Assembly: GCA_965243835.1 (NCBI GenBank)
Contig: OZ251578.1
Coordinates: 1,760,303-1,824,302 of the forward strand
Length of the DNA: 64,000 nt
Direction: 5' to 3'
Origin: Candidatus Spongiisociaceae bacterium
GTDB lineage: Bacteria > Actinomycetota > Acidimicrobiia > Spongiisociales > Spongiisociaceae
In this document: piece after piece, positions 1 through 64,000 of the stretch
Layout: every line of letters starts with the position of its first letter
How positions within the stretch are numbered: the stretch's first letter is position 1
Program-made: the position numbers and the translations under genes
The notes under the pieces: generated by a model
The model's input: the letters and a program-made list of their open reading frames with translations, nothing else
Databases searched by the model: none
Told to the model about the DNA's origin: nothing

Positions 1-2
1 TT

Positions 3-296
3 GTGGACGGCGCCGGGCGGTTGTGGTGCATCGACCACGGGGTGACTTTTCACTCCGCCGCCAAACTGCGCACCGTCCTGTGGAACTTCGCCGGGCGGGC
101 CCTGCCGAAGGAAATGACCGGGGCGGTGCGCCGGTTGCGGGAAAGCCTGCCGGGGGGCCTGTATGCGGAGGTGATGCGCCTGCTGGGGAAACCGGAGGCG
201 GACGCCTTGGCGGCCCGGGCGGACGACCTGCTGGAAAGCCCCGTCCATCCGCAACCGCCGGTGGACCGCCCCCCCGTCCCCTGGCCGGTCTGGTAA
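3..296 (+). CDS. C-terminal fragment of a PI3/4-kinase-like (SCO1664-family-like) protein; gene starts upstream of window
   Basis: ORF runs from window edge; motif WCIDHGVTFH resembles the catalytic-loop region of the actinobacterial SCO1664 / PI3_PI4-kinase-like family; recalled from memory only. Confidence 0.35.
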   Translation: MDGAGRLWCIDHGVTFHSAAKLRTVLWNFAGRALPKEMTGAVRRLRESLPGGLYAEVMRLLGKPEADALAARADDLLESPVHPQPPVDRPPVPWPVW

Positions 297-392
297 CCCG
301 TTTCGGTCCGGCCTTGGGCTTGGCCGCCGGACTTTCCCGGCCCTGGGCCGGATGCGCCGGTTGCGCGCAGGCTTTGCGGCTAGGATGGCACT

Positions 393-569
393 ATGACGAC
401 CGCCCCTCCCCCGCCTACCGGCGTCTGGTCCAAAACCCTGGCCGTCCTGGCTCTGGCGGGCGTGCTGGTCCTGTTCATTCTCTGGCCCGACCCCGGAGCC
501 CCCGTCGACCCCTCCCCCGCCACCGTCGCCGAAACCACCACTACCGCCGCTACCGAAGCAACCCCGTAA
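393..569 (+). CDS. small hydrophobic Pro/Thr-rich protein (58 aa), hypothetical
   Basis: ATG at 393, in-frame to TAA at 567-569; one predicted TM helix (LAVLALAGVLVLFILW); GC-rich codon usage like the host; below the ORF-track size cutoff. Confidence 0.2.
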   Translation: MTTAPPPPTGVWSKTLAVLALAGVLVLFILWPDPGAPVDPSPATVAETTTTAATEATP

Positions 570-1344
570 CTCCCTTTCCCGCAGTCCCCGGTGCGAACGG
601 CAGGCTGTTTAACACGATCTGATGCAACTCCCCGTAATCCAAGATATCAAACGTGTCGGCTTTGATGTTCAGGGTTTTACATAACTCATTGGCGCTGTCT
701 GTTTGGAACAAGTATTCATTGTTAGCCAAAGCTATGTCATAGATGGCGGCTATTAGAACCGGATTAGACGAGAAAGCGCGAGCCATCAGCTGATGATACA
801 AACCTACATTGTTTGCCATAGTTTTTAGAAACGTATCAGAAGAATGCATGGAAAATTCTGAAGCCCGGAGCGCGTTTTCCGCCAACCACCACAGGCGGGC
901 GGCGGCGTTCCAGGTCCTGCCCGGCTTCCCGATCCACAACCAATGCCTCTTCACAAAATGCGCGGGCTTCTGTTTTTTGATGTGACTTTTCCAGCGCACC
1001 GAAACGTAGGGCGACAAGGCAAAACAATTCAGGGAAGCCCAAAAACGGCCGTCGTAGGCTTGTTCGGAGGAGAGGCCGGCCACGGCTTGCCGAAGGAGCG
1101 GCGCGTAGTGGGCGTCGGTCTTGGGCCCCGCTCGCCGGATTTGATTGAGCGGGTCCAACGGTATTCTCAGCTTGATGTCCGGATAGTCGTATGGCAGCTC
1201 GCCTTTTTCCGCGGCTAAATAGTCGAAACTCTCTTTGAGTTGCCTGCTGTCGCCTTGCAGGAACAGGTGGGGAACGGTATCAGCCAACTCCTCCATAATG
1301 CGGTACCCGCCTTGGTCGAGTCGGGGGACGTAGTTCAAAATCAT
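550..1344 (-). CDS. uncharacterized 264-aa protein, paralog of the ORF at 2265..3047; last gene of the 5-gene minus-strand operon
   Basis: Clear paralogy to 2265..3047 (shared blocks LDPLNQI, DAHYAPLxRQAV, LNCFAxSPYVxVRW, HWLW, NAAARLWWL, YHQL, AAxYDxA). Both flank a PAPS-reductase-like gene, which recalls the DUF4007-type partners of PAPS-reductase genes; family assignment from memory only. Confidence 0.6.
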   Translation of the reverse strand: MILNYVPRLDQGGYRIMEELADTVPHLFLQGDSRQLKESFDYLAAEKGELPYDYPDIKLRIPLDPLNQIRRAGPKTDAHYAPLLRQAVAGLSSEQAYDGRFWASLNCFALSPYVSVRWKSHIKKQKPAHFVKRHWLWIGKPGRTWNAAARLWWLAENALRASEFSMHSSDTFLKTMANNVGLYHQLMARAFSSNPVLIAAIYDIALANNEYLFQTDSANELCKTLNIKADTFDILDYGELHQIVLNSLPFAPGTAGKGVTGLLR

Positions 1345-1422
1345 ACCGGCACTATAGCGTAATCCAATCCGCCATAGCCGCCCGCGGCTACTTTTTCATA
1401 CGGGCTTGCGACATTCAAAAAT

Positions 1423-2238
1423 TCAGAGGGCGCAGTGGCCTTCGCACTCGTTCATAAAGTGGTCTTCTTCCTCCTCCTGGTCGGCCCGGATGGCTTCGGC
1501 GAGCGGTATGCGGCGGTGGTGGAGGAAAGCCCGCTTGCGGAACATTTGGGAGGCGTTGTGGTCGGGCGAGCGGAGGCGGGCGTCCATCCGCACCGCCTCC
1601 TCGAACAGGTCGGGGTCGCTTTCCCGCACTTCCAGCCAGCTGGCCGTACTGCGGAACGGGCATCCCACGCAGGCGCTCCTGGCCAGGGTGCGGCCCGGAT
1701 AGTTGGCCTCGAACCAGCCCTGGCATTCCCGGCGGGACATCGGCTGGTCGTCTATCAGCGGGAAGCGGTGCTTGATCCACCATTCGCGGTTCGGTTTGGC
1801 CCGCATCACCTCATCGGTGGATATGCCCAGCCACATTTCCACGTTGGTGTCCGCCGACAGCATCTGCCGGGGCCGGACGCCGAGCAGTTTTCTTACTTCG
1901 ATCCGGATCGGGTCCAACTTGTAGTTTTTGGTGCACTGCCGCCAGTTGATGCCCGCCGGGTCGCCGTTGCGCTCGGCCAAGAAGGCGGGGATGGTCAACC
2001 AGGGTTGCCCCTGGGCGTTTACCCCGTCGCGGACGTCATCCCGCAGGCTCCGCCCGTTGCTGATGGTGTGGATCGGGAAACTGACCTGCGAGCGGAGCCA
2101 TTCCACCGTGTCGTACACCCCCTGCGGCTCCCATCCCGTGTCGGCGAAGAGGGCTATATCCGGCTTGACCCCGAATACGCCCCGCTCGGCCAGAAGGCAC
2201 ATCACCGTGCTCTGAATGCCCCCGCCCAAACTGACCAC
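1423..2238 (-). CDS. phosphoadenosine-phosphosulfate (PAPS) reductase family protein (DndC/SspD-like ATP pyrophosphatase fold)
   Basis: N-terminal PP-loop-like motif VSLGGGIQS followed by DTGWE. This is typical of PAPS-reductase-like proteins of DNA-modification systems and phages. A C-terminal Cys cluster (CVGCP ... CEGHC) is present. Confidence 0.75.
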   Translation of the reverse strand: MVSLGGGIQSTVMCLLAERGVFGVKPDIALFADTGWEPQGVYDTVEWLRSQVSFPIHTISNGRSLRDDVRDGVNAQGQPWLTIPAFLAERNGDPAGINWRQCTKNYKLDPIRIEVRKLLGVRPRQMLSADTNVEMWLGISTDEVMRAKPNREWWIKHRFPLIDDQPMSRRECQGWFEANYPGRTLARSACVGCPFRSTASWLEVRESDPDLFEEAVRMDARLRSPDHNASQMFRKRAFLHHRRIPLAEAIRADQEEEEDHFMNECEGHCAL

Positions 2239-2264
2239 CCTCAGCGCCGGAGGGGCGACCGACT

Positions 2265-3047
2265 TTACCCGGTGGCCCCCCGTTCTTTTGGGGGCAGACT
2301 CTTCTCTACTATCTCATATAACTCATCATATCCAAACAAATCAAAACTAACAGTCCCCGCCCGCAAATTAAGAGCCTTCATCAACTGATTCGGGTACGGT
2401 TTACCAAACAAATAATCATGTTTCTCTATGGCCAAATCATACACGGCCGCCACTAGAATAGGGTTGGCGGCACTGTAAGTACGATCCGTTAATTGATGAT
2501 ATAACTCCACATTATCAGCCATAAATTCCAACAACTGTTCCTTTGAATATTTGGAGTATTCCGCCGCTCTATAGGCGGTTTCATATAGCCACCATAACCG
2601 GGCGGCGGCATTGGAAATACGAGGTCTAGTATTCCACAGCCAGTGATTTTTGACAAAATTAATAGGAAGAGCTTTCTTTAAATGGCTAGTGCTCCAACGA
2701 ACTGTTACATAAGGTGAGATGGCAAAGCAATTGATAGATGTCCATAACGTATCTCCAGCCGCCTCTGCCGGGCTTATACCGGAAACGGCCTGACGTACCA
2801 GCGGAGCATAGTGAGCATCGGAACCCGGACCAGACTGCTCAATTTGATTTAGAGGATCCAACGGTGCCTCCAATTCAATCTTCTTGGAGTGATATGGAGA
2901 ATCTCCGTTTTTGTCAGCCCTCTCCTCAATGCGTTTCCGGAGTTCATCCATATCACCTTTCAAGAAAAGGCCGGGGGTCTCCTCAGCCAGTTCATCTACA
3001 ATCAAGTAGCCATCTTCATTGAGCATAGGGATACTATTCAGCATCAT
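2265..3047 (-). CDS. uncharacterized 260-aa protein, paralog of 550..1344
   Basis: Same conserved blocks as 550..1344; start overlaps the stop of the upstream gene by 14 nt (operon). Confidence 0.6.
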   Translation of the reverse strand: MMLNSIPMLNEDGYLIVDELAEETPGLFLKGDMDELRKRIEERADKNGDSPYHSKKIELEAPLDPLNQIEQSGPGSDAHYAPLVRQAVSGISPAEAAGDTLWTSINCFAISPYVTVRWSTSHLKKALPINFVKNHWLWNTRPRISNAAARLWWLYETAYRAAEYSKYSKEQLLEFMADNVELYHQLTDRTYSAANPILVAAVYDLAIEKHDYLFGKPYPNQLMKALNLRAGTVSFDLFGYDELYEIVEKSLPPKERGATG

Positions 3048-3936
3048 CTATCAATCCTAACTTGAATAGTCGGCCAAATGGTCGCAACAACGAATCGCTG
3101 GTCAACAATAACTGAGCGGCTCTCATAATCGTATGTTCTGAGCCAAAATTAGAACTTCCTAAATTAATATTGTTGTCTTTTAGTTTTTGATGAATACATC
3201 TATACCAACCTATTGATGGTATAGATTCGGGTATTTCACCATCATTGTCATCATCTAATTCACGAAAATAAGATAATACAGTAATCAAAGAACTCAAAAA
3301 GACGCTGGGAATAGTTGCGTTCCTAACGCCTCGTAACCTACGAAACATATCGATGGTATCCTGATTGGCAATAATATCTACAAATCGTTCATTATGGTCA
3401 ATTTTTAAATCAAACTCATCTACCTTATATTCATCCTGGTTATCTACTTTAAGTTTGAATAAACTGTCCACCTTCAATTGTTGTGGATTAACTACGAAAG
3501 ACCAAGAATTATCAACAGCCAAGGGTCGACCTTTCTCGATTGGTATAGATATATTACCATATTCAGTATGAGCGGTAGAAGTAGGAAAATTCTCGATAGT
3601 ATCACAGGCGACAATAGCCGGATGCACCTCCACTTGATTCCTTAGGTATCTCATAGATATAGTTTCCAGCAGGCAAAACCTGTTATTATCTAATGTAGTT
3701 TCCAACGGTTGACGGTACATAGTATCACGACAATATAACATCGCCAAACAGCGAGCTTGCGAGGTGAGGATATGCTCCTCTATGATTTCATCACTTATCA
3801 AAAATTCCAACTTCACTTCAACATTGCTGGAAGTTTGCCGATTTTCCAGTAAAGTAGAGAAACTACTCTTAGGATAATCATCGGAATGCGGCCTGATGAC
3901 AGGATAAAGATAGTGCCGGTTGGCATCGTATTTCAT
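3034..3936 (-). CDS. hypothetical protein (300 aa), AT-rich, no recognizable motif
   Basis: Long ORF in a low-GC segment. Tightly packed between the GHKL ATPase gene (2-nt gap) and the paralog gene (14-nt overlap). Confidence 0.5.
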   Translation of the reverse strand: MKYDANRHYLYPVIRPHSDDYPKSSFSTLLENRQTSSNVEVKLEFLISDEIIEEHILTSQARCLAMLYCRDTMYRQPLETTLDNNRFCLLETISMRYLRNQVEVHPAIVACDTIENFPTSTAHTEYGNISIPIEKGRPLAVDNSWSFVVNPQQLKVDSLFKLKVDNQDEYKVDEFDLKIDHNERFVDIIANQDTIDMFRRLRGVRNATIPSVFLSSLITVLSYFRELDDDNDGEIPESIPSIGWYRCIHQKLKDNNINLGSSNFGSEHTIMRAAQLLLTSDSLLRPFGRLFKLGLIDDAE

Positions 3937-3938
3937 TA

Positions 3939-5801
3939 CTACTCCTCAAAAAATCTTATGGAAAAAGTTTTATCTGTGACAGGTTCCCTGGTAAAAATTT
4001 CTATTTCCCGGCGTTCGCCTGGTTCCGCATCGGGCAAGGAAAATAAATTGTCATCTACAACTTGCAGCGATTCGCCTCCTACGCTGGCTTTCCTAATACC
4101 CATAGGATACTTCGTCCCATCCTCACCCACCGACAACATTTCTATCTTGGTTGGAGTAGTTTCGGGTTGCTCAAAAGCAACAATAACCGAATGTGCATCA
4201 CTTGATCCTTTTCTAAAACGAACTCCCACAAAACTTTGGGGCGTGGCTGTGGCTTGCCGCTTTTCACCTTTCTTGCCCTTTTCCTGTCCCAGTCTATAAG
4301 TACTTGTGTCACCATTACCCGGAGTTTCAGTCGGTTGTTTATCCCGTTTTTTGGATTTTGTCTTTTTGGGTCTCCATGGTGCTCTAAGACTCTGAACAGG
4401 GTCTGTAACGATTGGATCGCCTTGGTTATCGGATTGATCCCGTCCTGTATCTTGGGATTCATCGCCCTCAATAGGAAGAAACTCCGCGAGCTCGTCGACG
4501 CTTTCTGAATCTGAGCCGGGATCGGGCTCTACAAAGTCCTTAATCACCTGATAACACCACCTGCCTATTTCATCAAACAACCCCTTGGCCTTTTTGCGCA
4601 ATTTTTCATCGCTAATATTGTCTATGCTTATTTGATCGTGCCTCGGAGATTCTGCCTGCCTCAACAGGGCTTCCCCTTTAGACTTGCATTCTATGATAGC
4701 GGTAAACCCCCACCAATGAGTAGGAAGCATAGCTAACTTAGGGAATATATATTTCCGGTCGGTTGTGATAAGCATACCAGCATCTCGCACTAATGCTATT
4801 TTCTTGTTACGAGTTTCCTTATCTACTTCAATACGAATTGATATTTCTCCTACATCATCCGCAGTAAAACGATCCACCGGTGCTTCTAAAGAAACTCGTA
4901 TATAATTCCGAACCATTTTATCTTGGATATCCTGTAAATAGTGCTTGTATGTCTTCACATTTATTTTACTATCGCCTACATTTACTTCCAATCCGCCATG
5001 TATAATGGCATGAAAATAATTACTCAGAACAATATCTATACCCCGTTTTTCCCATTCCTCTAACCCATCAGTAAAAGAATATCCAGGTATGTGGATAGCT
5101 GTACCAGGTTTCTTTAATTTTAGGTCAACGGGGACTTTATCGTTCTTAAGGGAATCGAATCTCTTCCCAAGATATCCAACCCTTTTGTATGGAGTACCGC
5201 TTTTGCCTTCGTGAGATACTAATATGGCCTTCCCCATAAAGCGTTGTCGAAGATGTCCGTTCTCCAAAAAGGCGGTGTTATACAATACTGTTCGTAAGGG
5301 AGTAGCAACAAAAGAGGCGAATTTTCCTATACCAAAAGAACCGGCGGCGTCTTTTTGCGGTTTGTTTGTCAGCCCCTCGCCCTTAGTAAGAGTTTCCCAA
5401 AATGTCGGTCGGTTATTATTCTTTATGTCCGTAGCGCCGGTTGTATTACTATCCGTTATACACAAGGATTCAATTGGGCTACCCCCCCCCCCCAATAAAC
5501 CCTTTGCTTTTTCAAAACCGGGGAGATATTTTTCTTCATTGTGGGGAGAATCTATCGCATACTGAATATGCCGCGCCAAACTATCTGTCGCCAACAAAAC
5601 GCCGTCTAACATCTTGTGCTGAAAATTGACTACCACGGGACCGGTGCCGTCCGGGGCTTCGGCATCCAAAGAGTTCTGAATAGCCTCCCTGATGATGGAC
5701 GTTTCGCGGTCGCCGGTAAAATGGGCCATGCCGGGATGGGCCGGCCCCTCGATAGCACCGGCCTGGTTCTCTTCGAACTTCCATTTGAGGTTTTGGCTCA
5801 T
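3939..5801 (-). CDS. GHKL-superfamily (histidine-kinase/MORC-like) ATPase domain protein, about 620 aa; first gene of the operon
   Basis: N box REAIQNSLDA and G box GSFGIGKFASF of Bergerat-fold ATPases. Start assigned to ATG at 5801 (MSQNLKWKF); an alternative start is at 5840. Contains an in-frame G12 tract. Confidence 0.65.
   Translation of the reverse strand: MSQNLKWKFEENQAGAIEGPAHPGMAHFTGDRETSIIREAIQNSLDAEAPDGTGPVVVNFQHKMLDGVLLATDSLARHIQYAIDSPHNEEKYLPGFEKAKGLLGGGGSPIESLCITDSNTTGATDIKNNNRPTFWETLTKGEGLTNKPQKDAAGSFGIGKFASFVATPLRTVLYNTAFLENGHLRQRFMGKAILVSHEGKSGTPYKRVGYLGKRFDSLKNDKVPVDLKLKKPGTAIHIPGYSFTDGLEEWEKRGIDIVLSNYFHAIIHGGLEVNVGDSKINVKTYKHYLQDIQDKMVRNYIRVSLEAPVDRFTADDVGEISIRIEVDKETRNKKIALVRDAGMLITTDRKYIFPKLAMLPTHWWGFTAIIECKSKGEALLRQAESPRHDQISIDNISDEKLRKKAKGLFDEIGRWCYQVIKDFVEPDPGSDSESVDELAEFLPIEGDESQDTGRDQSDNQGDPIVTDPVQSLRAPWRPKKTKSKKRDKQPTETPGNGDTSTYRLGQEKGKKGEKRQATATPQSFVGVRFRKGSSDAHSVIVAFEQPETTPTKIEMLSVGEDGTKYPMGIRKASVGGESLQVVDDNLFSLPDAEPGERREIEIFTREPVTDKTFSIRFFEE
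5482..5493 (-). repeat. homopolymeric tract, C12 on + strand = G12 in the coding strand of the GHKL ATPase gene (encodes GGGG; currently in frame)
   Basis: 12 consecutive C at 5482-5493 inside an otherwise AT-rich gene. Confidence 0.9.
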
Positions 5802-5866
5802 AGCGGGCCCTATATTACACTGGTCGGGCGGGGAAGGCAAATCCGCCGTCCCGCCGAGGAGGACTG

Positions 5867-6856
5867 ATGACCAAATTCGCTTATTTCTGCGGCCATGAGC
5901 AGTGGCACCCGGAGCAACTGGTGGAGCATGCGGTGCGGGCCGAGCAGGCCGGGTTCGACATGCTGGTGGTGTCGGAGCACTTTCACCCCTGGGTGGACGA
6001 CGCCTCGGCCTCCGGCTTCGCCTACGCCACCATCGCCGCCATGGCCCAGGCCACCGAGCGGGTGGAGTTCACCACCGGGGTGACCACCCCCCTGTGGCGA
6101 TTCCATCCCGCCTTGGTCGCCCAGGCGGCCGCCACCCTGGACCGGCTGAGCGGCGGACGGTTCCGCCTGGGAGTGGGCACCGGCGAGAACATCAACGAAG
6201 GTCCGCTCGGATACCGCTTCCCCAAGTATGCGGAACGGGCCGCCCGAATGGACGAGGCCCTGCAAATAATGCGGCGGATGCTGGATGGGGAGAAACTCAC
6301 CTTCGAGGGCGAATATTACGTAACCGACAGGGCCAAACTCTACTCCCCTCCCCTGTCCCGGGTGCCGATCCTGATGGCGGCGGGCGGCCCCAAGTCGGCC
6401 CGGCTGGCCGGTCGGCGGGCGGATGGGGTGATCGTGTCGGTGAAAGACCCGGCGGACGCCATGGAGCGGGTAATCGGCCCCGTCCGGGAGGAGGCCGCCG
6501 CCCACGGCCGCCCCGCCCCCACCGTGCTCACCTCCCGGTGGGCGATCCTGGCCGGAGACGATGACGAGGCGTGGCAAGCGTTGTTTTCCTGGCGTGGCCT
6601 GCGGGCCCCGGGACGTCTGGAGGCGGTGGATCCGATGACCCTGCGGGAGCGGGCCGACGAGTTGCCCCGCTCCGAGGTGCTGGGCCGCTACGCCCGCACC
6701 GCCAACGCCGCCGACATCATCGACGTCTACACGCCGCTACTCAAAGACATCGACGCCGATGTGATAACCATTCAGATGGCCGCCGTCGACCAGGAAGCCC
6801 TCATCGATCTGCTGGGCGCCGAAGTGCTGCCCGCCCTACGCGCCGCCGCCTCGTAA
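5867..6856 (+). CDS. LLM-class F420-dependent oxidoreductase (luciferase-like monooxygenase family)
   Basis: Luciferase-like TIM-barrel motifs (FDMLVVSEHF, RFRLGVGTGE) typical of F420-dependent G6PD-like LLM enzymes. Confidence 0.75.
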   Translation: MTKFAYFCGHEQWHPEQLVEHAVRAEQAGFDMLVVSEHFHPWVDDASASGFAYATIAAMAQATERVEFTTGVTTPLWRFHPALVAQAAATLDRLSGGRFRLGVGTGENINEGPLGYRFPKYAERAARMDEALQIMRRMLDGEKLTFEGEYYVTDRAKLYSPPLSRVPILMAAGGPKSARLAGRRADGVIVSVKDPADAMERVIGPVREEAAAHGRPAPTVLTSRWAILAGDDDEAWQALFSWRGLRAPGRLEAVDPMTLRERADELPRSEVLGRYARTANAADIIDVYTPLLKDIDADVITIQMAAVDQEALIDLLGAEVLPALRAAAS

Positions 6857-9000
6857 ACCCGCCCGGAGATAAGCCCCGATCCCCCCGCACTCCCCAAAAA
6901 CGACCCCCTTGAATTTGCCGCCCACCTGAATTAAACTGAAAAGGCGGAGCAAAACTGAGGGCGGGCGGGTGGGGGGTGGGCGGGACCCCGCCTTCCGAAA
7001 AATTTTTCCGAGAACGCGAAAAAAATACCTATTTTCCCCAATATCTCCGTCAGGGGAACGCCCACCCGCGCTGGCGCCTCCCCCGGCCCCCGTCTTTGTC
7101 ACACCACCGGATTAAGGTAGGTAACCATGATGACATACGACACCCAACTAGCCCATCAACTCCTCCGAGCGGGCGCCGACGACCCGCACGCCGAGTCCGC
7201 CCGCAACAAGAGAAAGCCACCCGCTTCCTAATAACCCCGCCCGAGAAGAAGCACCGCTCCCCCGCACTCCCCAAAACGACCCCCTTGAATTTGTCACACT
7301 AGGCCATTAAAATTAAAGGCGGAGCAAAACTGGGGGCGGGCGGGTCCCCGCCTTCCGAAAATTATTTCCGAGAACGCGAAAAAAATACTTATTCTCCCCA
7401 ATATTTTCCGTCCGAGGAACGCCCACCCGCGCAGTGCCGTCCCTGCCTCCGTCTTTGACACCCCCGGATTAAGGTAGGCAACCATGACATACAACACCCA
7501 ACTAACCCACCAACTCCTCCGAGCGGGCACCGGCGACCCGCACGCCGCGTTCCACCCCCAACCAGAGGAAGCCACCCGCTTCCTAATAACCCCGCCCGAT
7601 GAGAAACACCGCTCCCCCCACACTCCCCAAAAACGACCCCCTTGAATTTGTCACACTCGGCCATTAAAATTAAAGACGGAGCAAAACTGGGGGCGGGCGG
7701 GCGGGGGGTGGGCGGGTCCCCGCCTTCCGAAAAATTTTTCCGAGAACGCGAAAAAAATACTTATATTTATTTCCGTCAGGGGAAACGCCCGCCGCGCCGG
7801 GTCCCGCGCCTTGGCCCCCGTCTTTGTCACACCACCGGATCAAGGTAGGCAACCATGACATACAACACCCAACTAACCCACCAACTCCTCCGAGCGGGCG
7901 CCGACGACCCGCACGCCGAGTTCCACCCGCAACAAGAGAAAGCCACCCGCTTCCTAATAACCCCACCCGAGGAGAAACACCGCTCCCCCCACACTCCCCA
8001 AAACGACCCCCTTGAATTTACCGCCCGCCTGAATTAAACTGAAAAGGCGGAGCAAAACTGGGGGCGGGCGGGACCCCGCCTTCCGAAAAATTTTTCCGAG
8101 AACGCGAAAAAAATACCTATTTCCCCCAATATCTCCGTCAGAGAAACGCCCACCCGCGCTGGCACCTCCCCCGGCCCCCGTCTTTGTCACACCACCGGAT
8201 CAAGGTAGGCAACCATGACATACGACACCCAACTAACCCATCAACTGCTCCAAGCGGGCGCCAGCGACCCGCACGCCGAGTTCCACCCGCAACAAGAGAA
8301 AGCCACCCGCTTCCTAATAACCCCACCCGAGGAGAAACACCGCTCCCCCCACACTCCCCAAAAACGACCCCCTTGAATTTGTCACACTCGGCCATTAAAT
8401 TAAAAAGGCGGAGCAAAACTGGGGGCGGGCGGGCGGGGGGTGGGCGGGTCCCCGCCCTCCGAAAATTTTTTTCCGAGAACGCGAAAAAAATACTTATTTT
8501 TCCCAATATTTCCGTCAGGGGAACGCCTGCCGCGCCGGGTCCCGCGCCTTGACCGCCATCTTTGTCACACCACCGGATCAAGGTAGGCAACCACAACATA
8601 CGACACCCAACTAGCCCATCAACTCCTCCGAGCGGGCACCAACGACCCGCACGCCGCGTTCCACCCGCAACAGGAGAAAGCCACCCGCTTCCTAATAACC
8701 CCACCCGAGGAGAAACACCGCTCCCCCCACACTCCCCAAAAACGACCCCCTTGAATTTGTCACACTCGGCCATTAAATTAAAAAGGCGGAGCAAAACTGG
8801 GGGCGGGCGGGCGGGGGGTGGGCGGGTCCCCGCCCTCCGAAAATTTTTTTCCGAGAACGCGAAAAAAATACTTATTTTTCCCAATATTTCCGTCAGGGGA
8901 ACGCCTGCCGCGCCGGGTCCCGCGCCTTGACCGCCATCTTTGTCACACCACCGGATTAAGGTAGGTAACCATGATGACATACGACACCCAACTAGCCCAT
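6857..9000 (+). repeat. tandem array A: about 5.8 direct copies of a 355-380-bp cassette. Each copy holds a promoter-like element, a G-rich leader, an A5T5 palindrome, an RBS, and the start codon plus about 30 codons of the downstream helicase gene
   Basis: Motif cactccccaaaa(a)cgacccccttgaatttg recurs at about 6887, 7263, 7621, 7991, 8351 and 8731. ATGACATAC start-like segments recur at 7127, 7484, 7855, 8215 and (ATG lost) 8590; the real start is at 8971. Two unit subtypes alternate 1,2,2,1,2,2, implying a higher-order duplication of about 1.1 kb. Copies differ by several percent. Confidence 0.9.
8751..8779 (+). promoter_or_regulatory. sigma70-like promoter candidate (TTGAAT-N17-TAAATT) of the last cassette, about 190 nt upstream of the helicase start; equivalent hexamers are in every cassette
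   Basis: -35 TTGAAT at 8751-8756, 17-nt spacer, -10 TAAATT at 8774-8779. The same architecture (TTGAAT-N17-TAAAAT) is at 7642-7670 and in the other units. Confidence 0.4.
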
Positions 9001-11067
9001 CAACTGCTCCGGGCGGGGGCCGGCGACCCGCGCGCCGGGTTCCGCCCCCAACAGGAGGAGGCCATTCGTTCCCTGGTCGGGGGCCGGGCCCCGAACCGGC
9101 TGTTGCTGGTTCAGAAAACCGGATGGGGCAAAAGCTTCGTCTACTTCATCGCCACCAAGCTCCTGCGCCGACAGGGGAAGGGGCCGGTCCTGCTCATTTC
9201 GCCCCTGTTGGCGTTGATGCGCAACCAGATCGCGATGGCGGAGCGTTTGGGAGTGGCGGCCGCCGCCATCCACTCCGGCAACAAACCGGAATGGAAGAGC
9301 GTGGTCGAGCGACTGTCCCGGAACGAAATCGACATTCTGCTGATCTCGCCCGAACGGTTGGCCAATCAAAAATTTAGGGAAGACGTGTATGCGCCCCACC
9401 TAAGCCAACCAGGTATGTGGGTGGTGGACGAAGCCCACTGCATATCGGACTGGGGGCATGACTTCCGACCGGATTACCGGCGGATCGAGGGCCTGGTCCG
9501 CGGCCTGCCCCCCAATGTTCCGTTGCTGGCCACCACCGCCACCGCCAATGACCGGGTGGTGGACGACCTAGAGCAAATACTGGGGCCGGATCTGCGAATT
9601 ATGCGGGGCGACCTGGACCGGCCGTCCCTGCGTCTGCAAACCATCGCCATGCCCTCCCCCCGGGATCGCTTGGCCTGGTTGGCGGAGAATGTTCCGCAAC
9701 TGCCCGGCAACGGCGTGATTTACACCTTGACCGTCCGGGATGCGAAGCGGGTGGCCCGGTGGTTGCAAAGTTGCGGAGTGGATGTCCGCGCCTACACCGG
9801 CTCCACCGACCCGGCGGAAAGGCCGGTTCTGGAAAATGCCCTGCTGGACAATCGGCTGAAAGCCTTGGCGGCCACCTCCGCCTTGGGCATGGGTTTCGAC
9901 AAACCGGATTTGGGGTTCGTCATTCACTATCAGGCCCCCGGATCGGTGATCGCCTACTACCAGCAGGTGGGCCGGGCGGGGCGCGGCATCGGCGAGGCCC
10001 GCGGTGTGCTGTTGAGCGGCGTCGAGGACCAGGACATCATCGATTACTTCCGCGAAAACGCCTTCCCGACCCGGGCGGAAGTGAAGGAAATGCTGGCCGC
10101 TCTTAGGAGAGCGAAGGACGGGCTGTCGTTCTACGACCTGGAAACCAGGGTCAACCTCAACAGCTACCGCTTGCGCCAAACCCTGAAATTGATGGAGTTG
10201 GAGACCCCGGCTCCGTTGGCCCGGCAGGATTCGGTCTATCAACTGACCCCGCATCGTCTGGGAGCGGGCTTCTGGGAGCGCGTGGAACGTCTCAACCGAC
10301 TGCGCCGGGAGGAGCAGGCTGAAATGCGGGAATACGTCGGGCTTGCATCGGGGCATATGAACTTTCTCATCAAGGCCCTCAACGGCTCCCCCGCCGCCGG
10401 CGATGACCCGCCGACCCTGCCGCCCCTTCCCACCACCATTTCCGGAAAACACCGGGTGGCCGCCGAGGATTTCCAAAAACGCGACTGGTATAGCATCGCG
10501 CCGCGTAAAAAATGGCCGAGGGGCGGCCTCCCCCGACTCGGCGTCCGCGGCCCCATCCCAGAAGACCGCAAATACCAACGGGGACGGGCCCTTAGTTTGT
10601 GGGGATTCGGCGCTCTCGGTCGGCTGGTAAAACAGGGAAAATACCAAGACGCCCGCTTCCCGGATCAATTGGTGGAAGATTGCCGGCGAATGTTCCGCGA
10701 CTGGAACCCGCAACCAACGCCGCGCTGGGTCGCCTGCGTGCCTTCACACAGCCATCCCGACCTGGTACCCGATTTCGCCCGGCGGCTGGCGGACGCCCTG
10801 GGTCTCCCCTTCCGCTCCGTACTGGAAAAAACCGGCAAAAACCGTCCCGCCCAAAAAGTTATGAACAACAGCAGGATGAGGGCCGACAACGCGGACGGAG
10901 CGTTCCGGGTAAACGACCGCCTGATGGGCCCGGAATACGGGGAACCGGTACTGCTGGTGGATGACGTTGTGAATTCAAGATGGACGATGACCGTGTGCGC
11001 CTGGCTGTTGCTGACGCAGGGAAGCGGCGAGGTGTTTCCGTTGGCCTTGGCGCAGGCGGGGGACTAA
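8971..11067 (+). CDS. RecQ-family DNA helicase fused to a C-terminal ComFC/GntX-like phosphoribosyltransferase (PRTase) domain
   Basis: RecQ motifs: PQQEEAI, TGWGKSF (Walker A), DEAHCISDWGHDFRPDY, LATTATA, YQQVGRAGRGIG. C-terminal about 130 aa carries ComFC-like motifs (NADGAFRV ... VLLVDDVVNS), characteristic of type-I PRTase/ComF proteins. Confidence 0.8.
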   Translation: MMTYDTQLAHQLLRAGAGDPRAGFRPQQEEAIRSLVGGRAPNRLLLVQKTGWGKSFVYFIATKLLRRQGKGPVLLISPLLALMRNQIAMAERLGVAAAAIHSGNKPEWKSVVERLSRNEIDILLISPERLANQKFREDVYAPHLSQPGMWVVDEAHCISDWGHDFRPDYRRIEGLVRGLPPNVPLLATTATANDRVVDDLEQILGPDLRIMRGDLDRPSLRLQTIAMPSPRDRLAWLAENVPQLPGNGVIYTLTVRDAKRVARWLQSCGVDVRAYTGSTDPAERPVLENALLDNRLKALAATSALGMGFDKPDLGFVIHYQAPGSVIAYYQQVGRAGRGIGEARGVLLSGVEDQDIIDYFRENAFPTRAEVKEMLAALRRAKDGLSFYDLETRVNLNSYRLRQTLKLMELETPAPLARQDSVYQLTPHRLGAGFWERVERLNRLRREEQAEMREYVGLASGHMNFLIKALNGSPAAGDDPPTLPPLPTTISGKHRVAAEDFQKRDWYSIAPRKKWPRGGLPRLGVRGPIPEDRKYQRGRALSLWGFGALGRLVKQGKYQDARFPDQLVEDCRRMFRDWNPQPTPRWVACVPSHSHPDLVPDFARRLADALGLPFRSVLEKTGKNRPAQKVMNNSRMRADNADGAFRVNDRLMGPEYGEPVLLVDDVVNSRWTMTVCAWLLLTQGSGEVFPLALAQAGD

Positions 11068-12125
11068 TGACCTGGCCGCTTCTGCCCAATACACAGGCGA
11101 TTCTGCTTTTGACCGCGCCCCTGCTGGCGGGAGGGGAGGGCGACGTAGCCGAACGGTTAAACTTGCGGGGATACCGAAAACTGGAAGAACATCTGCGCGG
11201 TCGGGGGCGCGATCTAGCCGACCTGTTGCTGGAGGACCCGGAGGAGGTTCTGGGGGAAAGCCCGCCCTGCGACATCGGGAGAATCAAGGACCTGCTACGG
11301 AGGGGAGGGCGTCTGGCGGCGGCCGTCGACCATTGGAGCACGCGCGCCATCTGGGTGATCAGCCGCTTCGACGAGGAATACCCGCGCCGCTTCCGCACTC
11401 GCCTCGCCGGCTCGGCCCCTCCTCTGCTGTACGGGTGCGGGGACCGGTCGCTCCTCAACCGGGGGGGATTGGCGGTGGTGGGGCCGCGCCAAGCGGACGA
11501 AGACGCCCTGAAATTCGCCCAGTGGACGGGAGGCTTGACCGCCCGGGCCGGGTTTCCTTTGATTTCCGGCGGGGCGCGGGGTGTGGACCGGGCGGCTATG
11601 ACCGGGGCCATGGAAGCGGGCGGGCAGGCGGTGGGGGTGCTGGCGGGTAAACTGGAAAAAGAAATAATGACCCGCGACCGGCGGGATTGGATTCTGGAGG
11701 AGCAGATGTTGATGGTCTCCCCCTACGACCCCGGGGCCGGTTTTCACCGCGGGACTGCTATGGGACGCAACAAGTTGATCTACAACCTGGCCGACGCCGC
11801 CCTGGCGGTGGAAGCGGACCCCAAACGGGGCGGAACCCGCGCCGGGGCGATGAACCAACTGCAGGCCAACCGCAAACAACCCGACCGACAGGTTCCCATA
11901 TACGTACGGGACATCCCCAGCCCCGGCCTGGACTCCCTGCGGGAAAACGGAGCGCAAACCTGGCCCGACCCGGAAACAGCCGACGAACTAAAAAACATCC
12001 TGGACAGCGCAACGGTATTTGACTCTCCGGACCACTCCCAACCTCGCCCACCTGTCATCCCGGCTGATGAGCTATTTCCCGAAACCAGTCAACAGCAACC
12101 ATTGCCCCTCGGTGCCGGAGGGTAA
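11067..12125 (+). CDS. dprA: DprA/Smf-family protein (DNA-processing protein A; SLOG/Rossmann fold), translationally coupled to the helicase gene
   Basis: Start ATG overlaps helicase stop (TAATG at 11065-11069). DprA SAM-like N-domain (EYPRRF..APPLLYGCGD) and Rossmann core (LAVVGPRQA, ISGGARGVDRAAMTGAMEAGGQAVGVLAGKL, SPYDPGAGFHRGTAMGRNKLIYNLADAALAVEA). Confidence 0.7.
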   Translation: MTWPLLPNTQAILLLTAPLLAGGEGDVAERLNLRGYRKLEEHLRGRGRDLADLLLEDPEEVLGESPPCDIGRIKDLLRRGGRLAAAVDHWSTRAIWVISRFDEEYPRRFRTRLAGSAPPLLYGCGDRSLLNRGGLAVVGPRQADEDALKFAQWTGGLTARAGFPLISGGARGVDRAAMTGAMEAGGQAVGVLAGKLEKEIMTRDRRDWILEEQMLMVSPYDPGAGFHRGTAMGRNKLIYNLADAALAVEADPKRGGTRAGAMNQLQANRKQPDRQVPIYVRDIPSPGLDSLRENGAQTWPDPETADELKNILDSATVFDSPDHSQPRPPVIPADELFPETSQQQPLPLGAGG

Positions 12126-12560
12126 CTACTCCTCCGCATCATCAATATTGTTAGGGTTCATAGACTCCGCCAACTGCTCTACTTGGTTTATCAATAATTC
12201 AATCTCGGGAACAGTAGGTACCAAATCATATTCGTGATGGTGACAGGCCCGACTTAGGGCTACCCAAGCGGAGTGGGCATCTTCGGATGTCACAGTATCA
12301 ACTGCAACCCTACCGTCTCGGGCTAATTGCTTAAGACAAGCAAGTTGCGTAAACCGGCTTGTATTCTTCATATAGCGATAATAGTAATGGTCATTCCAAA
12401 GTCTGTCCAGTGTCGCTTCAAGAACTTGGCGAGTCAGCAAAGCCGCCGCCCGATGCCATTCGCCTCGCGGCCCATCAGTATGGTTGAGTAAACCCCGAGC
12501 GAGGTTTAGTAGGTCAAGGGTCATAACGACGTAATCTTTCGGCCAAACTTTGACAATCAT
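12126..12560 (-). CDS. small His-rich hypothetical protein (144 aa), downstream partner of the Rad50/SMC-like ATPase
   Basis: AT-rich ORF overlapping the upstream gene by 47 nt; no recognizable motif. Confidence 0.45.
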   Translation of the reverse strand: MIVKVWPKDYVVMTLDLLNLARGLLNHTDGPRGEWHRAAALLTRQVLEATLDRLWNDHYYYRYMKNTSRFTQLACLKQLARDGRVAVDTVTSEDAHSAWVALSRACHHHEYDLVPTVPEIELLINQVEQLAESMNPNNIDDAEE

Positions 12561-14922
12561 TAATTAGATTAGCCAAATCACCAGAATATTTACTATGAGT
12601 ACCTTTATTAGTATCGCTGAATACCTCTGCAAATCTCTTCCCCCATTTACTGGAGATTTTACCAAACACTTTGTCGCTTTTATTAATACTATCAAATAAC
12701 GCTACAGAGGCTTTCTGACTTAATTTCTTGGCCTCGAATAACTCTTGTTCAATCACCTGATGAGTTTTACCTTTATCCAGCCATCGTCGCCATACTGCTT
12801 CCACACAGGCGGCTTCTAATCCGCTACGACAAAACCCTGGAATAACCCGCCTTGCTATATCCTCTAGCATATCATCATCCTTCAAAATGGACCGTGCCTC
12901 AAAAAAATATTGAATAACCGGATCGCGCTTTTCCGCAATAGTAACTTTCGATTTTACCGATCTCCTAACCTCTAGACAATGGTGTTCAATATCTAAATGA
13001 CGTAAAGACTCCGGGAGTCGATTGTCGTGAGTGAACACAATTAGTTGACGACTCTTGGCAACCTTGGCGAATACTCTGGCTAGTCCATCAACCCGAGCAG
13101 GGTCCATAGATTGTATCGGATCGTCAATAACCAAAAAGCGAAAGGGACTAGCGGGAAGCATTACCCGGGGAAAGAAAATGGACAAAGCCAAACTGTTTAT
13201 TTCTCCTTGACTAACCACAGACAAGGCATCTGTCTTAATATCATCCACTTCCACCCCAAGGGCCACTCTACGTTTAGTGCGACTACCAGTTAGTTGAACG
13301 GAAAGTAAATCAACGTTGCTTTCCAAACGTAGTTCTTTCCAAATTTCCAAGGCCTGGTTCTCTATAGGAGACCAACGGGTGTTACGTATATTTTCGTTTA
13401 CTTCTTTAAGATATTTTTCTGCCCTTTTTAGGTTAGTAATTTCTGATTGCTCTCTCCTTACTCGACAGGCTTTGTGAACCCAAGGCGAAAGAATAGACAT
13501 AGCCGCTAGCCACTTTTCTTCTCTATCAGAGTACAACTGACGAGCTTGTTCAATAATTTTATTTGCTTCACTTTCGACCGAGGAGTATAATGTAAGCAAG
13601 TGTTCATCTATTTCACTTTTATCGTCAGGCAACGAACTCCACTTTTTCCAAATAGAAACCAGCGAACCTATCTCTATAGTTTCAGTGTCGGACAATAGAG
13701 GAGGTTCTATCAAAATCTCAACCTCCTTTATTACGTTTTCCAGATTACTTTTGGCATCCCTATATTTTTGAGAGCTTGCTTTCAGTCTTTCTATCTGCTC
13801 TTCTACTTTGGTAACCCAACTACTATCCAAAATACCTTCTTCGCAAACTGGACAACGATTGTTCTCGTGTGTGCCATAATATTTCAAAGCCAGATTTAAT
13901 ATACTCATTAAGTTTTCGGCGTGCTCTGCTTCCGTACCAGATAAGTTAGACCAATCTGTATATGCCTTGTTCAGTTTTTTTGCTATTTTCAATACTTGCT
14001 CTTGATTTGGAACCTTGATATTTATAAGAGTTTGTAAATCCTGATGATAAGTAACTGGCTCCGATTGAAGACTTTTTATAATATCCAAGTCCCAATTTCG
14101 TTTCTTGACAGCTTCCACAACTTTTGTTGCACGCGGGTCTTCTAGTTGCTCAAACTGGGGAAGAATATTATTTTTTCGTTCTGCCTCTACCTGGTTTGCC
14201 AGTTTTTCTCGTGCTAATCGGGTATTAGCTAAAGCTTTCATCGCTTGGGCAATAATACCAATACCGAGTACTTTGCTGAGAGTGTCATGCAGGGATGACG
14301 GACTATTTTCAATGATGCCAAGTTCCTTATACGATAAAATGGGGCGATATAAATCAAGTGGTTCTTTCCAACCTATTCCATCTAGATCGGAAATTTCCTT
14401 TCCATGATGTTGCGCACTGCATTTTCCTTCTTCCAGTTCGGAATTTTGGGACCAAGTGCACTCTACCATAGTTGGTTTATTCATTCCTTCTACTTGAAAT
14501 CTGGCGGATATTTTGGTATTATTGCCCTGATGGAGATTCCGCCAGCCTTGCTTCCAAACTACCGCTTTTTTGCTTTCCCAGCGATAGCTATCCCCGGTTA
14601 ACAATACTTCCAATCCTTCTGCGAAGCTGGACTTGCCGGAGCCGTTTCTGCCTACAACGACCGTAAGACCCGGGCCGGGAGGTATCTCCAATGTGGCCTC
14701 CGGTCCGATACCGCGAAACCCGGATACCGTTATGTCCTGTAGGTAAACAGGCGGAACCAGCTCTCCGTTGTCCGACATCGTATCGGGTCCATCTACGTAT
14801 TCATCAGTTAAGACGCGCTCCACGTCATCCTCACCCCTGAGGGCGGCTAGCACCAGGCTTATAATCTGCTCGTCTTTAGTAAGTTTGGCGAGCTCTTGTT
14901 CTACTTCTTGATAGAGGCCCAT
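12514..14922 (-). CDS. Rad50/SbcC/SMC-like ABC ATPase with a central CxxC zinc hook (802 aa)
   Basis: Walker [13 protein letters not shown] signature VSQGE, Walker B RFLVIDDP, H-loop IVFTHD, long coiled-coil middle with NRCPVCEEG zinc-hook motif. AT-rich relative to flanks. RBS AGGAGGGG 5 nt before ATG at 14922. Confidence 0.7.
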   Translation of the reverse strand: MGLYQEVEQELAKLTKDEQIISLVLAALRGEDDVERVLTDEYVDGPDTMSDNGELVPPVYLQDITVSGFRGIGPEATLEIPPGPGLTVVVGRNGSGKSSFAEGLEVLLTGDSYRWESKKAVVWKQGWRNLHQGNNTKISARFQVEGMNKPTMVECTWSQNSELEEGKCSAQHHGKEISDLDGIGWKEPLDLYRPILSYKELGIIENSPSSLHDTLSKVLGIGIIAQAMKALANTRLAREKLANQVEAERKNNILPQFEQLEDPRATKVVEAVKKRNWDLDIIKSLQSEPVTYHQDLQTLINIKVPNQEQVLKIAKKLNKAYTDWSNLSGTEAEHAENLMSILNLALKYYGTHENNRCPVCEEGILDSSWVTKVEEQIERLKASSQKYRDAKSNLENVIKEVEILIEPPLLSDTETIEIGSLVSIWKKWSSLPDDKSEIDEHLLTLYSSVESEANKIIEQARQLYSDREEKWLAAMSILSPWVHKACRVRREQSEITNLKRAEKYLKEVNENIRNTRWSPIENQALEIWKELRLESNVDLLSVQLTGSRTKRRVALGVEVDDIKTDALSVVSQGEINSLALSIFFPRVMLPASPFRFLVIDDPIQSMDPARVDGLARVFAKVAKSRQLIVFTHDNRLPESLRHLDIEHHCLEVRRSVKSKVTIAEKRDPVIQYFFEARSILKDDDMLEDIARRVIPGFCRSGLEAACVEAVWRRWLDKGKTHQVIEQELFEAKKLSQKASVALFDSINKSDKVFGKISSKWGKRFAEVFSDTNKGTHSKYSGDLANLINDCQSLAERLRRYDP

Positions 14923-14975
14923 TTACCCCTCCTTGGAGATGCCGTCCCATTCAGTATACCGCACTGATGTTCGGC

Positions 14976-15482
14976 TCAGGCGGGGAGGGTTCCGGTTTTC
15001 AAAAGGTTACGGCGGCGGGCGGGGTCGGACAGGCGGCAACGGCGCCATAGCCAAAGCAGGTAGGCCAGGCCCGCCGCCTCCTGGAGCAGGAGCGGCCAGC
15101 GGAAATTTGTCCAGTCGTTGGGGACCCCGACCGGGAACTCCCAGCCGAAAAAGGGCCAGAGCAGGGTGTCGCGGAGCGTCCACATTCCGTCCAGCAACAG
15201 GTGAAACATCACTCCCACCGCCAACGCCATCCATCGTCTGCGGGACGGCCTCCCGCGCCGGGTCGCAATCAACACCGTCACCAGCAGAACGGCGAAGAAC
15301 AGCAACGTGTGGCCGAAGATGCGGCCCGTCCCGAACGCGCCCGCCCCGAAAACCAAACCCGTGGGCTTGTCCAACAGGTCGGGCAAAACGGCCCCCGCCA
15401 GCAGGAAACGCACATCCACCGCCGGGTCCCGGAACAGGTAACGGAACAGGAACAGCGACCCCCCCAGATGCCAAAACAGCAT
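14976..15482 (-). CDS. membrane-bound metal-dependent hydrolase (YdjM/DUF457-like)
   Basis: Several TM segments, conserved His/Asp pattern similar to LexA-regulon YdjM-type inner-membrane hydrolases. Confidence 0.4.
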   Translation of the reverse strand: MLFWHLGGSLFLFRYLFRDPAVDVRFLLAGAVLPDLLDKPTGLVFGAGAFGTGRIFGHTLLFFAVLLVTVLIATRRGRPSRRRWMALAVGVMFHLLLDGMWTLRDTLLWPFFGWEFPVGVPNDWTNFRWPLLLQEAAGLAYLLWLWRRCRLSDPARRRNLLKTGTLPA

Positions 15483-16205
15483 TCAGGGAACCACCACCGC
15501 CCGGCAGTGTATGCAACGGGGCGGAAACTCCTCCACCACCTCCTCGTATTCGGCCATGGACATTTCCATATGGCAGGCCCCGCAACTGCGTCCGTTCAAA
15601 GCCCCCACCACCACCCCGCCCCGCCGCTCCCGCAACTCCTCGTACAATTCCATCAGATCCGGAGGCACCAGCGGGGCGATTTCATCCCGGCGGGCGTCCT
15701 GCGCCGCCAACCGGACGTCGATCTCCGACCGCCTGCTCCGGATCGTCTCCGCCAGCGAACGTTCGGTCCGCTCCGCCTCCTCCGCCTCCTCCTCCGCCTC
15801 CCCGGCGGCCGCGGCCGTCTTCTCCCGCTGCTCCAAAAGTTCCAACAGTTCGTCCTCCGTAACGGAGTTCTGGCGGCGCAGGCTGTCCACTTCCATCCGC
15901 ATATTCTGCGTCTCCCGGGCCCCCATCCCCCCGGCGAACAGCCGTCTTTCCCGCTCCCCGAGGGTCCGCTCGGCCAACTGCAACTCCCCTTCCACCCGGC
16001 TCGTCTCCCGGTCCGCTTCCCGCAACCGTTCCGCCGTCTGTTCGCGGGCCGCCGCCGTCGCCGCCGCCGTTTGGACGGCCGCGGCGTGCTCGGCCAATTC
16101 GGGCATTCCCTCCCGTTCGGCGAGCAACCGGTCCGTCACCGAATCCACCGCCTGCAAGTCCAACAGGTCGGACAAACCGGGCAACTCGTTCATACCGCCT
16201 CCCAC
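15483..16205 (-). CDS. zinc-ribbon/coiled-coil protein (COG1579-type), partner of Nif3
   Basis: Coiled-coil region plus C-terminal CxxC...CxxC (CGACHMEM ... CIHCRAV). Conserved neighborhood with the Nif3 gene. Confidence 0.6.
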   Translation of the reverse strand: MGGGMNELPGLSDLLDLQAVDSVTDRLLAEREGMPELAEHAAAVQTAAATAAAREQTAERLREADRETSRVEGELQLAERTLGERERRLFAGGMGARETQNMRMEVDSLRRQNSVTEDELLELLEQREKTAAAAGEAEEEAEEAERTERSLAETIRSRRSEIDVRLAAQDARRDEIAPLVPPDLMELYEELRERRGGVVVGALNGRSCGACHMEMSMAEYEEVVEEFPPRCIHCRAVVVP

Positions 16206-17005
16206 GGGTGATCGTTCGGATCGCTCAAATAATCCACCGCGGCCGCCTCCCCCGCCAGCGCCCCGGCTGTGAAATCATACAGCCCGCGCACCCCGGGACG
16301 CTCGGTCGGGATATGCCCGGCGTCGATCACCGCCATCCCCCAGTCCAACCCGAGGCGGGCCTGGTGATGGGAAACATCGCCGGTTACATAAACGTCGGCC
16401 CCGGCCGCGGCCGCTTCTTCCATGAACGAGCCGCCCGCGCCGGGCAGGACCGCCACCCGTCCCGCCGGGGCGTCCCCCCGCAACCGCTCCCCCGGGCCGG
16501 CCCGCCGGGGGGCGCAACCCAACTTTTCCCGCACCGTCTCCGCCAACCGGCCGGCGCTCCCCGCAAAAAGCCCCACCCGGCCCAGCCAACACTCCGCCCC
16601 GGCGGTTTCCAACTCCGCGAACCGGCCGTCCTCCTCCGACTCCAACCCCAGGGCGGCGGCCAGGGCGTCGGCGCATCCCCCCGGGGCCGCATCCCAGTTG
16701 GTGTGCACCGCGATTACGCTCACCCCCGCCTCCAGCAAGGCCAGCGTCCGACCCTCGGGGCCGGGACGGTCCCGCACCGCGGACAGGGGACGGAACAGCA
16801 ACGGATGGTAGGTGACCGCCAAATCGTATCCGCCGTCCGTGATCCGCCCGGCCGCGGCGGAGGTAATTTCATGGACGACCGCCGCCCGCCCTATCCGCCG
16901 TCGCAAGCCCCCCGCCTGCAAACCCACCGCGTCCCAGACGGCGGCGGAGGCGAAAGGAGCCCGACGGTCCAGCGCCTCCAGCAGGTCTTGGATCAGAAAA
17001 GCCAT
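16190..17005 (-). CDS. Nif3-like dinuclear metal center protein (YqfO/GTP cyclohydrolase 1 type 2 family)
   Basis: Nif3 family motifs (AVTYHP, VHTNWD, GDVSHH) and conserved pairing with the COG1579 zinc-ribbon gene. Confidence 0.75.
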   Translation of the reverse strand: MAFLIQDLLEALDRRAPFASAAVWDAVGLQAGGLRRRIGRAAVVHEITSAAAGRITDGGYDLAVTYHPLLFRPLSAVRDRPGPEGRTLALLEAGVSVIAVHTNWDAAPGGCADALAAALGLESEEDGRFAELETAGAECWLGRVGLFAGSAGRLAETVREKLGCAPRRAGPGERLRGDAPAGRVAVLPGAGGSFMEEAAAAGADVYVTGDVSHHQARLGLDWGMAVIDAGHIPTERPGVRGLYDFTAGALAGEAAAVDYLSDPNDHPWEAV

Positions 17006-17074
17006 CCGCCGCCCATCGTAACCGGCCGCGCCGCCCCAAGCCGCCCAAAACGGGGCGGTCGGCGGACGGCCTCC

Positions 17075-17746
17075 TTAGGCAACTCCGGAAACCTCCCACA
17101 CCCGGGCCTGCCACAAACTTCGCGAACCGCGTCTCGCCAAGTCGACTATCCCCCGCTCCGACAGGGCGGCCACCGCCCGGCTGGCCGCCAGCGAGGCGGG
17201 GAGCGGAATGGAACGTTCCGCCAACTTGCGCACCGCCGAATACATCCTGCGGGCGGCGTCCAGAATGGAGGCCTCGTCCTGGATGGAACCGGTGGGCAGA
17301 AACATCCGCCCCCCCGCCGCCAGCCGGCGCCGGGCCTCGGTCAGCATGCGGATGGGAAGTTCGCTCCCCCGCCGTCCGCCGCCGCCCTTGGTGGGAAACC
17401 ATCCGCTTTCATCGGCCAGCTCGTCCGGGATGCCGGACACGTCGCCGATGATCACATCCGCCGCAACGTCGTCCGGCAACGGCCCGAACAGGTCGCCCCG
17501 GTGGAAGGTCACCCGCCCGGCCACCCCGTTGGCGGCGGCGTTGGCCTCCCCCACTTCCACCACGTCCGGGTTTTTGTCCACGGCATGCACATGCCCGGCC
17601 CCCAGTTTGGCGGCGATGATGGCCAGAATTCCGCAACCGCATCCCACGTCGATCACCATGTCTCCCCGGTTGACGCGCATTTCGGCGGCGATCAACGTCG
17701 ACAAGGTGGAGGGCGTGAACGTGGTGTCGGAAATCCGGAGGTTCAT
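17075..17746 (-). CDS. class I SAM-dependent methyltransferase (small methyltransferase domain)
   Basis: Motif I VIDVGCGCGILAI, motif post-I VHAVD, motif II. Confidence 0.7.
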   Translation of the reverse strand: MNLRISDTTFTPSTLSTLIAAEMRVNRGDMVIDVGCGCGILAIIAAKLGAGHVHAVDKNPDVVEVGEANAAANGVAGRVTFHRGDLFGPLPDDVAADVIIGDVSGIPDELADESGWFPTKGGGGRRGSELPIRMLTEARRRLAAGGRMFLPTGSIQDEASILDAARRMYSAVRKLAERSIPLPASLAASRAVAALSERGIVDLARRGSRSLWQARVWEVSGVA

Positions 17747-17864
17747 CGGCCCCAGACGGCCTTTCCACAGAAAAGGTTCGGTTATGCCGCCTCCCGTCGC
17801 AGACGTTCCCCAGGATAGCCGACCCGCCGGACAAACGCGCCGCCCGCGCCGCCGGCTCAGAAGC

Positions 17865-18839
17865 TCAGAACTGGAGGGCGGCCCCCGCCCAGTGCAAACC
17901 CGCCCCGAAGGCGGTGAGCATTACCAGGTCGCCCCGCTGGATGCGCCCGCTGGCCTGGGCTTCGCACAACGCCAACGGAACCGAGGCTGAACCGGTGTTG
18001 CCGTATTCCTGAATGTTGACGTATACGTTGTCCCGCCCGATTCCCAGGTTTTTGCCGACCGCGTCGATGATCCGCCGGTTGGCCTGGTGGGGGATCACCA
18101 GGGCCACGTCCTCCGCGGATTTTCCCATTCGCCGCAACAGTTCCTTGACGGTGGCCGACATGCGGGCCACCGCGTTGCGGAACACTTCCTGGCCGTTCAT
18201 CACCAGGCGCAGGTGCTCGCCCGACTCCAGCAACTCCCGGTTGAAGGGACGCCGGGTGCCGCCCGCAAAAACGTTGAGTATCCCGGTTTTGGAACCGTCC
18301 GTCCCGGACAGGGCCTCCACCATGCGGGCCTTGCCCGCCCGGCCCGCCGGCCCCATCACCAGCGCCCCCGCCCCGTCCCCGAAGAGCACCGCCGTGTTGC
18401 GGTCGGTCATGTCGATCAGCCGGGTGATCAACTCCACCCCCACCACCAGCACGTTTTTGGAATAAAAGGCGATCCGGGACCGGGCCACGTCCAAGGCCTG
18501 GATGAAACCGGCGCAACCGCTGCCGCTCAAGTCGTAACCGGGGACTTCCCGGCAACCCAGCTCTTCCTGCAGGAAAGCGGCCGTGTCGGGGGTTTTCGCC
18601 TCCGGGGTGTCGGTGGCGACGATGATTTCGTCGATGTCGGAGGCGGACATCCCGGCGTCGGCGATGGCCCGGCGGGCCGCATGGGAGGACATGGTGAGGG
18701 TGGTTTCATCGTCGGCCGCGAACCGGCGCCGTTTGATGCCGGTGCGCCGGGTGATCCACTCGTCGCTGGTGTCCAGCCGGCTTTCCCATTCCCGGTTGGT
18801 CACCACCCGCTCCGGCACATAGGCCCCGAACCCGAACAC
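17865..18839 (-). CDS. fabH: beta-ketoacyl-ACP synthase III
   Basis: FabH active-site region GSGCAGF, HQAN and N-terminal/C-terminal conserved blocks; length 324 aa. Confidence 0.9.
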   Translation of the reverse strand: MFGFGAYVPERVVTNREWESRLDTSDEWITRRTGIKRRRFAADDETTLTMSSHAARRAIADAGMSASDIDEIIVATDTPEAKTPDTAAFLQEELGCREVPGYDLSGSGCAGFIQALDVARSRIAFYSKNVLVVGVELITRLIDMTDRNTAVLFGDGAGALVMGPAGRAGKARMVEALSGTDGSKTGILNVFAGGTRRPFNRELLESGEHLRLVMNGQEVFRNAVARMSATVKELLRRMGKSAEDVALVIPHQANRRIIDAVGKNLGIGRDNVYVNIQEYGNTGSASVPLALCEAQASGRIQRGDLVMLTAFGAGLHWAGAALQF

Positions 18840-18974
18840 CGTGCTCAGCGTGCGCCTCCTGTTCTACCGCGCTTCCATGGCGGGCGCCGGACTGCAACGG
18901 CCCGCCCCGTCCGGTAATCGTAATCGCAAACCCGCCCGCCGGCGGCATTGGACCAGACGAACCCGCGGCGCGGC

Positions 18975-20135
18975 TCAAAAAAGATTCCGCCACCGGCCGC
19001 GCAACCGGAAAATGGCCAGGCCCGCCGCCAGGGAAGCGGCCGCGGCCAAGGCGAACACCGCCCGCGGCCCGACCGCTCCGTAGAGGGGGGCGGCGATGAA
19101 CGCCCCGGCTCCGGCGCACAGCAAACCCACCCCTTCCATGATCGCCTGCCCTTCGGCGGACTGGCCGGCCGGAACCACTTTGGCGGCCGCCGCCTGGGCG
19201 GTGGGGAGTTGGAAAGCCCACAGGCTGGAATACACCGCCGCCAAACCCATCAGGGCCGCCACCCCGGGGGACCATCCCAGCAGAAACACCACCGGCACGG
19301 TGGCGAAGGTGGACAGCATGGCCAGCCGGATGGGGTTGACGCGGTCGGCGAGGGCTCCCCCCACCGGGCTGAGGGCCGTGCTGGGCAGGGCGGTGGACAA
19401 GTAACTGAAACCCACCAGCAAGGTGCTGGCCCCCAAATCGGAGGCGAAGCGGGACCAGACCGCGTCCAGCACCCCGATCATAAACCAGGCGATCCCGGCC
19501 ACCACCAGCCCCGACGTCACCCCCGGCAGGCGGGCGATGCGCCAGCGGGTGAGGCGGACGATGGGACGGGCGTAGTGGTCCGGTTTGGCGAAAACCAACA
19601 GCGGGAGCATCAGCGCCCCGACCGCCGCCGGGACCAGGAAAGGCAAGGCGGTGTTCACTTCGTTCAACGCCCCGCCCAGGGGAGGCCCCAGCAGGAAGCC
19701 GGCCAGCAACGACGAGGTGAGCAGGCTCAATGTGCGGCCCTGGTGCTCCGGATCCCAACTGAGCATCACCCGGCGGCCGGAGCTGACCACCGCCCCTTCC
19801 GCGAATCCGAGCAGGGCCCGGGCGGCGATCCAGTGCCACAGTCGGGAGGCGGCGGCCATCCACGCCAGGGAGACGATCATCGTCGCCGCCCCGATCAGGA
19901 TCACCCGCCGCTCCCATCCCCGGTCGGCGAGGGGGGACATCGACAGGTGGGTGGCGAAAGTGGTTAGAAAAGTGACCCCGGCGATCACCCCCAAAGTCCA
20001 AGTGGGGTAGCCGAATCGGTCTTGGATGTCGGCCAACAAAGCCAGGATGGCCCCGATTCCCATCCCGAGGACTGCGGCCATCACCAAGAGCACGACCCGT
20101 CCGAGACGGCGCTGGGCATCGGTCATCAGCGACAA
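18975..20135 (-). CDS. MFS transporter
   Basis: 12 predicted TM helices, MFS signature-like DRxGRR region; probable TTG start at 20135 (ATG 9 nt downstream is an alternative). Confidence 0.75.
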   Translation of the reverse strand: MSLMTDAQRRLGRVVLLVMAAVLGMGIGAILALLADIQDRFGYPTWTLGVIAGVTFLTTFATHLSMSPLADRGWERRVILIGAATMIVSLAWMAAASRLWHWIAARALLGFAEGAVVSSGRRVMLSWDPEHQGRTLSLLTSSLLAGFLLGPPLGGALNEVNTALPFLVPAAVGALMLPLLVFAKPDHYARPIVRLTRWRIARLPGVTSGLVVAGIAWFMIGVLDAVWSRFASDLGASTLLVGFSYLSTALPSTALSPVGGALADRVNPIRLAMLSTFATVPVVFLLGWSPGVAALMGLAAVYSSLWAFQLPTAQAAAAKVVPAGQSAEGQAIMEGVGLLCAGAGAFIAAPLYGAVGPRAVFALAAAASLAAGLAIFRLRGRWRNLF

Positions 20136-20159
20136 TGATAATCCCGGACGGGGGGCGTT

Positions 20160-21300
20160 TATGCGCCGTCATGGGAAACCGGCCCCCGGCCCGTTGCGAC
20201 CGACCCCCGAAACCCGACCCGACCGGAAAAATTTCGCGGACGAAACCACCCGCCCGCCCCCCTCCCTCCCGCCCTTAATATACCCAAAAAATCACAACCA
20301 AACAAGAGGGTCTTTTCCCGAGAACGACGAAACACCAGGTCAAAGACACAATTAACGCTAAAAAATCTTACGCGAAGCCGAACGGACGGAACAATCCCGA
20401 CAACGGGGCCGCGGCGAAGGCATCTCGGCGGCACCCCGATTGCTTCCGCCCAAACCGGGCATCCCGACAATGGGAGCGCAGGAGCACCCCGGCATAGAGG
20501 GGCGAAGGCGTTATAACCCAATCACCAAAACGCGAATCGTCCCAACAACCCCAAGTCGCCGGCCAGCGGGAACGATGACCATCCCCAGCGGGAAACACTG
20601 CGCGCCGTCCCCGGGTAACCGGCCCTGCCCCTGTTGCGGCCAACCCGCAGAACAACCCGACCGAAAAAATTTTCGCGGACGAAACCTCCCACCCGCCCGC
20701 CCCCCTCCCTCCCGCCCTTAATATACCCAACATTCTGAAACTAAACAAGGGGGTCTTTTCGCGAGAACGACGAAACACCAGGTCAAAGGCACAATTGACG
20801 CTAAAAAATCTTACGCGAAACCGAACGGACGGAACAATCCCGACAACGGGGGCGCGGCGAAGGCATCTCGGCGGCACCCCGATTGCTTCCGCCCAAACCG
20901 GGCAACCCGACAACGGGCGACCGCGCACCGGAGCACCGGAGCGGCCCGGATAGAGGCGAGGCGTTGTAACCCAATCGCCAAACGCGAATCGTCCCGTCCC
21001 AACAACCCCAAGTCGCCGGCCAGCGGGAAACAATGCGCGCCGTCCCCGGTTAACCGGCCCTGCCCCTGTTGCGGCCAACCCGCAGAACAACCCGCCGAAA
21101 AATTTTCGCGGACGAAACCGCCCACCCGCCCGCCCCCCTCCCTCCCGCCCTTAATATACCCAACATTCTGAAACTAAACAAGGGGGTCTTTTCGCGAGGA
21201 TCGCGAAATGCCGGGTCAAACGCATAATTTGTGCTTAATGAATTTTTCGCGAGGTCGGATGCGGGTCAAACGGGCGACGGGGGCGGCGGGACGGCCTGTG
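20160..21300 (-). repeat. tandem array B: about 2.6 copies of a 431-445-bp unit between the MFS gene and tRNA-Val. Each unit carries, on the minus strand, the same promoter/G-rich/A-T-palindrome core found in array A
   Basis: ccctccctcccgcccttaatatacc recurs at about 20262, 20702 and 21137. The reverse complement of the unit aligns to the array A core (gacccccttg ... taWaWt ... gggggcgggcgggtggg ... cgaaaa(a)tttttcg). Confidence 0.85.
20277..20305 (-). promoter_or_regulatory. sigma70-like promoter candidate (TTGTTT-N17-TATATT, minus strand) in the MFS-proximal unit, reading toward the MFS transporter gene
   Basis: rc of 20300-20305 = TTGTTT, 17-nt spacer, rc of 20277-20282 = TATATT. The same arrangement is in the other units. 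Confidence 0.4.
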
Positions 21301-21322
21301 CGTTGCTAGAGTGGAGGGGGCG

Positions 21323-21396
21323 GGGCGTTTAGCTCAGTCAGGGAGAGCGCTTCCCTTACAAGGAAGAGGTCGGCGGTTCGAACCCGTCAACGCCCA
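21323..21396 (+). tRNA. tRNA-Val (anticodon TAC)
   Basis: Manual cloverleaf folding: acceptor GGGCGTT/AACGCCC, D-arm GCTC-AGTCAGGGA-GAGC, anticodon stem CTTCC/GGAAG with loop CTTACAA, T-arm GGCGG-TTCGAAC-CCGTC, discriminator A; CCA not encoded. Confidence 0.85.
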
Positions 21397-21499
21397 CTCT
21401 TTCCCTCGTCCGCGTTCGCCGGTCCGCGCCGGCGGGTCCGGTTGCGGGGGGAGCTGGGGAAACGCATGAAATAGAAACTTCTTTAGAAGGAGTCGTCCG

Positions 21500-22447
21500 A
21501 TGCCCGTTAATCCTTATCGCTCCACCGGCTCCGTTGCGGCGCGTCCGGCGCGGTTGCGCCGTTCCTGCCTGGCGGTGCCCGGCTCCAATCCCCGGATGAT
21601 GGAAAAAGCCGCCGCCGTCGACACCGACCAGCTGTTCCTGGACCTGGAGGACGCGGTGGCCCCCGCCGAGAAAGTGAACGCCCGGCGCCTGGTGGCGGAA
21701 GCGTTGCGCACCGTGGACTACGGGGACACGGTAGTGACGGTGCGGGTCAACGACGCCACCACCCGCTGGCAGTACGGGGACATCATCGAAATAGTCTCCG
21801 GCGGGTGGGAGCGGTTGGACTGCCTGATGATACCCAAAGTGCAGGACGCGGGGCAGATGTGGTTCGTGGAGAATCTGCTCACCCAACTGGAAGAAGACTT
21901 GGGCATCGGGAAGCGAATCGGGTTGGAAGTGCAAATCGAAACCGGAACCGGCTCCGTCAACATGACCGAAATCGCAACCGTGACCGACCGGATCGAAACC
22001 CTCATTTTCGGACCGGGCGACTATTCGGCCAACCAGGGGATATGGCAGGATTCGGTGGGAATGGTGGAACCCGGCTACCCCGGCCACCAGTGGCATTACA
22101 TTCTGGCCCAGATCGTCAACAACGCCCGGGCGGCGGGGTGCGACGCCATCGACGGGCCGTTCGGGGACTACGGGGACCCGGACGGTTTCCGGGAGTCGGC
22201 CCGGCGGGCCAAACTGCTGGGGGTGGACGGCAAATGGTGCATCCATCCTTCGCAGGTTCCCCTCGCCAACGAGGTCTTCACTCCCACCGCCGGGGAACAG
22301 GCGGCCGCGCAACGGGTGCTGGCGGCCTATGCGGAGGCGTTGGCCGCCGGGCGGGGGGCGGCCAGCCTGGACGGGAAACTGATCGACGAGGCCTCCCGCA
22401 AGATGGCGGAGAAACTGGTCGCCAAAGGACGCTCGGCGCGGGGCTGA
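21500..22447 (+). CDS. HpcH/HpaI aldolase / citrate-lyase beta (CitE) family protein (citryl- or malyl-CoA lyase-like)
   Basis: CitE-like motifs (LFLDLEDAV, metal-binding E/D pattern, FGPGDYSA). Confidence 0.75.
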   Translation: MPVNPYRSTGSVAARPARLRRSCLAVPGSNPRMMEKAAAVDTDQLFLDLEDAVAPAEKVNARRLVAEALRTVDYGDTVVTVRVNDATTRWQYGDIIEIVSGGWERLDCLMIPKVQDAGQMWFVENLLTQLEEDLGIGKRIGLEVQIETGTGSVNMTEIATVTDRIETLIFGPGDYSANQGIWQDSVGMVEPGYPGHQWHYILAQIVNNARAAGCDAIDGPFGDYGDPDGFRESARRAKLLGVDGKWCIHPSQVPLANEVFTPTAGEQAAAQRVLAAYAEALAAGRGAASLDGKLIDEASRKMAEKLVAKGRSARG

Positions 22448-22466
22448 GGGGCGGGCCGGAAACCGG

Positions 22467-22877
22467 ATGGAACGGGAGAAAATCGACCGGCGGTTGCGGG
22501 AAGCCCGCCGGGCGGTGCTGGGCACCGCGGACGAGGAGGGGCGGCCGCATCTGGTTCCCATCGTGTTCGCCTACTGGCGGGACGGCCTGTACACGGCGGT
22601 GGACGGCAAGCCCAAAACCACCCTCCGTCTGCGCCGTCTGGACAACATCGCCGCCAACCCGCGGGTCTCGGTTCTGATCGACCGCTATGAGGACGACTGG
22701 TCCCGTCTGTGGTGGATCCGGGCGGACGGAGAGGCCGTCATCCGGACATGGGCGAACATCCCGGCCGGGGCCCGCCAAGCCCTGGTCGGCAAATACCCGG
22801 ACTATGCGCAGGCGCCCCCGCCGGGCCCGGTCATCATGGTCGTCATCGACCGGATCGCTTCCTGGTCGGCGACGTGA
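22467..22877 (+). CDS. PPOX-class probable F420-dependent enzyme (pyridoxamine 5'-phosphate oxidase-like split barrel)
   Basis: Size (136 aa) and motif pattern (LGTADEEGRPHLVPIVF ... RVSVLID) typical of the TIGR03668-type family. Confidence 0.65.
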   Translation: MEREKIDRRLREARRAVLGTADEEGRPHLVPIVFAYWRDGLYTAVDGKPKTTLRLRRLDNIAANPRVSVLIDRYEDDWSRLWWIRADGEAVIRTWANIPAGARQALVGKYPDYAQAPPPGPVIMVVIDRIASWSAT

Positions 22878-23014
22878 GGGGGCTCCGCCGGCGGCGATAG
22901 CGTGCCGGAGGGGGCGGAGGGCGTTTTGAATTACACGTATGAAATACCCGGAGGGCGCGCCGCGCGGTCGTAGGGTGGAGCGTTCTTACTTCCCCAAGAA
23001 CGAGGTTCCGCCCT

Positions 23015-23275
23015 ATGACCAACCTAAACCCATCCGCGGACGAACGCGAACGCGACCGGTTCTTCTTGGAACGGCTCCGCACCGCCCTGGTTCTGCTCAA
23101 GCCGTTGGAACGGGAAATCATCACCGCCCGGCACGGATTGGACGACCAACCACCCCAGCCCTTGGGCGAGATCGCCCACCGGCACGGGCTGTCCCCCTCC
23201 GAAACCCTGGAAGTGGAGGAGCAGGGGCTCGCCAAACTCCGCCATCCCGCCATGGCCCACTACCTGCGCACATGA
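23015..23275 (+). CDS. stand-alone sigma-70 region-4-like HTH protein (86 aa)
   Basis: LKPLEREIITARHGLDD...LGEIAHRHGLSPSETLEVEEQGLAKLR matches sigma region 4.2 HTH; no regions 2/3 are present. Confidence 0.5.
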   Translation: MTNLNPSADERERDRFFLERLRTALVLLKPLEREIITARHGLDDQPPQPLGEIAHRHGLSPSETLEVEEQGLAKLRHPAMAHYLRT

Positions 23276-23300
23276 CAACCAACCCCGGGCGGGCCCGCCG

Positions 23301-24779
23301 TCAGCCGGGGGCCAACGTCCAGCCCCGGGGATGGGCGGCGACCAGCCGCTCCGCCGACTCCGGCCCCCACGATCCGGCCCGGTAAGGCTCGGGTCGGCCC
23401 TGCGCCCGCAGCGCCGGCGCGTAAAACCGCCACGCCTCCTCCACCTCGTCCCCCCGCACGAACAGGGTCCGGTCGTCGCACATTACGTCGTGGAGCAGTG
23501 TCTCGTAGGCGTCCGGCAACCGGCCGAACATGTCCTCGTAGTCGAAAGTGAACGGCTGGGCGGCCAGACGCGGGGCTTCCACGGGAACCTGCACGTCGAA
23601 CAGCAGGTCGAATCCTTCGTCGGGTTGCAACCGGAAATAGAGGACGTTGCCCGGCGGGCGATCCCGGTCGTAACGTTTGAACAGCGACACCGGCGGCTCC
23701 CGGAAAGTGACCGCCACTTGGGTGAGGCGAGCGGGCAGGCGCTTGCCGGTGCGCAGGTAAAAGGGGACCCCCTGCCAGCGCCAGCTGTCGACGAACACCC
23801 GCAGGGCGGCGTAGGTTTCAGTCGTCGAATCCGCCGCCACCCCCGGCTCTTCCAGGTATCCGGGCGCCGGGCTCCCGTCGACCGTCCCCGCCGCGTACTG
23901 GCCGAGGACCGCATCCTCCGGGCGCAGGGCCCGCAGGGACTGCAGCACTTTCACTTTCTCGTCCCGGACGGCTTCCGCTTCGAAAGAGGGGGGCGGTTCC
24001 ATCGCCACCAGGCTCAGGACCTGCGTGGCGTGGTTCTGAATGACGTCCCGCACCGCCCCCGACCGGTCGTAGTAGCCGGCCCGGGAGCCGATGCCGTCCC
24101 GTTCGGCCACCGTGATCTGAACGTTGTCGATGCGGTCCCGGTTCCAAACCGACTCGAACACCGGGTTGGCGAAGCGGAACACCAGCAGGTTCTGGACGGT
24201 GGCCTTGCCCAGGTAATGGTCGATGCGGAAGATGCGGCTTTCGTCGAAATAGCGGTGCAGGACGCGGTTCAACTCCCGGGCCGATTCCAGGTCGGAACCG
24301 AAAGGTTTTTCCACCACCAGCCGGGTCCAGCCCGAACTGCGGTGCAATCCCGCCTCCCCCAGGGCCCGCACCGCGGCGGGCACCACCTGCGGGTGCACCG
24401 CCAGGTAGAAGACGCGGTTGCCGCCCAGCCCGTGTTCCCGCTCCAAGGCGGGTATGCGCTCCGCCAAAGCCCGGTAGGAGCCGGGGTCTTCCCCGACCGG
24501 CTGGTAATAAAGCATGCGGTCGCACCACCGGTCCCGGACTTGGGCGTCCTCCGGGAAGGCTTCGGCCAGAGCGGCGCGGGACAGTTCCCGAAACTCCCGG
24601 TCGGTCAGGGGGGAGCGGGCCGCCCCCAGCACCGCGCACCGGTCTTGGAGCCCCGCCTCCCGCACCAGATGGTAAAGAGCGGGGAGCAACTTGCGGCGGA
24701 ACAGGTCGCCGGTGGCCCCGAACACCGTCAACAAATGGCTTTCCGCCCGCCCCCCGCCCGCCGTCGCCGGAAACATCAC
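23301..24779 (-). CDS. zwf: glucose-6-phosphate 1-dehydrogenase
   Basis: G6PD signature RIDHYLGK, NAD(P)-binding FGATGDL, EKPFG; 492 aa. Confidence 0.95.
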   Translation of the reverse strand: MMFPATAGGGRAESHLLTVFGATGDLFRRKLLPALYHLVREAGLQDRCAVLGAARSPLTDREFRELSRAALAEAFPEDAQVRDRWCDRMLYYQPVGEDPGSYRALAERIPALEREHGLGGNRVFYLAVHPQVVPAAVRALGEAGLHRSSGWTRLVVEKPFGSDLESARELNRVLHRYFDESRIFRIDHYLGKATVQNLLVFRFANPVFESVWNRDRIDNVQITVAERDGIGSRAGYYDRSGAVRDVIQNHATQVLSLVAMEPPPSFEAEAVRDEKVKVLQSLRALRPEDAVLGQYAAGTVDGSPAPGYLEEPGVAADSTTETYAALRVFVDSWRWQGVPFYLRTGKRLPARLTQVAVTFREPPVSLFKRYDRDRPPGNVLYFRLQPDEGFDLLFDVQVPVEAPRLAAQPFTFDYEDMFGRLPDAYETLLHDVMCDDRTLFVRGDEVEEAWRFYAPALRAQGRPEPYRAGSWGPESAERLVAAHPRGWTLAPG

Positions 24780-25900
24780 CTACCCCCTGCGACCGCCGCC
24801 AGCGACGCTCGCCGCCCCGGCCGACTTGGGGGGTTGTCCGCCGACGGCATTAAACCCGGCCACCGGACCCTCCCCGACATCCACCCGCCGCCCCCGACCG
24901 ACGAGAGCCTGACAAATAGCCTTCGGTCCAGGCGGCGAACACCCGACCGAAAGTGAAACCGGTTCCCGGAACCGGGCAGGCCCGCCCCGACCCGCAACCT
25001 CCAAAAACAACCCATCGTCGCCCCCACCCCCGCGCAACCGGCCCACGGACGCCGAAAACGACGAAACCGACCGCGAACGCCATCCGACAAGACATCCCGC
25101 AACGAAATTAAACACCGCGCACTCCCCCGGCCAAACCCGCGCCCCGACGACCGGACCCTCCCCGACGCCCACCCATAACACCTGCCGCCCCCGGCCCGAG
25201 CAGGAAGCGCCTCGCAACGAAACAGGTCGCCGGTGGCCCCGAACACCGCCGACAAATGACCTTCCACCCATCCCTACACCCACCGCCGGAAACATCCCCG
25301 CCAACGGCCAAGCCCGGCAAAGACCGGACCCCGGCCGCCGGGTCCTCCCCGACATCCACCCGCCGCCGACGACCGACGAGAGCCTGACAAACACCCTCCG
25401 GCCCGGGCGGCGAACAACCGACCGCAAGCGAAACCGGTTCCCGGAACAGACAGGCCCACCCCGCCCCGACCCGCAACCTCCAAAAACAAACCATCGTCGC
25501 CCCCGCCCCCGCGCAACCAGCCAACGGGCCGACAACGAAGGCCGAAACCGACCGCGAACGCCATCCGACAAGACATCCCGCAACGACATTAAACACCGCG
25601 CACTCCCCCGGCCAAACCCGCAAGACCCGCACCCCGACCCACCGGACGCTCCCCGACGCCCGCCGCCCCCGGCCCGAGCAAGAAACGCCTCGGGGCACCC
25701 GAGCGGCGAACACCCGACCGAAAGCGAAACCGGTTCCCGGAACAGACAAGGCCCGCCCCGACCCGACCCGCAACCTCCAGAAACAGTCCGTTGCCGCCCC
25801 CGCCCCTGCGCAACCGGCCAACGGATGCCATAAGCGAAGGCCGAAACCGACTGCGACCGCTGTCCGATAAAAGGCCTCGCAACGAAATTAAACACCGCGC
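24780..25900 (-). repeat. tandem array D: degenerate tandem copies (units about 280-500 bp) of the pgi-3'-end / intergenic / zwf-5'-end junction
   Basis: Segments resembling the last about 200 nt of pgi (cgacgagagcctgaYaa ... gaaaccggttcccggaac) recur at about 24860, 25340 and 25640 (plus the copy in the 3' part of ORF 25888..26472). A copy of the zwf start region (aacaggtcgccggtggccccgaacaccg) is at about 25210-25270. cgcaacgaaattaaacaccgcgc recurs at 25092, 25591 and 25872. Confidence 0.8.
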
Positions 25901-26472
25901 GCTCCGCCGGCCAAGCCTGATAAGGTCCCCGCGGCGGTCACCGGATCCTCCCCTGCATACGCCCGCAATGCCCGCCGTTCCCGAACGAGGAGAGCCTGAT
26001 AATCGCCTCCGGCCGGGGCGGAGTCGCTTCCGTTATCCTCCGTCCTACGCTCCCCGTCTTGAATCAGCCAGGCGATCTGTTCTGCGTTCAAAGTAGGCGG
26101 AGCCAACTGCGAGGCAAACGATTTCCAAGGATGCTTGCCCGGATTTTTGTTGGGCACGTTCTTCACGAAGGTCAGTTGCAGATGCCAGCCCGGTTCCAAC
26201 CCGGAGCGGATGCAACGTTCCACTTCGGTGCGCAGCGCCTTCTTCTCCAAGCTGATCCTCCGGTAGGGGCCGTGGCCGCCTTCGCTCTGGTTCGGAACCG
26301 TGGGATCGTAAATCTGAACCAAACCGACCGGCTTCCCGGCGGCGGCAAGAGCGCCGCTCTCCAGGTTGATGAAGGTCACAACGCCTACCACCGTAAAGCC
26401 GGGCTCCGGCCACTTGACGCAACGGCCCCGCAAAACGCCCCGCGCGCCTTCTGCCAAATTGAGGTGCGTCAT
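25888..26472 (-). CDS. hypothetical protein (194 aa) whose C-terminal about 45 aa is a diverged duplicate of the PGI C-terminus (chimeric ORF)
   Basis: C-terminus APAGGDYQALLVRERRALRAYAGEDPVTAAGTLSGLAGGARGV parallels the PGI C-terminus AQAGGDYQALIGRGRRVLRVDVGEDPAAGVRALLDLARGGA. N-terminal 150 aa unrecognized. Confidence 0.45.
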   Translation of the reverse strand: MTHLNLAEGARGVLRGRCVKWPEPGFTVVGVVTFINLESGALAAAGKPVGLVQIYDPTVPNQSEGGHGPYRRISLEKKALRTEVERCIRSGLEPGWHLQLTFVKNVPNKNPGKHPWKSFASQLAPPTLNAEQIAWLIQDGERRTEDNGSDSAPAGGDYQALLVRERRALRAYAGEDPVTAAGTLSGLAGGARGV

Positions 26473-26539
26473 TGCCTTTTCTTCTTTCTCCTCCGCCGCC
26501 CGCCCGATTTGGGGGGGTCCACCGACGGCGCCGACGGCA

Positions 26540-28188
26540 TTAAGCGCCGCCCCGGGCCAAGTCCAGCAAGGCCCGCACCCCGGCCGCCGGGTCCTCCCCG
26601 ACGTCCACCCGCAACACCCGCCGTCCCCGGCCGATGAGGGCCTGGTAGTCGCCTCCGGCCTGGGCGGCGATCAACCGACCGAAAGTGAAATCGGTTTCCG
26701 GAACGGGCAGGTCCGGGCCGCCCCGGTCCACGATCTGCAGAAACATCCCGTTGTCGGCCCCGCCCTTGTGCAACTGGCCGGTGGAATGCAAAAAACGGGG
26801 GCCGAAGCCGACGGTGACCGCCGTCCGGTGGGCGTCCCGCAGGGCGCGGCGCAGTTCCGCCAGGAGCGGGGAGGCCGGGCCGTCCATCGGCAGGTAAGCC
26901 TGGACGGCCAGGTAATCGCCGGGGCGGAGGCCGGCCAGCCATTCCCCCCAGGCGGCGGCCAAAAGCGGGGGGCGGGCGGCGTCCGTCGCCTCCGGCAACG
27001 GTGGCCCCTCCCCGGACATGGCCCGGTTGGCCAAGTCTTTGGCCACTTGCACGTCCGGCTGGTCGAACGGGTTGATCCCCAACACCGCCCCGGCGGCGGC
27101 CGTCGCCATCTCGCTCCGGTACAACTCCCCTCCCAAGTCATAGGGGTCGTCCGCCGTGATGCGCACAATGGGATGGCCGACGGCCTGCAGGGCTTCCAAA
27201 GCGGCCGGGACGCCGGCCGGGTCGTCGTCGGCCAACGCCAGGTGAATGAACAGCCGGTCCGGGCCGTAGGAGTCGGGACCGCCTACCGGTTCGTCGGTCA
27301 CCGGAACCAAACCGGTTCCCCGTTTGCCGGTGCTTTCCGCCAGCAACTGCTCCGCCCACGCTCCGTAGGCGGCCAGGGAGGGGGAGGTCAGGAAAGTGAT
27401 CTTGTCCCGGCCGGCCCGGGCGGCCTCCCCCATCACCGCCCCCAGTTTCAGGCCCGGATTGTCCGGCGGGGGACGGTGCGGGCCGCATTCTTCCATCATC
27501 TCCGCCGCCCCGGACAGCAGACGGGCGGCGTCCATTCCCAGCAGGGCGGCCGGAACCAGCCCGAAGGCGGTCAGGGCCGAATAGCGCCCGCCCACCTCGG
27601 GCGGAGCCCGGAACACCCGGCGAAACCCCCGCTCTTCGGCCAGGGATTCCAAACCGGAACCGGGATCGGTTATCGCGGCGAACCGGCTCCCCGGCTGGGC
27701 CGCAACCCGTCCGACCTGCTCCCAGAAGTACCGGAACAGGGACAGGGTTTCCAGGGTGCCCCCCGATTTGGAGGACACCAAAAAGAGGGCGCGCTCCGGA
27801 TCCAGGCGGGCCCCGGCCTCCCGCACCGCCGCCGGGTGGGTGCTGTCCAAAACCGTCACATCCGGATAACCGGGAGCGGACCCGAATATTTCCCGAAACA
27901 CTTCCGGGGCCAGGCTGGAGCCGCCCATCCCCAACAGGACCACCCGGTCGCACCATGGGCGAACCTCCTCGGCGAAGGCCCGCCACTCCGGCAGGGTTGC
28001 GGCGGCTACGGCCGGGGCCCGCAACCAGCCCAACCGGTCGGTCAGTTCGGGGACGGGCTCCGCCGACCACAGGGCGTGGTCGCCTTCCCACAGCCGGGTT
28101 CCGAAATCGGCCCGCTCCCAAGCCCGCAGGCGCTCTGCGACCGGCTCGGCCAAATCCGCCAACGCATAGGAAACGGTCGCGCTCATAA
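26540..28188 (-). CDS. pgi: glucose-6-phosphate isomerase
   Basis: PGI motifs (GMGGSSLAPEV, SKSGGTLET, GGRYSALTAFGL, bidomain length about 549 aa). Start set to ATG at 28188 (MSATVSYALADL); the longer ORF-track version runs into repeat array C. Confidence 0.85.
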
Positions 28189-28189
28189 C

Positions 28190-30188
28190 GTTAATGCTCC
28201 ATTCATAAGGGGGCGTTTGCTCCTGCTTTCCCGTTTTCGCACCGGGACCTACCCCGGACTTTACCGGCTGATTATGCCACCCCCGGCGGGCGGCGAACCG
28301 GCGCGGCGCGGTATCCGCGCACCGCCGCCCTTTGCCAGCCATAAAATCCACCGGGCCGGTAACGCCGCCGCATCGCAGAACCCGCACCGGATTAACAAAA
28401 GCCCGCCCGCCCCCGCCGGGCGAATCGGGGCCGGCCAGCTCCCGGTAACGGAACAAACTCTCCCTGACCGTCAAGGCCGACACCGGCGCGCGGCCAGCGA
28501 GCAACCCCCGCCCGGACAGCGAAACCAGGCTACGCGACGTTACGCAACCACCAAGGCGTCCCCATCAACGCGCATAGCCCCGGGCAGAGTCACATAAACA
28601 GTGGCGCAAGCGGGAAAATCCACCGAACCGGTAAAACCGCCGCATCCAAAACCCGCACCGAACTAACAAAAACGCACCGCCCCTCGGCGGGCGAAATCAG
28701 GACCGCACCGCTCCCCCGACAACCCAAACAAACCCTCCCCAACCGGCCACGGCCGACACCAGCGCACGGCTTACGAGTAGGGACCAGCGGGCAACGAACC
28801 CGATTGTACGGACTTACACAACCACCAAGGCATCCACATCAACGCGCATAGCCCCGGGCAAGGTCACCGTACACAGTGGTGCGAGCGGGGAAATCCACCG
28901 GACCGGTAAAACCGCCGCATCCAAAACCCGCACCTAACTAACAAAAACGCACCGCCCCTCGGCGGGCGAATCGGGGCCAGCCGGGCTCCCCGACAACCGG
29001 AACAAACCCTCCCCAACCGGCCAACGCCAACACCGGAGCACGGCCAGCACGCAACCCCCGGCCGGACAGCGAAACCAGGCTACGCGACGTTACGCAACCA
29101 CCAAGGCATCCCCATCAATACGCATCACCCCGGACAAGGTCACGTACACAGTGGTGCGAGCGGGGAAATCCACCGGACCGGTAAAACCGCCGCATCCAAA
29201 ACCCGCACCTAACTAACAAAAACGCACCGCCCCTCGGCGGGCGAATCGGGGCCAGCCGGGCTCCCCGACAACCGGAACAAACCCTCCCCAACCGGCCAAC
29301 GCCAACACCGGAGCACGGCCAGCACGCAACCCCCGGCCGGACAGCGAAACCAGGCTACGCGACGTTACGCAACCACCAAGGCATCCCCATCAATACGCAT
29401 CACCCCGGACAAGGTCACGTACACAGTGTGCGAGCGGGGAAAATCCACCGAACCGGTAAAACCACCGCATCCAAAACCCGCACCGAACTAACAAAAACGC
29501 ACCGCCCCTCGGCGGGCGAATCGGGGCCAGCCGGGCTCCCCGACAACCGGAACAAACCCTCCCCAACCGGCCAACGCCAACACCGGAGCACGGCCAGCAC
29601 GCAACCCCCGGCCGGACAGCGAAACCAGGCTACGCGACGTTACGCAACCACCAAGGCATCCCCATCAACGCGCATAGACCCGGGCAAGGTCACCGTACAC
29701 AGTGGTGCGAGCGGGGGAAATCCACCGAACCGGTAAAACCACCGCATCCAAAACCCGCACCGAACTAACAAAAACGCACCGCCCCTCGGCGGGCGAATCG
29801 GGGCCAGCCGGGCTCCCCGACAACCGGAACAAACCCTCCCCAACCGGCCAACGCCAACACCGGAGCACGGCCAGCACGCAACCCCCGGCCGGACAGCGAA
29901 ACCAGGCTACGCGACGTTACGCAACCACCAAGGCGTCCACTTCAATACGCATCGCCCCGGACAGGGTCACGTACACAGTGTGCGAGCGGGGGAAATCCAC
30001 CGGACCGGTAAAACCGCCGCATCCAAAACCCGCACCGGATAACAAAAGCGCACCGCCCCTCGGCGGGCGAATCGGGGCCGGCCGGCTCCCCGACAACCGG
30101 AACAAACCCTCCCGACCGGCCACGGCCGACACCGGCGCGCGGCCGGCGGGCAACCCACGGCGGGGCGGCTAACCCGGGTTGCGCGGCC
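28190..30188 (-). repeat. tandem array C: 7 decayed direct copies (about 275 bp each) of an internally deleted ridA gene, between the ridA stop and the pgi start
   Basis: ttacgcaaccaccaagg recurs at 28540, 28813, 29090, 29365, 29640, 29916 and 30189 (the genuine ridA 3' end), with periods of 273-277 bp. Units retain ridA-like 3' (TVYVTLPGAMRIEVDALVVA-like) and 5' segments. The units at 29090 and 29365 are near-identical. Confidence 0.9.
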
Positions 30189-30566
30189 TTACATCACCGC
30201 CAAGGCGTCTACTTCAATGCGCATGGCCCCGGGCAGGGTTACGTATACGGTGGTGCGGGCGGGGAACGGCTCGACGAAGAACTCGCGCAGGGCGTCGTTC
30301 ATAGCCGGAAAATCCGCCGGGTCGGTGAGAAACACCCCCAACCGGATCACGTTTTCCGCGCCCGCCCCGGCCGCTTCCAGGACCCGTGCCAGGTTGGCGA
30401 AGGCGCGCCGGGCCTCGGCGGCGAAATCGGGGCCGGCCAGCTCCCCGGTAACCGGATCGAACCCTCCCTGGCCGGCCAGGGCCAGCACCGGCCCCCGGCG
30501 CACGGCCGGCGAGTAGGGACCGGCGGGCGGCGGGGCCTGGTCGGTGAAAGTCGCCTGTTTGTTCAT
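30189..30566 (-). CDS. ridA: RidA/YjgF family reactive-intermediate deaminase
   Basis: RidA motifs (GPYSPAV, NVIRLGVFL, TVYVTLPGAMRIEVDA); start taken at MNKQATF (30566). A longer alternative starting at 30611 overlaps the upstream gene. Confidence 0.8.
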   Translation of the reverse strand: MNKQATFTDQAPPPAGPYSPAVRRGPVLALAGQGGFDPVTGELAGPDFAAEARRAFANLARVLEAAGAGAENVIRLGVFLTDPADFPAMNDALREFFVEPFPARTTVYVTLPGAMRIEVDALAVM

Positions 30567-30594
30567 GGGAATCGCCTTTCTCTGGGATGGTCGT

Positions 30595-31815
30595 TCATTG
30601 GTCGGCCGCATCGGACAGGGCCTCTTCCAGTCGGGAGGGGGCGATGGGCGGGGACGGCTCCGGGACCAGATCCGTCAACAGGGGCAACTCCCGATAACCG
30701 GAACCGGAGGCGATCAGCGCTGCGTCCTCGTAATCGGCGTCGCCGGACCGGAGGCGCCGCAGTCCGGCCGCCACCGCCCCGCTGGCCGGCTCCACGATCA
30801 CTCCGGCCCGGGCGGCCAGCCAGCGGGCGCCCTGCACGGCCTCCTCGTCCGTCACGCTGATCACATCCCCCTCCGACTCCCGCACGGCCCGCAAAGCGGA
30901 CGACCCGTCCGGGGGGCGGGCGTGGGCCAACTTGGAAAGCACCGCCTCGCCCTGGCTCCCCCCGCGGTCGATGAAAGGAATGTCCCGCTGTTCGGTTATC
31001 CCCCGCCGGTGGGCCACCTCCAGCGAATTCCATTCCCGGGGCACCACCCCCACCATGCGGGGAATGCGATCCGTCACCCCCCGCTCCCGCAAGGCGACGA
31101 AGCCGTCGTGCATGCCGCTCAAAGTGCCGCCTCCCCCCACCGCCGTGATCACCGTCCCCGGGGCCCGCCCCAGCTGCTCGCAGATTTCAAAGGAGATGGT
31201 TTTCGGTCCTTCCGCCTGATGGGAGTTGTGCGGAATGGCGGTGCTGGCGTGGTAGAAGCCCAGCTTTTGGGCCAGGTTTTCCACGCGCTCCAACAGCCGG
31301 TCGATCTGCTCGTCCACCGCCACCACCGCCGAGCCGTGCAGGAGCAGGGGAACCATCCGGTAGCGGGGCTGGACTCCGCTCATCAACACGATGCTGCGAA
31401 TCCCGCACCGGGCGGCGCAGGCGGCATGGGAAATGCCGGTGCTGCCCGCGGACACGATCAGGGAAACGGACGCCCCCGACAGTTGCGCATGCCGCATGGC
31501 GATGGCCAGTTGGCGGTCCTTGTGGGAGCCGGTTCCGTTGCGGGTTTCGTCCTTCACCCACACCCGGCCGGGCGCCCCCGGAACCGACAGCAGGGGCGTG
31601 CCCCCGGCGGGCAGATCCACCCGGTCCGCGGCGGGAGGCGGCAGGGGCAACAGGTTCCGGTAACGGTCCACGCCGAAAGCCCCCTCCCGGGCCAGGGGGG
31701 CTTCTCCGCTGAATATAAAGCGGGGCGTTCCTCCGCATTCGGGGCAGAAGCGCCGCTCTTCGGGAAGCGGGGCGGCGCATTCCCGGCAGACGGCCCGGAA
31801 AAGAGGGGAGGTCAT
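30595..31815 (-). CDS. PLP-dependent enzyme of the threonine-synthase-like (PALP) family with N-terminal zinc ribbon
   Basis: N-terminal CRECAAPL..CPECGG ribbon; PLP-lysine region WVKDETRNGTGSHKDRQ; glycine loop GGGGTLSG. Start ATG at 31815 (MTSPLFRAV) with GAGGGGAG RBS. Confidence 0.6.
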   Translation of the reverse strand: MTSPLFRAVCRECAAPLPEERRFCPECGGTPRFIFSGEAPLAREGAFGVDRYRNLLPLPPPAADRVDLPAGGTPLLSVPGAPGRVWVKDETRNGTGSHKDRQLAIAMRHAQLSGASVSLIVSAGSTGISHAACAARCGIRSIVLMSGVQPRYRMVPLLLHGSAVVAVDEQIDRLLERVENLAQKLGFYHASTAIPHNSHQAEGPKTISFEICEQLGRAPGTVITAVGGGGTLSGMHDGFVALRERGVTDRIPRMVGVVPREWNSLEVAHRRGITEQRDIPFIDRGGSQGEAVLSKLAHARPPDGSSALRAVRESEGDVISVTDEEAVQGARWLAARAGVIVEPASGAVAAGLRRLRSGDADYEDAALIASGSGYRELPLLTDLVPEPSPPIAPSRLEEALSDAADQ

Positions 31816-32672
31816 CCTTTCACCCCTCCCCCGGTCAGGCCCCGCACCAGGTTCTTCTGCGCGATGAGCGCAAAAGCCAAAGGCGGAATGATGATCAGGG
31901 CGGCGATGGCCGCCATCGGGCCCCACAGCACGCCCTTGTCGGTGATGAACGCGGCCACCGTGACCGACAGCACTTTCGCCCCCTCCCGGGTGGTGGAAGC
32001 CGCGATCAGGAACTCGTTCCAAGACAGGAAGGCGCTCAGGATGGCGGCGGCGGCGATGCCCGGGGCCACCAGCGGAATCTGCACCCGCACCAGCCGTTGC
32101 CACAGGCCCGCCCCGTCCACGATGGCCGCCTCGTCGAACTCGGACGGAACCTGCCGGAACGAGGTGTGCATGAGCCAGGTGGTCAAAGGCAGGGTCAAGC
32201 CGAGATGACCGAGGATGATGGCCAGGCGGGTGTCCAACTGCCCCAACTCCCGCATCGCTAAAAACCAGGGGACGATGGAAGCGATGCGGGGATAGAACCG
32301 GACGAAGAGCAACACGCCCACGAAGAAAATGACCACCCGCGGCGACACGGACAGCCGATGCAAGGCGTACCCGCCCGGAACCCCGAACAGCAGGGAAACA
32401 GCGATCACCGCCGTCGTCACCACCAGGCTGTTGGTCGCCACCCGCAACGCGTCGAAGTCGTTGAAGGCGATGCGGAAGTTTTCCAGGGTGACGGAGCGGG
32501 GCAGGAGCCGGGGCGGTATTTCCAGAAAGGCGTTGGCGGGCTTGAGGCTGGTCAGCAACAGGAAAAACAAGGGGGTCAAAGCCCAAACCAGCGCAATCGC
32601 GATGATCGCCCACCTGATCCACCGGGTGCGCGAACGGCGCCGCGGCGGGGCCGGAGCGGGGAGGGCCGTCAC
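31812..32672 (-). CDS. carbohydrate ABC transporter permease (MalG-like)
   Basis: EAA loop (EAAIVDGAGLWQRL), 6 TM; GTG start overlapping upstream stop as GTGA at 32669-32672. Confidence 0.7.
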   Translation of the reverse strand: MTALPAPAPPRRRSRTRWIRWAIIAIALVWALTPLFFLLLTSLKPANAFLEIPPRLLPRSVTLENFRIAFNDFDALRVATNSLVVTTAVIAVSLLFGVPGGYALHRLSVSPRVVIFFVGVLLFVRFYPRIASIVPWFLAMRELGQLDTRLAIILGHLGLTLPLTTWLMHTSFRQVPSEFDEAAIVDGAGLWQRLVRVQIPLVAPGIAAAAILSAFLSWNEFLIAASTTREGAKVLSVTVAAFITDKGVLWGPMAAIAALIIIPPLAFALIAQKNLVRGLTGGGVKG

Positions 32673-33595
32673 AGTTGGGCCTTGGTCTGGGAGCGCACCA
32701 TGGCGGTGGAGACCACCACCGCCACCGCCATGAACAACAGCGAAGCGGCGGAGGCCCGTCCCAGGTCGAAGTTGCGCAAACCCAGGGAGTAAATGTAGTA
32801 GGGCAGGGTGAATGTGGCCCAGCCCGGACCGCCCCGGGTCAGCGAAATTATCACATCCAGGCTGATCAGGGACTCCAGGGTGCGGAACAGCACAATCAGC
32901 AGAATCACCGATTTCATAATCGGGAACTCCACCAGGCGCACCCTCTGCCAGGGAGAAGCCCCGTCCACTTTGGCCGCTTCCCGAATGTCGTCCGGGATGC
33001 CGGTCAGACCGGCCGCGGCCAGCAACAGGACGAAGGGCGTCCACTCCCAAATCTCCACCGCGATCACCGAAACCAGGGCCCAGCCCGGATCGCCCAGCCA
33101 CACCGGGCCTTTAATCCCCAGCGGGGCCAGCAGGAAATTGTTGACGGGACCGGCCTGCACGTTGAGCATCAGGCGCCACACGATGCCCACCGCCACCGGG
33201 GCGATCACCATGGGGGCCAGCAGGGCGGTGCGTATCCAGCGGGAAGCCGACACCTCCAGGGTGGCGTAGGCCAAGCCCACCCCGATCAGCAACTGCAACG
33301 GAACCGAAACCCCGGTGATGACGGCGGTGTTGCGCACCGACCTCCAAAAAATGGGGTCGGAAAGCACCGCCCCGAAATTGTCCGCCCCCACCCAGCCCTC
33401 CGACTGCTGACTTTGGGTTAGGACCCAGTCCTGGCCGGCCAACAGCGCCGTCCAGACCAGCAACCCCATCTGGGCGGCCACCACCGCTATCACCGGCGCC
33501 AGGAACAGCCACAGACCCGTCTGCGGGTCGCGGCGGCCGGACAGCCGGGAAGGCCCCGGGAATCCCCACCTTCCCGGGGCCGTTCCCATCGTCAC
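32669..33595 (-). CDS. carbohydrate ABC transporter permease (MalF-like)
   Basis: EAA loop (EAAKVDGASPWQRV), 6 TM. Confidence 0.7.
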   Translation of the reverse strand: MTMGTAPGRWGFPGPSRLSGRRDPQTGLWLFLAPVIAVVAAQMGLLVWTALLAGQDWVLTQSQQSEGWVGADNFGAVLSDPIFWRSVRNTAVITGVSVPLQLLIGVGLAYATLEVSASRWIRTALLAPMVIAPVAVGIVWRLMLNVQAGPVNNFLLAPLGIKGPVWLGDPGWALVSVIAVEIWEWTPFVLLLAAAGLTGIPDDIREAAKVDGASPWQRVRLVEFPIMKSVILLIVLFRTLESLISLDVIISLTRGGPGWATFTLPYYIYSLGLRNFDLGRASAASLLFMAVAVVVSTAMVRSQTKAQL

Positions 33596-33641
33596 CAGGG
33601 GCCCCCGGCGCGCTCAGCCGGCGGAACCGCAGCGGCGCGGG

Positions 33642-34907
33642 TCAGGCTTGCTGCATGCCCAGGGCGGCCGCCTCGTCCACCGCCGCCTGCGGCGGATCCA
33701 GGGGGCCCCATCCTTCGTGCCAACTGTCCACCACCTGCTCCGGGCTGAGGGCGCCGGTGAGCATCTCCCCCACCGCCCGGAAAGCCACCTCGAAGGCCGG
33801 GAAGGTCCACGGCACGTTGATGGCCTGCGCCAGGTTGGCCGCCTGCGTCGGGTAGTCATGGCCGTTGGCGGCCAGCGCGTCCGGGTCGGAGTAGGTGCCG
33901 GAAAAGGGCGACCCGATTCCGTATTCGACCATGTTGGCGGCGGAGTTCTCCGGGTTGATGTACGCCTTGATCCACTCGTACACCAGCTCCGGGTTGTCGG
34001 AAGTGGAGGCGATGGACGCGTTCCACAAGCTCAGCCAGGGCCGTCCCGGTCCGGGCAGCGAACCCAGCGCCCATTGTCCGGGAAGGGACTCGTTGGCCGC
34101 CGCCCGGTTGAAACTCGGCCAGCCGATCATCACCGCCGCCCCGCCCGAGTTGAACAGCGCATTGGCTTCGTCGATGCTGAGTGCCACCGCCCCCTCCGGG
34201 GCGTAGTCCAGGGTGCGTTGCAGAACCTGCAAGGCGGCCACGGCCGGCCCCCGGTCCACCCCGTAGCGGCCGGCGGAATCCACCATCCAGCTGTCGTAGG
34301 CGGCCAACCAGATGGCCGGGGTCTGCTCCACCGCCCCGTAGGCGAACACGAACGGGCTCATTCCGGCCGGCAGGGAGGGTCCCAGGGCGTCCAAGGCGGC
34401 GAAGAACTGGTCCCAGTTGGCCCAGTTCGGGGAGACGCCCGCCTGCTCGAATATATCGGTGCGGTAGAACAGCCCGTAGGCGTCCACCGCGTAGGGAATG
34501 CCGACGATGTCGTCCCCGTTGTAGGCCGCCCGGCCCGGTTCCAGCAATTCGGGTATGAAACCGGGGAAATCCTCCGCCGAGTACAAGTCGCCCAGGGAAC
34601 GCAACTGCGGGAACTGGTCGGCAATCCAGGAGGTGGACGAAATCAAGTCGAACTGGCCGGTGCCGGTGGCCAAGTCGGTCACGTAGGACTGGGTCAGAAC
34701 CTCGAACGGCTGGGCCACCACCTCGATAGTGGCCCCGGTCTCCTCCTGGAAGGAATCAACCAGGTCCCGGGCCGCGTTGTCGTAGGTGCCCGACTGCATG
34801 TAGCTGACCACGATCTCCTGGCCCTCGAAGCCGTCGTCGCCTCCGCAGGCGGCGGCCGCCAAAGCCAGGACGGCTGCGGCCGCAGCCATCTTCCTGAATA
34901 AGCTCAT
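33642..34907 (-). CDS. ABC transporter extracellular solute-binding protein (family 1, sugar)
   Basis: Signal/lipobox-like N-terminus (LALAAAACGG), SBP_bac_1-type length and composition; heads the permease operon. Confidence 0.7.
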   Translation of the reverse strand: MSLFRKMAAAAAVLALAAAACGGDDGFEGQEIVVSYMQSGTYDNAARDLVDSFQEETGATIEVVAQPFEVLTQSYVTDLATGTGQFDLISSTSWIADQFPQLRSLGDLYSAEDFPGFIPELLEPGRAAYNGDDIVGIPYAVDAYGLFYRTDIFEQAGVSPNWANWDQFFAALDALGPSLPAGMSPFVFAYGAVEQTPAIWLAAYDSWMVDSAGRYGVDRGPAVAALQVLQRTLDYAPEGAVALSIDEANALFNSGGAAVMIGWPSFNRAAANESLPGQWALGSLPGPGRPWLSLWNASIASTSDNPELVYEWIKAYINPENSAANMVEYGIGSPFSGTYSDPDALAANGHDYPTQAANLAQAINVPWTFPAFEVAFRAVGEMLTGALSPEQVVDSWHEGWGPLDPPQAAVDEAAALGMQQA

Positions 34908-35101
34908 TGCCTCTCTCCTCTCCTTGGACGCAAATCGCTACCGGCCGCCCGGGCTTCATCGCCCTCCGGCGGCTCTTGTATCCACCCTAACCGCATCCGG
35001 GAAGGCCAAGTCGGCGAAACCGCTAAAAATCGGGCGGAAAAGCCGAGCGGCCGCGCAGGGCGTATTGCGGGAGCCCGGACCGCTGGGTGGGGACGGTTGC
35101 T

Positions 35102-35851
35102 TTAGGTGAGGCTCTCCGGCAACAGCAGGGAACGAAACGCGGCGGCGGCCGCCCCGATATGCTCGGCTCCGTCGCTCATGGCCAGCGCCCCGTGTCCGGG
35201 GAGCAGGGCGTCCACCGGCCGCCGGGCCAGGTCGGCGATGGTGGAGCGGTATTCGTCCAGGGAGCAATCCGGGGTGTTGAGAAGGGCGATGCGTCCGCCG
35301 TGGAACACGCAGTCGCCGGTGAAAAGGTAGTTTCCGGCCCGGCCCGGGACCGCGAACACCGCGTGTCCGGCGCAGTGGCCGGGGGCGGGGACGGCCTCCG
35401 CCGTCGTCTCCCCGAACTGAAAGGGGCCGTAGCCGAGGGCGTCGTCCAAGCCCGGAACGGGACGGAAGCAATAGTCGTCCGGGTAGAGGCCGCCCGCTTG
35501 GGCCAAGGCGAAACCGGTGGCCTCCGTATCCCCGACGGCCAGCGCGGCCCGCGTTTCGGCTCCGGCCACCACCGTGGCCGGGACCCGGTCCAGCCAGGAA
35601 CGCAACCCGCCGCAGTGGTCGATGTGATAGTGGGTCAAGGCGATGTGCGTGATGCGCTCCGGGTCCAGCCCGTCCGCCCGCAGGTTGCGCCAGATGGCGT
35701 CCAAGCCTCCCTCGTGGTCCATCCCGCAGTCCACCAGCAGGATGTCTCCCCCGGAGACCAGGGCGTAAACATGGCTGTCCTGGGCGGTGGACAGTCCGAA
35801 CCCGTTGAAGGCGCCGCCCCCCACCAGAAACAGATCTTCGGCCAGTCGCAT
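35102..35851 (-). CDS. MBL-fold metallo-hydrolase
   Basis: HxHxDH motif (THYHIDHCGG) plus downstream His/Asp ligands. Confidence 0.8.
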   Translation of the reverse strand: MRLAEDLFLVGGGAFNGFGLSTAQDSHVYALVSGGDILLVDCGMDHEGGLDAIWRNLRADGLDPERITHIALTHYHIDHCGGLRSWLDRVPATVVAGAETRAALAVGDTEATGFALAQAGGLYPDDYCFRPVPGLDDALGYGPFQFGETTAEAVPAPGHCAGHAVFAVPGRAGNYLFTGDCVFHGGRIALLNTPDCSLDEYRSTIADLARRPVDALLPGHGALAMSDGAEHIGAAAAAFRSLLLPESLT

Positions 35852-35966
35852 ATCCCGCCTCCCTCCTCGCAGGTTCTCCCCGGAGCATTAACATTAGCCC
35901 CGTCCCGTTGGCCGCACCGCACTCCCCCGCCGGAAGGGGGCGGCTCCGCCGCGGTTGCGTCCGGGG

Positions 35967-36704
35967 TCAATCCACCCTGGCGTAGGCCAGGAAACCGCCG
36001 TCCACCGCCAGCGTGCACCCGGTGATGTAAGAAGCGGCCGGGGACAGCAGGAAAGCGACCGCGGCCGCGACTTCCTCCGGGCGGCCGGGACGGCCCAGCG
36101 GAACGTTTCGGCGAATAGCGGCGTCGGCCTCCGGCTCCGAATAAACCTCTTGATAGGCCTCGGTGGCGATCGGGCCGGGGGCGACGGCGTTCACCAAAAT
36201 GTCATACGGGGCCAGGTCCACCGCGGCCGCCCTGGTCAAAGCGGCCAACCCCCCTTTGGACGCCACGTAGGAGGCGGCACCCGCCTGGGCGGCCAGGGAG
36301 TTTACGGAGGCGATGTTCACGATCCGCCCTCCCGCCCCGGCCGCCGTCATCAACCGGGCGGCGGCGCGCATCAGCCGGAAACCGCCGGTCAGGTTCACGG
36401 CCAGGGTTTCCTCCCACACCCCGGTCTCCGTTTCGTGAAGGGGCTGGCCGAGGGAGACGGCGGCGTTGTTGACCAGACCGTAGATTCCGCCGCCGTCGCG
36501 GCCGACCCGCTCCGCCGCCTCCTCCGTCGCATCCCCGTCCCGCAAGTCCACTTCCCGCATCTCATATTCCCGGTCATTGCGGGGCGGGATAACGTCCCAG
36601 CCGACCACTGCGGCCCGGAGGCCGGCCAGGTAGTCGGCGATGGCCGCCCCCAAGCCGCGGGCGGCCCCGGTTACGATCACGGTTTTCCCGGCCAGTCCCT
36701 CCAT
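35967..36704 (-). CDS. SDR-family oxidoreductase (3-oxoacyl-ACP-reductase-like)
   Basis: TGAARGLGAAIA cofactor motif, NAAV, catalytic YVASKGG. Confidence 0.8.
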   Translation of the reverse strand: MEGLAGKTVIVTGAARGLGAAIADYLAGLRAAVVGWDVIPPRNDREYEMREVDLRDGDATEEAAERVGRDGGGIYGLVNNAAVSLGQPLHETETGVWEETLAVNLTGGFRLMRAAARLMTAAGAGGRIVNIASVNSLAAQAGAASYVASKGGLAALTRAAAVDLAPYDILVNAVAPGPIATEAYQEVYSEPEADAAIRRNVPLGRPGRPEEVAAAVAFLLSPAASYITGCTLAVDGGFLAYARVD

Positions 36705-36781
36705 TGTCTTTCACCCTACCCGGCCCGGCGGGCGGACTTCCCGGGAGTTTCGGTTTGACCGTTCCGACCGCCCGATTTGAC

Positions 36782-36801
36782 TACCGAACGTATGTTCGGG
36801 T
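36782..36801. promoter_or_regulatory. LexA SOS box (TACCGAACGTATGTTCGGGTA), 17 bp upstream of the radical-SAM gene
   Basis: Perfect CGAACGTATGTTCG palindrome matching the Gram-positive/actinobacterial LexA consensus GAAC-N4-GTTC; an identical core is upstream of recA at 54988-55001. Confidence 0.65.
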
Positions 36802-36814
36802 AGAATTGGGGGCT

Positions 36815-37831
36815 ATGAGCGAACTTCGTTGGAAAACCGCAGGACGGGGGGAAGACCCGCCCGCCTTGTTCGATATGGTGGTGGAGAGGCGCATCGGGCG
36901 GGGGGCCTACCGGGGTTTGGAGTTTCTGCATGTGGAGTCCAAAACCCTGATCAACCGGGTTCCCAACAACCGGATGTTCCCCTTTGAATACACCATCAAC
37001 GCCTACCGGGGGTGCAGTCACGCCTGCGTCTACTGCTTCGCCCGCCCCACCCACGACTATCTGGGGCTGGGCATCGGCGAAGATTTCGACACCCGGATCG
37101 TGGTGAAAATCAACGCCCCGGAACTGATCCGGCGGGAAACCGAACCCCGCCGCTGGCCGGGGCATCCCATCGCCATGGGCACCAACACCGACCCTTATCA
37201 GCCGGCGGAAGGCAAATACAAACTGACCCGGAGCATCGTGGAGGCGTTGGCGGAGCGGCGCAACCCGTTCACCATTTTGACCAAATCGCCGCTGGTGTTG
37301 CGGGACCTGGACCTGTTGCGGGAAGCGGCCGCCCGCGCTGAAGTGGGCGTCAACCTGTCCGTCCCCACTCTGGACCCGGAGGTGTGGGCCGCCTCCGAGC
37401 CGGGAACCGCCCATCCCCGCAAACGGCTGGACGCGGTGGCCCGTCTGAACGAGGCCGGGGTGCCCTCCGGGGTGCTGATGATGCCCATTTTGCCCGGCCT
37501 GTCCGACGGGCCGGAACAGATCGAGGAGGTGGTGGCCGGGGCGGCCGCGGCCGGAGCCCGCTTCATCGCCGGTTCCTACCTGCATCTGCGCGGCCCGCTG
37601 AAACGGCACTATTTGGACTGGGTGGGCGATGAGCGCCCGGATCTGCTGGCCCGCTACCAGCGTTTCTACCGCCGGGGGGCCTACGCCCCCGCCCCGGCCC
37701 GCAAACGACTGGGCGGCCTGGTAAACCGCATAATCGACAAACACTTCGGCCGCCGCCCCCGCCCGGCCGGGGCGTCCCCGACCGCCGCCCCCCTCCCGGC
37801 CTCCCCCGTCCAAACCCCCCTCCCCATCTAG
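36815..37831 (+). CDS. radical SAM protein of the SplB/Rv2578c-like (DNA-repair photolyase-like) family
   Basis: CSHACVYC (CxxxCxxC) cluster and family-typical blocks; start ATG 36815 (MSELRWK). An SOS box immediately upstream supports a DNA-damage role. Confidence 0.7.
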   Translation: MSELRWKTAGRGEDPPALFDMVVERRIGRGAYRGLEFLHVESKTLINRVPNNRMFPFEYTINAYRGCSHACVYCFARPTHDYLGLGIGEDFDTRIVVKINAPELIRRETEPRRWPGHPIAMGTNTDPYQPAEGKYKLTRSIVEALAERRNPFTILTKSPLVLRDLDLLREAAARAEVGVNLSVPTLDPEVWAASEPGTAHPRKRLDAVARLNEAGVPSGVLMMPILPGLSDGPEQIEEVVAGAAAAGARFIAGSYLHLRGPLKRHYLDWVGDERPDLLARYQRFYRRGAYAPAPARKRLGGLVNRIIDKHFGRRPRPAGASPTAAPLPASPVQTPLPI

Positions 37832-37858
37832 CCGGCCCCGCCGGTTTTAGATTCAGGT

Positions 37859-39100
37859 TTACAGAACCCTCCACCAAGGGGCGGCCAGCACGTTGTCGGT
37901 CAGCCATCGCACTTCGCGCCCGGCGTGCAACACCAGCCCGGCCCGGGCCCGGTCGCGGTATTCGGAGCGGAAAGTCAGCAAGCGTTCCCCGTCCCGCAGA
38001 CGGGGATGGGCGGAGGACTTCACCTCCACCGGCAGCAGGTCATCGCCCGCTTCCAGCACAAAATCCACTTCTGCGCCGGCGGCGGTGCGCCAGTGGAAAA
38101 TATCGGCTTGCCCGGCCCGGGCGTCCCGCCAGGCCAGCAGATTGTTCAACACGATGTTTTCCAGGTGCGCCCCCCGGGGTTGCGTCTCCCCCGTTATGTG
38201 CATGGACAACCCGACATCCCCCCAATACATCTTGGGGCTTTTCATCAGCCGCTTGGTCCGATTGACGGCGAAGGCGGGAACCCGCGCCAACATGTAGGAG
38301 GTTTCCAGCAGGTTGAGATAGCGGTGAACGGTGGGCTGGGAGAGGGCGGCGTCCCGGCCCAGTTCCGTCTGGTTGACCAGCCGGCCGACGCGCAGGCAGG
38401 CTATTCGCATCAGACGGCGAAAGTCGGGCAGGGCGGTAACGGATGAAATGTCGGACAGGTCCCTTTCCAGATAGGTTCGGACGTAGCCGTCGAACCAGAT
38501 GTTCCGCTCCGCGGCGGTTTCCAGTTGCAAGGCGGGACGCGGAAATCCGCCCCGGAGGGCCAGCTGGCGCCAATCCTGCGGCTCCGCGCTCCGGGACATC
38601 AGGAGCTCCGGCCACTGCGCGTGGTCGGCGGTTAACAACTCCTCCCACATTCCGCCCTGACCGAGTCCCCGTTGCTCGCGATGGGTCATGGGCCGCAACG
38701 TCAGGTAGGAGGCGCGTCCCGCCAACGACTCGGAAATCTGTTTCATCAACAGCAGGTTGGCGGAGCCGGTGAGCAGGAATTTCCCCGGCCGGTGGTCGGC
38801 GTCCACGGCCCGCTTCACCGCCGCCAACAGGTCCGGTTCTTTCTGTACCTCGTCGATGGTGACCGGCCCCCGCGCCGCCAGCAACTCGTCGGGGCGGCGA
38901 CGGGCCAGGTCCCGGGCGTCCGGGTCATCAAGCGAATAGAACCGGCGCGGGCCGGGGATCAGTTCCCGCACCAGGGTCGTTTTACCCGTCTGACGGGCTC
39001 CGGTGACCGCCACCGCGGGCATCACCCGCAACCGTTCGGCCAAACCGGGAGCCGCCAACCGGGGTAGTGCGTTATCATTCACCCCCTGAATGATAACCAT
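37859..39100 (-). CDS. AAA ATPase with DUF4143 (COG1373 family)
   Basis: Walker A GARQTGKTT, Walker B-like; C-terminal DUF4143-type region. Confidence 0.75.
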   Translation of the reverse strand: MVIIQGVNDNALPRLAAPGLAERLRVMPAVAVTGARQTGKTTLVRELIPGPRRFYSLDDPDARDLARRRPDELLAARGPVTIDEVQKEPDLLAAVKRAVDADHRPGKFLLTGSANLLLMKQISESLAGRASYLTLRPMTHREQRGLGQGGMWEELLTADHAQWPELLMSRSAEPQDWRQLALRGGFPRPALQLETAAERNIWFDGYVRTYLERDLSDISSVTALPDFRRLMRIACLRVGRLVNQTELGRDAALSQPTVHRYLNLLETSYMLARVPAFAVNRTKRLMKSPKMYWGDVGLSMHITGETQPRGAHLENIVLNNLLAWRDARAGQADIFHWRTAAGAEVDFVLEAGDDLLPVEVKSSAHPRLRDGERLLTFRSEYRDRARAGLVLHAGREVRWLTDNVLAAPWWRVL

Positions 39101-39124
39101 TCACCAGGTGAATAGATTACAAAT

Positions 39125-40171
39125 CTAGGCGCGGGCCTCTTTTTTGACCAGAGGTGCGGCTTGACTCCTCGGCGATCCCACCCGAAACACCTTGCGAGGG
39201 CGTCCCACGCCCTGCTTCTCGTGGTGGGCTATGACCAGACCCGCTTCTTCGAGACGGCCCAGTACCTGGGCGGCGCGGGCGCGGGTTACTCCGAAGTGCT
39301 CTTGCAGTTCCTCATCGGAGGCGCTGACCGGACCGAAGACCAGGATGTGTTGCCAAAAGCGGGCTTCGGTTCCGCCCAACCGGGCAGCCTCCTGCCGGAA
39401 ACGTTCCCGACTGGCGTTTTCCCCGGCGTCGCTGAGGAGCGACTCCCGCACCAGTGCCAATATCCGCCGGGGGTTGCCGCTGCCGCCTTTGATGATTTCC
39501 TCATATTCGGAACGAATAATGTCCACCTCCCGGACATCCTCGGAGCCGGCGATCGCCAACCGCGCCTCCAAAAGATCGCGGGCAACAGGATCGTCCATGA
39601 GCCCGATGGCGATCTCGGCTTCGAAGAAAGCATCGGCGGGAGGGGTCAAATATTCGGAGCGATAACGGGACAAGCCGCATACCACCCAGCGACAGGGCAA
39701 CCTCCATATCTCGTCCCGGTAACGCCCGAACATCTGGTGCGTCAACTGCGGAGCGTGCATATCGTCAAGGAACACCACCGGCAAAACTTCTTCCTCAACC
39801 CGCCTTATGCGTCGCACCAAATCATGAAACCGGGAACCGGTCGCGGGCGCGGGGAGCCCCATCACCTCTCTGTGAACATCGGAAAGTATTTGACGACGGC
39901 CCATCCCCCATGTGACGATCGCATCGTACACCTGCGCGGAATCCTTGATTTTGGCTCCGCTCAGGTAGAAGCAAGGGCGGCCCGCTTCCTCCAGCCGCCT
40001 TTGGTACTGAGACATGAGCGAGGTGACCCCGATGCCGCGCTCCCCCAGGGCCAGCACGTTGAAATCCAGCCGGGCGGCCCGCTCCAGGCGACGGAGCTCG
40101 GCTTCCCGGCCGACGAACAACCTGCCGTCGGCGTTGGATGCGGTCAGCGGTCTCTGACTGAGATGTAACAT
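39125..40171 (-). CDS. ATP-binding protein (archaeal-ATPase-like) with C-terminal winged-helix domain
   Basis: FVGREAELRRL lead-in typical of Arch_ATPase/ORC-like NTPases, degenerate P-loop GERGIGVTS, C-terminal wHTH (VTRARAAQVLGRLEEAGLV). Confidence 0.45.
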   Translation of the reverse strand: MLHLSQRPLTASNADGRLFVGREAELRRLERAARLDFNVLALGERGIGVTSLMSQYQRRLEEAGRPCFYLSGAKIKDSAQVYDAIVTWGMGRRQILSDVHREVMGLPAPATGSRFHDLVRRIRRVEEEVLPVVFLDDMHAPQLTHQMFGRYRDEIWRLPCRWVVCGLSRYRSEYLTPPADAFFEAEIAIGLMDDPVARDLLEARLAIAGSEDVREVDIIRSEYEEIIKGGSGNPRRILALVRESLLSDAGENASRERFRQEAARLGGTEARFWQHILVFGPVSASDEELQEHFGVTRARAAQVLGRLEEAGLVIAHHEKQGVGRPRKVFRVGSPRSQAAPLVKKEARA

Positions 40172-40231
40172 TATTTGCTAAATTTACAGTAAGTTTAGCA
40201 AATTGTCAAATCGCCTGGTCAGAGCGGGTTT

Positions 40232-40765
40232 TCAGTCGGGGTCGTAATCGTCGTCGTAGACATCGCATTCGCCATCTTGGTCGTCGTCGTCCTCGTCGCA
40301 ATAGTTGTCGTAGTCGTGCTCGTAGTCATCGCATTCGCCGTCGTAGTATTCTTGGTCGTCCTCGCAGACGAAGGTGGTCGTGGTGGTCGCCTTGGTGCTC
40401 TTGGTGGTGGTAGTCGGCTTGGTGGTGGTCGTCGTCGGGGCGGTAGTGGTAGTCGCGGGCCGGGCGGCGGGGTCCACCGAGTGCAGATGGTCCTGCCCGC
40501 CGCTGAGGAAAGTGGCCGCCTGCCCGCGGGTCAAACCGTCCGGGTAGGCCCGCAACAGGACTTTGGCCAACTGCGCGGCGGTGATGTTCCGATCGGGCCG
40601 GAACGACCCGTCCGGGTAACCCTGGAACCATCCCCGCTCCACGGCCACCCGTATGCCGTCGGAATGCAGATGCGCATCGGGCACATCGTCAAACGAGGTC
40701 AACGCAACCGCCGCCGCCCCGCCCAACAACACCGCGAAAAATACCGACGCCAATATTCTTTTCAT
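40232..40765 (-). CDS. SLH-domain protein with poly-Thr linker and acidic Cys-containing C-terminal tail
   Basis: Signal peptide, SLH motif (FDDVP..H....I....G...GYPDGSFRPD..ITAAQLAKVL), T-rich linker (TTTTAPTTTTTKPTTTTKSTKATTTTT), D/E/Y/C-rich tail. Confidence 0.7.
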   Translation of the reverse strand: MKRILASVFFAVLLGGAAAVALTSFDDVPDAHLHSDGIRVAVERGWFQGYPDGSFRPDRNITAAQLAKVLLRAYPDGLTRGQAATFLSGGQDHLHSVDPAARPATTTTAPTTTTTKPTTTTKSTKATTTTTFVCEDDQEYYDGECDDYEHDYDNYCDEDDDDQDGECDVYDDDYDPD

Positions 40766-40806
40766 AGTAGTACCTCCGCTATCACCGAAGAAGGTTTGAA
40801 TACCAA

Positions 40807-41532
40807 CTACCCAAGTATCTCGGTAAGGATATTACTACGGGTACGGTCCTTGTATAAATAATAATACCAATTATAAAAAACGCCTCTCCGTAAATCCCAC
40901 ACCTCGATTTTTATCCTTCTGTTGTCACCGGGCCAAGTATGAGTTGGGCTATAACCTCCCACCTCATATGGATCTACTGTAAATGAAGTAGAATCCCAAA
41001 AATTATCGACATCTATCTCCACACCAAAATCAATATTGCACTCACTATTATCAATGGAAAAACGGATCTCGTTGTCTGATAACCATTCAGCCTCTCCTAG
41101 GGGGAACGGGCAGGAAAATGGTGCCGCAAGAGTGGTTGGAACGGTGGCTGTAGTCGTGGTAGTCCTTATGATAGGTCGCGTAGTGGTTGTGGTTGTTATA
41201 ACGGGTCTGGTAGTAGTTGTAGTAGTGGGTGGGCCGTTTTCCAGGTAGGTTATGCCGTAGTACAGGATGGCCGCCGTCTGGGCCCTGGTTATGGAGTCGT
41301 AGCTGTCAAACAGGCGTTTTACCACTATTTGCAGTTCGTTTTCGGACAGCTCCCTATCCGGTTTGAAACTCCGGTCAATATAGCCTTGGAACAAGCCCCT
41401 GTTGTAAGACCATTCTATGGCCTCATTAAACTCGTGATCTTGCGGAACATCCGTGAAGCGACCGCTGGTGGCAATCACGGGAGCGGCCAGCAACAACGCC
41501 AACGTAGCGGTGGCTATCAACCTGAACTTCAT
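40807..41532 (-). CDS. SLH-domain protein with poly-Thr linker and AT-rich C-terminal domain
   Basis: Signal peptide, SLH motif (FTDVPQDHEF..AIEW....GLFQGYIDRSFKPD), T-rich linkers, low-GC C-terminal half. Confidence 0.65.
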   Translation of the reverse strand: MKFRLIATATLALLLAAPVIATSGRFTDVPQDHEFNEAIEWSYNRGLFQGYIDRSFKPDRELSENELQIVVKRLFDSYDSITRAQTAAILYYGITYLENGPPTTTTTTRPVITTTTTTRPIIRTTTTTATVPTTLAAPFSCPFPLGEAEWLSDNEIRFSIDNSECNIDFGVEIDVDNFWDSTSFTVDPYEVGGYSPTHTWPGDNRRIKIEVWDLRRGVFYNWYYYLYKDRTRSNILTEILG

Positions 41533-41613
41533 TTACGACTCCAATCCGGTCACAGCGGGAGGTCGCGCCGCGGAATTACCCGCGGCGCGAGCGGTTCACC
41601 GCCGAAAGGGGGC

Positions 41614-42978
41614 TTAGCCGGTTACTGCAGGGACTTTCTCCAAGGCGGCGGCTATCTTCTCCTGCGGGTGCTGGTAGTCGGTCATTTCGCCGGACAGGAA
41701 CGACTCGTAGGCCGCCATGTCGAAGTGGCCGTGGCCGCACAGGGCGATCAGGATCACCCGCTCCTCTCCGGTTTCCCGGCACCGGGCGGCTTCCCGGACG
41801 GCCCCGGCGATGGCGTGCATGGGCTCCGGGGCGGGGATGATCCCCTCGCTGCGGGCGAAGCGCACCGCCCCCTCGAAGCATTCGGTCTGGGCGATGGCCT
41901 CCGCCTCCAAAATCCCCAACTCTTTCAGATGGGAAATGAGAGGGGCCATTCCGTGATAGCGCAACCCTCCCGCATGAATCGGGTCGGGGATGAAAGAATG
42001 CCCCAGGGTGTGCATCTTGATCAGCGGGGTCATCCCGGCCGTGTCCCCGAAGTCGTAGCGGTATTCGCCTTGGGTCAGGGTGGGGCAGGCGGCCGGTTCC
42101 ACCGCCCGGATGACCGGGTTCATATTCCCGGCCAGTTTCTCCCGGATGAACGGGAAAGACAATCCGGCGAAGTTGGAACCGCCGCCGGTGCAACCGATCA
42201 GCACATCGGGGGTCTCCCCCGCCTTGCCCAACTGGGTCAGGGCCTCCTGGCCGATCACCGTCTGATGCATCAGCACATGGTTGAGAACGGACCCCAGCGA
42301 ATAGTTGACATCCCCGTTGGTGGCGGCCACCTCCACCGCCTCCGAAATGGCGATCCCCAGGCTGCCGGGACTGTCCGGGTCGGACTCCCGGATGGCCCTC
42401 CCGGCGTTGGTGGCCTGCGACGGACTGGAATGAACGGTCGCCCCCCACGTTTGCATCATCAGGTTGCGGTAGGGCTTCTGCCGGTAGGAGGCCGCCACCT
42501 GCCACACCTCGCATTCCAAACCGAAAATCCCGCATGCCCACGCCAGGGCGCTCCCCCACTGCCCGGCCCCGGTTTCGGTGGTCAGTTTCCGCACCCCGGC
42601 CTGCGCGTTGTAATAGGCTTGGGCCAGGGCCGTGTTGGGCTTGTGCGACCCGGCCGGGCTTCCCCCCTCGTACTTGTAGTAGATGCGGGCCGGGGTGTCC
42701 AGTTCCCGTTCCAGGCCCCGGGCCCGATGCAGGGGGGTGGGCCGCCACATCCGGTAGGCGTCCCGCACCGGCTCCGGGATTTCCACGTAGCTGTCCCCGG
42801 ACACTTCCTGCAGGATGAGGTCCATCGGAAACAGCGGGGCCAGGTCGTCGGGGCCGACCGGTTGCAAAGTCCCCGGGTGCAGCACCGGCGGAGGCGGGGC
42901 GGGCAGGTCGGGGACGATGTTGTACCAATGAGTCGGCAACTCCGACTCGTTGAGCAGTATCTTGGCGGGTTCGCTCAT
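41614..42978 (-). CDS. TrpB2-type tryptophan-synthase-beta-like PLP enzyme
   Basis: TrpB-like blocks (GSHKPN PLP lysine region, GGGSNFAG) and TrpB2-specific N-terminal extension; 454 aa. Confidence 0.8.
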
Positions 42979-43116
42979 TACGCTCCTCTAATCTCCAGGG
43001 AATGGCGGCGCACCTGCGGTGCGCGGCGTCGCTACTGATAATACGATACACGGTTCGGGCGGGCGGCGCCGCCCCGCCCGGACAGCGAGCGAACCCCCCC
43101 GACCGGAGGGAAAGAA

Positions 43117-44337
43117 ATGACATCCTCCCATCCCCCCTCCCCCGACCCCCGGGATTTCCTGGGGCTGGAAACGTTGCTGACCGCCGAGGAACGGCTGGGC
43201 CGGGACACGGTGCGCCGGTTCGTGGCCGACCGGATACTGCCGGAGATAACCGAATGGTTCCGGGAGGGGGTGCTGCCCCGGGAACTGGCCCCGGAGCTGG
43301 GGAAGCTGGGGCTGTTGGGAATGCACCTGGACGGGCACGGTTGCGCCGGGGCCTCGGCGGTGGACTACGGGCTGGCCTGCCTGGAGTTGGAGGCGGGCGA
43401 TTCGGGGGTGCGGAGCCTGGTTTCGGTGCAGGGGTCGCTGGTCATGTTCCCCATCTGGAAGTACGGGTCGGAGGAGCAGAAGCGGGAATGGCTGCCGGGA
43501 ATGGCCGCCGGGGAAATCCTGGGATGTTTCGGCCTCACCGAAGCCGACGCCGGTTCCGACCCGTCGGCGATGCGCACCCGCGCCCGCCGGGACGGGGGGG
43601 ACTGGATCATCAACGGTTCCAAAATGTGGATCTCGGGCGGGTCCGTAGCGGATGTTGCCCTGATCTGGGCGGCGGTGGAACCCTCTACGCCGGCCGCCGG
43701 GTCCGCCGGGTCCGCCGGGCGGGAAGTGCGGGGGTTCATCGTCCCCGCCGACTCCCCCGGTTTCTCCGCCCGCGACATCACCGGCAAAATGTCCCTGCGC
43801 GCCTCCCACACTTCCGCCCTGTTCCTGGACGAGGTGCGGGTCCCCGACCGCCTCGTCCTGCCCGGGACCTCCACCCTGCAGGGGCCTCTTTCCTGTCTGA
43901 CCGAAGCCCGCTACGGGATCATCTGGGGGGCGATGGGGGCGGCCCGCGCCTGTTACGAGACGGCCCTCCGATACGCCGCCGACCGCCGCCAGTTCGACCG
44001 GCCCATCGGGTCGTTCCAGCTCACCCAGGCCAAACTGGTGGAGATGATGGTGTCCGTCAACCGGGGTCTGCTGGTCGCCCATCACATAGGGTGTATGAAA
44101 GACCGGGGACTCGCCCGCCCCGAACATATTTCCTTTGGGAAGTTCGACAACGTGCGGTGCGCCCTGGAGGCGGCGCGGCTGGCACGCTCCGTGCTGGGGG
44201 CCAACGGGATCACCCTGGAATACCCGGTGATTCGTCATATGAACAATCTGGAAACGGTGTTCACCTACGAGGGCACCAACGAAATCCACACCCTGATCCT
44301 GGGGCGGGCCATCACCGGTTTCAATGCTTTCACGTAA
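43117..44337 (+). CDS. acyl-CoA dehydrogenase (glutaryl-CoA dehydrogenase-like)
   Basis: ACAD motifs (GLTEADAGSD, NGSKMWISGG, catalytic-base region YEGTNEI). Confidence 0.85.
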   Translation: MTSSHPPSPDPRDFLGLETLLTAEERLGRDTVRRFVADRILPEITEWFREGVLPRELAPELGKLGLLGMHLDGHGCAGASAVDYGLACLELEAGDSGVRSLVSVQGSLVMFPIWKYGSEEQKREWLPGMAAGEILGCFGLTEADAGSDPSAMRTRARRDGGDWIINGSKMWISGGSVADVALIWAAVEPSTPAAGSAGSAGREVRGFIVPADSPGFSARDITGKMSLRASHTSALFLDEVRVPDRLVLPGTSTLQGPLSCLTEARYGIIWGAMGAARACYETALRYAADRRQFDRPIGSFQLTQAKLVEMMVSVNRGLLVAHHIGCMKDRGLARPEHISFGKFDNVRCALEAARLARSVLGANGITLEYPVIRHMNNLETVFTYEGTNEIHTLILGRAITGFNAFT

Positions 44338-44364
44338 TCCGCCCCCCGGAGCCGGGGCCGGACC

Positions 44365-45189
44365 ATGACCATTTTCCTGTCCCTGCTGGGGCCGATCGTG
44401 ATCGGGTTCGGCGACCATGTCGCCATCGGCATCGGACGCAAGACCCACCTGCCGACCATGGTGGGTTGGATTTTCCTGTACACGATGTCGGTCGTGGCCG
44501 TGTTCGCCTTTCTGGTGGGCGGCGATCCCAGCCTGCTGGACATGGTTTACGGGGCGGGGTCCGGCCTGTTCGGGGCCTGGGGCCTGATGGAGTTGTTCCG
44601 CGGCTACACCACGCGCGGGGTGGGAATCGTGGGGCCGGTGGCGGCGGTGCTGGGGGCGATAATGCCGGTGGTAGCGGGGGTCGTTACCACCGGCCTCCCC
44701 ACCGCCGCCGTGACCGGCGGCATTGCGGTGGGCATCGCCGCGCTGTGGCTGATCGGCCATCACAACGCGGCCGGGGAATGGGACCCGGTCGCCCTCCGCC
44801 ACGGCCTGCGGGCGGGGGCGGCCATCGGCGGGATGACCACCCTGCTGGGTTTGACCGCCGAAGGCTCCGGCCTGTGGCCCCTGCTGGGGGGCCGGATAAC
44901 CAGTTTCATTTTCTTTGCGATAATGTTGCTGGCCGGGGGGCATTCCCTGAAACCGGAGCGCCGGATAATGCCCGGATTGGCTTTCATCGGGGCCATGGGG
45001 GCGGTTGGAATGGGCTCCTATCTGCTGGCCGCCCAGCGCAACCTGGCCATCGCCGGCCTGCTCTTCCAAATGCTGTACGGTTTCACCCTCGTCTTCCAAA
45101 TCCTGTTCGCCGGGGAACGAACCTCCCGCTCGCAACTGGTCGGCTTCGGCCTAGCGGTCGTCTCCCTGTCCCTGATAATCCTCGGCTGA
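44365..45189 (+). CDS. multi-pass membrane protein (DMT/EamA-like)
   Basis: About 9-10 hydrophobic segments; Gly/Ala-rich helices. Confidence 0.45.
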   Translation: MTIFLSLLGPIVIGFGDHVAIGIGRKTHLPTMVGWIFLYTMSVVAVFAFLVGGDPSLLDMVYGAGSGLFGAWGLMELFRGYTTRGVGIVGPVAAVLGAIMPVVAGVVTTGLPTAAVTGGIAVGIAALWLIGHHNAAGEWDPVALRHGLRAGAAIGGMTTLLGLTAEGSGLWPLLGGRITSFIFFAIMLLAGGHSLKPERRIMPGLAFIGAMGAVGMGSYLLAAQRNLAIAGLLFQMLYGFTLVFQILFAGERTSRSQLVGFGLAVVSLSLIILG

Positions 45190-45260
45190 CCCCGCCCCGC
45201 CCGCCGTTTGTCGCAGGTCCCCGCTACTAATGGGAGACCTACTACACTGGCGGAAAGGCC

Positions 45261-46331
45261 ATGAAACTACAAACCTGCAACTCCCCGGCCCCGCTCGGCG
45301 ACGACGGCCCCTCCGCGACGGGTTCCAGCGCCCGCGCCGAATATTCGCTGCACCGGGGCGACGTATTGGACGTCTATCAGGACTGGCCCCGCCCGGATGC
45401 GATAATTTCGGACGGAGCCTACGGCTTGGGGGGCTTCCCCGGCGACCCGCCCTCCGCCGCCCGGTTGCCCGAATGGTACGCTCCGCATGCGCAAGCCTGG
45501 TCCAAATACGCCCTGCCGTCCACCGCCTTGTGGTTCTGGAACACGGAACAGGGTTGGGCGTCGTGCCATCCCCTGCTCATGGAATTGGGATGGGTCTACG
45601 AGCAAACCATCGTCTGGGATAAAGGCCTGGGCCATGCGGCCGGCAACTCCAACGGCCAAACCCTGCGCCGGTTCCCGGTGGTGACGGAGGTGTGCGTGCT
45701 CTATTCCCGCAAACTGGAGTTTCCGACCGGACGGGCAATGCTGACCGCGCAGGAATGGTTGCGACATGAGTGGCGACGTTCCGGTCTGCCGCTCAACTCG
45801 GCCAACGAAGCGTGCGGGGTGCGCAACGCCGCCGCCCGCAAATACCTGACCTCGGATCGACACTGGTATTTCCCGCCGGCCGGGATGATGGAACGAATGG
45901 CGCGCTACGCCAACCAACGCGGCCGTCCGACCAGCCGCCCCTACTTCTCCATCGACGGCGAGCGGCCGGTCACGGCCGCGGACTGGCGGAAGCTGCGATA
46001 CAAATGGAACTTTGAACACGGCGTCACCAACGTTTGGAATCACCCTCCGGTAAACGGCAAAGAGAGGTACCGGGGCTCCGGTTCAGGTTCCGCGCCCCAT
46101 GGCCGTAATCCGGGACCCAACTCCGCCGCCCATCTCAACCAAAAACCCTTGGCCCTAATGAGGCGGATTGTCAAAGCCTGCACCGACCGCGCCGATGTCG
46201 TGTGGGAACCTTTCGGCGGCTTGTGCACCGGTGCGGCGGCCGCCCTGGAGTTGGGTCGCCGGGCGTACGCGGCGGAAACGGTGACGTTCTTCGCCGACAT
46301 AGCCCAAGAACGCCTAGCGCAAGCGGCTTAA
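45261..46331 (+). CDS. beta-class DNA methyltransferase (N6-adenine/N4-cytosine family) with atypical motif IV
   Basis: C-terminal motif I NQKPLALMRRIV...VVWEPFGGLCTG; order IV-then-I typical of the beta class. The catalytic tetrapeptide position reads SDGAY rather than DPPY. GC-rich (native composition). Confidence 0.65.
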   Translation: MKLQTCNSPAPLGDDGPSATGSSARAEYSLHRGDVLDVYQDWPRPDAIISDGAYGLGGFPGDPPSAARLPEWYAPHAQAWSKYALPSTALWFWNTEQGWASCHPLLMELGWVYEQTIVWDKGLGHAAGNSNGQTLRRFPVVTEVCVLYSRKLEFPTGRAMLTAQEWLRHEWRRSGLPLNSANEACGVRNAAARKYLTSDRHWYFPPAGMMERMARYANQRGRPTSRPYFSIDGERPVTAADWRKLRYKWNFEHGVTNVWNHPPVNGKERYRGSGSGSAPHGRNPGPNSAAHLNQKPLALMRRIVKACTDRADVVWEPFGGLCTGAAAALELGRRAYAAETVTFFADIAQERLAQAA

Positions 46332-46982
46332 CCGCTATGACCGAAACCCGGAATTCCCCCGCGCTGTCCGCGCCATCCGCCCACCTCTGGGCGCGTTCCG
46401 CTAAAAGGGAGCTGTGTTGGTGGACTGGATGACCGGAAAGAGCCTCCACGCCTCCCAGCTCGCCGCCTACGCGGGGACGGAATGGACGGCGGACGGGGAG
46501 GGGAAGGTATGGGGACGGGGCGCCCCTTCTCCGGCGGCGACCGCGGCGGCTTCGGCTGACAGACCGCGGAGCGGGGCAACGAGGAACATCACCGGCGAGA
46601 AGAGGAAATCACCCCATCCCGCCAACACTAAAAAAAGGGGCCCACCACCTACGCGCCGCGCATCCTCCTTCTCCTCCACCCCTCCCAGCCGCACTCCGCC
46701 GGGAGCAGGGGGGAATGTCCCAGATAACTTCCCGTTGCAACGGGGAGTTGAATCCTTGTAACGGAGAAATACCCGCACGAGAGACGGGCCGTCTTCTCCC
46801 TGTTACAACAAGGAGGTGCGCCGCTATTCCCCGTTCGAACGGGGTCGCCGCGCCGGGCCGAGCGGGAATCGGGCGGGCCCCGGGGGAGGGAAGCACCGCC
46901 GCGAGGCGGGGGTCTTTACCGTTCCGGCGGCGGGTCCCGTTTGACGAATAAGTTCCCGAATATATACGGGGGCGGGGGCGGG

Positions 46983-47882
46983 TCAGGCGGGGAGGTGGGC
47001 GGCGGGGTTGTCCCGGAAGGCTTTTTGGCAACCGGCGGCGCAGAAATAGAAGAGGTTGCCGTCGTGCTCGGCGGTGAAGGCGGCCGTAGCCGGGTTCACC
47101 GACATTCCGCATACCGGGTCCGTCGCCTGTTCGGGGAGTTCCACCGGCGGGGCGGCCGAATCCTTGTGGGAGGTGCGGTGGGCCACCAGTTCGGCCATTA
47201 TGGAAACGGCCATCTCCTCGTGGGTGGTGGAACCCAAATCCATTCCGGCCGGGGCCCGCACCCGGAGGGCGTCCTCCTCGGAGACCCCGTTGTCCCGCAA
47301 CCAGGCACGCACCGCTTCCGCCCGTTTCGGCGAAGCCACCAACCCCACGTACACGGCGGTGGTTCCCAGCGCCGACAGCAGGGCCGGCTCGTCGAAGGAA
47401 CCCTGGGTGGCCGCCACCACGTAGGAGCGGTCCGCCATTTCCGCGATGGACTCCGCCTGCGCCGCCCCGGTAACCTCGGATGTCCGCCAACCCACCGCCC
47501 GGGCCGTCTCGGCCAAGGCGACGGTCATCGGAGAGGAACCGGCTATCACCAAGTGCGGGGCGGGCAACATCGGCTCCACGAACACCTCCATCTCCCCTTC
47601 GCTGTCGCAGGCCATGGGAACTTCGGTCACTCCCGGCCGGTCGTCGCTCCGCCCCAGGGACAGCGCCCGCGCCCGGCCGTCCCCCAGGGCCTGCAACGAA
47701 GAGCGCACCACGGTGGGGGCGGCGCAGGCCCCGCCCAGCCATCCTTCCATTCGGCCGTCCGGGTGGATGACGGCTTTGGAACCCGCCTTGCCGGAGGACG
47801 GCCCCCGCGCCCAGGTGACGGTGGCCAGGACGAAGGCCCGGCCCTCCCGCCGGAGCCGGGCCGCCCGGGCCAGAACATCCAC
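46983..47882 (-). CDS. XdhC/CoxI-family Mo-cofactor insertion chaperone with C-terminal YHS/TRASH-like metal-binding domain
   Basis: XdhC Rossmann-like region and C-terminal PVCGMSV...FCAAGCQKAF (YHS/TRASH-type Cys motif). Confidence 0.7.
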   Translation of the reverse strand: MDVLARAARLRREGRAFVLATVTWARGPSSGKAGSKAVIHPDGRMEGWLGGACAAPTVVRSSLQALGDGRARALSLGRSDDRPGVTEVPMACDSEGEMEVFVEPMLPAPHLVIAGSSPMTVALAETARAVGWRTSEVTGAAQAESIAEMADRSYVVAATQGSFDEPALLSALGTTAVYVGLVASPKRAEAVRAWLRDNGVSEEDALRVRAPAGMDLGSTTHEEMAVSIMAELVAHRTSHKDSAAPPVELPEQATDPVCGMSVNPATAAFTAEHDGNLFYFCAAGCQKAFRDNPAAHLPA

Positions 47883-47895
47883 CGGCCGGCCCGGC

Positions 47896-50259
<2,364 letters not shown>

Positions 50260-50261
50260 TA

Positions 50262-50747
50262 TCAGCTCCCCTCTCCGTCGCCTGCGGCGGCTTGGGCTTG
50301 CCCGGCGGCCTGGATGGCCGACACGATGTTCAAATATCCGGTGCACCGGCAGATGTTGCCGGAAATGGCCCAGCGCACCTCGTCGTCGGAGGGGCTGGGG
50401 TTTTCTTCCAGAAGGGACGCTCCGACCAGCATCATCCCCGGGGTGCAGAAACCGCACTGCAACCCGTGGTGGGACTTGAACGCCTCCTGGACGGGATGCA
50501 GTTCCCCGTTCTGCTTCAGGCCTTCCACGGTGGTTACTTCCCGTCCGTCGGCCTGCACCGCGAACATCGTGCAGGACTTCACCGGGCGGCCGTCGAGCAG
50601 AACCGTGCACGCTCCGCAGGAAGTGGTGTCGCATCCGATGTGGGTTCCGCGCAACTCCAAGTCGGAGCGGATGAAATCCACCAGGAGCCGCCGGGGCTCC
50701 ACCTCCCGGGTTTCCCCGGAGCCGTTGATCGTTACCGTAACCTGCAT
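50262..50747 (-). CDS. coxS: CO dehydrogenase small subunit, (2Fe-2S)-binding
   Basis: Two [2Fe-2S] motifs (CDTTSCGACTV; CGFCTPG ... CRCTGY); start MQVTVTING overlapping the coxM stop (ATGA). Confidence 0.85.
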   Translation of the reverse strand: MQVTVTINGSGETREVEPRRLLVDFIRSDLELRGTHIGCDTTSCGACTVLLDGRPVKSCTMFAVQADGREVTTVEGLKQNGELHPVQEAFKSHHGLQCGFCTPGMMLVGASLLEENPSPSDDEVRWAISGNICRCTGYLNIVSAIQAAGQAQAAAGDGEGS

Positions 50748-51622
50748 CAGCTCTCCCCTCTTGCTTGGGCGAGGGCGGAGGCGAACCCCCGCCGGGTGTA
50801 TTCGGCGACCACCGCCCGCTTGTATTCGGCGGGACCGCGGACATCGCCGTCCGGGTCGCAGGAGCGGGCGGCGATTTGCGCCGCTTCCGCAAACAGTTCG
50901 GGCCCGGGTCGCTGACCGGCCATCATCTGTTCGGCGGCGGTCACTTTCAGGTTGTGCGGATAAACCGAAGTGAGGGCCAATCCCGCTTCGGCCACCCGGC
51001 CGGACTCGTCCAATTGGAGGTGGGTCGCCACCCCCACCGTGGCGTAATCGCCGATTTTGCGCTCCAGTTTCAGGTAGGCGCCGCCGGCCGCCCCCCGGTA
51101 GCGGGGGATGCGGACTTCCGTAACCATCTCCCCCGGCTCCAAGGCGTTGGTGAACGGGCCGACTATGAAATCCGCGGCCGGGATGGTCCGTTCGCCTGCG
51201 GCGGAGCGGACGGCCACCGCAGCCCCCACCGCCAGCATCACCGAGTTCCAATCCCCCTCCGGATCGCAGTGGGCCACCGAACCGCACAGGGTTCCCCGGT
51301 TGCGCACCAGCGGATCGGAAATCCAGGGAGCGGCGGCGGCCATGGTGCGATTGGCGCGTTTCACCAAGTCGGAGGCGGCCACGTCCGCGTGCCGGGCCAA
51401 GGCTCCGACCGCCAGATGCCCGTTGGACTCCCGGATGTAGTCCAGCCCGGTCAGGTTGTTGATGTCAACCAGGTAGCCGGGAGAGGCCAGCCGCAGTTTC
51501 ATCATCGGAATCAGGCTCTGCCCTCCGGCGAGAACCCGTCCTCCGCCCCCCGCCTCCCCCAAAGCGGACAACGCCTCGCCCAGGGTGGCGGGAGCCGAAT
51601 ACTCAAAAGCGGATGGATACAC
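50747..51622 (-). CDS. coxM: CO dehydrogenase medium subunit, FAD-binding
   Basis: FAD-binding CoxM blocks (AGGQSLIPMMKLR, AHCDPEGD). GTG start at 51622 preceded by AAGGAGG at 8-nt spacing; MSL gene order typical of form I. Confidence 0.75.
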   Translation of the reverse strand: MYPSAFEYSAPATLGEALSALGEAGGGGRVLAGGQSLIPMMKLRLASPGYLVDINNLTGLDYIRESNGHLAVGALARHADVAASDLVKRANRTMAAAAPWISDPLVRNRGTLCGSVAHCDPEGDWNSVMLAVGAAVAVRSAAGERTIPAADFIVGPFTNALEPGEMVTEVRIPRYRGAAGGAYLKLERKIGDYATVGVATHLQLDESGRVAEAGLALTSVYPHNLKVTAAEQMMAGQRPGPELFAEAAQIAARSCDPDGDVRGPAEYKRAVVAEYTRRGFASALAQARGES

Positions 51623-52098
51623 GACCCGCACCTCCTTGGTTTCGCTCTTGCCTTTCCCCTTGTATAGCAGGTTTCCCGGCCGCGCGCCGGAAAAGCGCGG
51701 GAATTTTTGCCCGGCGCCGCGGATAGGCGCCGGAAGTCGCAGAACCGGGGGCGGACGACGGGAGCGGGCGTTCGCGAACCGGGGGAAACAGGAGTTGTTT
51801 TGCCTCGCAAAATTCGTATATTGAATTTTACAGGCGTAAAAATATCTAAAACAGCGGCGTTGCCATGACCGATCAACACCCGCAACCGTCGCCCGGGGAC
51901 GCCGCCGTATAGCGGACCTTTTGGGAACGCGCCCGCTGGACGGGTCGACAACCCGTGGGCGCAGGCCGTGTGCGCCGGCCAAGACGTTGGCAACAGTTTT
52001 GCTTAGGTGAAGACTAGGAATATCCGGTCTTTGAGAAGATTTAGCCAGCCTCTGACCAAGGCGCCCCGCTTCCCTAGCTTGGCAACCATTTATAGCGC

Positions 52099-52839
52099 CT
52101 ACCGCGAGCGCGGCATTTCGTTGTATGTCTCACCGTGCAGTATGCGGCCGCCGGATTTGGGGGTGCGGCCGCCCCATTGTTTGAAGAAAAAAGGGATCCG
52201 GGAATCGGCGCATTGTTCGCGTAGGTCGATCGCCCATTCGGGTTGCATTGGACGGGCTCCCGGGCCGCTTTCGCCGCCCACTATCATCCAATGCACTCCG
52301 CTCAAATCCAGGTTCGGCAGGGGTCCGAGCAAGGGTTCGGCGCTTACGAACCTGATGGCAGCGTCCACCTCGCGCAGATGGTCGATCCTGAACTTGTAGC
52401 GGGCGGTTTCCACGCTTACCCCCATCCACAGGTTGGGCGGCCACTCCAGCGCTTGTCCGAAGCGGGCCAGTCGGCGGGAACGTTTAGTGAGCAACTGGTA
52501 CTGGTGCCGGGGAGTGTCGGCGATCACATCAAACACGCGGCGAATGAACTCGTCGGGCACATCCTTGTGGAACAAGTCGCTCATCGAGTCCACGAAAATG
52601 GTGCGCGGCTTGCGCCAAGAGCGGGGAATATCCAAGGCCTTGGGATGCAAGGTCATCCCGAAACCCGGCCCGCTGGTGCGAGGGTCGCCGTCCCGGCGAT
52701 ACTTCTCCACTCCCATCGCCTGCAACCGCTTCGCCAACGTGAGCGCGTAGCAGTTGTCGCACCCCGGCGAAGTGCGATCGCACCCGGTGGTCGGATTCCA
52801 GGTGGCCCCGGTCCACTCGATCGCGGTCTTGTCAGACAT
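52099..52839 (-). CDS. phage Gp37/Gp68 family protein (DUF5131, three-Cys motif)
   Basis: N-terminal AIEWTGATWNPTTGCDRTSPGCDNCYA pattern characteristic of PF07505-type proteins (recalled from memory). Confidence 0.6.
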   Translation of the reverse strand: MSDKTAIEWTGATWNPTTGCDRTSPGCDNCYALTLAKRLQAMGVEKYRRDGDPRTSGPGFGMTLHPKALDIPRSWRKPRTIFVDSMSDLFHKDVPDEFIRRVFDVIADTPRHQYQLLTKRSRRLARFGQALEWPPNLWMGVSVETARYKFRIDHLREVDAAIRFVSAEPLLGPLPNLDLSGVHWMIVGGESGPGARPMQPEWAIDLREQCADSRIPFFFKQWGGRTPKSGGRILHGETYNEMPRSR

Positions 52840-52842
52840 CGG

Positions 52843-53565
52843 CTATTCCTCCTCGTTTCCGCGGCGAGCGCCCTCTGTCCGCCGGTTGTCCCGGGCCGGC
52901 GAATGTTCGCCGTCGGCTTCCAAACCCCACGCGTGCCATCCGTCAGCGCGGCGTCGGGCGAACAGCTCGATTTTCTTCGATTCGGGAAACATCCGCTCGA
53001 TGCGCTTGCGCACCTCCGCCGGTTTCTCCGAATGCGGACCCCGTTTGGCGCTCAGGAACTGCCGTACGTTGCGCGCCCCGCGCGGGTGCGGTATTTTGCC
53101 GCGCTTGAAAACCAGGCACAGCTCGCACTGGCTCATCGTGTAGAAGCCGGGGTTGACCCGCACCTTGTCCCACACGAAAGCGACCGTCGCCCATGCGAAG
53201 CCCCACGATTTGCCCAAATCAATGGCCTGATCCAGGTGAGGGTTGGTGGCCCACATAAACAGCAGGCAGTCGTCGGCCGCTATGTCGGGCACGGACAGAT
53301 CCTTCAGGTGGTCGAGAGTAACGGTCGGGTAATGCCGCATCGCCCCGCCCGTATCCCGGCTCCCCGCCCCGGCGTGCTGCAACTGCCCCTTGTAGTCCCA
53401 AGGCGGGTCGGCGTAGATGATGTCAAACCGGCCTTGCGGCAGTTCGGGGAAGTCGCCGGAAACTCCGTTCCAGAGATGGTCGAACGCGGCGCGCGTCAAC
53501 CGCCCGGGCTCCGCTTCCGCCGACGGACGAGCCAAATTTCCCGTTACGGCCATCTTGCTCCTCAC
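52843..53565 (-). CDS. MT-A70-family N6-adenine methyltransferase
   Basis: Catalytic motif IIYADPPWDY (DPPW), MT-A70-type fold order; 4-nt gap to the DUF5131 gene. Confidence 0.7.
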   Translation of the reverse strand: MRSKMAVTGNLARPSAEAEPGRLTRAAFDHLWNGVSGDFPELPQGRFDIIYADPPWDYKGQLQHAGAGSRDTGGAMRHYPTVTLDHLKDLSVPDIAADDCLLFMWATNPHLDQAIDLGKSWGFAWATVAFVWDKVRVNPGFYTMSQCELCLVFKRGKIPHPRGARNVRQFLSAKRGPHSEKPAEVRKRIERMFPESKKIELFARRRADGWHAWGLEADGEHSPARDNRRTEGARRGNEEE

Positions 53566-53642
53566 CTCTTCCGTCCGGAGCGTCCGGGGCGAATCCGAAA
53601 CGCCCCGGACGGAATCAGTGTATCGGGCAATCCGCTAACCGG

Positions 53643-54686
53643 TCAGGCGGTGGCGGGTTGGGGGGTTTCCGCCCCGGCCGGCGCCTCGGAATCGGGTTCC
53701 GGCGGGGGGTTGACCGCGGCCAGCACCATGTCCTGGAGTTGCACGGCCACCTCCGGGTTCTCCCGCAGGAAAGCCTTGGCCTTCTCCCGTCCCTGGCCCA
53801 GCTGATCCCCGTCGAACGTGTACCAGGCCCCGCTCTTTTTCACGATGCCCTCGTCCACCGCCACGTCCAGCAGGCTCCCCTCCCGGGAGATGCCCTTGCC
53901 GAACATAATGTCGAACTCGGCCGTCCGGAATGGGGGTGCCACCTTGTTCTTCACCACCCGGGCACGCACCCGGTTGCCGATCTGCACGCCGCCGTCCTTG
54001 ATGGCCTCGATGCGGCGCACGTCGATCCGCACGCTGGAATAGAACTTGAGGGCGCGACCGCCGGGCGTCACCTCCGGCGACCCGTACACCACCCCGATCT
54101 TCTCCCGCAGTTGGTTGATGAAGATGGCGGTGGTGGACGACCGGTTGATCCCGGCCGTCAACTTGCGCAGGGCCTGCGACATCAGCCGGGCCTGCAAGCC
54201 GACATGGGTATCCCCCATCTCCCCTTCGATCTCGGCCCGGGGCACCAGGGCGGCCACCGAATCCACCACCACCACGTCCAGGGCGTTGGAACGCACCAGG
54301 ATGTCGGCGATTTCCAGGGCCTGCTCCCCGGTGTCGGGCTGGGACAGCAACAGTTCGTCGGTGTTCACCCCCAGCGCCTGCGCGTACACCGGGTCCAGGG
54401 CGTGTTCGGCGTCCACGAAGGCGGCTTGCCCGCCGTTGCGTTGCGCCTCGGCCACCACATGCAGGGCGAGGGTCGTCTTGCCGCTGGACTCCGGGCCGTA
54501 CATCTCCACCACCCGTCCCCGGGGCACCCCCCCGATCCCCAGGGCGATGTCCAGAGCCAGGGCCCCGGTGGGGATGTGCTCGATCCGCAGGTGGGTCCCC
54601 TCGCCCAGCCGCATGATGGCCCCCTTGCCGAACTGCCGTTCGATCTGGGTCATGGCCGTGTCAAGGGCCTGATTTTTTTGCTTCAT
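53643..54686 (-). CDS. recA: recombinase RecA
   Basis: Canonical RecA sequence (GPESSGKTT Walker [14 protein letters not shown]1/L2 loops); start at MKQKNQ (54686). Confidence 0.95.
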
Positions 54687-54983
54687 TGCCTTTGCTCCTT
54701 CGTGCGTTGTCGATTGCGCCTTGCGCTTTCCTCCGCCCGGTGCCGGACCGGCCCCGGTCGGCGCGCGTCGCCTGTGGAGCACTAAGGTACGGACTGCCTG
54801 TGACAAAAACGCGGGCGGGGCCGTTTCCGACCCGTTCTTCGCTTTCCTCCTTGCCTTCTCTCCGCCCGTCGGCAGGTCGCACCCGCCTTAAATTACACGA
54901 ATGTTTTTCAACATCGGGGCAATTCGTCCTTGCGCCCCCGCAGGGATGCAAAGTCCAATATGCCTCATTTCCGCGGCGAATAC

Positions 54984-55005
54984 TACCCGAACGTATGTTC
55001 GGTAG
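54984..55005. promoter_or_regulatory. LexA SOS box (TACCCGAACGTATGTTCGGTAG) in the thpR-recA intergenic region, about 300 nt upstream of the recA start
   Basis: Same CGAACGTATGTTCG palindrome as at 36785-36798. Confidence 0.6.
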
Positions 55006-55112
55006 CAAGTATTTGGATTCCGGGCGGCGAACAGGGACGGCGGCGGGCGGAGGGGCAATCGCCGAAACCCTTGCCGGACAAGGAAAAACGAACGGCGGGC
55101 AGTGCCGGGGAT

Positions 55113-55739
55113 TTAGAGCGGAAAGGTTTCCAGCCTCTGGTAGCGGGCCGGTTTTCCGCCCAGGAAACTGCGGTACAGCGCCACCTCGGTCACCGCTATT
55201 TTCACTCCTAAGCGGGCGGAGGAGGAGCCGGCCGGATCGTCCCGGCCGCCAGCCCCCGCCGGACGCAGGTCCACGGGCGGGCGGAAGCGGGCCAGGGTGA
55301 GATGGGGATGGAAGGGACGCTCCTCCGGGGGGAGGCCGGCCGACCGCGCCGCCTCCTCCGCCGCCGTCGCCAAGCGCGCCAGGCCGTCCCGTCCGCGGGC
55401 CACTCCCAGCCAGGCCGTCGTCGCCCGGGACGGTTTCGGGAAAGCCCCCAACCCGCCCCACCGCATGTTAAAAGGAGCGGGGGTTTCGGCCCGGTCCAGG
55501 GCGGCGTCCAAGGCGGCGCACAGCCGTTCCAGAACCGGCCGCTCCACCTCCCCCGCGAACCGCAAAGTCAGGTGAAAGTTGCCGACCGGAACCGGGCGGG
55601 CCCGCCCCCGGCCGCCGTCGCCGGATGCGGAGGATTCCCCGGCCGGCAAACGGAGTTCCGAGCGCCACCGGTCGACGGCCAACTGCGTTTCATGGGGAAT
55701 AGGGACGGCGGCGAACACCCGAAACCGGGTTTCACCCAT
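55113..55739 (-). CDS. thpR: RNA 2',3'-cyclic phosphodiesterase (2H phosphoesterase, ThpR/LigT)
   Basis: Two H-x-T-x motifs (HLTLRF, HPHLTLAR). Confidence 0.8.
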   Translation of the reverse strand: MGETRFRVFAAVPIPHETQLAVDRWRSELRLPAGESSASGDGGRGRARPVPVGNFHLTLRFAGEVERPVLERLCAALDAALDRAETPAPFNMRWGGLGAFPKPSRATTAWLGVARGRDGLARLATAAEEAARSAGLPPEERPFHPHLTLARFRPPVDLRPAGAGGRDDPAGSSSARLGVKIAVTEVALYRSFLGGKPARYQRLETFPL

Positions 55740-56985
55740 CGGACCTCCACCATTCCCCGATGAGGGCCAGGCGGGTCAGTTGCAGGGCGGCGGTGGTCGC
55801 GTACGCCCGCACCCGCTCCCGATCGCCGGGCAGCCGCAACATTTTGACCCGCGCCCCCTCCGGGGTGCGCACCGCGATGAAAACCTCCCCCGGCGGGCGC
55901 TCCAGGGGCTCCGGCCCGGCCGAACCGGTTACGGCCACCGCCGCCTCCGCCCCCAGCAGGCGGGCCGCCCCCTCCGCCATGGCCCGGGCGGTTTCGGCGC
56001 TGACCGCCCCGTGTTCCTCCAACAGGGCGGCGGGCACCCCCAGCGCCCCCGTTTTCACCTGCGGGTGGTAGGCGACCGCCCCGCCCCGGAAGACCGCCGA
56101 CGCCCCCGGAACCATGCTCAGCCGGGCGGCCACCATCCCCGCCGTCATGGACTCGGCGGCCCCGATCGTCCATCCCCGCCGGGCCGACTCCTCCAGGATG
56201 ACGCCCTCGATGGTCTGCTCGTCGGCGGCGAACACGGAGGAACCCAACCTGCGCCGCACTTCGTCTTCCACCGGGGCGATCATGGCCCGGGCCCGCTCCT
56301 CGTCGGGGGCTTTGGCGGAGATGCGCACCTTCACCTCCCCGGCGGAGGCCAGGTAGGCCAGGGACGGATTGACCTCCCGGTGGTAAATATCGTCCAGGAT
56401 TTCCGCCACCGCCGACTCGCCCCTCCCCCAGGTGCGCAACATCCGGCTCACCAACACTTCGCTTCCCCCCGACTCTTCGGCCAATACTCCCGCTGCGTGG
56501 TCTTCGAACATGCGGTGCATTTCGGCGGGCACTCCGGGCAGGACGATGATCAGCGCCCCCAGGCTCCGGAGGACCAGGCCGGGGGCGGTGCCCCGGGGGT
56601 TGGGCAGCAACCGCGCCCCCTGCGGATGCTCGGCCTGACGCAGGTTGTTTTCCGGCAAACTCAGCCCCCGCCTCCGCCAGCGGGACTGCAAGTCGGCGGC
56701 GTATTCCCGGTCGTAGGCCATTTCCAGTCCGGCGGCGGCGCAGACGGCCTCCCGGGTCACATCGTCGGGGGTGGGGCCCAGGCCGCCGGTGATCAGCACC
56801 GCGTCGGCCCGGGCGGCGGCGGCGCAAATGGCCTCCGTCATCCGCTCCAGGTTGTCCCCCACCACCGTCTGATAGTGGGCGTCGTGCCCCAACTCGGCCA
56901 ACCGGGCCCCCAGGTAGGCGCAGTTGGTGTTGACGGTCTGCCCCAGCAGCAACTCGGTTCCCACCGCCACGATTTCCACGATCAT
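55732..56985 (-). CDS. cinA: CinA-family competence/damage-inducible protein (MoCF-binding N-domain + NMN deamidase C-domain)
   Basis: N-terminal MIVEIVAVGTELLLGQ, C-terminal CinA domain (GAAESMTAGMVAARL); located upstream of recA as in many Gram-positives. Confidence 0.85.
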   Translation of the reverse strand: MIVEIVAVGTELLLGQTVNTNCAYLGARLAELGHDAHYQTVVGDNLERMTEAICAAAARADAVLITGGLGPTPDDVTREAVCAAAGLEMAYDREYAADLQSRWRRRGLSLPENNLRQAEHPQGARLLPNPRGTAPGLVLRSLGALIIVLPGVPAEMHRMFEDHAAGVLAEESGGSEVLVSRMLRTWGRGESAVAEILDDIYHREVNPSLAYLASAGEVKVRISAKAPDEERARAMIAPVEDEVRRRLGSSVFAADEQTIEGVILEESARRGWTIGAAESMTAGMVAARLSMVPGASAVFRGGAVAYHPQVKTGALGVPAALLEEHGAVSAETARAMAEGAARLLGAEAAVAVTGSAGPEPLERPPGEVFIAVRTPEGARVKMLRLPGDRERVRAYATTAALQLTRLALIGEWWRSDG

Positions 56986-57403
56986 CCGACGACTCCTTGC
57001 GGCTTGCGCCCGGCGTTTCCGGGCGGCGGCGGGCACGGCATCCGTCCGTCGCCGATTATCGTCGTCATCCGCCGGTGAAAGCGCGGCCCCGACCCGACCC
57101 GCGTGTTTCCCGCGTCGCCGGTTTTGACCGGGACGCCCGCCGAATGCGAGACACAAATCTCCCCCGCCCCAACCCCGAGGATCGCCAATGAAGCAGAAGC
57201 CCCCAACGACCGCCTTTGCGCCCACCCGGCCGCCCCGTTGCCCGCCGTCACCGGAATCCTCCCCGCAACCCCGCGTACGCCAACCGCTTCGGTTGCGAAC
57301 GGCCGTTGCTCGTCCCCCCCGCCCGACTCCGCGGACCCCCGACGGGAGCGACCGCCCCGGAACATCCGCCCCTGCGCCCGCCCGACCGCCGCCTCCCCCG
57401 CCG

Positions 57404-58858
57404 TCACCGTAGAACCTCCTGCGGCCCGCGCGCGCCGACGGTTCCGTTGCGAACGGGGGCGTCTCCGTTGGGGGAGGAACCGGAAACGGACAGCACCCGG
57501 GCCGCCTGATCGGTTTCGTAGGAGCCGGTGATCTCCGCCCGCACCCACTCCCCCGGCCGCCCCCGGTCCAGGCAGATCAAGCCGTCGATGTCGGGGGCCT
57601 GCCGGTGGGAGCGCCCCACCGGGGTTCCGTCCTCCACCTGATCCACCAGCACTTCGTGGATTTGCCCCACCCCGGCCGCGTTGCGGTCGGCGGTGATCCG
57701 GTCCTGAACGGCGGACAGCTCCCGGATGCGGGCCGCGGTTTCCCGCGCATCCGCCCGGCCTTCCATGGCGACGGCGGCGGTGCCCGACTCGGGGGAGTAG
57801 GGGAAAAACCCGGCCCAGTCCAGGCGGGCTTCGGCCAGGAAATCGGCCAACTCCTCCACATCGGCCGGGGTTTCCCCCGGAAAACCGACGATGAAAGAGG
57901 AACGCAGGGCGGCGTCGGGGGCGGCCTCCCGGATGCGGCCGATCAGTTTCAGATGGCTGTCGAAACTCCCCGGGCGGCGCATAGCGCGCAACAGGGGGCG
58001 GGAGGCGTGCTGCAGGCTCAAGTCGAAGTAGGGGGCGATGACCGGGCTGTCGGCCATCTCCTCGATCAGGGCGGGCCGGATTTCGGTCGGATACAGGTAA
58101 AGGAGGCGCAGGCGGCGCAGGCCGTCCGCATCGCCGATGAACCGGAGCAGGTCCACGATGGTATGGCCGGGGCGGGAGGAGGCGGTCAGGTCGCGCCCGT
58201 AGGCGGCCAGGTCCTGGGCGACCAGCACGATCTCGGACGCTCCCCCCTCCCCCAAAGCGGAGATTTCGTTGCGGATGTCGATGGGGCGGCGGGAGCGTTG
58301 CGGGCCCCGGATGAGGGGAATGGCGCAGAAGGCGCAGGTTTTGTCGCACCCTTCGGCTATTTTCACATAGGCGTAGGGCAGGGCCGGGGCGGGGCGGTGC
58401 GTCATTTCCAGAATGTCCATTTTGGGGCGGCGGGGGCCGAGGCGCACCGGGGTCCAGTCGGTCAGGTCGTCCAGCAGGCCGACCATTTCCCCGTAGCGGT
58501 CCAGGCCGATTACCGCGTCCGCCTCCTCCGCCAGGGCCTCCTCCAGTTCCGCCCCGTAACGCTGGGCCATGCATCCCATCACCACCAAGCGGGCCGAGTC
58601 TGCTTTGGCGGCGTGGGCGTCCAGGATGGTTTCCACGGACTCTTGGCGGGCGGCTTCGATGAAGGCGCAGGTGTTGATCATCACCACGTCGGCGCTTTCC
58701 AGGTCGGCCCCGGTGCGGTAGCCGGATCCGGCCAGCAGGGCGGTCACCTTGTCGGTGTCCACCTGGTTTTTGGGGCACCCCAGGGTGGTGATGTGCACCC
58801 GGGGGGCGCGTCCGGTTCCGGTTTCCGTTGCGACGGCGGGGGCGGGGGCGGAGGGCAT
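57404..58858 (-). CDS. MiaB/RimO-family radical-SAM methylthiotransferase with TRAM domain
   Basis: UPF0004 N-domain Cys triad (C..C..C), radical SAM CDKTCAFC, C-terminal TRAM; start provisionally at MPSAPAPA. Confidence 0.8.
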   Translation of the reverse strand: MPSAPAPAVATETGTGRAPRVHITTLGCPKNQVDTDKVTALLAGSGYRTGADLESADVVMINTCAFIEAARQESVETILDAHAAKADSARLVVMGCMAQRYGAELEEALAEEADAVIGLDRYGEMVGLLDDLTDWTPVRLGPRRPKMDILEMTHRPAPALPYAYVKIAEGCDKTCAFCAIPLIRGPQRSRRPIDIRNEISALGEGGASEIVLVAQDLAAYGRDLTASSRPGHTIVDLLRFIGDADGLRRLRLLYLYPTEIRPALIEEMADSPVIAPYFDLSLQHASRPLLRAMRRPGSFDSHLKLIGRIREAAPDAALRSSFIVGFPGETPADVEELADFLAEARLDWAGFFPYSPESGTAAVAMEGRADARETAARIRELSAVQDRITADRNAAGVGQIHEVLVDQVEDGTPVGRSHRQAPDIDGLICLDRGRPGEWVRAEITGSYETDQAARVLSVSGSSPNGDAPVRNGTVGARGPQEVLR

Positions 58859-58960
58859 ATCGGTCAGTCTAAAAGGGACAGCGGACATTATGGGACGCAA
58901 CGGCGGCGGCGCGGCGATCGGCGGCTTCCCGCATCCTTTGTCTCGTTATATCCCGCGTCC

Positions 58961-60019
58961 TTATATCTCGGGGAAAAAGTAGCGGCGGATGACGTCCAAG
59001 CGGTCGTCGAAGCCGTCGGGGTGCAGATACCAGAGGGTGGCGGCCAAGGTGGACAGCATCGGGTTGCCGTCCTGGGGGGTGAAGCAGAATCCGACCACCC
59101 GCCTGCCTTCCCGCACGGTCAGGGTTTCCACCGGCACCACCGTCTGGCTGAGGATGCGCCCGTAGTAGCCGTGGTCGCGCCCGAAGGAGAAGATGCGTCC
59201 GGCGGAGCGTTTGTAGGTGAGGGCCACCCGGGGGTTGGCGGTCAGCCTGCTCACCGCCTGCTCGACGGTGATGTCGTGGTCCAGGCGAATGTCGAAGTGG
59301 AGGGTGTGCATGTATTGGCTGTTGATTTTGAGGGCGGAGGAGAACAGGTTCAGGTCGTGGCCCAGGGTTTGGAAAAGGTGATGGGCGTCGCGGGCGTGAT
59401 GGGTGCCGAACCGGTCCTGCTTGTGGGTTTCCACGGTGGGGCCGGGCACGAACCCGCCGTCCTGGCTGATGTCGTTGGCCCGCCGGATGCACAAGAAGGA
59501 ACCGTTGACGACGCGGGAGCCTCCGTCCGGGTCGAAGCCGAGGGTTTTGAGAAGGACGGCGATGTTGTGGGTGTTGCAGGACACGATGTGGATGAAGCGG
59601 TCCCGACGGCGCTCCAAGGCCTGGTCGTTGATGCCCCGGGCGTACATCTTCCCGAACCCGAATTCGGAACCCTGGGCGAGAAAGCCGAGCACGCCGGGGG
59701 CGTTCCCGTAGTGCAGTTCCTTGTTTTCGTTGCCGGAGGGGGTGCAGTCGATGACCACCGAGGCCCGCTCCAGGGCTTCCCGGGTTTCATACCGGGCGCG
59801 GTGGCCCAGCTCCGCGAATCCGGCCCAGCGGTCGGCGTCCACCGCCAGGCGCGCCCCCCGCCGCACCAGGTCGTTGACCTTGCCCCGCTCGTCCCGGAGC
59901 GGCGTGCGCTTGTGAAAGGTCACCTCGTCGATCCCGAACGTCCGCTGATGATCCGCCAAGAGCCCGATCAACGGCTCCCCGATCGTCCCGGTCCCGATAA
60001 CGTGAACAATATTTGCCAT
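58961..60019 (-). CDS. type II (archaeal-type) glyceraldehyde-3-phosphate dehydrogenase family protein
   Basis: NAD-binding GTGTIG, catalytic region IVSCNTHN resembling the type II GAPDH SCNTT motif. Confidence 0.5.
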   Translation of the reverse strand: MANIVHVIGTGTIGEPLIGLLADHQRTFGIDEVTFHKRTPLRDERGKVNDLVRRGARLAVDADRWAGFAELGHRARYETREALERASVVIDCTPSGNENKELHYGNAPGVLGFLAQGSEFGFGKMYARGINDQALERRRDRFIHIVSCNTHNIAVLLKTLGFDPDGGSRVVNGSFLCIRRANDISQDGGFVPGPTVETHKQDRFGTHHARDAHHLFQTLGHDLNLFSSALKINSQYMHTLHFDIRLDHDITVEQAVSRLTANPRVALTYKRSAGRIFSFGRDHGYYGRILSQTVVPVETLTVREGRRVVGFCFTPQDGNPMLSTLAATLWYLHPDGFDDRLDVIRRYFFPEI

Positions 60020-60088
60020 GGCCCCAATCTACCCTTTGGCGGGACCGCGCCGTCGGAAAACGTCACTTGGCCCCGCTACAATGGCCGT

Positions 60089-60367
60089 ATGAACCGTGCA
60101 ACCGATGCCAAACCGATGACGGTAGGCGACCTGGTGCGGGAACTGTCCCGCTACCCGGACGACCTGCGCGTAATGGTGAGCGGCTACGAGGACGGCTTCG
60201 ACGACTTGGAGCCCGGCCTGCTCTCCGTGCGGGACGTAGCCCTCGATCGACACCCGGAGTGGTTCTACGGCCGACACGACACCCCCCTCCCGGAAGACGC
60301 GGAGGACGTCGCGACCGTGCCCGCCCTTCTCATCCACCGCCCCAACAAAACAGACGACCTGCCATGA
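60089..60367 (+). CDS. small hypothetical protein (92 aa) translationally coupled to the downstream AAA_21 ATPase
   Basis: ATG at 60089; stop TGA overlaps next ATG (ATGA at 60364-60367). Confidence 0.45.
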   Translation: MNRATDAKPMTVGDLVRELSRYPDDLRVMVSGYEDGFDDLEPGLLSVRDVALDRHPEWFYGRHDTPLPEDAEDVATVPALLIHRPNKTDDLP

Positions 60368-61551
60368 CCTTCCTCCGCAAGGTCCGTCTGGAAAACCTGC
60401 TTTCCTTCGGCCCCGCCGGCCAGGAACTGGATCTGGGCCCGCTGAACGTGCTGATCGGCCGCAACGGCTCCGGCAAATCCAACCTGCCCGCCGCCCTGGG
60501 CATATTGGCCGCCGCCCCGCGCAACCTGCCGACGCCCATCCGCGCCGCAGGGGGAACGAGCGAATGGCTTTGGAAAGGGGCCGACCAGCCGCCCGTTGCG
60601 ACCGTGGAGGCGACGGTTGAGTACCCGGAGGGCGCTTCCCCCCTCATATATCGACTTTCTTTCACCGCCAAAGGGCACCGGTTCACTTTGGTAGACGAAG
60701 CCATCGAAAACGCCAACCCGTCCTCCGGCGAAAGCTCGCCTTCCTTCTATTATCGTTATCAGGGAGGCCAACCGATTTTGAACGTAAGAACCGAAGAAGG
60801 GTTTTGGCGGGAAAAAACCGTTGACCCTGAATATATGAACAGCGAAACCTCGGTCCTTCGCAATTATATAGACCCCTTACATTACCCGCAAATAACATAT
60901 CTAGGTGAACGGTTTCCAAAAATACTCATATACCCACAGTGGAGCTTTAGTCATTACTCGCCGCCTCGTCAACCCGCCTCAACTGACTCGCTTCCCTATG
61001 TATTGCTAGATGATGCTTCGAACCTCGCTTTGGTGATGAACAACTTGCTTAATAAGCCTACAATTCGAAGGGAAATACTTGAGAAAGTCAGGAATTTTGA
61101 TCCTGACATTGAAGACATTGTAACCAATGTCGATGGTCGCAGTGTACAGATATATACTCATGAAAAAGGTTTAAACCATCCAATATCGGCTATGCATTTT
61201 GGGGATGGGCTCCTCCAATACTTATGCCTGTTGGCTGTCCTTTATAAACCTGAATCTCCGCCTCTTATCTGTCTTTCCGAACCGGAATCCAACCTGCACC
61301 CAGATATAATACCGGATGTAGCAAAACTTCTGTTAGAGGCTTCCTCACGAAGCCAAATTATCATAACCACTCAATCCGATATTATGGTAGATGCCCTAAC
61401 GGAAACACCCGAATCCATAGTGGTATGTGAAAAATACGATAACTGCACCCAACTACATCGCCTGAGTAGAGAACAGTTGCAACCTTGGCTAGATGAATAC
61501 AGACTAGGTGATTTGTGGATATCCGGTCAAATAGGCGGCAACCGATGGTGA
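60364..61551 (+). CDS. ABC-type AAA_21-family ATPase (abortive-infection/defense-type ATPase, about 395 aa)
   Basis: Walker [10 protein letters not shown], signature-like [15 protein letters not shown], Walker [14 protein letters not shown]; AT-rich 3' two-thirds. Confidence 0.7.
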
Positions 61552-63121
61552 CCACCGGAAAGGAAACAGCAGTTCAAGGGGCTACGACTGGGTATGAGGC
61601 TGAGCTGTGGAAGATGGCGGACAGTCTGCGGGGGAGCATGGACGCCGCCGAGTACAAGCATGTGGTGTTGGGGCTGATCTTTCTCAAGTATGTTTCGGAC
61701 GCGTTCGAGGAACTACACGAACATCTGCAGGGAGTACCCGACGCCGACCCGGAGGACCCGGAGGAATACGTCGCCGAGAGTGTGTTCTGGGTGCCGAGCG
61801 AAGCGCGGTGGGGGCTCTTGCAAGCCGAGGCCAAGCAACCCGACATCGGGCAACTGGTAGATGAAGCGATGGACGCCATCGAACGGGACAACCCCGCCCT
61901 CAAGGATGTGTTGCCCAAAGAGTACGCCCGGCCCGCTTTGGACAAAACACGACTCGGCCAGCTGATTGACCTAATCAGCAACGTCAAAGTGGGCGACGCG
62001 GAGTCGCGTTCCAAGGATGTGCTGGGACGGGTCTACGAATATTTTCTGGCGCAGTTCGCCGGGGCGGAAGGCAAACGGGGCGGCGAGTTCTACACTCCGC
62101 GGTGCGTGGTGAAACTGCTGGTGGAAATGCTGGAACCCTACAACGGCCGAGTGTACGACCCGTGTTGTGGCTCATCGGGAATGTTCGTGCAGTCCATGGA
62201 GTTCATCCGCTCGCACGCCACCGGCAACGGGAACGGCGGCCTGGCGGGCGACATTTCCATCTTCGGTCAAGAGTCCAACTACACAACTTGGCGGATGGCG
62301 AAGATGAACCTGGCCATCCGGGGCATCAACGGCCAGATCGAAATCGGCGACACTTTCCACGATGACCGCCACCCCGACCTGAAAGCCGACTTCATCCTGG
62401 CCAACCCCCCGTTCAACATTTCCGACTGGGGCGGCGAACGACTGACCGACGATCAACGCTGGAAATACGGCATCCCACCCAAAAGCAACGCCAACTTCGC
62501 TTGGATGCAACACATAGTCCATCACTTGTCTCCGGGGGGGGGGGTGGGATCGTGCTTGCCAACGGGTCAATGTCGTCCCAGCAGTCCAACGAAGGCGAGA
62601 TACGCAAAAATCTGCTAGAGGCCGATTTGGTGGACTGTATGGTGGCCCTGCCTGGCCAGCTGTTCTACTCCACCCAGATCCCCGCCTGCCTCTGGTTCCT
62701 GTCCCGCAACCGAGGTAACGGACCGTTTCGAGACCGCCGCGGCGAGGTGCTTTTCATAGACGCCCGCCGAATGGGCGTAATGCGAGACCGCACCCATCGC
62801 GAACTTACCAATGATGAGATAAGTCGCATCACCAACACCTACCATGCCTGGCGCGGCGAGACAGACGCAGACGAATTTGCCAATATCCCAGGCTTCTGCT
62901 ATAGTGTACCCATAGAGGAGTTACGCAAACACGATTACGTGTTAACTCCTAGTCGCTACGTAGGAGTGGAGCCTGAAGAGGAGGAGGACGAGCCTTTCGA
63001 AGAAAAAATGACCCGACTAATCAGGCAATGGAATTATCAAACAAGCAAGGCCTTAGATACTAACAAGAAAATCACCAATAACTTAAAAAAGGTAGGATTT
63101 ACCACTGTAAGGGAACTCTAA
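61545..63121 (+). pseudogene. hsdM: type I restriction-modification methyltransferase subunit HsdM, split by a frameshift at a G11 homopolymer (phase-variable or disrupted)
   Basis: Upstream frame carries the HsdM N-domain ([26 protein letters not shown]) and catalytic NPPF. Downstream frame carries [11 protein letters not shown]...[14 protein letters not shown]. The frames switch inside GGGGGGGGGGG at 62534-62544. Confidence 0.8.
62534..62544 (+). repeat. G11 homopolymeric tract inside hsdM (currently out of frame; G12 or G9 would restore the ORF)
   Basis: Direct count of 11 G; reading-frame analysis of the flanking HsdM motifs. Confidence 0.9.
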
Positions 63122-63122
63122 A

Positions 63123-63743
63123 ATGGAATGGATATCTATGATTACTTCTTCTCTCATCGCGCTGTCCATCGCAGCTATTACTTGGTTTTTAGTATCTAGT
63201 ATCGAAAAATCTAGAAGAGAGCGGGAGCGATTGCAAGATGAACGGAGGAATCTCTATATGCATATTCTAGAGCCTTATATTATTATATTTGATAATATAA
63301 ATGAACAAACTTCAGATAATGAAATGGACCAACAAACTGGAATACGAACCGAGCTACAAGAATCACTCGATATGATAATATCAACAAATTATCGCAGAAA
63401 AGCCTTTGAACTTGTTCTAATAGGATCTGATAAAACTATTTTATTTTATAATAAACTAATAGAAATAGGACACGCTCTAGACAATAATCGTAATTCTATA
63501 CAAAATATAAGCGAAACAATCGTCATCAAATTTGGCGAATTGCTTTTATCGATAAGAAAAGATTTAGTAGGCAAAAGAACTAAACTAAACGAAATAGAAA
63601 TATTGAAAGGACACATAAAAGATATTAATATTCATATAGAAATATATAAGAAAAAATGGTCTATAATATACAAGATGCTTAGAAAACCTTCCTACGTATT
63701 AAGACCCAGAAAAATAGTTAATGAAAACGAAAGAAACAAATGA
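63123..63743 (+). CDS. hypothetical AT-rich protein (206 aa, N-terminal TM helix) inserted between hsdM and hsdS
   Basis: Very low GC, Lys/Ile/Asn-rich; start 2 nt after the hsdM stop; stop overlaps the hsdS start (ATGA at 63740-63743). Confidence 0.5.
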   Translation: MEWISMITSSLIALSIAAITWFLVSSIEKSRRERERLQDERRNLYMHILEPYIIIFDNINEQTSDNEMDQQTGIRTELQESLDMIISTNYRRKAFELVLIGSDKTILFYNKLIEIGHALDNNRNSIQNISETIVIKFGELLLSIRKDLVGKRTKLNEIEILKGHIKDINIHIEIYKKKWSIIYKMLRKPSYVLRPRKIVNENERNK

Positions 63744-64000
63744 AAAAATACATGAAGCAAGCCACTTTAGGTAGCATAGCACCATTCACTTATGGTAAAG
63801 GCTTACTCAAATCTAAGAGAAACCACTTCGGTAGGGTACCGGTATATGGTTCAAATGGTATCATCGATTATCATGATACGCCGCTAACAGATGGACCCAC
63901 AATTATAATAGGTCGCAAAGGTACTGTAGGAGCTGTGCATTTTTCTCGTATCCCTTGCTGGCCAATTGACACAACATTTTACATAACAAGCTCAGATATT
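63740..64000 (+). CDS. hsdS: type I restriction-modification specificity subunit HsdS, N-terminal part (continues beyond window)
   Basis: N-terminal TRD-like sequence (GRVPVYGSNGIIDYHDTPLTDGPTIIIGRKGTVGAVHF..WPIDTTFYI) typical of HsdS. Confidence 0.7.
   Translation, partial: MKKYMKQATLGSIAPFTYGKGLLKSKRNHFGRVPVYGSNGIIDYHDTPLTDGPTIIIGRKGTVGAVHFSRIPCWPIDTTFYITSSDI

Follow-up and report, generated by a model that had tools for sequence, protein, structure and literature searches.

Tandem duplication and pseudogene decay are ordinary events, and several described systems invite comparison with the locus studied here. In fungal RIP both strands and all copies of a duplication are affected, with a preference for CpA, a RID/DNMT-like effector and a premeiotic setting. 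In vertebrate mtDNA, C>T and A>G changes accumulate on the strand that is left single-stranded during replication, and such a conversion of amino (A, C) to keto (G, T) bases, when it affects a single strand, is classically attributed to damage of single-stranded DNA, by deamination of C and A or by lesions at N3 of C and N1 of A. Diversity-generating retroelements are recognized by substitutions specific to adenine and by a target gene that varies and has a reverse transcriptase close by. In the window, the whole 64-kb stretch of DNA that was analyzed, the genes ridA and pgi are separated by a tandem array, designated array C. We consider it rather probable that this array is a young, most likely functionless amplification struck by a repeat-restricted, strand-specific mutation process that is linked to replication.

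Array C lies in the interval that separates ridA, which stops at 30189, from pgi, which starts at 28186, and consists of head-to-tail units, arranged as follows:

30189..30566, minus strand: functional ridA, 125 aa, Ribonuc_L-PSP, Pfam PF01042 (E 9e-30)
30520..30531, minus strand: first copy of the direct repeat GCCGCCCGCCGG (ridA nt 36-47), marking the upstream limit of the segment that was duplicated
29917..30188, minus strand: U1 (272 nt), adjoining ridA and 73.8% identical to it, with the fewest C>T among the units (25)
29640..29916, minus strand: U2 (277 nt), in the recently homogenized core U2-U5
29777..29796, minus strand: one example of a terminator-like hairpin, CCGCC-GAGG-GGCGG followed by TGCGTTTTTG, present once per unit
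29365..29639, minus strand: U3 (275 nt), core unit
29090..29364, minus strand: U4 (275 nt), core unit
28814..29089, minus strand: U5 (276 nt), core unit
28540..28813, minus strand: U6 (274 nt), of an older lineage, retaining the ridA-like GGTCCCTACTCG
~28295..28539, minus strand: U7, pgi-proximal, 3'-truncated and without the motif, the most diverged unit (62.5% identical to ridA)
28283..28294, minus strand: second copy of the direct repeat GCCGCCCGCCGG, marking the downstream limit of the array
28187..28282, minus strand: pgi leader, native and unduplicated according to its alignment with the L081-L088 spacers, with a conserved -10-like CATAATC/GATAATC
26540..28186, minus strand: pgi (548 aa), the downstream neighbor, with PF00342 matches

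TRF assigns the array a period of 275 with 7.0 copies, 89% matches and a score of 2769 over 28344-30266, the copy number being that of a single assembly. An earlier note on this DNA had proposed seven 275-bp units and a motif recurring seven times with a 273-277-bp period. Array and periodicity were borne out, with motif starts at 28540, 28814, 29090, 29365, 29640 and 29917 and spacings of 272-277, but the motif is found only six times within the array, the seventh copy being the end of ridA itself, and the seventh unit is the truncated one that lacks it. With up to three mismatches allowed, 0.14 copies of this 17-mer are expected by chance versus the six observed, five of them exact and one with a single mismatch; the copy at the end of ridA has four. 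The derivation of the units from ridA was confirmed, as the ridA of a related locus, L083, to which the window gene is 89% identical in nucleotide sequence, matches every unit with E values from 1e-9 to 7e-21, in two blocks of nt ~63-199 and ~301-378. A single gap of about 150 nt between a 5' and a 3' piece, as previously suggested, was not recovered in the alignment: a unit corresponds to the part of ridA that begins at nt 36, including the stop and the next 20 nt of native spacer (an ancestral unit of 362 nt), from which three deletions of 7, 37 and ~45 nt, in total ~88 nt, are shared by the units and break the reading frame. Small minus-strand ORFs are indeed present in the units, although their frames vary from one unit to the next, and no conserved ORF was found among them. 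Note that the arrays of the window generate spurious ORFs, such as one of 194 aa with a pgi-derived C-terminus. The units diverge from ridA by 26-37% and from one another by 2-35%, with indel differences, and the two adjacent units that had been singled out as nearly identical are U4 and U5 (97.5%); U2 and U5 are 97.8% identical, and U2-U5 as a whole 93-98%. The GC content of the array is 65% versus ~70% in the flanking genes.

The history of the array can be traced by comparison with close relatives, which were found by protein search. A scan of genome contigs gave no close relative among the matches listed, the best of which was only 60-62% identical, and an exact look-up of the window pgi gave no match. 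In the window the two copies of the 12-bp sequence GCCGCCCGCCGG that bracket the array lie 2237 bp apart. In L082, the closest relative without an array at ridA, the same sequence occurs at ridA nt 36 and a second time 362 bp away, 20 nt beyond the stop, and the motif is found at this ridA position in L082, L083, L084 and L086. As eight related loci (L082-L089), otherwise identical in synteny, have a ridA-pgi spacer of only 5-128 nt, array C is young and lineage-specific. It postdates the split from L082, where four-fold divergence is 12.6%. A relative with 95% identity, L081, does have unit U7, and its 7.5-kb contig ends inside arrays at both sides; the 3' half of U7 is ~99% identical between the two, and its 5' half is a mosaic. 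Arrays are present in the window, L081, L082 and L090, and none are found in L083-L089.

Array C thus resembles a tandem duplication between short direct repeats that was amplified by unequal crossover: the bracketing repeats are one unit-length apart in the unduplicated state, the units run head to tail in register, sister loci lack them, and old edges enclose a homogenized center. It departs from such cases in that several arrays with units of 275-470 bp lie within ~25 kb in one sub-clade and in that one strand is hypermutated. As the sequence comparison shows, the ancestor carried GCCGCCCGCCGG twice, 362 bp apart, and misalignment between these copies, by slippage or unequal exchange, duplicated the part of ridA that begins at nt 36, together with the 20 nt that follow the stop. 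The first copy still completes ridA, and the functional gene can be regarded as unit one of the array, preceded by 35 nt that were not duplicated. The second copy was devoid of a start codon and free to decay. Deletion, re-amplification and homogenization are evident in the units themselves. The spare copy lost 7, 37 and ~45 nt to yield the 275-nt unit and was then re-amplified to ~7 units, the central ones homogenized most recently and those at the edges being older. The earlier reading, in which a truncated copy of ridA was duplicated in tandem several times over and some units are more recent than others, is in agreement with this, but the extreme one-strand mutation spectrum sets the units apart from ordinary fossils. 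New with respect to that reading are the bracketing repeats, the absence from close relatives, this spectrum, and its recurrence in at least four other arrays of the clade.

On the minus strand, the sense strand of ridA, C>T changes are found at 46 of the 93 C sites, versus G>A at 2 of 84 G sites (p=5e-14), an excess of ~20-fold that is seen on this strand only. A>G (13/31) likewise exceeds T>C (7/39), and C>G (13/93) exceeds G>C (3/84). The changes fall mainly at C (223) and then at A (66), and per site A>G comes close to C>T in frequency. That the C>T excess arose independently on several branches is seen from U6, with 11 private C>T versus 2 G>A, and from U1, which retains 12 ancestral C. 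As G>A (2.4%) is at the background level (p 0.65), the age of array C fits the window branch, and the minus-strand changes alone are in excess. The dinucleotide context of the C>T changes reveals no clear motif, with 8/10 in TC and ~0.45 in the other contexts, and sorted by following base they amount to 6/8 in CA, 8/11 in CT, 17/41 in CC and 15/33 in CG. An APOBEC-like TpC preference or a CpG/5mC explanation is therefore unsupported.

As a background, 1369 four-fold sites in eight flanking genes were evaluated for the window lineage and proved symmetric, with C>T at 13/501 and G>A at 9/542. Unique spacers showed three C>T (3/65 C sites) versus five G>A; given that 308 unique non-coding columns were polarized, a 'repeat-specific' spectrum is not strictly separable from one that is 'visible only in unconstrained DNA'. 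C sites at four-fold positions and in unique spacers change 10-20 times less than in array C. Over its 378 nt the functional ridA carries nine window-specific changes; their spectrum is symmetric, none of them is a synonymous C>T, and the gene contains no unit-like segments. The mutation excess is restricted to duplicated segments and ends at the array boundary, and the native pgi leader is free of hypermutation. Unskewed, unassigned stretches of the window had been considered as junk controls and were dropped, as some of them at least are coding according to their synteny with L090 and L091.

The same signature, on the same absolute strand, is found in further arrays, namely A, B and B' of the window, the pgi array of L082 and the dapF array of L090, a sister strain; L081 also carries a pgi array. 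Those in the window and their parent genes are:

6860..8970, plus strand: array A, ~6 units of ~370 nt that copy part of a RecQ/DpdF-like helicase gene, namely its promoter region and initial ~100 nt
8971-11067, plus strand: the RecQ/DpdF-like helicase gene, parent of array A
20200..21322, plus strand: array B, ~2.5 units of ~440 nt that copy tRNA-Val (21323-21397, plus strand) and its upstream region
24780..25887, minus strand: array B', three degenerate copies of the 3' ~280 nt of pgi and one copy of the zwf 5' end

Read on the plus strand, array A, which sits between two plus-strand genes, shows 44 G>A, 25 T>C and 11 G>C versus 5 C>T, and the pseudo-copies in array B, located between the divergent MFS (minus) and tRNA-Val (plus) genes, differ from tRNA-Val by 15 G>A, 11 G>C and 4 T>C versus no C>T. 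Recent changes in array B', from a comparison of the window with L081, comprise 9 C>T versus 1 G>A in the window and 4 versus 6 in L081, all of them small counts. Composition is uniform across the arrays. Their polarity is independent of the orientation of the parent gene, arrays A and B flanking plus-strand genes, and it is constant across five arrays of the clade, all in one neighborhood and replichore. It also agrees with a weak replication-type bias at four-fold sites, by which the minus strand is rich in G and T.

The mechanism that we infer for this pattern starts from the minus strand, which is leading-strand-like by its four-fold skew and on which about half of all C were converted to T and ~40% of A to G, with additional C>G. 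As five arrays share one polarity whatever the orientation of their parent genes, the minus strand of these misalignment-prone tandem units may repeatedly have been single-stranded during replication or gap repair, in the form of loop-outs or of gaps left on the lagging-strand template after replication, or, just as well, may have been re-synthesized there by an error-prone polymerase. Mutations in the functional terminal ridA copy would be removed by selection, and its clean state, without synonymous C>T, would require the extra assumption that changes came in bursts that were purged whole. The suggested link to replication leans on the weak four-fold skew and on five arrays within one neighborhood of a single replichore. 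The array would amount to a 2-kb G+U-rich spacer between ridA and pgi with one weak terminator-like hairpin per unit, and pgi retains its own native leader.

Among the systems introduced above, deamination of the vertebrate mtDNA heavy strand is matched in the combination of C>T and A>G on the same strand, in the high rate per site and in a polarity set by strand and not by gene. One-strand excess of C>T and A>G with complements at background is found in array C and in four further arrays. Here, however, the changes are confined to tandem arrays in a bacterial chromosome, and neighboring genes are almost unbiased. Kataegis-type clusters, caused by APOBEC or alkylation at resected breaks, in break-induced replication or on lagging-strand templates, are likewise strand-coordinated, with C>T, C>G and changes at A, and the bursts they imply would explain the clean, selected ridA copy, but array C has no clear TpC context and accrued its changes over evolutionary time on several branches. 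With fungal RIP the array shares a concentration of C>T in duplicated DNA far over background and the inactivation of extra copies. It differs in its bacterial host, in the restriction to one absolute strand, in the presence of A>G and C>G, in the lack of a CpA-type context and in the sparing of the functional copy; with G>A at 2/84 and a clean ridA, the array was not assigned to RIP. Silent-cassette arrays (Borrelia vls, Neisseria pilS) and orphan toxin C-terminal arrays also feature an intact gene followed by 5'-truncated head-to-tail copies with a strong one-strand G-skew. In contrast, ridA encodes a conserved housekeeping enzyme that is invariant with respect to its orthologs, the copies are frame-broken with varying ORFs, and tRNA and promoter arrays share the architecture; an antigenic-variation locus was rejected, the nine changes in ridA including no unit-like segments. 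A diversity-generating retroelement was dismissed as well, with changes mainly at C and fewer at A, an invariant ridA and no reverse transcriptase in the window.

Several other explanations have to be weighed against the replication-linked process. One that we consider unlikely invokes damage during transcription: leftward transcription would place a G-rich RNA on a C-rich template, the displaced minus strand of this R-loop would be deaminated, and the resulting G-skew would reinforce the process. Array C, array B' and the dapF array do directly follow genes that have the mutated strand as their sense strand, the mutated strand of array C is G-rich (40% G versus 26% C), and for array B leftward promoters could be copied with each unit, given its position between divergent genes. 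The remaining geometry is at odds with this. Array A copies a plus-strand promoter and 5' end, yet it is the minus strand, there the template, that is mutated; the tRNA-Val pseudo-copies are mutated on the strand antisense to the tRNA; and adjacent genes that are certainly transcribed remain symmetric at four-fold sites.

We would give little credence to a dedicated RIP-like or deaminase process that recognizes duplicated DNA or its single-stranded loops and would inactivate and stabilize tandem duplicates. The limitation of the excess to duplicated segments, the conversion of half of all C, far over background, the occurrence of C>G alongside C>T, as with uracil excision, and the sudden appearance in one sub-clade all fit such a process. 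However, Pfam searches of the 64-kb window revealed no gene for a deaminase, a DNMT-like/RID protein or a reverse transcriptase, and Pfam, NCBIfam and PHROGs placed no deaminase, reverse transcriptase or recombinase beside the arrays. The changes have no clear sequence context, a cytosine deaminase would not give A>G at a rate near that of C>T, the functional ridA copy is untouched, and only a single strand is affected, unlike in fungal RIP.

It is very unlikely in our view that the array is functional, whether as a stack of insulators or terminators that uncouples pgi from ridA, as a source of G+U-rich RNA or as a protein-binding platform, with the skew under selection. The proposal of repeated terminators or promoters in the earlier note stood up in part, as each unit does contain a terminator-like hairpin with a T-run in ridA/pgi sense, but a promoter scan of the array found no promoter-like sites. 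The hairpin is weak (5-6 bp, with an interrupted T-run), and its T-run arose by C>T in former ridA coding sequence. The 15 terminator-like sites versus 7.7 expected are copies of two or three independent ones and were not counted as an enrichment. An Rfam search of the array had no match at E<=1 and RNA folding against shuffles gave z = 0.12, so that a structured-RNA or intrinsic-terminator array was rejected. While the uniform composition of the arrays might speak for selection, their sources (ridA, pgi, tRNA, helicase promoter, dapF) are unrelated and have composition but not sequence in common; the units diverge fast and differ by indels, and eight syntenic related loci do without the array.

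Neutral pseudogene decay under a genome-wide mutation bias, with relaxed selection for GC in a high-GC bacterium, is already contradicted and highly improbable: the loss of GC and the plainly unconstrained state of the copies agree with it, but relaxed constraint predicts that C>T equals G>A, symmetry and far fewer changes at C are seen at four-fold sites and in unique spacers, and the units are 26-37% removed from ridA although the array postdates the split from L082, to which four-fold divergence is 12.6%. An artefact of assembly or sequencing, in which a repeat was collapsed or expanded or bases were miscalled on one strand, is barely conceivable in spite of the single assembly behind the copy number and of the short-read assemblies of relatives that break at arrays, as independent short-read assemblies from other samples hold the same hypermutated sequences (the U7 3' half in L081, the pgi arrays in L081 and L082, the dapF array in L090) and units that differ by 2-35% are too diverged for assembler duplication.

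Our literature search found no description of such arrays for bacteria or sponge symbionts, and we know of no described precedent for a ~20-fold, strictly one-stranded excess that is confined to tandem repeats at five unrelated loci of one bacterial clade. In practical terms, the arrays break short-read assemblies, as in L081. If the process is linked to replication, they would naturally record which strand becomes exposed, and how long it stays so, as forks pass through repeats, and would also report the spectrum of single-strand damage in a symbiotic actinobacterium that is uncultured. A targeted process, in turn, would be the prokaryotic analogue of RIP. Tentatively, this sponge-associated clade of Acidimicrobiia may have acquired a process that spawns tandem duplications at gene ends, 275-470 bp in length, and that introduces C>T, A>G and C>G on a single strand of the spare copies, converting about half of their C and leaving adjacent genes clean. 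With misaligned tandem DNA as its target, such a process would be to bacteria what RIP is to fungi or heavy-strand deamination to mitochondria.

Between ridA and pgi, Tandem Repeats Finder (TRF) delimits 7.0 copies of a 275-bp unit (28344-30266, 89% matches, score 2769), and this array C occupies the whole gap from the ridA stop to the native pgi leader:

26540-28186, minus strand, pgi, with its native leader bordering the array
28283-28294, minus strand, 12-mer GCCGCCCGCCGG at the end of the array away from ridA, directly before the pgi leader
30189-30566, minus strand, ridA (PF01042)
30520-30531, minus strand, 12-mer GCCGCCCGCCGG at ridA nt 36-47

The 17-mer TTACGCAACCACCAAGG, with a chance expectation of 0.14 matches, starts at 28540, 28814 (one mismatch), 29090, 29365, 29640 and 29917. 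The tandem array described in an earlier note is thus real, and six of the seven motif occurrences counted there lie within it; the seventh, at 30189, is the end of the genuine ridA and carries four mismatches. With the ridA orthologue of another genome (L083) as a query, two blocks (nt ~63-199 and ~301-378) are matched in every unit at E values of 1e-9 to 7e-21, and the units are thus derived from ridA beyond doubt, as that note had held. Alignment against ridA and a reconstructed ancestral unit showed that the units run from ridA nt 36 to the stop codon and on through ~20 nt of the native 3' spacer. From 362 nt in its ancestral form, the unit was cut to 275 nt by three deletions of 7, 37 and ~45 nt, and not by the single shared deletion of about 150 nt proposed previously.

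Numbering the units from U1, which adjoins ridA, to the pgi-proximal U7 (~28295-28539, truncated on its 3' side), we find that U2, U4 and U5 share 97-98% mutual identity and that U3 matches these three at 93-96%. Identity to the core units is 85-89% for U1, 79-82% for U6 and 65-76% for U7, and old edge units around a homogenised centre are typical of arrays shaped by unequal exchange. The functional ridA is only 62-74% identical to any of the units, and the frame of the small open reading frames differs from one unit to the next. Note that the last codon in all pseudo-units is the ancestral GCG (Ala), as in L083, while the functional ridA has ATG (Met; 30189-30194), a change that by this comparison came after the duplication.

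Across the ridA-pgi region of the window, the 12-mer GCCGCCCGCCGG has exactly two copies. In the closest relative without array C (L082, pgi 91% identical in amino acid sequence) it is found at ridA nt 36 and again 20 nt past the stop, 362 bp apart, and the unit starts agree with the predicted junction sequence, most clearly in U6. A tandem duplication via misalignment between short direct repeats leaves just such a signature, and the comparison shows that the array began as a duplication between the 12-bp repeats, with deletions, amplification and homogenisation following. The earlier reading of a fossil of iterated tandem duplication is thus sound in outline, though not in its breakpoints. 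In the relatives, whose metagenome assemblies are apparently of sponge origin, ridA is followed by a spacer of 5-128 nt and pgi (L082, 91%; L083-L086, 84-86%; L087-L089, 77%), and pgi and zwf overlap in L083-L089. Among these loci long-period arrays were found only downstream of pgi in L082, where pgi 3' arrays are present and the contig stops before zwf. As array C is absent from L082-L089 while U7 is present in the 95% relative L081, it is younger than the split from the L082 lineage. The 7.5-kb contig of L081 terminates within array C at one side and within array B, a tRNA-Val pseudo-copy array, at the other; it opens, at positions 1-54, with the ridA start region in reverse complement, immediately adjoined by a U7-like unit, so that the sequence here is either genuinely inverted or a chimaera formed where the contig ends at the repeat.

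Counted with ridA as the ancestor and on the ridA-sense (minus) strand, the changes in array C are strikingly one-sided. Across all units there are 223 C>T versus 7 G>A, 66 A>G versus 32 T>C and 62 C>G versus 11 G>C. With each site counted once, the figures are 46/93 versus 2/84 (Fisher p 5e-14), 13/31 versus 7/39 (p 0.035) and 13/93 versus 3/84 (p 0.018), respectively, with no marked dinucleotide preference. Several branches contributed to the excess: 11 C>T but 2 G>A changes are private to U6, and U1 retains 12 ancestral C where the remaining units have T. For a background, changes on the window lineage were polarised by L082 and L083. At 1369 four-fold sites of eight flanking genes, on the same strand, we counted C>T 13/501, G>A 9/542, 11 C>G and 10 G>C, and in 308 unique non-coding columns 3 C>T and 5 G>A. 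Nine changes across the 378 nt of the functional ridA are specific to the window; their spectrum is symmetric, and none is a synonymous C>T. In array C, G>A (2.4%) is at background level (p 0.65) while C>T is raised about 20-fold (p 9e-31); the array is thus of an age that agrees with the window branch, and the excess of minus-strand changes is genuine.

The same polarity is found in the other three arrays of the window, all A+C-rich on the plus strand:

6860-8970, array A: about six 360-380-bp units copying the upstream/promoter region and first ~100 nt of the helicase gene
8971-11067, plus strand, RecQ/DpdF-like helicase gene, parent of array A
20200-21322, array B: about 2.5 units of ~440 bp, degenerate tRNA-Val(TAC) pseudo-copies with upstream region, between a divergent MFS gene and the tRNA
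21323-21397, plus strand, the real tRNA-Val(TAC) gene
24780-25887, array B', between pgi and zwf: three pgi 3' end copies and one zwf 5' end copy

On the plus strand, array A shows 44 G>A, 25 T>C and 11 G>C versus 5 C>T, array B' 61 G>A and 49 T>C versus 11 C>T, and array B, compared with the invariant tRNA, 15 G>A, 11 G>C and 4 T>C versus no C>T. Array B is absent from L085, L087 and L089, with spacers of 553, 317 and 199 nt. The pgi copies of L082 resemble the gene less the farther they lie from it (89.5, 85.2 and 77% identity) and show C>T 57 versus G>A 9 and A>G 44 versus T>C 8. A fifth array, missed by TRF and detected by a composition scan, lies in L090 (17677-19770), a strain with RecA identical to that of the window, with three degenerate copies (period 410-470) of the 3'-terminal ~350 nt of dapF and downstream sequence trailing that gene. 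Here C>T is 81 versus G>A 10, A>G 35 versus T>C 9 and C>G 24 versus G>C 2, with a keto skew of up to 0.47 and the polarity of the other arrays.

Some further features accompany these arrays. Each unit of array A carries two features on the plus strand: TTGAAT-17-TAAATT, which resembles a -35/-10 pair, and a GC hairpin with a T-run. At 21150-21322 the functional, gene-proximal copy of the tRNA-Val upstream region departs from the outgroup L085 by changes of opposite direction, such as CACAAT to CATAAT; this gives a better -10-like hexamer, and the promoter may thus have changed adaptively once the duplication had occurred. A 194-aa ORF of lower GC (25888-26472), also found in L081, is embedded in the array B' region; its last ~40 aa come from a pgi 3' pseudo-copy (GGDYQALLVRERRALRAYAGEDP versus GGDYQALIGRGRRVLRVDVGEDP in pgi), and it has no match in Pfam or NCBIfam.

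A selected function for array C is unlikely, as close relatives lack it, its sequence changes fast and composition is all that it has in common with the other arrays. Rfam returned nothing at E<=1, and the unit shows no excess of folding over shuffled sequence (z = 0.12). The earlier suggestion of repeated terminators or promoters holds to the extent that a weak hairpin (CCGCC-GAGG-GGCGG) recurs in each unit ahead of a T-run that arose by C>T changes within former coding sequence; promoter-like sites were not found in the array. The native leader of pgi is retained, with a conserved -10-like GATAATC/CATAATC.

Elsewhere in the window, 550-5840 and 8971-14922 form a defence-island-like stretch with low-GC segments (37-50%), encoding two DUF6339 proteins, a PAPS-reductase-like protein, two large proteins that match no family, the RecQ/DpdF-like helicase, whose C-terminal part is phosphoribosyltransferase-like, and an SMC/AAA ATPase of 802 aa. 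Two SLH-domain proteins are encoded at 40232-41532, the first with short in-frame tandem repeats (periods 12-66, 40241-40463) encoding an acidic low-complexity stretch. Several DNA methyltransferase genes (45261-46331, 52843-53565, 61515-64000) comprise N6_N4_Mtase, MT-A70 adjoining DUF5131 beside recA, as well as HsdM, after which a segment of 33% GC closes the window; the restriction-modification content looks rich and partly foreign. The RecA of the window is identical to a protein encoded on a 3.18-Mb contig, and the next among named relatives (about 82%) belong to Acidimicrobiia, 'Candidatus Spongiisocius' included, so that the window most likely comes from a sponge-associated member of this class.

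In the arrays, only one strand loses the amino bases C and A in favour of the keto bases T and G. It is mainly in single-stranded DNA that C and A are vulnerable at their exocyclic amino groups and at N3 and N1, respectively, and C>G goes with uracil excision and abasic sites. C>T paired with A>G on one strand, as seen in array C, is also what the heavy strand of vertebrate mitochondrial DNA classically shows as its single-strand signature. In every array the mutated strand is the window minus strand or its syntenic equivalent, for plus- and minus-strand parent genes alike. Four-fold skew of genes on both strands points to a weak replication-type bias with a G/T-rich, leading-strand-like minus strand. 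We infer that, in tandem units prone to misalignment, the lagging-strand template, here the minus strand, would repeatedly become single-stranded in loop-outs or post-replication gaps; alternatively, the minus strand may be copied by an error-prone polymerase. Bursts striking the functional terminal copy would be purged by selection, which would account for the clean functional ridA. An origin in transcription or R-loops is consistent with arrays C and B' and the dapF array, but not with array A and the tRNA pseudo-copies. A dedicated system mutating duplicates, akin to repeat-induced point mutation in fungi, is possible, but no candidate gene was seen within the 64-kb window. A literature search found no description of such arrays. 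The pattern of repeat-restricted, strand-specific hypermutation common to five arrays of the clade is solid, its cause as set out here a matter of inference, and it is this hypermutation, confined to repeats, for which the locus merits attention.

Follow-up and report, generated by a model that had tools for sequence, protein, structure and literature searches.

Question raised by the locus

Immediately downstream of recA in a genome of the Acidimicrobiia lie two intact, closely coupled genes, one encoding an MT-A70 family protein and the other a member of the DUF5131 (Gp37/Gp68) family. The question that this arrangement raises is whether the two proteins form a functional pair. We analysed the locus within a stretch of 64,000 nucleotides, referred to here as the window. 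A first-pass annotation had described two minus-strand genes next to recA, and both open reading frames were recovered, intact and tightly coupled, in the layout listed here.

52033..52089, minus strand: degenerate 5′ remnant of TcmP, ~57 nt with a broken frame, recognised by blastn and by alignment with the related contig L172
52099..52839, minus strand: DUF5131 (Gp37/Gp68), 246 aa; PF07505
52843..53553, minus strand: MT-A70 (DPPW) protein, predicted adenine methyltransferase, 236 aa; PF05063
53569..53614, minus strand: GC-rich stem-loop in the spacer between recA and the MT-A70 gene, from RNA folding, with a conserved stem
53643..54686, minus strand: recA, a core gene on the same strand just upstream of the MT-A70 gene; RecA Pfam match E = 5e-138
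54988..55001, minus strand: LexA (SOS) box-like palindrome CGAACATACGTTCG, ~300 nt upstream of recA

The MT-A70 gene required a corrected start. The list of open reading frames gave it as 52843-53565, beginning at GTG 53565; alignment with four relatives, together with where a GGAG-type ribosome-binding site lies, puts the start at ATG 53553. The DUF5131 gene follows directly on its 3′ side. Three nucleotides separate the MT-A70 stop codon (TAG, 52845-52843) from the DUF5131 start codon (ATG, 52839-52837), and the 4-nt spacing that had been reported is the same interval taken as a coordinate difference. The final codons of the MT-A70 gene, GAGGAGGAA, double as the ribosome-binding site of DUF5131.

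On the other side, 89 nt lie between the recA stop codon and the MT-A70 ATG. The region 53550-53650 has a predicted folding energy of -51.6 kcal/mol (z = -4.4), matched by none of 200 shuffles, and the spacer stem is kept in contigs L001, L082 and L084 with two compensatory changes. This stem-loop, which has no U-tail, may be a terminator or attenuator of recA. Upstream of recA, GAACnnnnGTTC was matched exactly at 54989-55000; the consensus behind this call is that of Gram-positive and actinobacterial LexA boxes. A sigma-70 scan of 51400-55300, which is uninformative for a high-GC actinobacterium, returned no promoter-like site. Elsewhere in the window, at about 36815-37831, there is a canonical radical SAM gene that is preceded by an SOS box.

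The MT-A70 protein is best read as an orphan M.MunI-family methylase

The PF05063 search proposed in the first-pass annotation gave a match that spans the whole model (positions 1-172 of 172; E = 1.6e-21) and scores 77.4 bits, where the gathering threshold is 23.9. The DPPW motif of the protein, YADPPWDY, was invariant in 40 homologues, and matches were also obtained to the PADLOC model MTase_II (PDLC03262, E = 2.9e-60) and to phrog_359, "DNA methyltransferase" (E = 4.5e-63). No NCBIfam model matched at E ≤ 0.01. The MT-A70 family as a whole descended from M.MunI-like DNA m6A methyltransferases (PMC7145601).

Genomic context gave a more specific assignment. Among 80 loci holding homologues of the window protein, five (L096, L102, L112, L115 and L120) had a MunI-like restriction endonuclease directly beside the homologue, and the methyltransferases at these positions are 66-80% identical to the window protein. 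The adjoining endonucleases matched Pfam RestrictionMunI and PDB entry 1D02 (E = 2e-18). Many of the remaining loci placed the homologue among phage replication genes. The expectation that enzymes of this kind are mostly phage- or defence-associated was thus borne out, with relatives in phage, restriction-modification or defence-island contexts. Because these 66-80% identical relatives adjoin MunI-type endonucleases or phage replication genes, we consider the window protein best read as an M.MunI-family m6A DNA methylase. It is best regarded as an orphan, since no MunI-like endonuclease was detected within the 64-kb window (best tblastn E = 0.28). The protein shares its Pfam family, its DPPW motif and its small, single-domain size with the methyltransferases of MunI-type type II restriction-modification systems, but it lacks their adjacent cognate endonuclease. 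The motif CAATTG was mildly depleted (7 sites against 15 ± 4.2 expected).

The DUF5131 protein may be radical SAM-like

The proposed search with PF07505 likewise gave a full-length match (1-243 of 243; E = 4.6e-97), scoring 324.7 bits where the gathering threshold is 28.9, and the PADLOC models PDC-M41B (E = 1.2e-107) and PDC-M30B (E = 1.3e-103) identified the same protein. The matches of this protein, of the MT-A70 protein and of RecA lie well outside what chance would give. DUF5131 had been described as a phage-derived family with a cysteine triad, and on both points the description agrees with what we found: phages and mobile contexts hold many members of the family, and the window protein has the triad C20-x6-C27-x2-C30, all three cysteines of which are invariant in 85 homologues. 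All 55 of the 55 columns that are invariant across these homologues are kept in the window protein.

What this conserved protein might catalyse is suggested by its listing as a radical SAM subgroup in SFLD/RadicalSAM.org, where DUF5131 falls in one megacluster with spore photoproduct lyase and MJ0683-like proteins (PMC9477430). One phage record labels a DUF5131 homologue "spore photoproduct lyase". The subgroup listing and a match to TIGR04471 "radical SAM mobile pair protein A" (E = 1.6e-22, below the model cut-off) are what DUF5131 has in common with the spore photoproduct lyase/MJ0683-like group and TIGR04471, and a predicted beta/alpha barrel may be a further likeness. It differs in its C-x6-C-x2-C spacing, where canonical radical SAM enzymes have C-x3-C-x2-C, and in having neither a match to PF04055 (radical SAM) at E ≤ 0.01 nor a solved structure; searches of the PDB with the single sequence and with the 85-sequence profile found no sequence relative. 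The barrel occupies residues 70-225 of an AF2 model of medium quality (mean pLDDT 64.9). Residues 1-65, which include the cysteine region, have a pLDDT below 50, making for a weak fold search, and the top Foldseek match of this model was lipoyl synthase 5exj (probability 0.99, E = 9e-3, TM 0.39). An hhalign comparison with the canonical radical SAM protein encoded elsewhere in the window fell short of significance (probability 4.6%); in that alignment the cysteine motifs and an LTK(R/S) strand coincide. We therefore put forward the radical SAM assignment only weakly, as a prediction drawn from sequence and model.

DUF5131 has a habitual partner, and it is not MT-A70

The first-pass annotation had proposed the two genes as a pair and had called for a survey of neighbourhoods across genomes. 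We made three surveys of 80 loci each, one of genomes, one of viruses and one of metagenomes. Outside the lineage of the window, an MT-A70 gene occurred in none of 160 DUF5131 loci (80 genome, 80 viral), and neither DUF5131 nor TcmP, the protein discussed below, occurred in any of 80 other MT-A70 loci. The recurrence that the survey was meant to reveal was not seen, and a general MT-A70/DUF5131 gene pair was rejected. What stands of the idea is a coupling within this one lineage, in which both genes stay intact while TcmP decays. The annotation had also held that kinship of the methyltransferase to a well-characterised restriction-modification enzyme with its endonuclease elsewhere, together with no recurrent linkage to DUF5131, would tell against the proposal; this was found in part, with MunI-type endonucleases beside close homologues of the methyltransferase and no general linkage. 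The neighbourhood is specific to this lineage, and no new gene pair of general occurrence is indicated.

The earlier statement that DUF5131 has a fixed partner, TcmP, catalogued in TIGRFAMs proved accurate as to the family. TcmP adjoined DUF5131 in at least 67 of the 80 genome loci by HMM and in 51 of the 80 by clustering; all seven neighbours tested matched TIGR04474 (E = 1e-32 to 3e-64), and the neighbour family also matches PADLOC PDC-M41A/M30A. DUF5131 stood solo, with neither TcmP nor MT-A70, in 12 of the 80 genome loci (about 15%) and in some phages. The further suggestion that the methyltransferase beside recA might itself represent TcmP was not upheld. In addition to the silence of NCBIfam noted above, hhalign comparison of the TcmP and MT-A70 profiles gave a probability of 2%, and close relatives of the window carry a real TcmP 3′ of DUF5131. 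Other neighbours of the cassette were heterogeneous (224 clusters from 248 proteins), and the survey revealed no recurrent third gene beside DUF5131-TcmP. A DNA methylase as a regular neighbour of DUF5131-TcmP was also rejected, with restriction-modification or defence domains in ~10 of 117 neighbours.

The DUF5131-TcmP cassette is spread over many phyla, is present in 180 cultured phage genomes and gave more than 600 IMG/VR matches. It is already catalogued, in TIGRFAMs and as the PADLOC candidate defence systems PDC-M30/M41, and it is uncharacterised: a literature search on DUF5131, PF07505, TcmP, Gp37/Gp68 and PDC-M30/M41 found catalogue-type mentions only. Since neither biochemical nor genetic work on DUF5131 or TcmP turned up in this search, their functions, including any part in defence, are assigned here from homology alone. 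A TcmP profile matched RlmJ chains in the PDB (E = 9e-6) in an alignment that takes in motifs I and IV, and the family carries the motifs DxFAGxG and DP(Y/F)G. RlmJ, the 23S rRNA m6A2030 methyltransferase, is the nearest solved relative of TcmP, the likeness spanning SAM motif I and the DPPY-equivalent motif. Unlike RlmJ, TcmP has DP(Y/F)G in place of DPPY, a variable C-terminal half and DUF5131 as a travelling companion. Its members are only ~19% identical on average.

A rearrangement removed TcmP from an accessory island

The order recA, MT-A70, DUF5131, TcmP, rny was found in contigs L001, L082, L083, L172, L258 and L259, and the close relatives of the window that hold this island are uncultured Acidimicrobiia. 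The next lineage examined by RecA similarity, Ca. Spongiisocius (82% RecA identity), has no island, in keeping with the earlier view of the two genes as accessory DNA in a core recA region.

In the window, colinearity with the TcmP-bearing contig L172 extends by blastn to position 52047. Alignment recovers the start codon of TcmP, an ATG, and homology that can be recognised for ~55 nt, after which the sequence is unrelated, and neither tblastn nor HMM searches found a TcmP gene elsewhere in the 64-kb window. The resulting stump is joined to the cox operon. An assembly artefact at this junction was rejected, as the same DUF5131/cox junction is present in an independent assembly (L173, 97.5% identity over 11.4 kb). 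Thus a rearrangement deleted all but ~57 nt of TcmP, and DUF5131 is solo in the window as a consequence: it is the conserved half of a DUF5131-TcmP cassette, now without its partner. Compared with PDC-M30/M41, the window has a full-length, high-scoring B member and its relatives hold the whole cassette at the same position, but TcmP, the A component, is missing from the window, and the lineage adds a coupled upstream MT-A70 gene.

Loss of TcmP was not a single event. Three independent inactivations were identified in the lineage, by rearrangement deletion, by frameshift and by cassette replacement. The RecA protein is 100% identical in metagenome contigs L172-L175, and among strains with identical RecA, TcmP is intact, frameshifted, replaced or deleted. 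By contrast, in each of the 11 contigs of the lineage in which both could be read, MT-A70 and DUF5131 are intact and translationally coupled, either overlapping by 8 nt or lying 3 nt apart. In comparisons with relatives, dN/dS was 0.16-0.23 for MT-A70 and 0.07-0.09 for DUF5131, and the constraint on DUF5131 is about equal to that on recA. Between the window and L173, both of which lack TcmP, DUF5131 differs by four synonymous changes and one non-synonymous change. Purifying selection acts on both genes.

Explanations of the locus

The reading that we favour, with a probability of about 0.7, is that the locus is a truncated island joining two separable things, an orphan M.MunI-family methylase and a DUF5131-TcmP cassette that is widespread and self-contained. 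The complete form is a three-gene accessory island (MT-A70, DUF5131, TcmP) between recA and rny of uncultured Acidimicrobiia. The MT-A70 protein would most likely be a SAM-dependent methylase of adenine that acts on a short, CAATTG-like palindrome. DUF5131 would be the strongly conserved catalytic part of the cassette, with a barrel like that of the radical SAM superfamily and a C-x6-C-x2-C triad predicted to hold a [4Fe-4S] cluster. TcmP would be a fast-evolving, exchangeable RlmJ-like Rossmann-fold methyltransferase, with putative binding of the target nucleic acid.

Counter to a division into two separable things, the coupling of intact MT-A70 and DUF5131 genes in 11 contigs could mean that the two work jointly in this lineage. 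MT-A70 would then have become the working partner of DUF5131, functionally replacing the RlmJ-like TcmP, and the pair would be a selected unit, perhaps one that modifies nucleic acid in two steps or whose activity depends on a modification. Such a replacement is in line with the 8-nt overlap or 3-nt gap kept in every lineage contig, with the integrity of both genes in 11 of 11 contigs against three independent inactivations of TcmP, with the four-to-one excess of synonymous changes in DUF5131 between two TcmP-less genomes, and with the prediction that TcmP and MT-A70 are both N6-adenine-type amino-methyltransferases. We nevertheless judge it unlikely, given that the two genes co-occurred nowhere else (0/160 and 0/80 loci) and that solo DUF5131 genes, present in 12 of 80 genomes as well as in phages, indicate that neither partner is needed for retention. 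Moreover, three losses in the longest of three genes are only weakly non-random (about 0.07 if spread by gene length), and the MT-A70 and TcmP families are unrelated at profile level. It is also improbable, in our estimate, that a MunI-type MT-A70 was captured into the DUF5131 operon and took the TcmP role, creating a new two-enzyme modification or defence module with possible expression by recA read-through. If true, the captured module would combine an N6-adenine methylase with a radical-SAM-like enzyme, placed for SOS-controlled read-through from recA.

Two further explanations assign the genes to other processes. DUF5131 could be a spore-photoproduct-lyase-like radical SAM enzyme of DNA repair, lying in a recA operon and SOS-induced through recA read-through. 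The megacluster that it shares with spore photoproduct lyase (PMC9477430), the name on the phage record, the LexA-box-like palindrome upstream of recA and the position of the genes on the recA strand, 89 nt 3′ and with no promoter-like site found, all point this way. Yet none of 80 other genomic DUF5131 loci is near recA, the habitual partner is methyltransferase-like and no repair factor, and the family is frequent in phages and mobile contexts; at the locus itself, a strong conserved hairpin stands between recA and MT-A70, and the window holds a separate, canonical radical SAM gene preceded by an SOS box. We therefore regard a repair role as very unlikely. Equally hard to credit is that MT-A70 is an m6A methyltransferase of RNA, such as rRNA, that needs an accessory subunit. 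The model for this is M.EcoPA8orf6770P, a prophage MT-A70 enzyme that methylates 16S rRNA and requires the product of a neighbouring gene, PNB-2 (PMC10810198). As in the window, a bacterial or phage MT-A70 protein is there encoded beside a small partner gene in mobile DNA, and the entries that the window protein matches by sequence in the PDB are, with one marginal exception, eukaryotic members of the MT-A70 family (ciliate MT-A70 family proteins and METTL3). However, PNB-2 is unrelated to DUF5131, homologues from cultured phages, Stx phages included, are less than 42% identical to the window protein, and its far closer homologues, at 66-80% identity, belong as M subunits to restriction-modification pairs of the MunI type.

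Meaning for the DUF5131-TcmP system

Under the reading of two separable parts, the locus itself adds little: it holds a MunI-type methylase that is an orphan and an already catalogued cassette in incomplete form. Its value lies in the natural experiment that it offers on the DUF5131-TcmP system, which is very widespread and uncharacterised. Strains with identical RecA vary in the state of TcmP while DUF5131 remains constrained, and it follows for work on PDC-M30/M41 that DUF5131 is not a toxin restrained by TcmP. Instead, DUF5131 appears to retain a TcmP-independent function, and TcmP is an RlmJ-like, fast-evolving and exchangeable module that is probably the specificity component.

Gene content and surroundings of the recA locus

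The locus is composed of known kinds of gene in a lineage-specific arrangement from which the defining partner of DUF5131, TcmP (TIGR04474), has been deleted. The first-pass annotation had described an MT-A70 methyltransferase gene and a DUF5131 gene beside recA, and both are real open reading frames with end-to-end domain matches.

52099-52839, minus strand: DUF5131 gene, 246 aa; PF07505 end to end, E 4.6e-97
52843-53565, minus strand: MT-A70 ORF; PF05063 end to end, E 1.6e-21
53643-54686, minus strand: recA, directly upstream of MT-A70
54988-55001: LexA-box-like palindrome CGAACATACGTTCG preceding recA
52033-52089: TcmP remnant, a start codon and ~55 nt of degenerate, frame-broken homology

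Alignment with relatives reset the MT-A70 start to the ATG at 53553, giving a protein of 236 aa. In the window, 3 nt separate its TAG stop (52845-52843) from the DUF5131 ATG; relatives have an 8-nt overlap between these genes. The final codons of MT-A70 serve as the DUF5131 ribosome-binding site. A strong hairpin lies 3' of recA; it is conserved among relatives, which show two compensatory substitutions in it. The DUF5131 stop is separated from the probable coxM start (GTG at ~51623) by ~475 nt of non-coding, lower-GC DNA (51623-52098, minus strand), part of which is AT-rich and may serve as the cox promoter region. Long ORFs predicted over this gap (50747-51982 and 51511-51993) appear over-extended or spurious.

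The window has close relatives among metagenome contigs (80-97% nucleotide identity), and their gene order is GAPDH-like, rimO, cinA, ligT, recA, MT-A70, DUF5131, TcmP, rny, miaB, miaA, dapF. Their TcmP proteins are 333-344 aa long (TIGR04474, E 2.5e-48). RecA identity to the window is at least 91% inside the lineage and at most 83% in other Acidimicrobiia, and the Ca. Spongiisocius genome (RecA 82% identical) keeps the upstream synteny and has unrelated genes beyond recA. These data establish that MT-A70, DUF5131 and TcmP form an accessory island, in agreement with the earlier view of an accessory module in a core region. Two further contigs, L260 and L261, encode a RecA (5001-6035) 93% identical to that of the window in entirely different surroundings (dnaK, grpE, dnaJ, hspR, hipBA, recA, DUF3151). 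Either their source is a second organism in which recA was relocated, or this recA is an additional copy; L261 shares a metagenome sample with contig L082.

Colinearity with L172, a relative that has TcmP, an identical RecA protein and 93% nucleotide identity, stops at window position 52047, and beyond the TcmP remnant unrelated sequence runs into the cox operon. An assembly artefact was ruled out because L173, an independent assembly, has the identical junction, with 97.5% identity over 11.4 kb.

The habitual partner of DUF5131 is TcmP

DUF5131 proteins form a very large family with unusually high conservation: a word-indexed search gave 8000 matches, and the best 120 of these were all at least 70% identical (BLAST local alignment). 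We surveyed 80 loci with 50-70% identity from species-representative genomes of many phyla. Within 10 kb on either side of DUF5131, MT-A70 (tblastn; HMM) was present at 0/80 loci and recA likewise at 0/80. A single neighbour family adjoined DUF5131 at 51 loci by clustering and at 67 of the 80 by HMM. This family is TcmP (7/7 tested), catalogued as PADLOC PDC-M41A/PDC-M30A with DUF5131 as PDC-M41B/M30B, which bears out the statement of the first-pass annotation that DUF5131 has a catalogued partner family. The remaining surroundings were heterogeneous (248 neighbours in 224 clusters), domains for restriction or defence occurred in a minority, and no third recurrent gene emerged among the cassette neighbours surveyed. 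Among cultured phages, 180 genomes encode DUF5131. Gordonia phage Angelique has it beside TcmP (annotated 'methyltransferase'), in the interval from the integrase to the immunity repressor; in phage TChen and a Mesorhizobium phage it is solo. TcmP was adjacent at 36 of 80 IMG/VR loci and MT-A70 at none of them. One DUF5131 homologue (L010:646-1374), on a short contig on which no TcmP was found, has an in-frame stop codon and is likely a pseudogene.

The window MT-A70 resembles M.MunI-type methylases

The first-pass annotation had suggested that the MT-A70 protein might itself be TcmP. This identification was rejected: the protein has no NCBIfam match, and hhalign gave 2% probability between the TcmP and MT-A70 profiles. 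MT-A70 homologues are widespread and highly conserved. Among 80 metagenome loci with homologues 63-80% identical, DUF5131 or TcmP was present at 0/80 and a MunI-like restriction endonuclease (Pfam RestrictionMunI; PDB 1D02, E 2e-18) was immediately adjacent at 5. Many other homologues have genes of phage replication as neighbours (dUTPase, PD-(D/E)XK, RNase H-like, Pol A, gp32, RusA) and others lie in defence islands, as expected from the phage or defence association proposed earlier. The MT-A70 family is held to originate from bacterial M.MunI-like DNA m6A methylases (PMC7145601). No MunI-like endonuclease was found within the 64-kb window, in which the MunI site CAATTG occurs 7 times versus 15 +/- 4.2 expected from shuffles, a borderline or mild depletion (below 7 in just 3/100 shuffles). 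Judged from sequence, the window MT-A70 is best read as an orphan DNA adenine methylase of the M.MunI family. Much more distantly related is a published prophage MT-A70 (PMC10810198), which acts with a partner protein to methylate 16S rRNA. The xdhC/cox cluster is followed by another orphan DNA methylase (45261-46331, plus strand; N6_N4_Mtase, 356 aa, weakly CcrM-like at the C terminus), and no endonuclease was identified near it.

Predicted chemistry

A TcmP profile of 47 sequences matched the m6A rRNA methylase RlmJ (E ~1e-5) over a stretch that takes in SAM-binding motif I (DxFAGxG) and the catalytic-loop motif; the latter reads DP(Y/F)G in TcmP but DPPY in RlmJ. DUF5131 is classified by SFLD/RadicalSAM.org as a radical SAM subgroup in a megacluster that includes spore photoproduct lyase and MJ0683-like proteins (PMC9477430), and it matched TIGR04471, 'radical SAM mobile pair protein A', at E 1.6e-22. 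Its AlphaFold model is confident in the beta/alpha core and poor in the Cys-motif region; the top structural match, a weak one, was lipoyl synthase, and a search by sequence found no solved relative. On the favoured reading, MT-A70 would methylate adenine in DNA. DUF5131 would be a SAM-dependent Fe-S enzyme whose substrate is nucleic acid and which TcmP normally targets; the window copy would act alone or be idle.

Other SOS-box and defence features of the window

36786-36797: second exact copy of the recA SOS-box core, GAACGTATGTTC
~36815-37831, plus strand: canonical radical SAM gene just downstream (PF04055, E 2e-16; motif GCSHACVYCFA)
60013-61551, plus strand: AAA_21/AbiEii-like (OLD/ABC-type) ATPase gene adjoining a conserved 352-aa GAPDH-like gene
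61515-62618 and 62501-63121, plus strand: type I hsdM (HsdM_N + N6_Mtase) split over two overlapping ORFs

The radical SAM gene looks like a LexA-controlled gene of the SplB/MJ0683-like 'DNA repair photolyase' type; its Cys motif and an LTK(S/R) strand can be aligned with those of DUF5131, but not significantly. GC falls to 0.42 at ~60750-61500, and the DNA around the ATPase gene is apparently foreign. Relatives carry differing genes at the GAPDH-adjacent spot (hsdM in L001 and L084; an AAA_21 ATPase in L173, L258 and L259), a pattern suggestive of a defence hotspot. The split hsdM, ~72% identical in nucleotides to that of L001, is probably a frameshift or pseudogene.

Repeated loss of TcmP

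The lineage has lost a working TcmP on three separate occasions: by deletion through rearrangement in the window and L173, by frameshift in L084 and L085, and in L257 by exchange of most of the gene for ~680 nt of unrelated, lower-GC DNA. The replacement segment (L257:7563-8245) carries a 103-aa ORF, and its breakpoints lie ~15 nt into TcmP and ~133 nt short of its end. L257 has a RecA protein identical to that of L259, in which TcmP is intact. Because the window and L257 breakpoints both fall a short way into the 5' end of TcmP, the boundary between DUF5131 and TcmP may be prone to recombination.

MT-A70 and DUF5131 were both intact in all 11 lineage contigs. The main alternative reading is that MT-A70 has taken over from TcmP as the partner of DUF5131 in this lineage. 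We regard such a replacement as unlikely; MT-A70 and DUF5131 were linked at none of the loci in the genome, IMG/VR and MT-A70 surveys.

Between the window and its relatives, dN/dS was 0.07-0.09 for DUF5131, 0.06-0.11 for recA and 0.16-0.23 for MT-A70; for TcmP it was 0.37 between L001 and L082. The window and L173, both without TcmP, differ in DUF5131 by 4 synonymous changes and 1 non-synonymous change. The TcmP genes of L172 and L259 share 64% nucleotide identity over 464 aligning nt, while their flanks are 80-85% identical. Collectively, the TcmP losses, the intact genes, the selection estimates and this divergence argue against DUF5131 being a toxin that TcmP neutralises. They also argue that DUF5131 retains a function without TcmP, and that TcmP is the variable, exchangeable component of the cassette.

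Follow-up and report, generated by a model that had tools for sequence, protein, structure and literature searches.

What role is played by two overlapping genes, encoding a small acidic protein and an ABC ATPase, that are attached to the 5′ end of a type I restriction-modification (R-M) operon? The original prediction likened the pair to the abortive-infection modules that are embedded in type I R-M loci and suggested that it may guard the R-M system. The answer that we prefer after analysis of the window (the whole stretch of 64,000 nucleotides) and of the loci of its relatives, and that we hold with middling confidence, is that a hydrolysis-impaired, nucleotide-binding sensor or scaffold derived from the HEC-01 ATPase heads a variable chromosomal defence island.

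Organization of the operon in the window

The genes concerned all lie on the + strand. The small acidic protein gene (60089..60367; 92 aa), which runs from an ATG at 60089 to a TGA at 60365–60367, is followed by the HEC-01A-type (AAA_21) ABC ATPase gene with degenerate catalytic motifs (60364..61551; 395 aa; ATG at 60364, TGA at 61549–61551), and the open reading frame coordinates confirm the predicted ATGA overlap between the two. The second predicted overlap, of the ATPase stop with the start of the methyltransferase gene hsdM, is equally real: the hsdM ATG at 61545 falls within the final ATPase codons (cgATGGTGA), giving a 7-nt overlap. This ATGGTGA junction (61545..61551, + strand), where the downstream gene starts within the end of the ATPase gene, is referred to below as the partner slot. 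The small ORF, the ATPase gene and hsdM are genuine genes and not chance ORFs, as judged by their homologues or profile matches.

The type I methyltransferase gene hsdM (61545..63121) occupies two frames, 61545–62618 and 62501–63121; in Pfam searches, the first part corresponds to HsdM_N plus N6_Mtase and the second to the remainder of N6_Mtase, and the PADLOC MTase_I model matches with an E-value of 1e-148. The frameshift is located at a homopolymer of 11 G residues (G11; 62534..62544), which is G13 in the relative L102, while an in-frame gene would carry G9, G12 or G15; the 5′ part of hsdM compared with that of L102 shows a dN/dS of 0.031 at a dS of 0.30. Between hsdM and hsdS lies an AT-rich ORF of 206 aa with an N-terminal hydrophobic helix (63123..63743), which shows a weak PADLOC match to AbiN (E 1e-3). 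It is absent from L102, whereas L104 retains a homologue with 76% identity beside its decayed R-M system (dN/dS 0.35). The 5′ part of hsdS (63740..64000), which overlaps the 206-aa ORF by ATGA and runs off the window, encodes an 86-aa fragment matching Pfam Methylase_S (E 3.8e-4). The window ends before hsdR; in L102, a 90%-identical relative, the operon goes on to encode an HsdS of 452 aa and an HsdR of 1037 aa.

A terminator scan found no terminator-like site on the + strand at either the small gene/ATPase or the ATPase/hsdM junction; 5′ of hsdM, the + strand has a single match, internal to the ATPase gene, and matches in general were no more frequent than expected by chance. The sequence TACAAT (60077..60082, + strand), situated 6 nt 5′ of the small-ORF ATG, was read from the sequence as a putative −10 box for the small ORF, and a transcript starting from it would possibly be leaderless. 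This element is aligned in L001, L002 and L102, is TATAAT at the same position in L104, and marks the point (60077) from which L106 and the window are homologous at the nucleotide level; a consensus scan reported no full −35/−10 promoter at the site. The only tRNA found in the window is a tRNA-Val.

The partner slot of the HEC-01-type ATPase

The ATPase belongs to the PADLOC HEC-01A subfamily PDLC04177 (E 9.6e-146, covering positions 3–393 of 393 model positions), matches the full Pfam AAA_21 model (E 1.9e-26) and has more than 7000 homologues. Its AlphaFold2 model (pLDDT 90, pTM 0.90) adopts an ABC fold, for which Foldseek returned PtuA, SMC heads, OLD and Rad50 (E 1e-11 to 1e-9), with PtuA as the top neighbour. 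The Pfam and PADLOC matches agree with the prediction that a defence-associated AAA_21 ABC ATPase is joined to a type I R-M locus. HEC-01 (Hma-embedded candidate 01, PADLOC-DB v2) is a pair of an ATPase and a TOPRIM protein (Payne et al., 2024, bioRxiv 10.1101/2024.01.29.577857).

The TOPRIM partner DUF4276/HEC-01B (PDLC04201) lies immediately 3′ of the ATPase in all eight of the intact, evaluable distant relatives. A comparison of the junctions between the ATPase and its downstream gene in 14 loci showed that DUF4276 mostly begins at the ATPase stop or within it, as in L006 MVKIRIYVEGGGD and L003 VTVKLYVEGGGD, and begins directly past it in L007. At the same point, hsdM starts in the window, L102 and the L104 remnant (MVTT...), as does, in L001 and L002, a 379-aa gene (MVKP...) whose product has a PD-T7-5/PD-T7-1-like PD-(D/E)xK region; the homology of these two relatives to the window stops at 61549. 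The effector has been replaced at a fixed junction, with DUF4276, hsdM or the PD-(D/E)xK-like protein beginning at the same position. DUF4276 is absent from the 64-kb window, as judged by tblastn with three DUF4276 partners as queries (best E 0.45), and tblastn likewise found none in L001, L002 and L102–L106; no PADLOC match to HEC-01B was obtained for the small ORF, the two hsdM halves or the 206-aa ORF. The type I R-M genes fill the slot that is normally held by the nuclease partner of the HEC-01A family. The description of the pair as a module embedded in an R-M locus is consequently reversed: what is conserved is the ATPase, whereas the R-M operon in its partner slot can be exchanged.

The island is located in relatives between rimO/GAPDH-like genes and ftsK, and the clade that carries this form comprises approximately 18 member sequences in five 90%-identity clusters, confined to one uncultured high-GC lineage. 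A survey of hsd loci in the relatives, suggested by the original prediction, recovered the link to hsdM in L102 and in the L104 remnant, and in L001 and L002 found the R-M system replaced while the small gene and the ATPase remain. In L104, hsdM bears an internal deletion, hsdS and hsdR are lost and the ATPase alone persists; fragments of hsdM are retained in both L001 and L104. Both the small gene and the ATPase are present in L106, and no R-M gene is seen on its 5-kb contig. Since the pair (L001, L002 and the L106 contig) or the ATPase alone (L104) persists without an intact R-M system, the unit is not specifically a guard of R-M, as had been proposed.

Degenerate catalytic motifs and a small acidic protein

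Of the two Walker motifs that had been predicted, Walker A (aa 32–40) holds, and its K38 is kept and invariant among the 121 closest family members; the catalytic E306 is kept as well. The second stretch, at aa 301–313, is a degenerate Walker B in which a Ser precedes the catalytic Glu, as against a Glu in 115 of the 121. The window ATPase carries S280G in the signature motif, E305S at the acidic position of Walker B and H337Q in the H-loop; S, E and H stand at these sites in 115/121 family members and are replaced only in the window clade (six sequences), where the same three substitutions are shared throughout and are not scattered damage. In ABC ATPases, these three residues bear on catalysis. 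Judging from the motifs, the ATPase most likely binds nucleotide while its hydrolysis is impaired, and such degenerate motifs appear to fit poorly with an ATP-driven abortive-infection switch of the PARIS/PrrC type. The gene is under purifying selection and remains full length in all six lineages (dN/dS 0.15–0.23 out to a dS of 0.8).

The small ORF, for which a non-coding origin had been considered, is a coding gene with conserved residues: a phmmer search at E ≤ 1e-3 identified 533 cluster representatives. Nearly all of these homologues begin at Met10 of the window protein (ATG at 60116), so that the conserved core consists of 83 aa and the first nine codons form a clade-specific leader. The protein shares the family length of approximately 75–85 aa and the pattern MTVxELIxxL...RVxVxGYEGGxDD...WYYGxH, and it keeps every invariant residue in two alignments (GYExG, YGxH). 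It was predicted to be none of the known partners of such ATPases, and no match was obtained in Pfam, PADLOC or NCBIfam; 106 family members searched against Pfam gave scattered chance matches only, and phrog_7217 matches with an E-value of 5e-4. Structure modelling, which the prediction had proposed as a check, yielded an AlphaFold2 model (pLDDT 85) of one helix and four strands with no significant Foldseek match in the PDB or BFVD, and the family profile matched no PDB sequence. The core has a pI of 4.33 and a net charge of −11 (family median pI 4.5). For the gene, dN/dS is 0.57 in comparisons with L102 and L106 and ranges from 0.44 to 0.65 among close relatives, compared with 0.76–1.04 in off-frame controls; a ratio of approximately 0.5 indicates weak constraint on the protein.

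Members of the family often occur on phage contigs and next to toxin genes. No ATPase homologue was found within 4 kb of 80 viral small-protein loci (searched with a single sequence and a family HMM) or beside the family in three long bacterial contexts and three short contigs, and no homologue of the small protein was found beside 12 distant ATPase loci. The proposal of a new pairing therefore stands within the window clade, where the pair is kept down to 60% ATPase identity, and does not extend to the family elsewhere; the pairing is clade-restricted. An independent gain of the small gene in L106 was ruled out, as nucleotide homology to window positions 60077–60213 includes the gene and reaches the shared upstream region. 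From these alignments, the pair is ancestral to the clade and appears to have been lost once, by a near-precise deletion in L104, in which the small core, flanked elsewhere by ATGAC microrepeats, is gone and the ATPase is kept; the small protein is consequently dispensable at least there.

The neighbourhood of the family raises the possibility of an antitoxin-like or regulatory role for the small protein, either in control of the operon or in neutralizing a neighbouring toxin, with the ATPase as simply the next gene. The closest homologues of the protein outside the clade directly follow toxin genes of the PIN/VapC and HepT types, and a PIN pair lies near one family member. Antitoxin N-termini resembling HicB or TacA are fused to some members, although these fusions may be gene-calling artefacts, because the small domain in P0040 still starts at its own Met. 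No toxin gene adjoins the small gene in the window, and the strong acidity of the protein (pI 4.3, net −11), together with its lack of a helix-turn-helix (HTH) or ribbon-helix-helix (RHH) signature, makes DNA binding unlikely, so that we consider this account highly doubtful for the window. As a family outside Pfam with 533 cluster representatives, it is a reasonable candidate for an anti-defence or antitoxin-like function.

A second account, which takes up the guard idea of the original prediction, holds that the two genes make up a self-contained abortive-infection system comparable to PARIS or PrrC, with the small protein as effector or antitoxin. The system would guard the type I R-M and be set off by an attack on it from an anti-restriction protein of a phage. 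The translational coupling at the 5′ end of the hsd operon, the conservation of the pair to 60% ATPase identity, the relationship of the ATPase to AriA and AbiLi at the HMM level and the age of the hsdM link, still visible in the MVTT start of the L104 remnant, are what such a guard would lead one to expect. The persistence of the pair without type I R-M in L001 and L002, with none seen on the short L106 contig, and the retention of the ATPase without the small gene in L104 are not. Moreover, the canonical effector DUF4276 is absent. The acidic 83-aa protein makes a poor candidate for an effector, since it lacks any signature of a nuclease, pore or enzyme and gave no fold match, and the ATPase has substitutions at the signature, Walker-B and H-loop positions on which an ATP-driven switch would depend. 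On this evidence, we rate a dedicated R-M guard as distinctly unlikely.

Degeneration of motifs together with loss of a partner is also the expected look of early decay, which counts against the sensor or scaffold reading. The locus would then be evolutionary debris: an orphan HEC-01A drifting to inactivity, into whose 5′ end an unrelated, promiscuous phage or island gene landed, the overlaps being by-products of such insertions and the two genes having no joint function. The missing partner and three lost catalytic motifs agree with such a history, as do an island that is turning over (the hsdM frameshift in the window, the internal hsdM deletion and hsdS/hsdR loss in L104, the replacement in L001), the occurrence of the small family in many unrelated contexts, and the ATGAC microrepeats that bound the small core with its near-precise absence in L104. 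Simple decay is nevertheless difficult to reconcile with an ATPase that stays full length in six lineages at a dN/dS of 0.15–0.23 to a dS of 0.8, holds the same three substitutions across the clade and has an intact Walker A and fold core, or with a small protein that retains every invariant family residue; we regard it as unlikely.

We favour the sensor or scaffold reading, by which the constant element of the island would be a derivative of candidate HEC-01, an ABC ATPase plus DUF4276/TOPRIM nuclease of PARIS/OLD-like architecture, that lost its TOPRIM partner in this clade. The translationally coupled slot has been refilled: in the window it holds a full type I R-M operon, and in sister lineages a PD-(D/E)xK-like protein. 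The ATPase retains its P-loop but no longer has the Ser of the signature motif, the acidic residue of Walker B or the His of the H-loop, and the gene directly upstream, in the same operon, encodes a small, highly acidic member of a family associated with phages and toxin islands. Such an ATPase would be no ATP-hydrolysing switch and may instead serve as a nucleotide-binding sensor or scaffold for a protein ligand, for which the small protein would be the obvious candidate by analogy with Ocr, which is bound by AriA of PARIS; a physical interaction of the two is suggested by this analogy. The ATPase might modulate, or simply accompany, whichever downstream effector is plugged in, and the locus may have a defence phenotype.

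A more elaborate form of the idea, which we hold to be very unlikely, describes a two-part sensor head in which a domesticated phage small protein, possibly a DNA mimic or anti-defence protein, would supply a PARIS-like ATPase, now limited to nucleotide binding, with a ligand or bait of its own; the stop codon would form an exchangeable effector socket for TOPRIM, a PD-(D/E)xK nuclease or a type I R-M operon, and in the window the ATPase would gate or license R-M. If the favoured reading is true, an ATPase-plus-nuclease module has been remodelled, its nuclease being lost and the coupled slot being taken by unrelated effectors that include a complete R-M operon, while the ATPase turned into a non-hydrolysing binder and gained a small acidic partner from a phage/toxin-antitoxin-island family. 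The reach of this conclusion is limited, as it concerns a rare form in one uncultured lineage, of a parent system whose defence role is itself putative.

Comparison with known defence systems

The original prediction had allowed that the pair might match a named system on profile search; the ATPase does so, as HEC-01A, and the pair does not. PARIS resembles the window locus in its AAA_15/21-type ABC ATPase, the PADLOC AriA models matching the window ATPase with E-values of 5.8e-26 and 1.2e-11. PARIS is linked to the sensing of anti-restriction: AriA binds acidic Ocr in an ATP-binding-dependent manner, and the Walker-A mutant K39A fails to bind (PMC11464382). The protein co-encoded in the window is also highly acidic. 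The AriA match is, however, far weaker than that to HEC-01A, the window has no TOPRIM effector and its ATPase motifs are degenerate, and its acidic protein is host-encoded and co-transcribed, not a phage trigger. Membership in PARIS was rejected on the basis of the weaker AriA score and the lack of any match to AriB (DUF4435 TOPRIM) in the region.

In the AbiL and RloA-RloB modules, represented by the Campylobacter rlo genes and lactococcal AbiLi/AbiLii, the second gene is RloB/TOPRIM-like and the modules lie between hsd genes. The window likewise ties an AAA_21 ATPase to hsd genes, with a PADLOC AbiLi match at an E-value of 5e-18, but it has no RloB-like gene and its ATPase precedes hsdM.

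MADS, which comprises a methyltransferase (MAD2), an ATPase (MAD3) and a DUF4276 protein (MAD4), shares with the window an ATPase beside an N6-adenine methyltransferase, and PMC12065111 describes DUF4276 as the homologue of Mad4. The window shows weak matches to MAD3 (NCBIfam E 1.3e-16; PADLOC mad3 E 7.6e-15) and to MAD2, whereas HsdM of the window is a typical type I methyltransferase (E 1e-148) and neither MAD4 nor other mad genes are present. Membership in MADS was rejected, as the NCBIfam scores of 60.8 bits for MAD3 and 39 bits for MAD2 compare with cut-offs of 420 and 720 bits.

A likeness to HEC-02 and Septu, in which an ATPase is paired with a separate nuclease, arises in L001 and L002 through the PD-(D/E)xK protein in their slot, and not in the window. 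Foldseek placed PtuA closest to the window ATPase in structure; the sequence of the ATPase is related to HEC-01A and not to HEC-02A or PtuA (NCBIfam PtuA E 0.012).

HEC-01 itself is matched in the full-length PDLC04177 alignment, the ABC fold and the start of the downstream gene inside the ATPase stop. The window differs from it in lacking the HEC-01B/DUF4276 TOPRIM protein, in the replacement of three motifs, in the extra small upstream gene and in the presence of hsdM in the slot. A HEC-01 representative gave no protection in the only test reported (Payne et al., 2024, 10.1101/2024.01.29.577857), which leaves the defence role of even the parent system putative. With restriction genes standing in the slot of the nuclease partner, the locus represents a rare, lineage-specific form of a known type of defence module rather than a new type of system.

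The operon head and its ATPase

The small gene (ATG 60089 to TGA 60365–60367, + strand) encodes an acidic protein of 92 aa and overlaps by ATGA the gene encoding the ATPase (ATG 60364 to TGA 61549–61551, + strand; 395 aa; Pfam AAA_21, E 1.9e-26), the final codons of which contain the start codon of hsdM (61545–63121, ATG 61545, + strand; Pfam HsdM_N and N6_Mtase) in the sequence cgATGGTGA. The coordinates of the first two genes and both overlaps had been predicted originally, and all proved exact on re-reading. The sole + strand terminator-like match before hsdM (60727–60740) lies inside the ATPase gene, and such matches occur overall at chance level; none was found on the + strand at the small gene/ATPase or ATPase/hsdM junction, and the three genes are therefore read as one operon. 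Third-position GC falls from ~0.86 to ~0.36 about 300–450 nt into the ATPase gene (60364–61551), and the same step occurs in the ATPase genes of the relative loci L102, L104 and L106, down to 60% protein identity and with synonymous sites saturated. A GC mosaic is also seen across the region (host ~68–70%, hsdM ~60%, a 206-aa ORF ~28%).

In PADLOC-DB, the ATPase matched HEC-01A subfamily PDLC04177 over its full length (E 9.6e-146), with weaker matches to AriA, AbiLi, mad3 and others; judged by sequence, it belongs to HEC-01A. HEC-01, from the set of "Hma-embedded candidate" systems, is made up of an ABC ATPase together with a TOPRIM protein, and gave no protection against any phage tested (Payne et al., bioRxiv 10.1101/2024.01.29.577857). 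An AlphaFold model of the ATPase (71 sequences; pLDDT 90, pTM 0.90) had PtuA of Septu/retron Ec78, SMC heads, Thermus OLD and Rad50 as its best PDB neighbours (E 1e-11 to 1e-9), and the confidence of the model together with these neighbours confirms the predicted ABC fold.

Gene exchange at the ATPase stop codon

Twelve distant relatives of the ATPase (40–49% identity, 60% over one truncated match) were compared, from Acidobacteriota, Armatimonadota, Chloroflexota and Desulfobacterales. In all eight of the intact, evaluable loci, a gene of ~205 aa lies directly 3′ of the ATPase gene; its product, which starts ...YVEGGGD, corresponds to DUF4276 (Pfam, E 1e-18 to 1e-24) and to HEC-01B PDLC04201 (PADLOC, E 1e-66 to 1e-84). 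A tblastn search with three of these partners found no DUF4276 in the entire 64-kb window or in any of the close relatives.

The ATPase ends in ...GGNRW* in most family members, and in most loci the start codon of the partner is placed at the ATPase stop codon or within it, the exception being the distant locus L007, where the partner starts right after the stop. The junctions of the distant loci L006 and L003 (AGATGGTAA and TTGGTGACC) lead into DUF4276 proteins beginning MVKIRIYVEGGGD and VTVKLYVEGGGD, respectively; that of the window, L102 and the L104 remnant (CGATGGTGA/TAA) leads into hsdM, beginning MVTTGKE/MVTTRKE; and that of the relative loci L001 and L002 (CGATGGTAA) leads into a 379-aa protein beginning MVKPKPLLF. 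Since nucleotide homology of the window to L001 (93%) and L002 (89%) ends at 61549 and the junction is conserved, the ATPase stop codon acts as a fixed slot at which one downstream gene has been swapped for another. The 379-aa protein (L001:4320–5459, L002:1803–2687) contains a region resembling PD-T7-5 and PD-T7-1 (E 1.5e-9), both of which are listed as PD-(D/E)xK nuclease systems (PMC10952713). In L106 (1–400), the C-terminus of a homologue precedes the small gene, and this family thus co-occurs with the small gene and ATPase in two arrangements, in the slot (L001/L002) and upstream (L106).

The relatives share a left flank of recA, a ligT-like gene, cinA, rimO and a GAPDH-like gene, and the right flank is ftsK in L102 and L104. 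L102 (ATPase identity 87%) carries the small gene, ATPase, hsdM (frameshifted too), hsdS, hsdR and DUF1828; L104 (72%) carries the ATPase, a 91-aa hsdM remnant with its first 14 aa fused to the C-terminus, a 207-aa homologue of the 206-aa ORF of the window, and the first ~110 nt of hsdS; L001 (89%) carries the small gene, ATPase and 379-aa gene, and retains a 73-bp hsdM fragment; and L106 (60%) carries the 379-aa-family C-terminus, a small gene (87 aa), a 35-nt gap, the ATPase and DUF1828. The arrangements in L102, L104 and L001 indicate that the link to hsdM is ancestral to the group formed by these loci and the window, with the ATPase as the constant element and the R-M genes as the replaceable part. 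The original prediction, in which the small protein and ATPase would on their own form an abortive-infection module guarding the R-M system, accommodates this ancestral link, sits less easily with replaceable R-M genes, and is considered unlikely.

The frameshift in hsdM lies at a poly-G tract (62534–62544), which is G11 in the window and G13 in L102 (12171–12183; 90% identical), the gene being in frame at G9, G12 or G15 only. The 5′ part shows a dN/dS of 0.031 at dS 0.30 between the two, and the tract is more suggestive of a phase-variable homopolymer switch, or of a homopolymer assembly error, than of a dead gene. Between hsdM and hsdS, the 206-aa ORF (63123–63743, + strand; ATGA overlap with hsdS) is very AT-rich (26–36% GC), has a hydrophobic helix at its N-terminus and a weak PADLOC match to AbiN (E 1e-3), and matched no Pfam or NCBIfam family. 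No homologue was found in L102; the L104 copy (76% identical; dN/dS 0.35) persists beside decayed R-M genes, and the ORF is a candidate R-M-embedded defence gene.

Two lineages have a DUF1828 gene downstream of the unit: in L102 it follows hsdR (17815–18582), and in L106 it lies 340 nt beyond the ATPase (2400–3182). The two copies are dissimilar by eye. An MT-A70 methyltransferase gene (52906–53547) and a DUF5131 gene (52111–52857), both on the − strand, lie just downstream of recA (53646–54686), likewise in L102; in L104, the two are separated by a MunI-like restriction enzyme gene, and 52111–53547 seems to form a second small, variable spot of R-M type.

The small acidic protein

No family for the small protein was found in Pfam, NCBIfam or PADLOC. 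An exhaustive phmmer search with a threshold of E ≤ 1e-3 recovered 533 cluster representatives, most of them 70–85 aa long, nearly all of which align from Met10 of the query; the consensus is MTVxELIxxLxxYPxDLRVxVxGYExGYDD...WxYGxH, and every invariant residue is present in the window protein. The AF2 model (pLDDT 85) comprises one helix and four strands, and neither PDB nor BFVD gave a significant structural match. Members of the family are strongly acidic (median pI 4.5), and the core in the window contains 19 acidic and 8 basic residues (pI 4.33). Together with dN/dS values of 0.44–0.65 vs. 0.76–1.04 in off-frame controls, the conserved family bears out the prediction that this ORF is coding and not spurious; the gene is under only moderate constraint.

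The window region 60077–60213 is homologous at the nucleotide level to the small gene of L106 and the sequence upstream of it, which shows that the pairing with the ATPase is old within the clade. L104 is without 251 nt matching 60117–60367 and retains nine leader codons (MDNATGPEP vs. MNRATDAKP in the window) fused in frame to ATPase codon 2 (L104:10064–10100); such a fusion should yield a 403-aa protein, which is what is called in four of six members of the 90% cluster of the L104 ATPase. In the window, ATGAC repeats (60116–60120 and 60364–60368) bound the 83-codon core. With L106 as outgroup, the absence in L104 is a near-precise secondary deletion, and the small gene behaves like a cassette within the 5′ end of the ATPase gene.

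The family is common among IMG/VR contigs, where a single pattern gave 104 confirmed loci, and its PHROG matches are weak and to families of unknown function. ATPase relatives were found within 4 kb of small-family genes in none of 80 viral loci (phmmer and family HMM), nor was an ATPase present in three longer bacterial contexts. The nearest homologues outside the clade (loci L099, L100 and L101) lie directly 3′ of PIN/VapC and HepT toxin genes, and some members (among P0040, P0079 and P0146, the last a tandem duplication) carry HicB-like or TacA-like antitoxin N-termini, which hints at a link with toxin–antitoxin loci. An antitoxin-like regulatory role would suit these neighbourhoods; it is regarded as very unlikely.

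Degenerate motifs and relation to known systems

In an alignment of the window ATPase with its 120 best homologues, the Walker A Lys is invariant in all 121 sequences, and the signature Ser, Walker-B acidic residue, catalytic Glu and H-loop His are S/E/E/H in 115. Deviations at three of these four positions are confined to the six sequences of the window's clade, which have G or A in the signature, S or A in Walker B and Q or Y in the H-loop; in the L106 ATPase (P0265), the catalytic Glu is additionally replaced by Q. The lineages with substituted motifs are the same lineages that are without DUF4276. In ABC ATPases, these residues serve ATP-dependent head engagement and hydrolysis; from their substitution, we infer that the ATPase binds nucleotide and hydrolyses it poorly, if at all. 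Despite motif loss, purifying selection still acts on the gene, with dN/dS of 0.15–0.23 among the window, L001, L002 and L102, and 0.23 at dS 0.81 against L104. Non-functional debris with a hitch-hiking small gene would account for the lost motifs and the missing partner, fits poorly with this selection, and is considered rather unlikely.

The clade thus has a conserved operon head, consisting of the small acidic protein and a degenerate HEC-01A ATPase, from which the TOPRIM partner has been lost, and a fixed, translationally coupled slot that in the window now carries a type I R-M operon. The best-supported mechanism, to which we give about even chances, is one in which an ancestral ATP-hydrolysing switch controlling a nuclease became a sensor or scaffold that binds nucleotide. 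Its likely ligand would be the small acidic protein, after the example of PARIS AriA, which binds acidic Ocr only with an intact Walker A (PMC11464382).

The original prediction had matched the pair to no known partner combination; the ATPase does belong to a named family (PDLC04177), whereas the pair matches no named system. HEC-01 was rejected because its defining second gene (DUF4276/HEC-01B) was sought and is absent, PARIS because there is no AriB, MADS because scores were far below the cut-off, and AbiL/RloAB because there is no RloB-like gene. The parent HEC-01 is without a phenotype and the mechanism proposed here is inferred; specialist attention is merited by the way the module was remodelled and by the acidic family, which is uncatalogued. 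The locus, in a rare clade (about 18 member sequences over five 90%-identity clusters), is best described, on sequence grounds, as a variant of a HEC-01A-type module: it shares its ATPase with HEC-01 and, in place of DUF4276, has a type I R-M operon in the slot.

What the first reader, a model, noticed from the sequence alone, without database searches (positions are those of the whole stretch)
62534..62544. hsdM interrupted by a frameshift exactly at a G11 homopolymer: a phase-variable (currently OFF) type I methyltransferase, or a sequencing error
Canonical HsdM motifs continue across the tract but in two different frames (…[14 protein letters not shown] | [11 protein letters not shown]…). 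G12 or G9 would give an intact about 525-aa HsdM. Poly-G/C slippage in hsd and mod genes is an established phase-variation mechanism in several pathogens. Finding it in a high-GC environmental-type genome, together with a second long G tract in another defense gene (5482-5493), suggests contingency-locus behaviour of the defense islands. With hsdM OFF the downstream hsdS would be unexpressed or non-functional.
Basis: seen in the sequence. Interest (0 to 1): 0.65.

Follow-up and report, generated by a model that had tools for sequence, protein, structure and literature searches.

The report
Slippery poly-G switch in hsdM
A run of eleven G's breaks the reading frame of a DNA-methylase gene of a type I restriction system, and related strains carry the same run at 11, 12 or 13 G's in an otherwise well-preserved gene, so it is most likely a known kind of reversible on/off mutational switch, here read in the off position.

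Summary
G11 at 62534-62544 splits a type I hsdM into two frames. G12 gives a 525-aa protein and G9 a 524-aa one; 120 ungapped homologs show G12 is the family-length ON state.

The phase-variation reading is supported by comparison, though not at read level.
- Seven syntenic assemblies from related strains (88-96% nt identity) were read at this codon site: G11 (two assemblies, one allele; OFF), G12 (ON), G13 (OFF), a second tract allele CCC-G12-CGGGG (OFF), and no tract (two, ON).
- A further protein fragment has a G13-type frame.
- 71 distant orthologs never exceed G7 here.
- The OFF alleles are not decaying. The untranslated 3' part keeps dN/dS of about 0.16 in the repaired frame, with no stops. 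hsdR is intact in all relatives.
- The tract is the only frame-breaking indel inside a conserved gene in 10 kb aligned to a relative.

The second tract (5482-5493, in PDC-M33A, in frame here) is G11 and G15, both OFF, in two orthologs. Nine of 15 homologs with poly-Gly at the site are truncated there.

SSR-bearing hsdM genes and the pglX G tract of Streptomyces are established precedents, so this is a new member of a known kind. A one-base consensus error in this assembly cannot be excluded without reads.

The parts
62534..62544 (+). G11 homopolymer, the slippage-prone tract. In the ON (G12) form it encodes the loop SPGGGGG, between the helix ...MQHIVHHL and the strand IVLANGS of the methyltransferase fold.
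   Evidence: for the tract. Homolog alignment. Gap-free alignment to solved HsdM 3KHK.
61545..62618 (+). hsdM 5' part as read in the G11 state: a 357-aa product. It holds the HsdM_N domain, the SAM-binding motifs and the NPPF motif, then 22 out-of-frame residues and a stop at 62616-62618.
   Evidence: An identical 357-aa protein, P0121, is on record from a 3,175,414-bp contig.
62545..63121 (+). hsdM 3' part in the other frame ([10 protein letters not shown]... to stop), open to the natural stop. Its last ~110 nt (after 63012) are low-GC and unrelated to the relatives' tails.
   Evidence: dN/dS in the repaired frame is 0.16 against L084 and 0.08 against L001.
60379..61551 (+). AAA_21 / HEC-01A-type ATPase gene immediately upstream. 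Its stop overlaps the hsdM start (ATGGTGA). It is conserved at this position in all syntenic relatives.
   Evidence: AAA_21, 1.7e-26; HEC-01A, 2.8e-144.
63123..63743 (+). 206-aa low-GC ORF embedded between hsdM and hsdS. It has no Pfam hit and a weak AbiN match, and overlaps the hsdS start (ATGA).
63740..64000 (+). 5' end of hsdS (specificity subunit). It runs off the window, so hsdR is not visible here.
   Evidence: Methylase_S; Specificity_I, 1.9e-22. In relatives hsdS is followed by an intact 1037-aa hsdR.
5482..5493 (-). Second long tract: G12 on the coding strand of a PDC-M33A homolog (gene about 3939-5801/5840, - strand), in frame here (LLGGGGSP).
   Evidence: Orthologs carry G11 and G15, both out of frame. 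Truncated homologs are shown.

Best explanation
The G tract is a hypermutable contingency repeat inside the methyltransferase gene of a type I restriction-modification system.

Proposed mechanism (inferred). Slipped-strand mispairing during replication adds or removes G's. G12 (or G9/G15) gives full-length HsdM. G11, G10 and G13 end translation about 25 to 55 codons after the tract (stops taken from the translations). Type I enzymes need HsdM both for methylation (M2S1) and for restriction (R2M2S1). An OFF tract therefore silences the whole system without self-restriction, and a later slip can turn it back on.

In this genome's consensus the switch reads OFF (G11).

What is shown: the tract, the frameshift, the ON length, between-strain length variation at the same site, and the lack of decay in OFF alleles.

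What is inferred: reversibility within a lineage, the switching rate, and the phenotypic consequence (loss of restriction and methylation).
For: 1. The frameshift falls exactly at the tract, and G12 restores a 525-aa HsdM whose loop length equals that of 120 of 120 homologs.

2. Syntenic relatives (recA-cinA-miaB-352aa-AAA_21-hsdM-orf-hsdS-hsdR-DUF1828-ftsK), at 88-96% nt identity, carry the tract at the same codons:
- L084 and L085: G11, OFF
- L001: G12, ON
- L083: G13, OFF
- L086: CCC-G12-CGGGG, OFF
- protein P0193: G13-type frame
- L002 and L087: no tract, ON
.

3. The tract is derived. 71 orthologs from other phyla have at most G7 at the site and the consensus [AS]PxGxAG.

4. There is no decay. 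Window versus L084, both G11, shows 45 synonymous and 3 nonsynonymous changes upstream (omega 0.017) and 21 and 13 downstream in the repaired frame (omega 0.16). OFF-OFF pairs are no more relaxed than ON-ON pairs (0.15-0.20). The downstream frame is open in all alleles. hsdR is 1037 aa and intact in all six relatives, with omega 0.15-0.24.

5. In 10 kb aligned to L001, the tract is the only frame-breaking indel inside a conserved gene, so the assembly is not riddled with homopolymer errors.

6. A second defence gene shows the same pattern. PDC-M33A has G12 ON here, G11 OFF in a hifiasm circular contig, and G15 OFF in another metagenome. Nine of 15 homologs with poly-Gly at the site are truncated there, against 1 of about 100 without it.

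7. In 142 kb of related loci, the only G/C runs of 8 or more are these two tracts.

8. Precedent exists. Atack et al. count mononucleotide tracts of 9 or more as phase-variable and find SSRs in 2% of hsdM genes (PMC7383803). A G tract in pglX switches Pgl in the high-GC Streptomyces coelicolor at 1e-2 to 1e-4 (PMC4365076).
Against: - No reads were available, so within-population length heterogeneity and reversibility are not demonstrated.
- Three assemblies (the window, L084 and L085) share the same OFF length G11. That could also mean a stably inherited frameshift rather than rapid switching.
- Only 1 of 6-7 tract-bearing alleles is ON. This is compatible with random length (one third in frame), but also with selection for loss.
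- Rampant recombination in this locus could import selected sequence and mask decay.
- A G11 run is not improbable under dinucleotide shuffling.
- Conservation of four synonymous sites between two genomes is not significant on its own.
Confidence: 0.7

Rival explanations
1. Consensus or sequencing error in this assembly. The true length here is G12 and hsdM is intact. Long homopolymers are the classic indel-error site of long-read, and to a lesser degree short-read, platforms.
For: - The error needed is a single base in an 11-12 nt homopolymer.
- The closest ON allele (L001) is exactly G12.
- The gene shows no other lesion.
- The source is a 3.18-Mb contig, so it is probably a long-read assembly (inference).
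Against: - G11 recurs in two further independent assemblies of a 96%-identical strain (L084, L085).
- Other relatives are off in the opposite direction (G13), or by two bases (L086).
- No other homopolymer frameshift appears in 10 kb of conserved genes.
- The equally long G12 in PDC-M33A was read in frame in the same assembly.
Confidence: 0.13
2. Irreversible inactivation. The tract is merely a mutational weak spot where the type I system has been lost (a young pseudogene), possibly under selection to shed restriction, with no adaptive switching.
For: - Five of six distinct tract-bearing alleles are OFF.
- The same G11 occurs in strains 4% diverged.
- The hsdS and tail modules are being swapped, so the locus is in flux.
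Against: - The downstream part of hsdM, and hsdR, show purifying selection equal to ON lineages, with no second lesion in any OFF allele.
- A dS of about 0.23 between two G11 alleles would give a dead gene ample time to accumulate stops.
- The tract has persisted uninterrupted across lineages.
Confidence: 0.1
3. Rescue at the expression level. Transcriptional slippage on the G run, or -1 ribosomal frameshifting on G GGG GGG, restores some full-length HsdM from G11 DNA, so the gene is functional despite the genomic frameshift.
For: - A -1 shift or a +1 G in the mRNA within the run would yield exactly the G12 protein (reading).
- Purifying selection persists downstream of the frameshift in OFF alleles.
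- A hairpin is predicted directly after the run, with z = -2.4.
Against: - Different alleles would need opposite corrections: -1 for G11, and +1 or -2 for G13 and L086.
- An ON allele and tract-less alleles exist.
- The hairpin has no spacer, and its sequence is fixed by conserved codons, so it is uninformative.
- From my own knowledge, not checked here: G-only slippery sites are poor frameshift sites.
Confidence: 0.06

Closest known systems
SSR-containing, putatively phase-variable type I hsdM genes (Atack et al., FASEB J 2019/2020, PMC7383803). Examples are Haemophilus influenzae hsdM with CGAGA[n] and Mannheimia haemolytica hsdM with ACAGC[n].
   Same: - A simple repeat lies inside the hsdM ORF, with a unit not divisible by 3 and a length above the survey's 9-nt mononucleotide threshold.
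- Length differs between strains of an otherwise conserved gene.
- The predicted outcome is ON/OFF of methylation and restriction.
   Different: - The repeat here is a mononucleotide G tract rather than a pentanucleotide.
- It lies two thirds into the gene (codon ~333 of 525), inside the catalytic fold. The survey found most hsdM SSRs in the 5' region.
- The host is an uncultured high-GC bacterium known only from metagenomes, not a cultured pathogen.
- No switching or methylome data exist.
The G tract in pglX of the Pgl (BREX-type) phage-defence system of Streptomyces coelicolor (Sumby and Smith 2003, as cited in PMC4365076).
   Same: - High-GC bacterium.
- A poly-G tract inside the methyltransferase gene of a defence system.
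- Contraction or expansion by one G inactivates the system.
- It is interpreted as easing selection on phage and host.
   Different: - The Pgl tract is shorter (8 G in the ON state) and sits in a BREX-family methyltransferase, not a type I HsdM.
- Switching there was measured experimentally (1e-2 to 1e-4), whereas here it is inferred from comparison.
[quoted passage not shown] Those covered by the Atack survey read here (PMC7383803) are Salmonella hsdS G[12] and Mannheimia hsdS G[n]. Neisseria NgoAV hsdS poly-G and Helicobacter and Campylobacter R-M genes are cited from memory.
   Same: Homopolymer slippage acts as the switch in an R-M gene.
   Different: In hsdS the tract lies between the two TRDs and changes specificity (full-length versus half HsdS). 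Here the methyltransferase itself is truncated, giving a plain ON/OFF.

Membership tests
Type I R-M methyltransferase subunit (HsdM) | HsdM_N domain plus a gamma-class N6-adenine MTase domain with the NPPF motif | tested here: met
   The repaired protein matches PF02384 at 2.7e-107 (profile positions 2-310 of 311) and PF12161 at 4e-26. It matches PDB 3KHK at 3.3e-146, gap-free across the tract. ILANPPFN is present.
Type I R-M methyltransferase subunit (HsdM) | Operon partners hsdS and hsdR | tested here: inconclusive
   The hsdS 5' end lies at 63740-64000, and the window ends before hsdR. All six syntenic relatives have hsdS plus an intact 1037-aa hsdR.
SSR-mediated phase-variable hsd gene (criteria of Atack et al. 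2019) | A mononucleotide tract of 9 nt or more inside the ORF, with a unit not a multiple of 3, so that length changes shift the frame | tested here: met
   G11 lies within the ORF. G9, G12 and G15 are in frame; G10, G11 and G13 are out of frame. The criterion is quoted.
SSR-mediated phase-variable hsd gene (criteria of Atack et al. 2019) | Tract length differs among strains while the gene is otherwise conserved | tested here: met
   G11, G12 and G13, and a G12 variant allele, occur at the same codons in relatives at 88-96% nt identity. Omega is 0.02-0.2.
SSR-mediated phase-variable hsd gene (criteria of Atack et al. 2019) | Reversible high-frequency switching within a clonal population | not testable with these tools
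   No reads or cultures are available. Only consensus assemblies could be compared.
Phasevarion (methylation-controlled regulon) | ON/OFF states differ in genome methylation and in expression of other genes | not testable with these tools
   No methylome or transcriptome data are available. I do not file it as a phasevarion.
Decaying pseudogene | Relaxed selection (omega near 1) and secondary lesions downstream of the first frameshift | tested here: not met
   Downstream omega is 0.08-0.16 in the repaired frame. The frame is open to the natural stop in all OFF alleles. hsdR is intact.
Assembly or sequencing artefact | Not reproducible in independent assemblies, and accompanied by other homopolymer frameshifts | tested here: inconclusive
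   G11 is reproduced in L084 and L085. There is no other frame-breaking indel in conserved genes over 10 kb. Reads for the window's own assembly are unavailable.
PDC-M33 candidate defence system (second tract) | Co-located A, B and C components | tested here: met
   PADLOC matches are PDC-M33A 3.1e-72 (3939-5840), PDC-M33B 1.5e-37 (3034-3936) and PDC-M33C 3.4e-18 (2265-3047), all on the - strand. The same order is found in L088.

The most novel reading that the evidence does not exclude
An uncultured high-GC lineage, probably sponge-associated, uses long poly-G contingency tracts in at least two unrelated defence systems: a type I R-M hsdM and the uncharacterised PDC-M33A. Strains then differ in which defences are ON, a population-level bet-hedging of immunity. 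The PDC-M33A tract is conserved at one site across homologs down to about 48% identity and is frequently OFF. That would make it a phase-variable defence system outside the R-M/BREX methyltransferase world. The hsdM tract also coincides with a recombination junction, where the variable C-terminal/hsdS module is exchanged.
Probability: 0.45. Interest if true: 0.55.

Novelty: new member of a known kind. Interest (0 to 1): 0.4.

Why it matters
Phase-variable R-M systems have been studied almost only in cultured, host-adapted pathogens. Here the same device appears in an uncultured high-GC lineage, with natural alleles in the ON and OFF states across metagenomes. A second, mechanistically unknown defence system carries the same kind of switch.

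If confirmed at read level, this would give a tractable case for asking how symbiont populations trade phage defence against gene flow or autoimmunity.

It is also a practical warning. Automated annotation will call such genes pseudogenes and so under-count active defence systems, as Atack et al. also note for OFF-state genes.

Tried and rejected
- Exact-protein look-ups of three window genes and of P0121, to recover the source contig and its reads or neighbours: nothing on record. The source genome could not be named, and its hsdR could not be seen.
- DNA pattern scans for tract-bearing hsdM in GTDB genomes and JGI metagenomes: no hits. The tract-bearing relatives exist only in the ENA-derived assemblies.
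- The protein-based scan of GTDB genomes returned only orthologs at 78% identity or less. These served as background, not as close relatives.
- G9 as the ON length: rejected, because all 120 homologs have the 7-residue loop that G12 gives.
- Chance occurrence: dinucleotide shuffles do not make G11 improbable. I therefore rely on the run-length distribution and on the comparative data instead.
- Programmed frameshift: the predicted hairpin after the run lies in codons fixed by protein conservation, and different alleles need opposite shifts. It is not pursued further.
- Old pseudogene: rejected by dN/dS.
- Literature searches for sponge-symbiont phase variation and for PDC-M33 found nothing relevant.

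Full report
**Observation**

The window reads ...CATCACTTGTCTCC-GGGGGGGGGGG-TGGGATCGTGCTTGCC..., with the G run at exactly 62534-62544.

The gene starts at ATG 61545, which overlaps the stop of the upstream ATPase gene (ATGGTGA). From there one frame encodes an HsdM N-terminal domain and the N6-adenine methyltransferase motifs through ILANPPFN and ...[16 protein letters not shown]. It then runs out of frame to a stop at 62616-62618, giving a 357-aa product. The sequence [23 protein letters not shown]... continues in another frame to the natural stop at 63119-63121.

Editing the tract in silico gives these products:
- G12: 525 aa, in frame
- G9: 524 aa, in frame
- G15: 526 aa, in frame
- G10, G11 and G13: truncated

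The G12 protein matches Pfam N6_Mtase over essentially the whole profile (2.7e-107) and HsdM_N (4e-26). It aligns without a gap across the tract to the solved HsdM 3KHK.

**Is the tract more than chance?**

Against dinucleotide-preserving shuffles a G11 run is not unusual: 1.58 matches are expected, and 25 of 100 shuffles give 3 or more.

The real sequence, however, avoids long runs. G/C runs of length 5, 6 and 7 occur 247, 77 and 9 times. There are none of 8-10, then one run of 11 and one of 12. Extrapolating the decay gives about 0.1 runs of 11 or more.

Both outliers lie in defence genes, in regions of lower GC than the genome background.

**Which length is ON?**

In 120 homologs (71-89% identity) the stretch HHL-x7-[FI]VLANGS has no gaps. 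The consensus is [AS]P-x-G-x-A-G. G12 gives SPGGGGG, which is 7 residues and keeps both conserved glycines. G9 would be one residue short. G12 is therefore the family-consistent ON state.

**Relatives**

The closest full-length homolog, P0001, has the same SPGGGGG. Its contig L001 is syntenic with the window: recA, cinA, miaB-like, a 352-aa gene, AAA_21 ATPase, hsdM, a small ORF, hsdS, hsdR, DUF1828, ftsK. It is 92.5% identical over 10 kb and carries G12 at the same codons.

Searching with the truncated 357-aa product found the window's own protein (P0121, on a 3.18-Mb contig whose DNA could not be fetched). It also found further truncated HsdM proteins. The tract census is:

| Assembly | nt identity to window | Tract | State |
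|---|---|---|---|
| window | - | G11 | OFF |
| L084 | 96% | G11 | OFF |
| L085 | same allele as L084, neighbouring sample | G11 | OFF |
| L001 | 92.5% | G12 | ON |
| L083 | 91% | G13 | OFF |
| L086 | 88% | CCC-G12-CGGGG (23 nt where 21 or 24 are needed) | OFF |
| P0193 (protein fragment) | - | G13-type frame | OFF |
| L002 | - | no tract (STSGTAG) | ON |
| L087 | - | no tract (STRGVAG) | ON |

In L086 the ON form G10 would read SPGGGAG.

In 71 orthologs from other phyla the longest G run at the site is 7. The tract is therefore a derived feature of this lineage. It has persisted through 4-12% nucleotide divergence and differs in length between strains.

**The OFF alleles are not decaying**

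- Window versus L084, both G11: 45 synonymous and 3 nonsynonymous differences upstream of the tract (omega 0.017), and 21 and 13 downstream in the repaired frame (omega 0.16).
- OFF-OFF pairs (0.14-0.16) are no more relaxed than ON-ON pairs (0.15-0.20).
- The downstream frame is open to its natural stop in every allele.
- hsdR is an intact 1037-aa ORF in all six relatives, with omega 0.15-0.24 irrespective of the hsdM state.
- With dS of about 0.23 between two G11 alleles, a dead gene would be expected to show stops or omega near 1.

**Artefact?**

In the 10-kb alignment to L001, every other indel is a multiple of three, lies outside a conserved gene (judged by mapping the L001 gene calls onto the window), or is a compensated pair 25 nt apart. 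The tract is the only frame-breaking indel inside a conserved gene.

The equally long tract at 5482-5493 was read in frame in the same assembly.

If the truth were G12 everywhere, five of six tract-bearing assemblies would have to be wrong, in both directions and once by two bases. A one-base error in this particular assembly remains possible, and only reads can exclude it. The tract's length variability across the population does not depend on that.

**The second tract**

The gene at about 3939-5801/5840 (- strand) is a PDC-M33A homolog (3.1e-72). It is followed by PDC-M33B and PDC-M33C and by an SspD-like PAPS-reductase-domain gene. Its G12 encodes LLGGGGSP, in frame.

Among its homologs, 15 have poly-Gly at this site, and 9 of those are ORFs that begin right at the site with out-of-frame leaders. 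This holds for only 1 of about 100 homologs that lack the poly-Gly.

DNA of two truncated orthologs confirms it:
- L088, a hifiasm circular 3.0-Mb contig syntenic with the window, has G11. It would need G10 or G13 to be in frame.
- L089 has G15. It would need G14 or G17.

In 142 kb of related loci, the only G/C runs of 8 or more are these two tracts.

**Mechanism**

The steps below are partly established knowledge and partly inference.
- Slipped-strand mispairing changes the G count. This is inferred, and is the established mechanism for such tracts.
- Out-of-frame lengths truncate HsdM inside its catalytic fold. This is shown by translation.
- Type I enzymes need M2S1 for methylation and R2M2S1 for cleavage. 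This is established knowledge. Loss of HsdM therefore turns off both activities safely, and a later slip restores them.
- Whether hsdS and the embedded ORF are still expressed in the OFF state is unknown.

**Rivals**

- Assembly error here: 0.13.
- Irreversible loss at a mutational weak spot: 0.10. This is contradicted by the selection data.
- Expression-level rescue by transcriptional slippage or -1 frameshifting: 0.06. G11 plus a -1 shift would give exactly the G12 protein, and a hairpin is predicted after the run (z = -2.4). However, G13 and the L086 allele need the opposite correction, and the hairpin sequence is fixed by conserved codons.

**Comparison with the known**

Atack et al. surveyed REBASE and counted mononucleotide tracts of 9 or more as phase-variable. 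They found SSRs in 2% of hsdM genes, mostly near the 5' end, including in environmental bacteria. They noted that OFF-state genes are missed by annotation (PMC7383803).

In the high-GC actinomycete Streptomyces coelicolor, a G tract in the defence methyltransferase gene pglX switches the Pgl system at 1e-2 to 1e-4 (PMC4365076).

The present case is the same device. It differs in four ways:
- The tract lies mid-gene, at codon ~333 of 525, inside the catalytic fold.
- The host is known only from metagenomes. I infer, without proof, that the code PANK22-1 refers to the sponge metagenomes of Pankey et al. 2022.
- The tract co-occurs with a second length-variable tract in a non-R-M candidate defence gene.
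- There is no experimental evidence of switching.

I file it as a new member of a known kind and do not claim a phasevarion.

**Other structure in the locus**

Divergence between the window and L001 jumps immediately after the tract. dS rises from 0.23 to 1.7, and identity falls from about 95% to about 78% from roughly 62580 onward. For a few hundred bases the window is closer to the tract-less L002. After 63012 the hsdM tail, the embedded ORF and hsdS are unrelated between relatives, including the 96%-identical L084. The tract therefore sits at the edge of the exchangeable C-terminal/specificity module. Whether that is coincidence is open.

**Verdict**

The phase-variation reading is supported comparatively but is unproven at read level. 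The case is ordinary in kind, and its value lies in its setting and in the second tract. Interest 0.4.

Noticed in passing
window 5482-5493 (- strand gene about 3939-5801); L088 6041-6051; L089 6041-6055: The PDC-M33A homolog carries an in-frame G12. Orthologs carry G11 (in a hifiasm circular contig) and G15, both out of frame. Nine of 15 homologs with poly-Gly at this site are truncated exactly there, against 1 of about 100 without it. This is a possible phase-variable non-R-M defence gene.
   Followed up: yes
window 62545-63121: A divergence and recombination junction lies right after the tract. Window-L001 dS jumps from 0.23 to 1.7 from about 62580. The window is closer to the tract-less L002 for a few hundred bases. 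After 63012 the low-GC hsdM tail, the embedded ORF and hsdS are unrelated among all relatives, even the 96%-identical L084.
   Followed up: partly
window 6876-9064: A 378-bp tandem repeat with 5.9 copies at 85% identity lies between a luciferase-like monooxygenase gene and a PsyrT-like helicase gene. It carries only repeat-derived ORFs, and its function is unknown.
   Followed up: no
window 1423-15000: A dense defence island in low-GC patches. It contains an SspD-like PAPS-reductase-domain gene, PDC-M33 C/B/A, PsyrT (8971-11067, 2.5e-253) with PsyrA/DprA-like (10980-12125), and an 802-aa LmuB-like SMC/AAA ATPase (12514-14922, - strand).
   Followed up: partly
window 63123-63743; L001 11563-12168; L084 11576-12097; L002 8562-10558: The slot between hsdM and hsdS holds a different small gene in each relative. 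Here it is a 206-aa ORF with a weak AbiN match. Elsewhere it is a 201-aa or 173-aa ORF with no family. In L002 it is an NTase_sub_bind gene plus a Polbeta-HsdS fusion.
   Followed up: no
window 60379-61551; L086 9411-10004; L087 1521-2117: An AAA_21 / HEC-01A ATPase gene is translationally coupled to hsdM (ATGGTGA). GC drops from about 0.70 to about 0.40 within the gene. In two relatives a DUF4276 gene is inserted between the ATPase gene and hsdM.
   Followed up: no
L063 13343 (C12), L016 2710 (C10), L029 4685 (G9): These are the only other G/C runs of 9 or more in 948 kb flanking hsdM genes of unrelated genomes. Which genes they fall in was not examined.
   Followed up: no
protein P0165 (361 aa, from a 3.8-Mb contig): A 75%-identical HsdM from another genome is frameshifted in the same loop (...HHLAPRGVAG|SCWPTG...) without a long G tract. 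This may be an independent lesion or a long-read error.
   Followed up: no
window 62545-62640: An RNA hairpin is predicted to start at the first base after the tract (MFE -32.9 kcal/mol, z = -2.4, 3 of 200 shuffles as stable). Its sequence is fixed by conserved codons, so its significance is unclear.
   Followed up: partly
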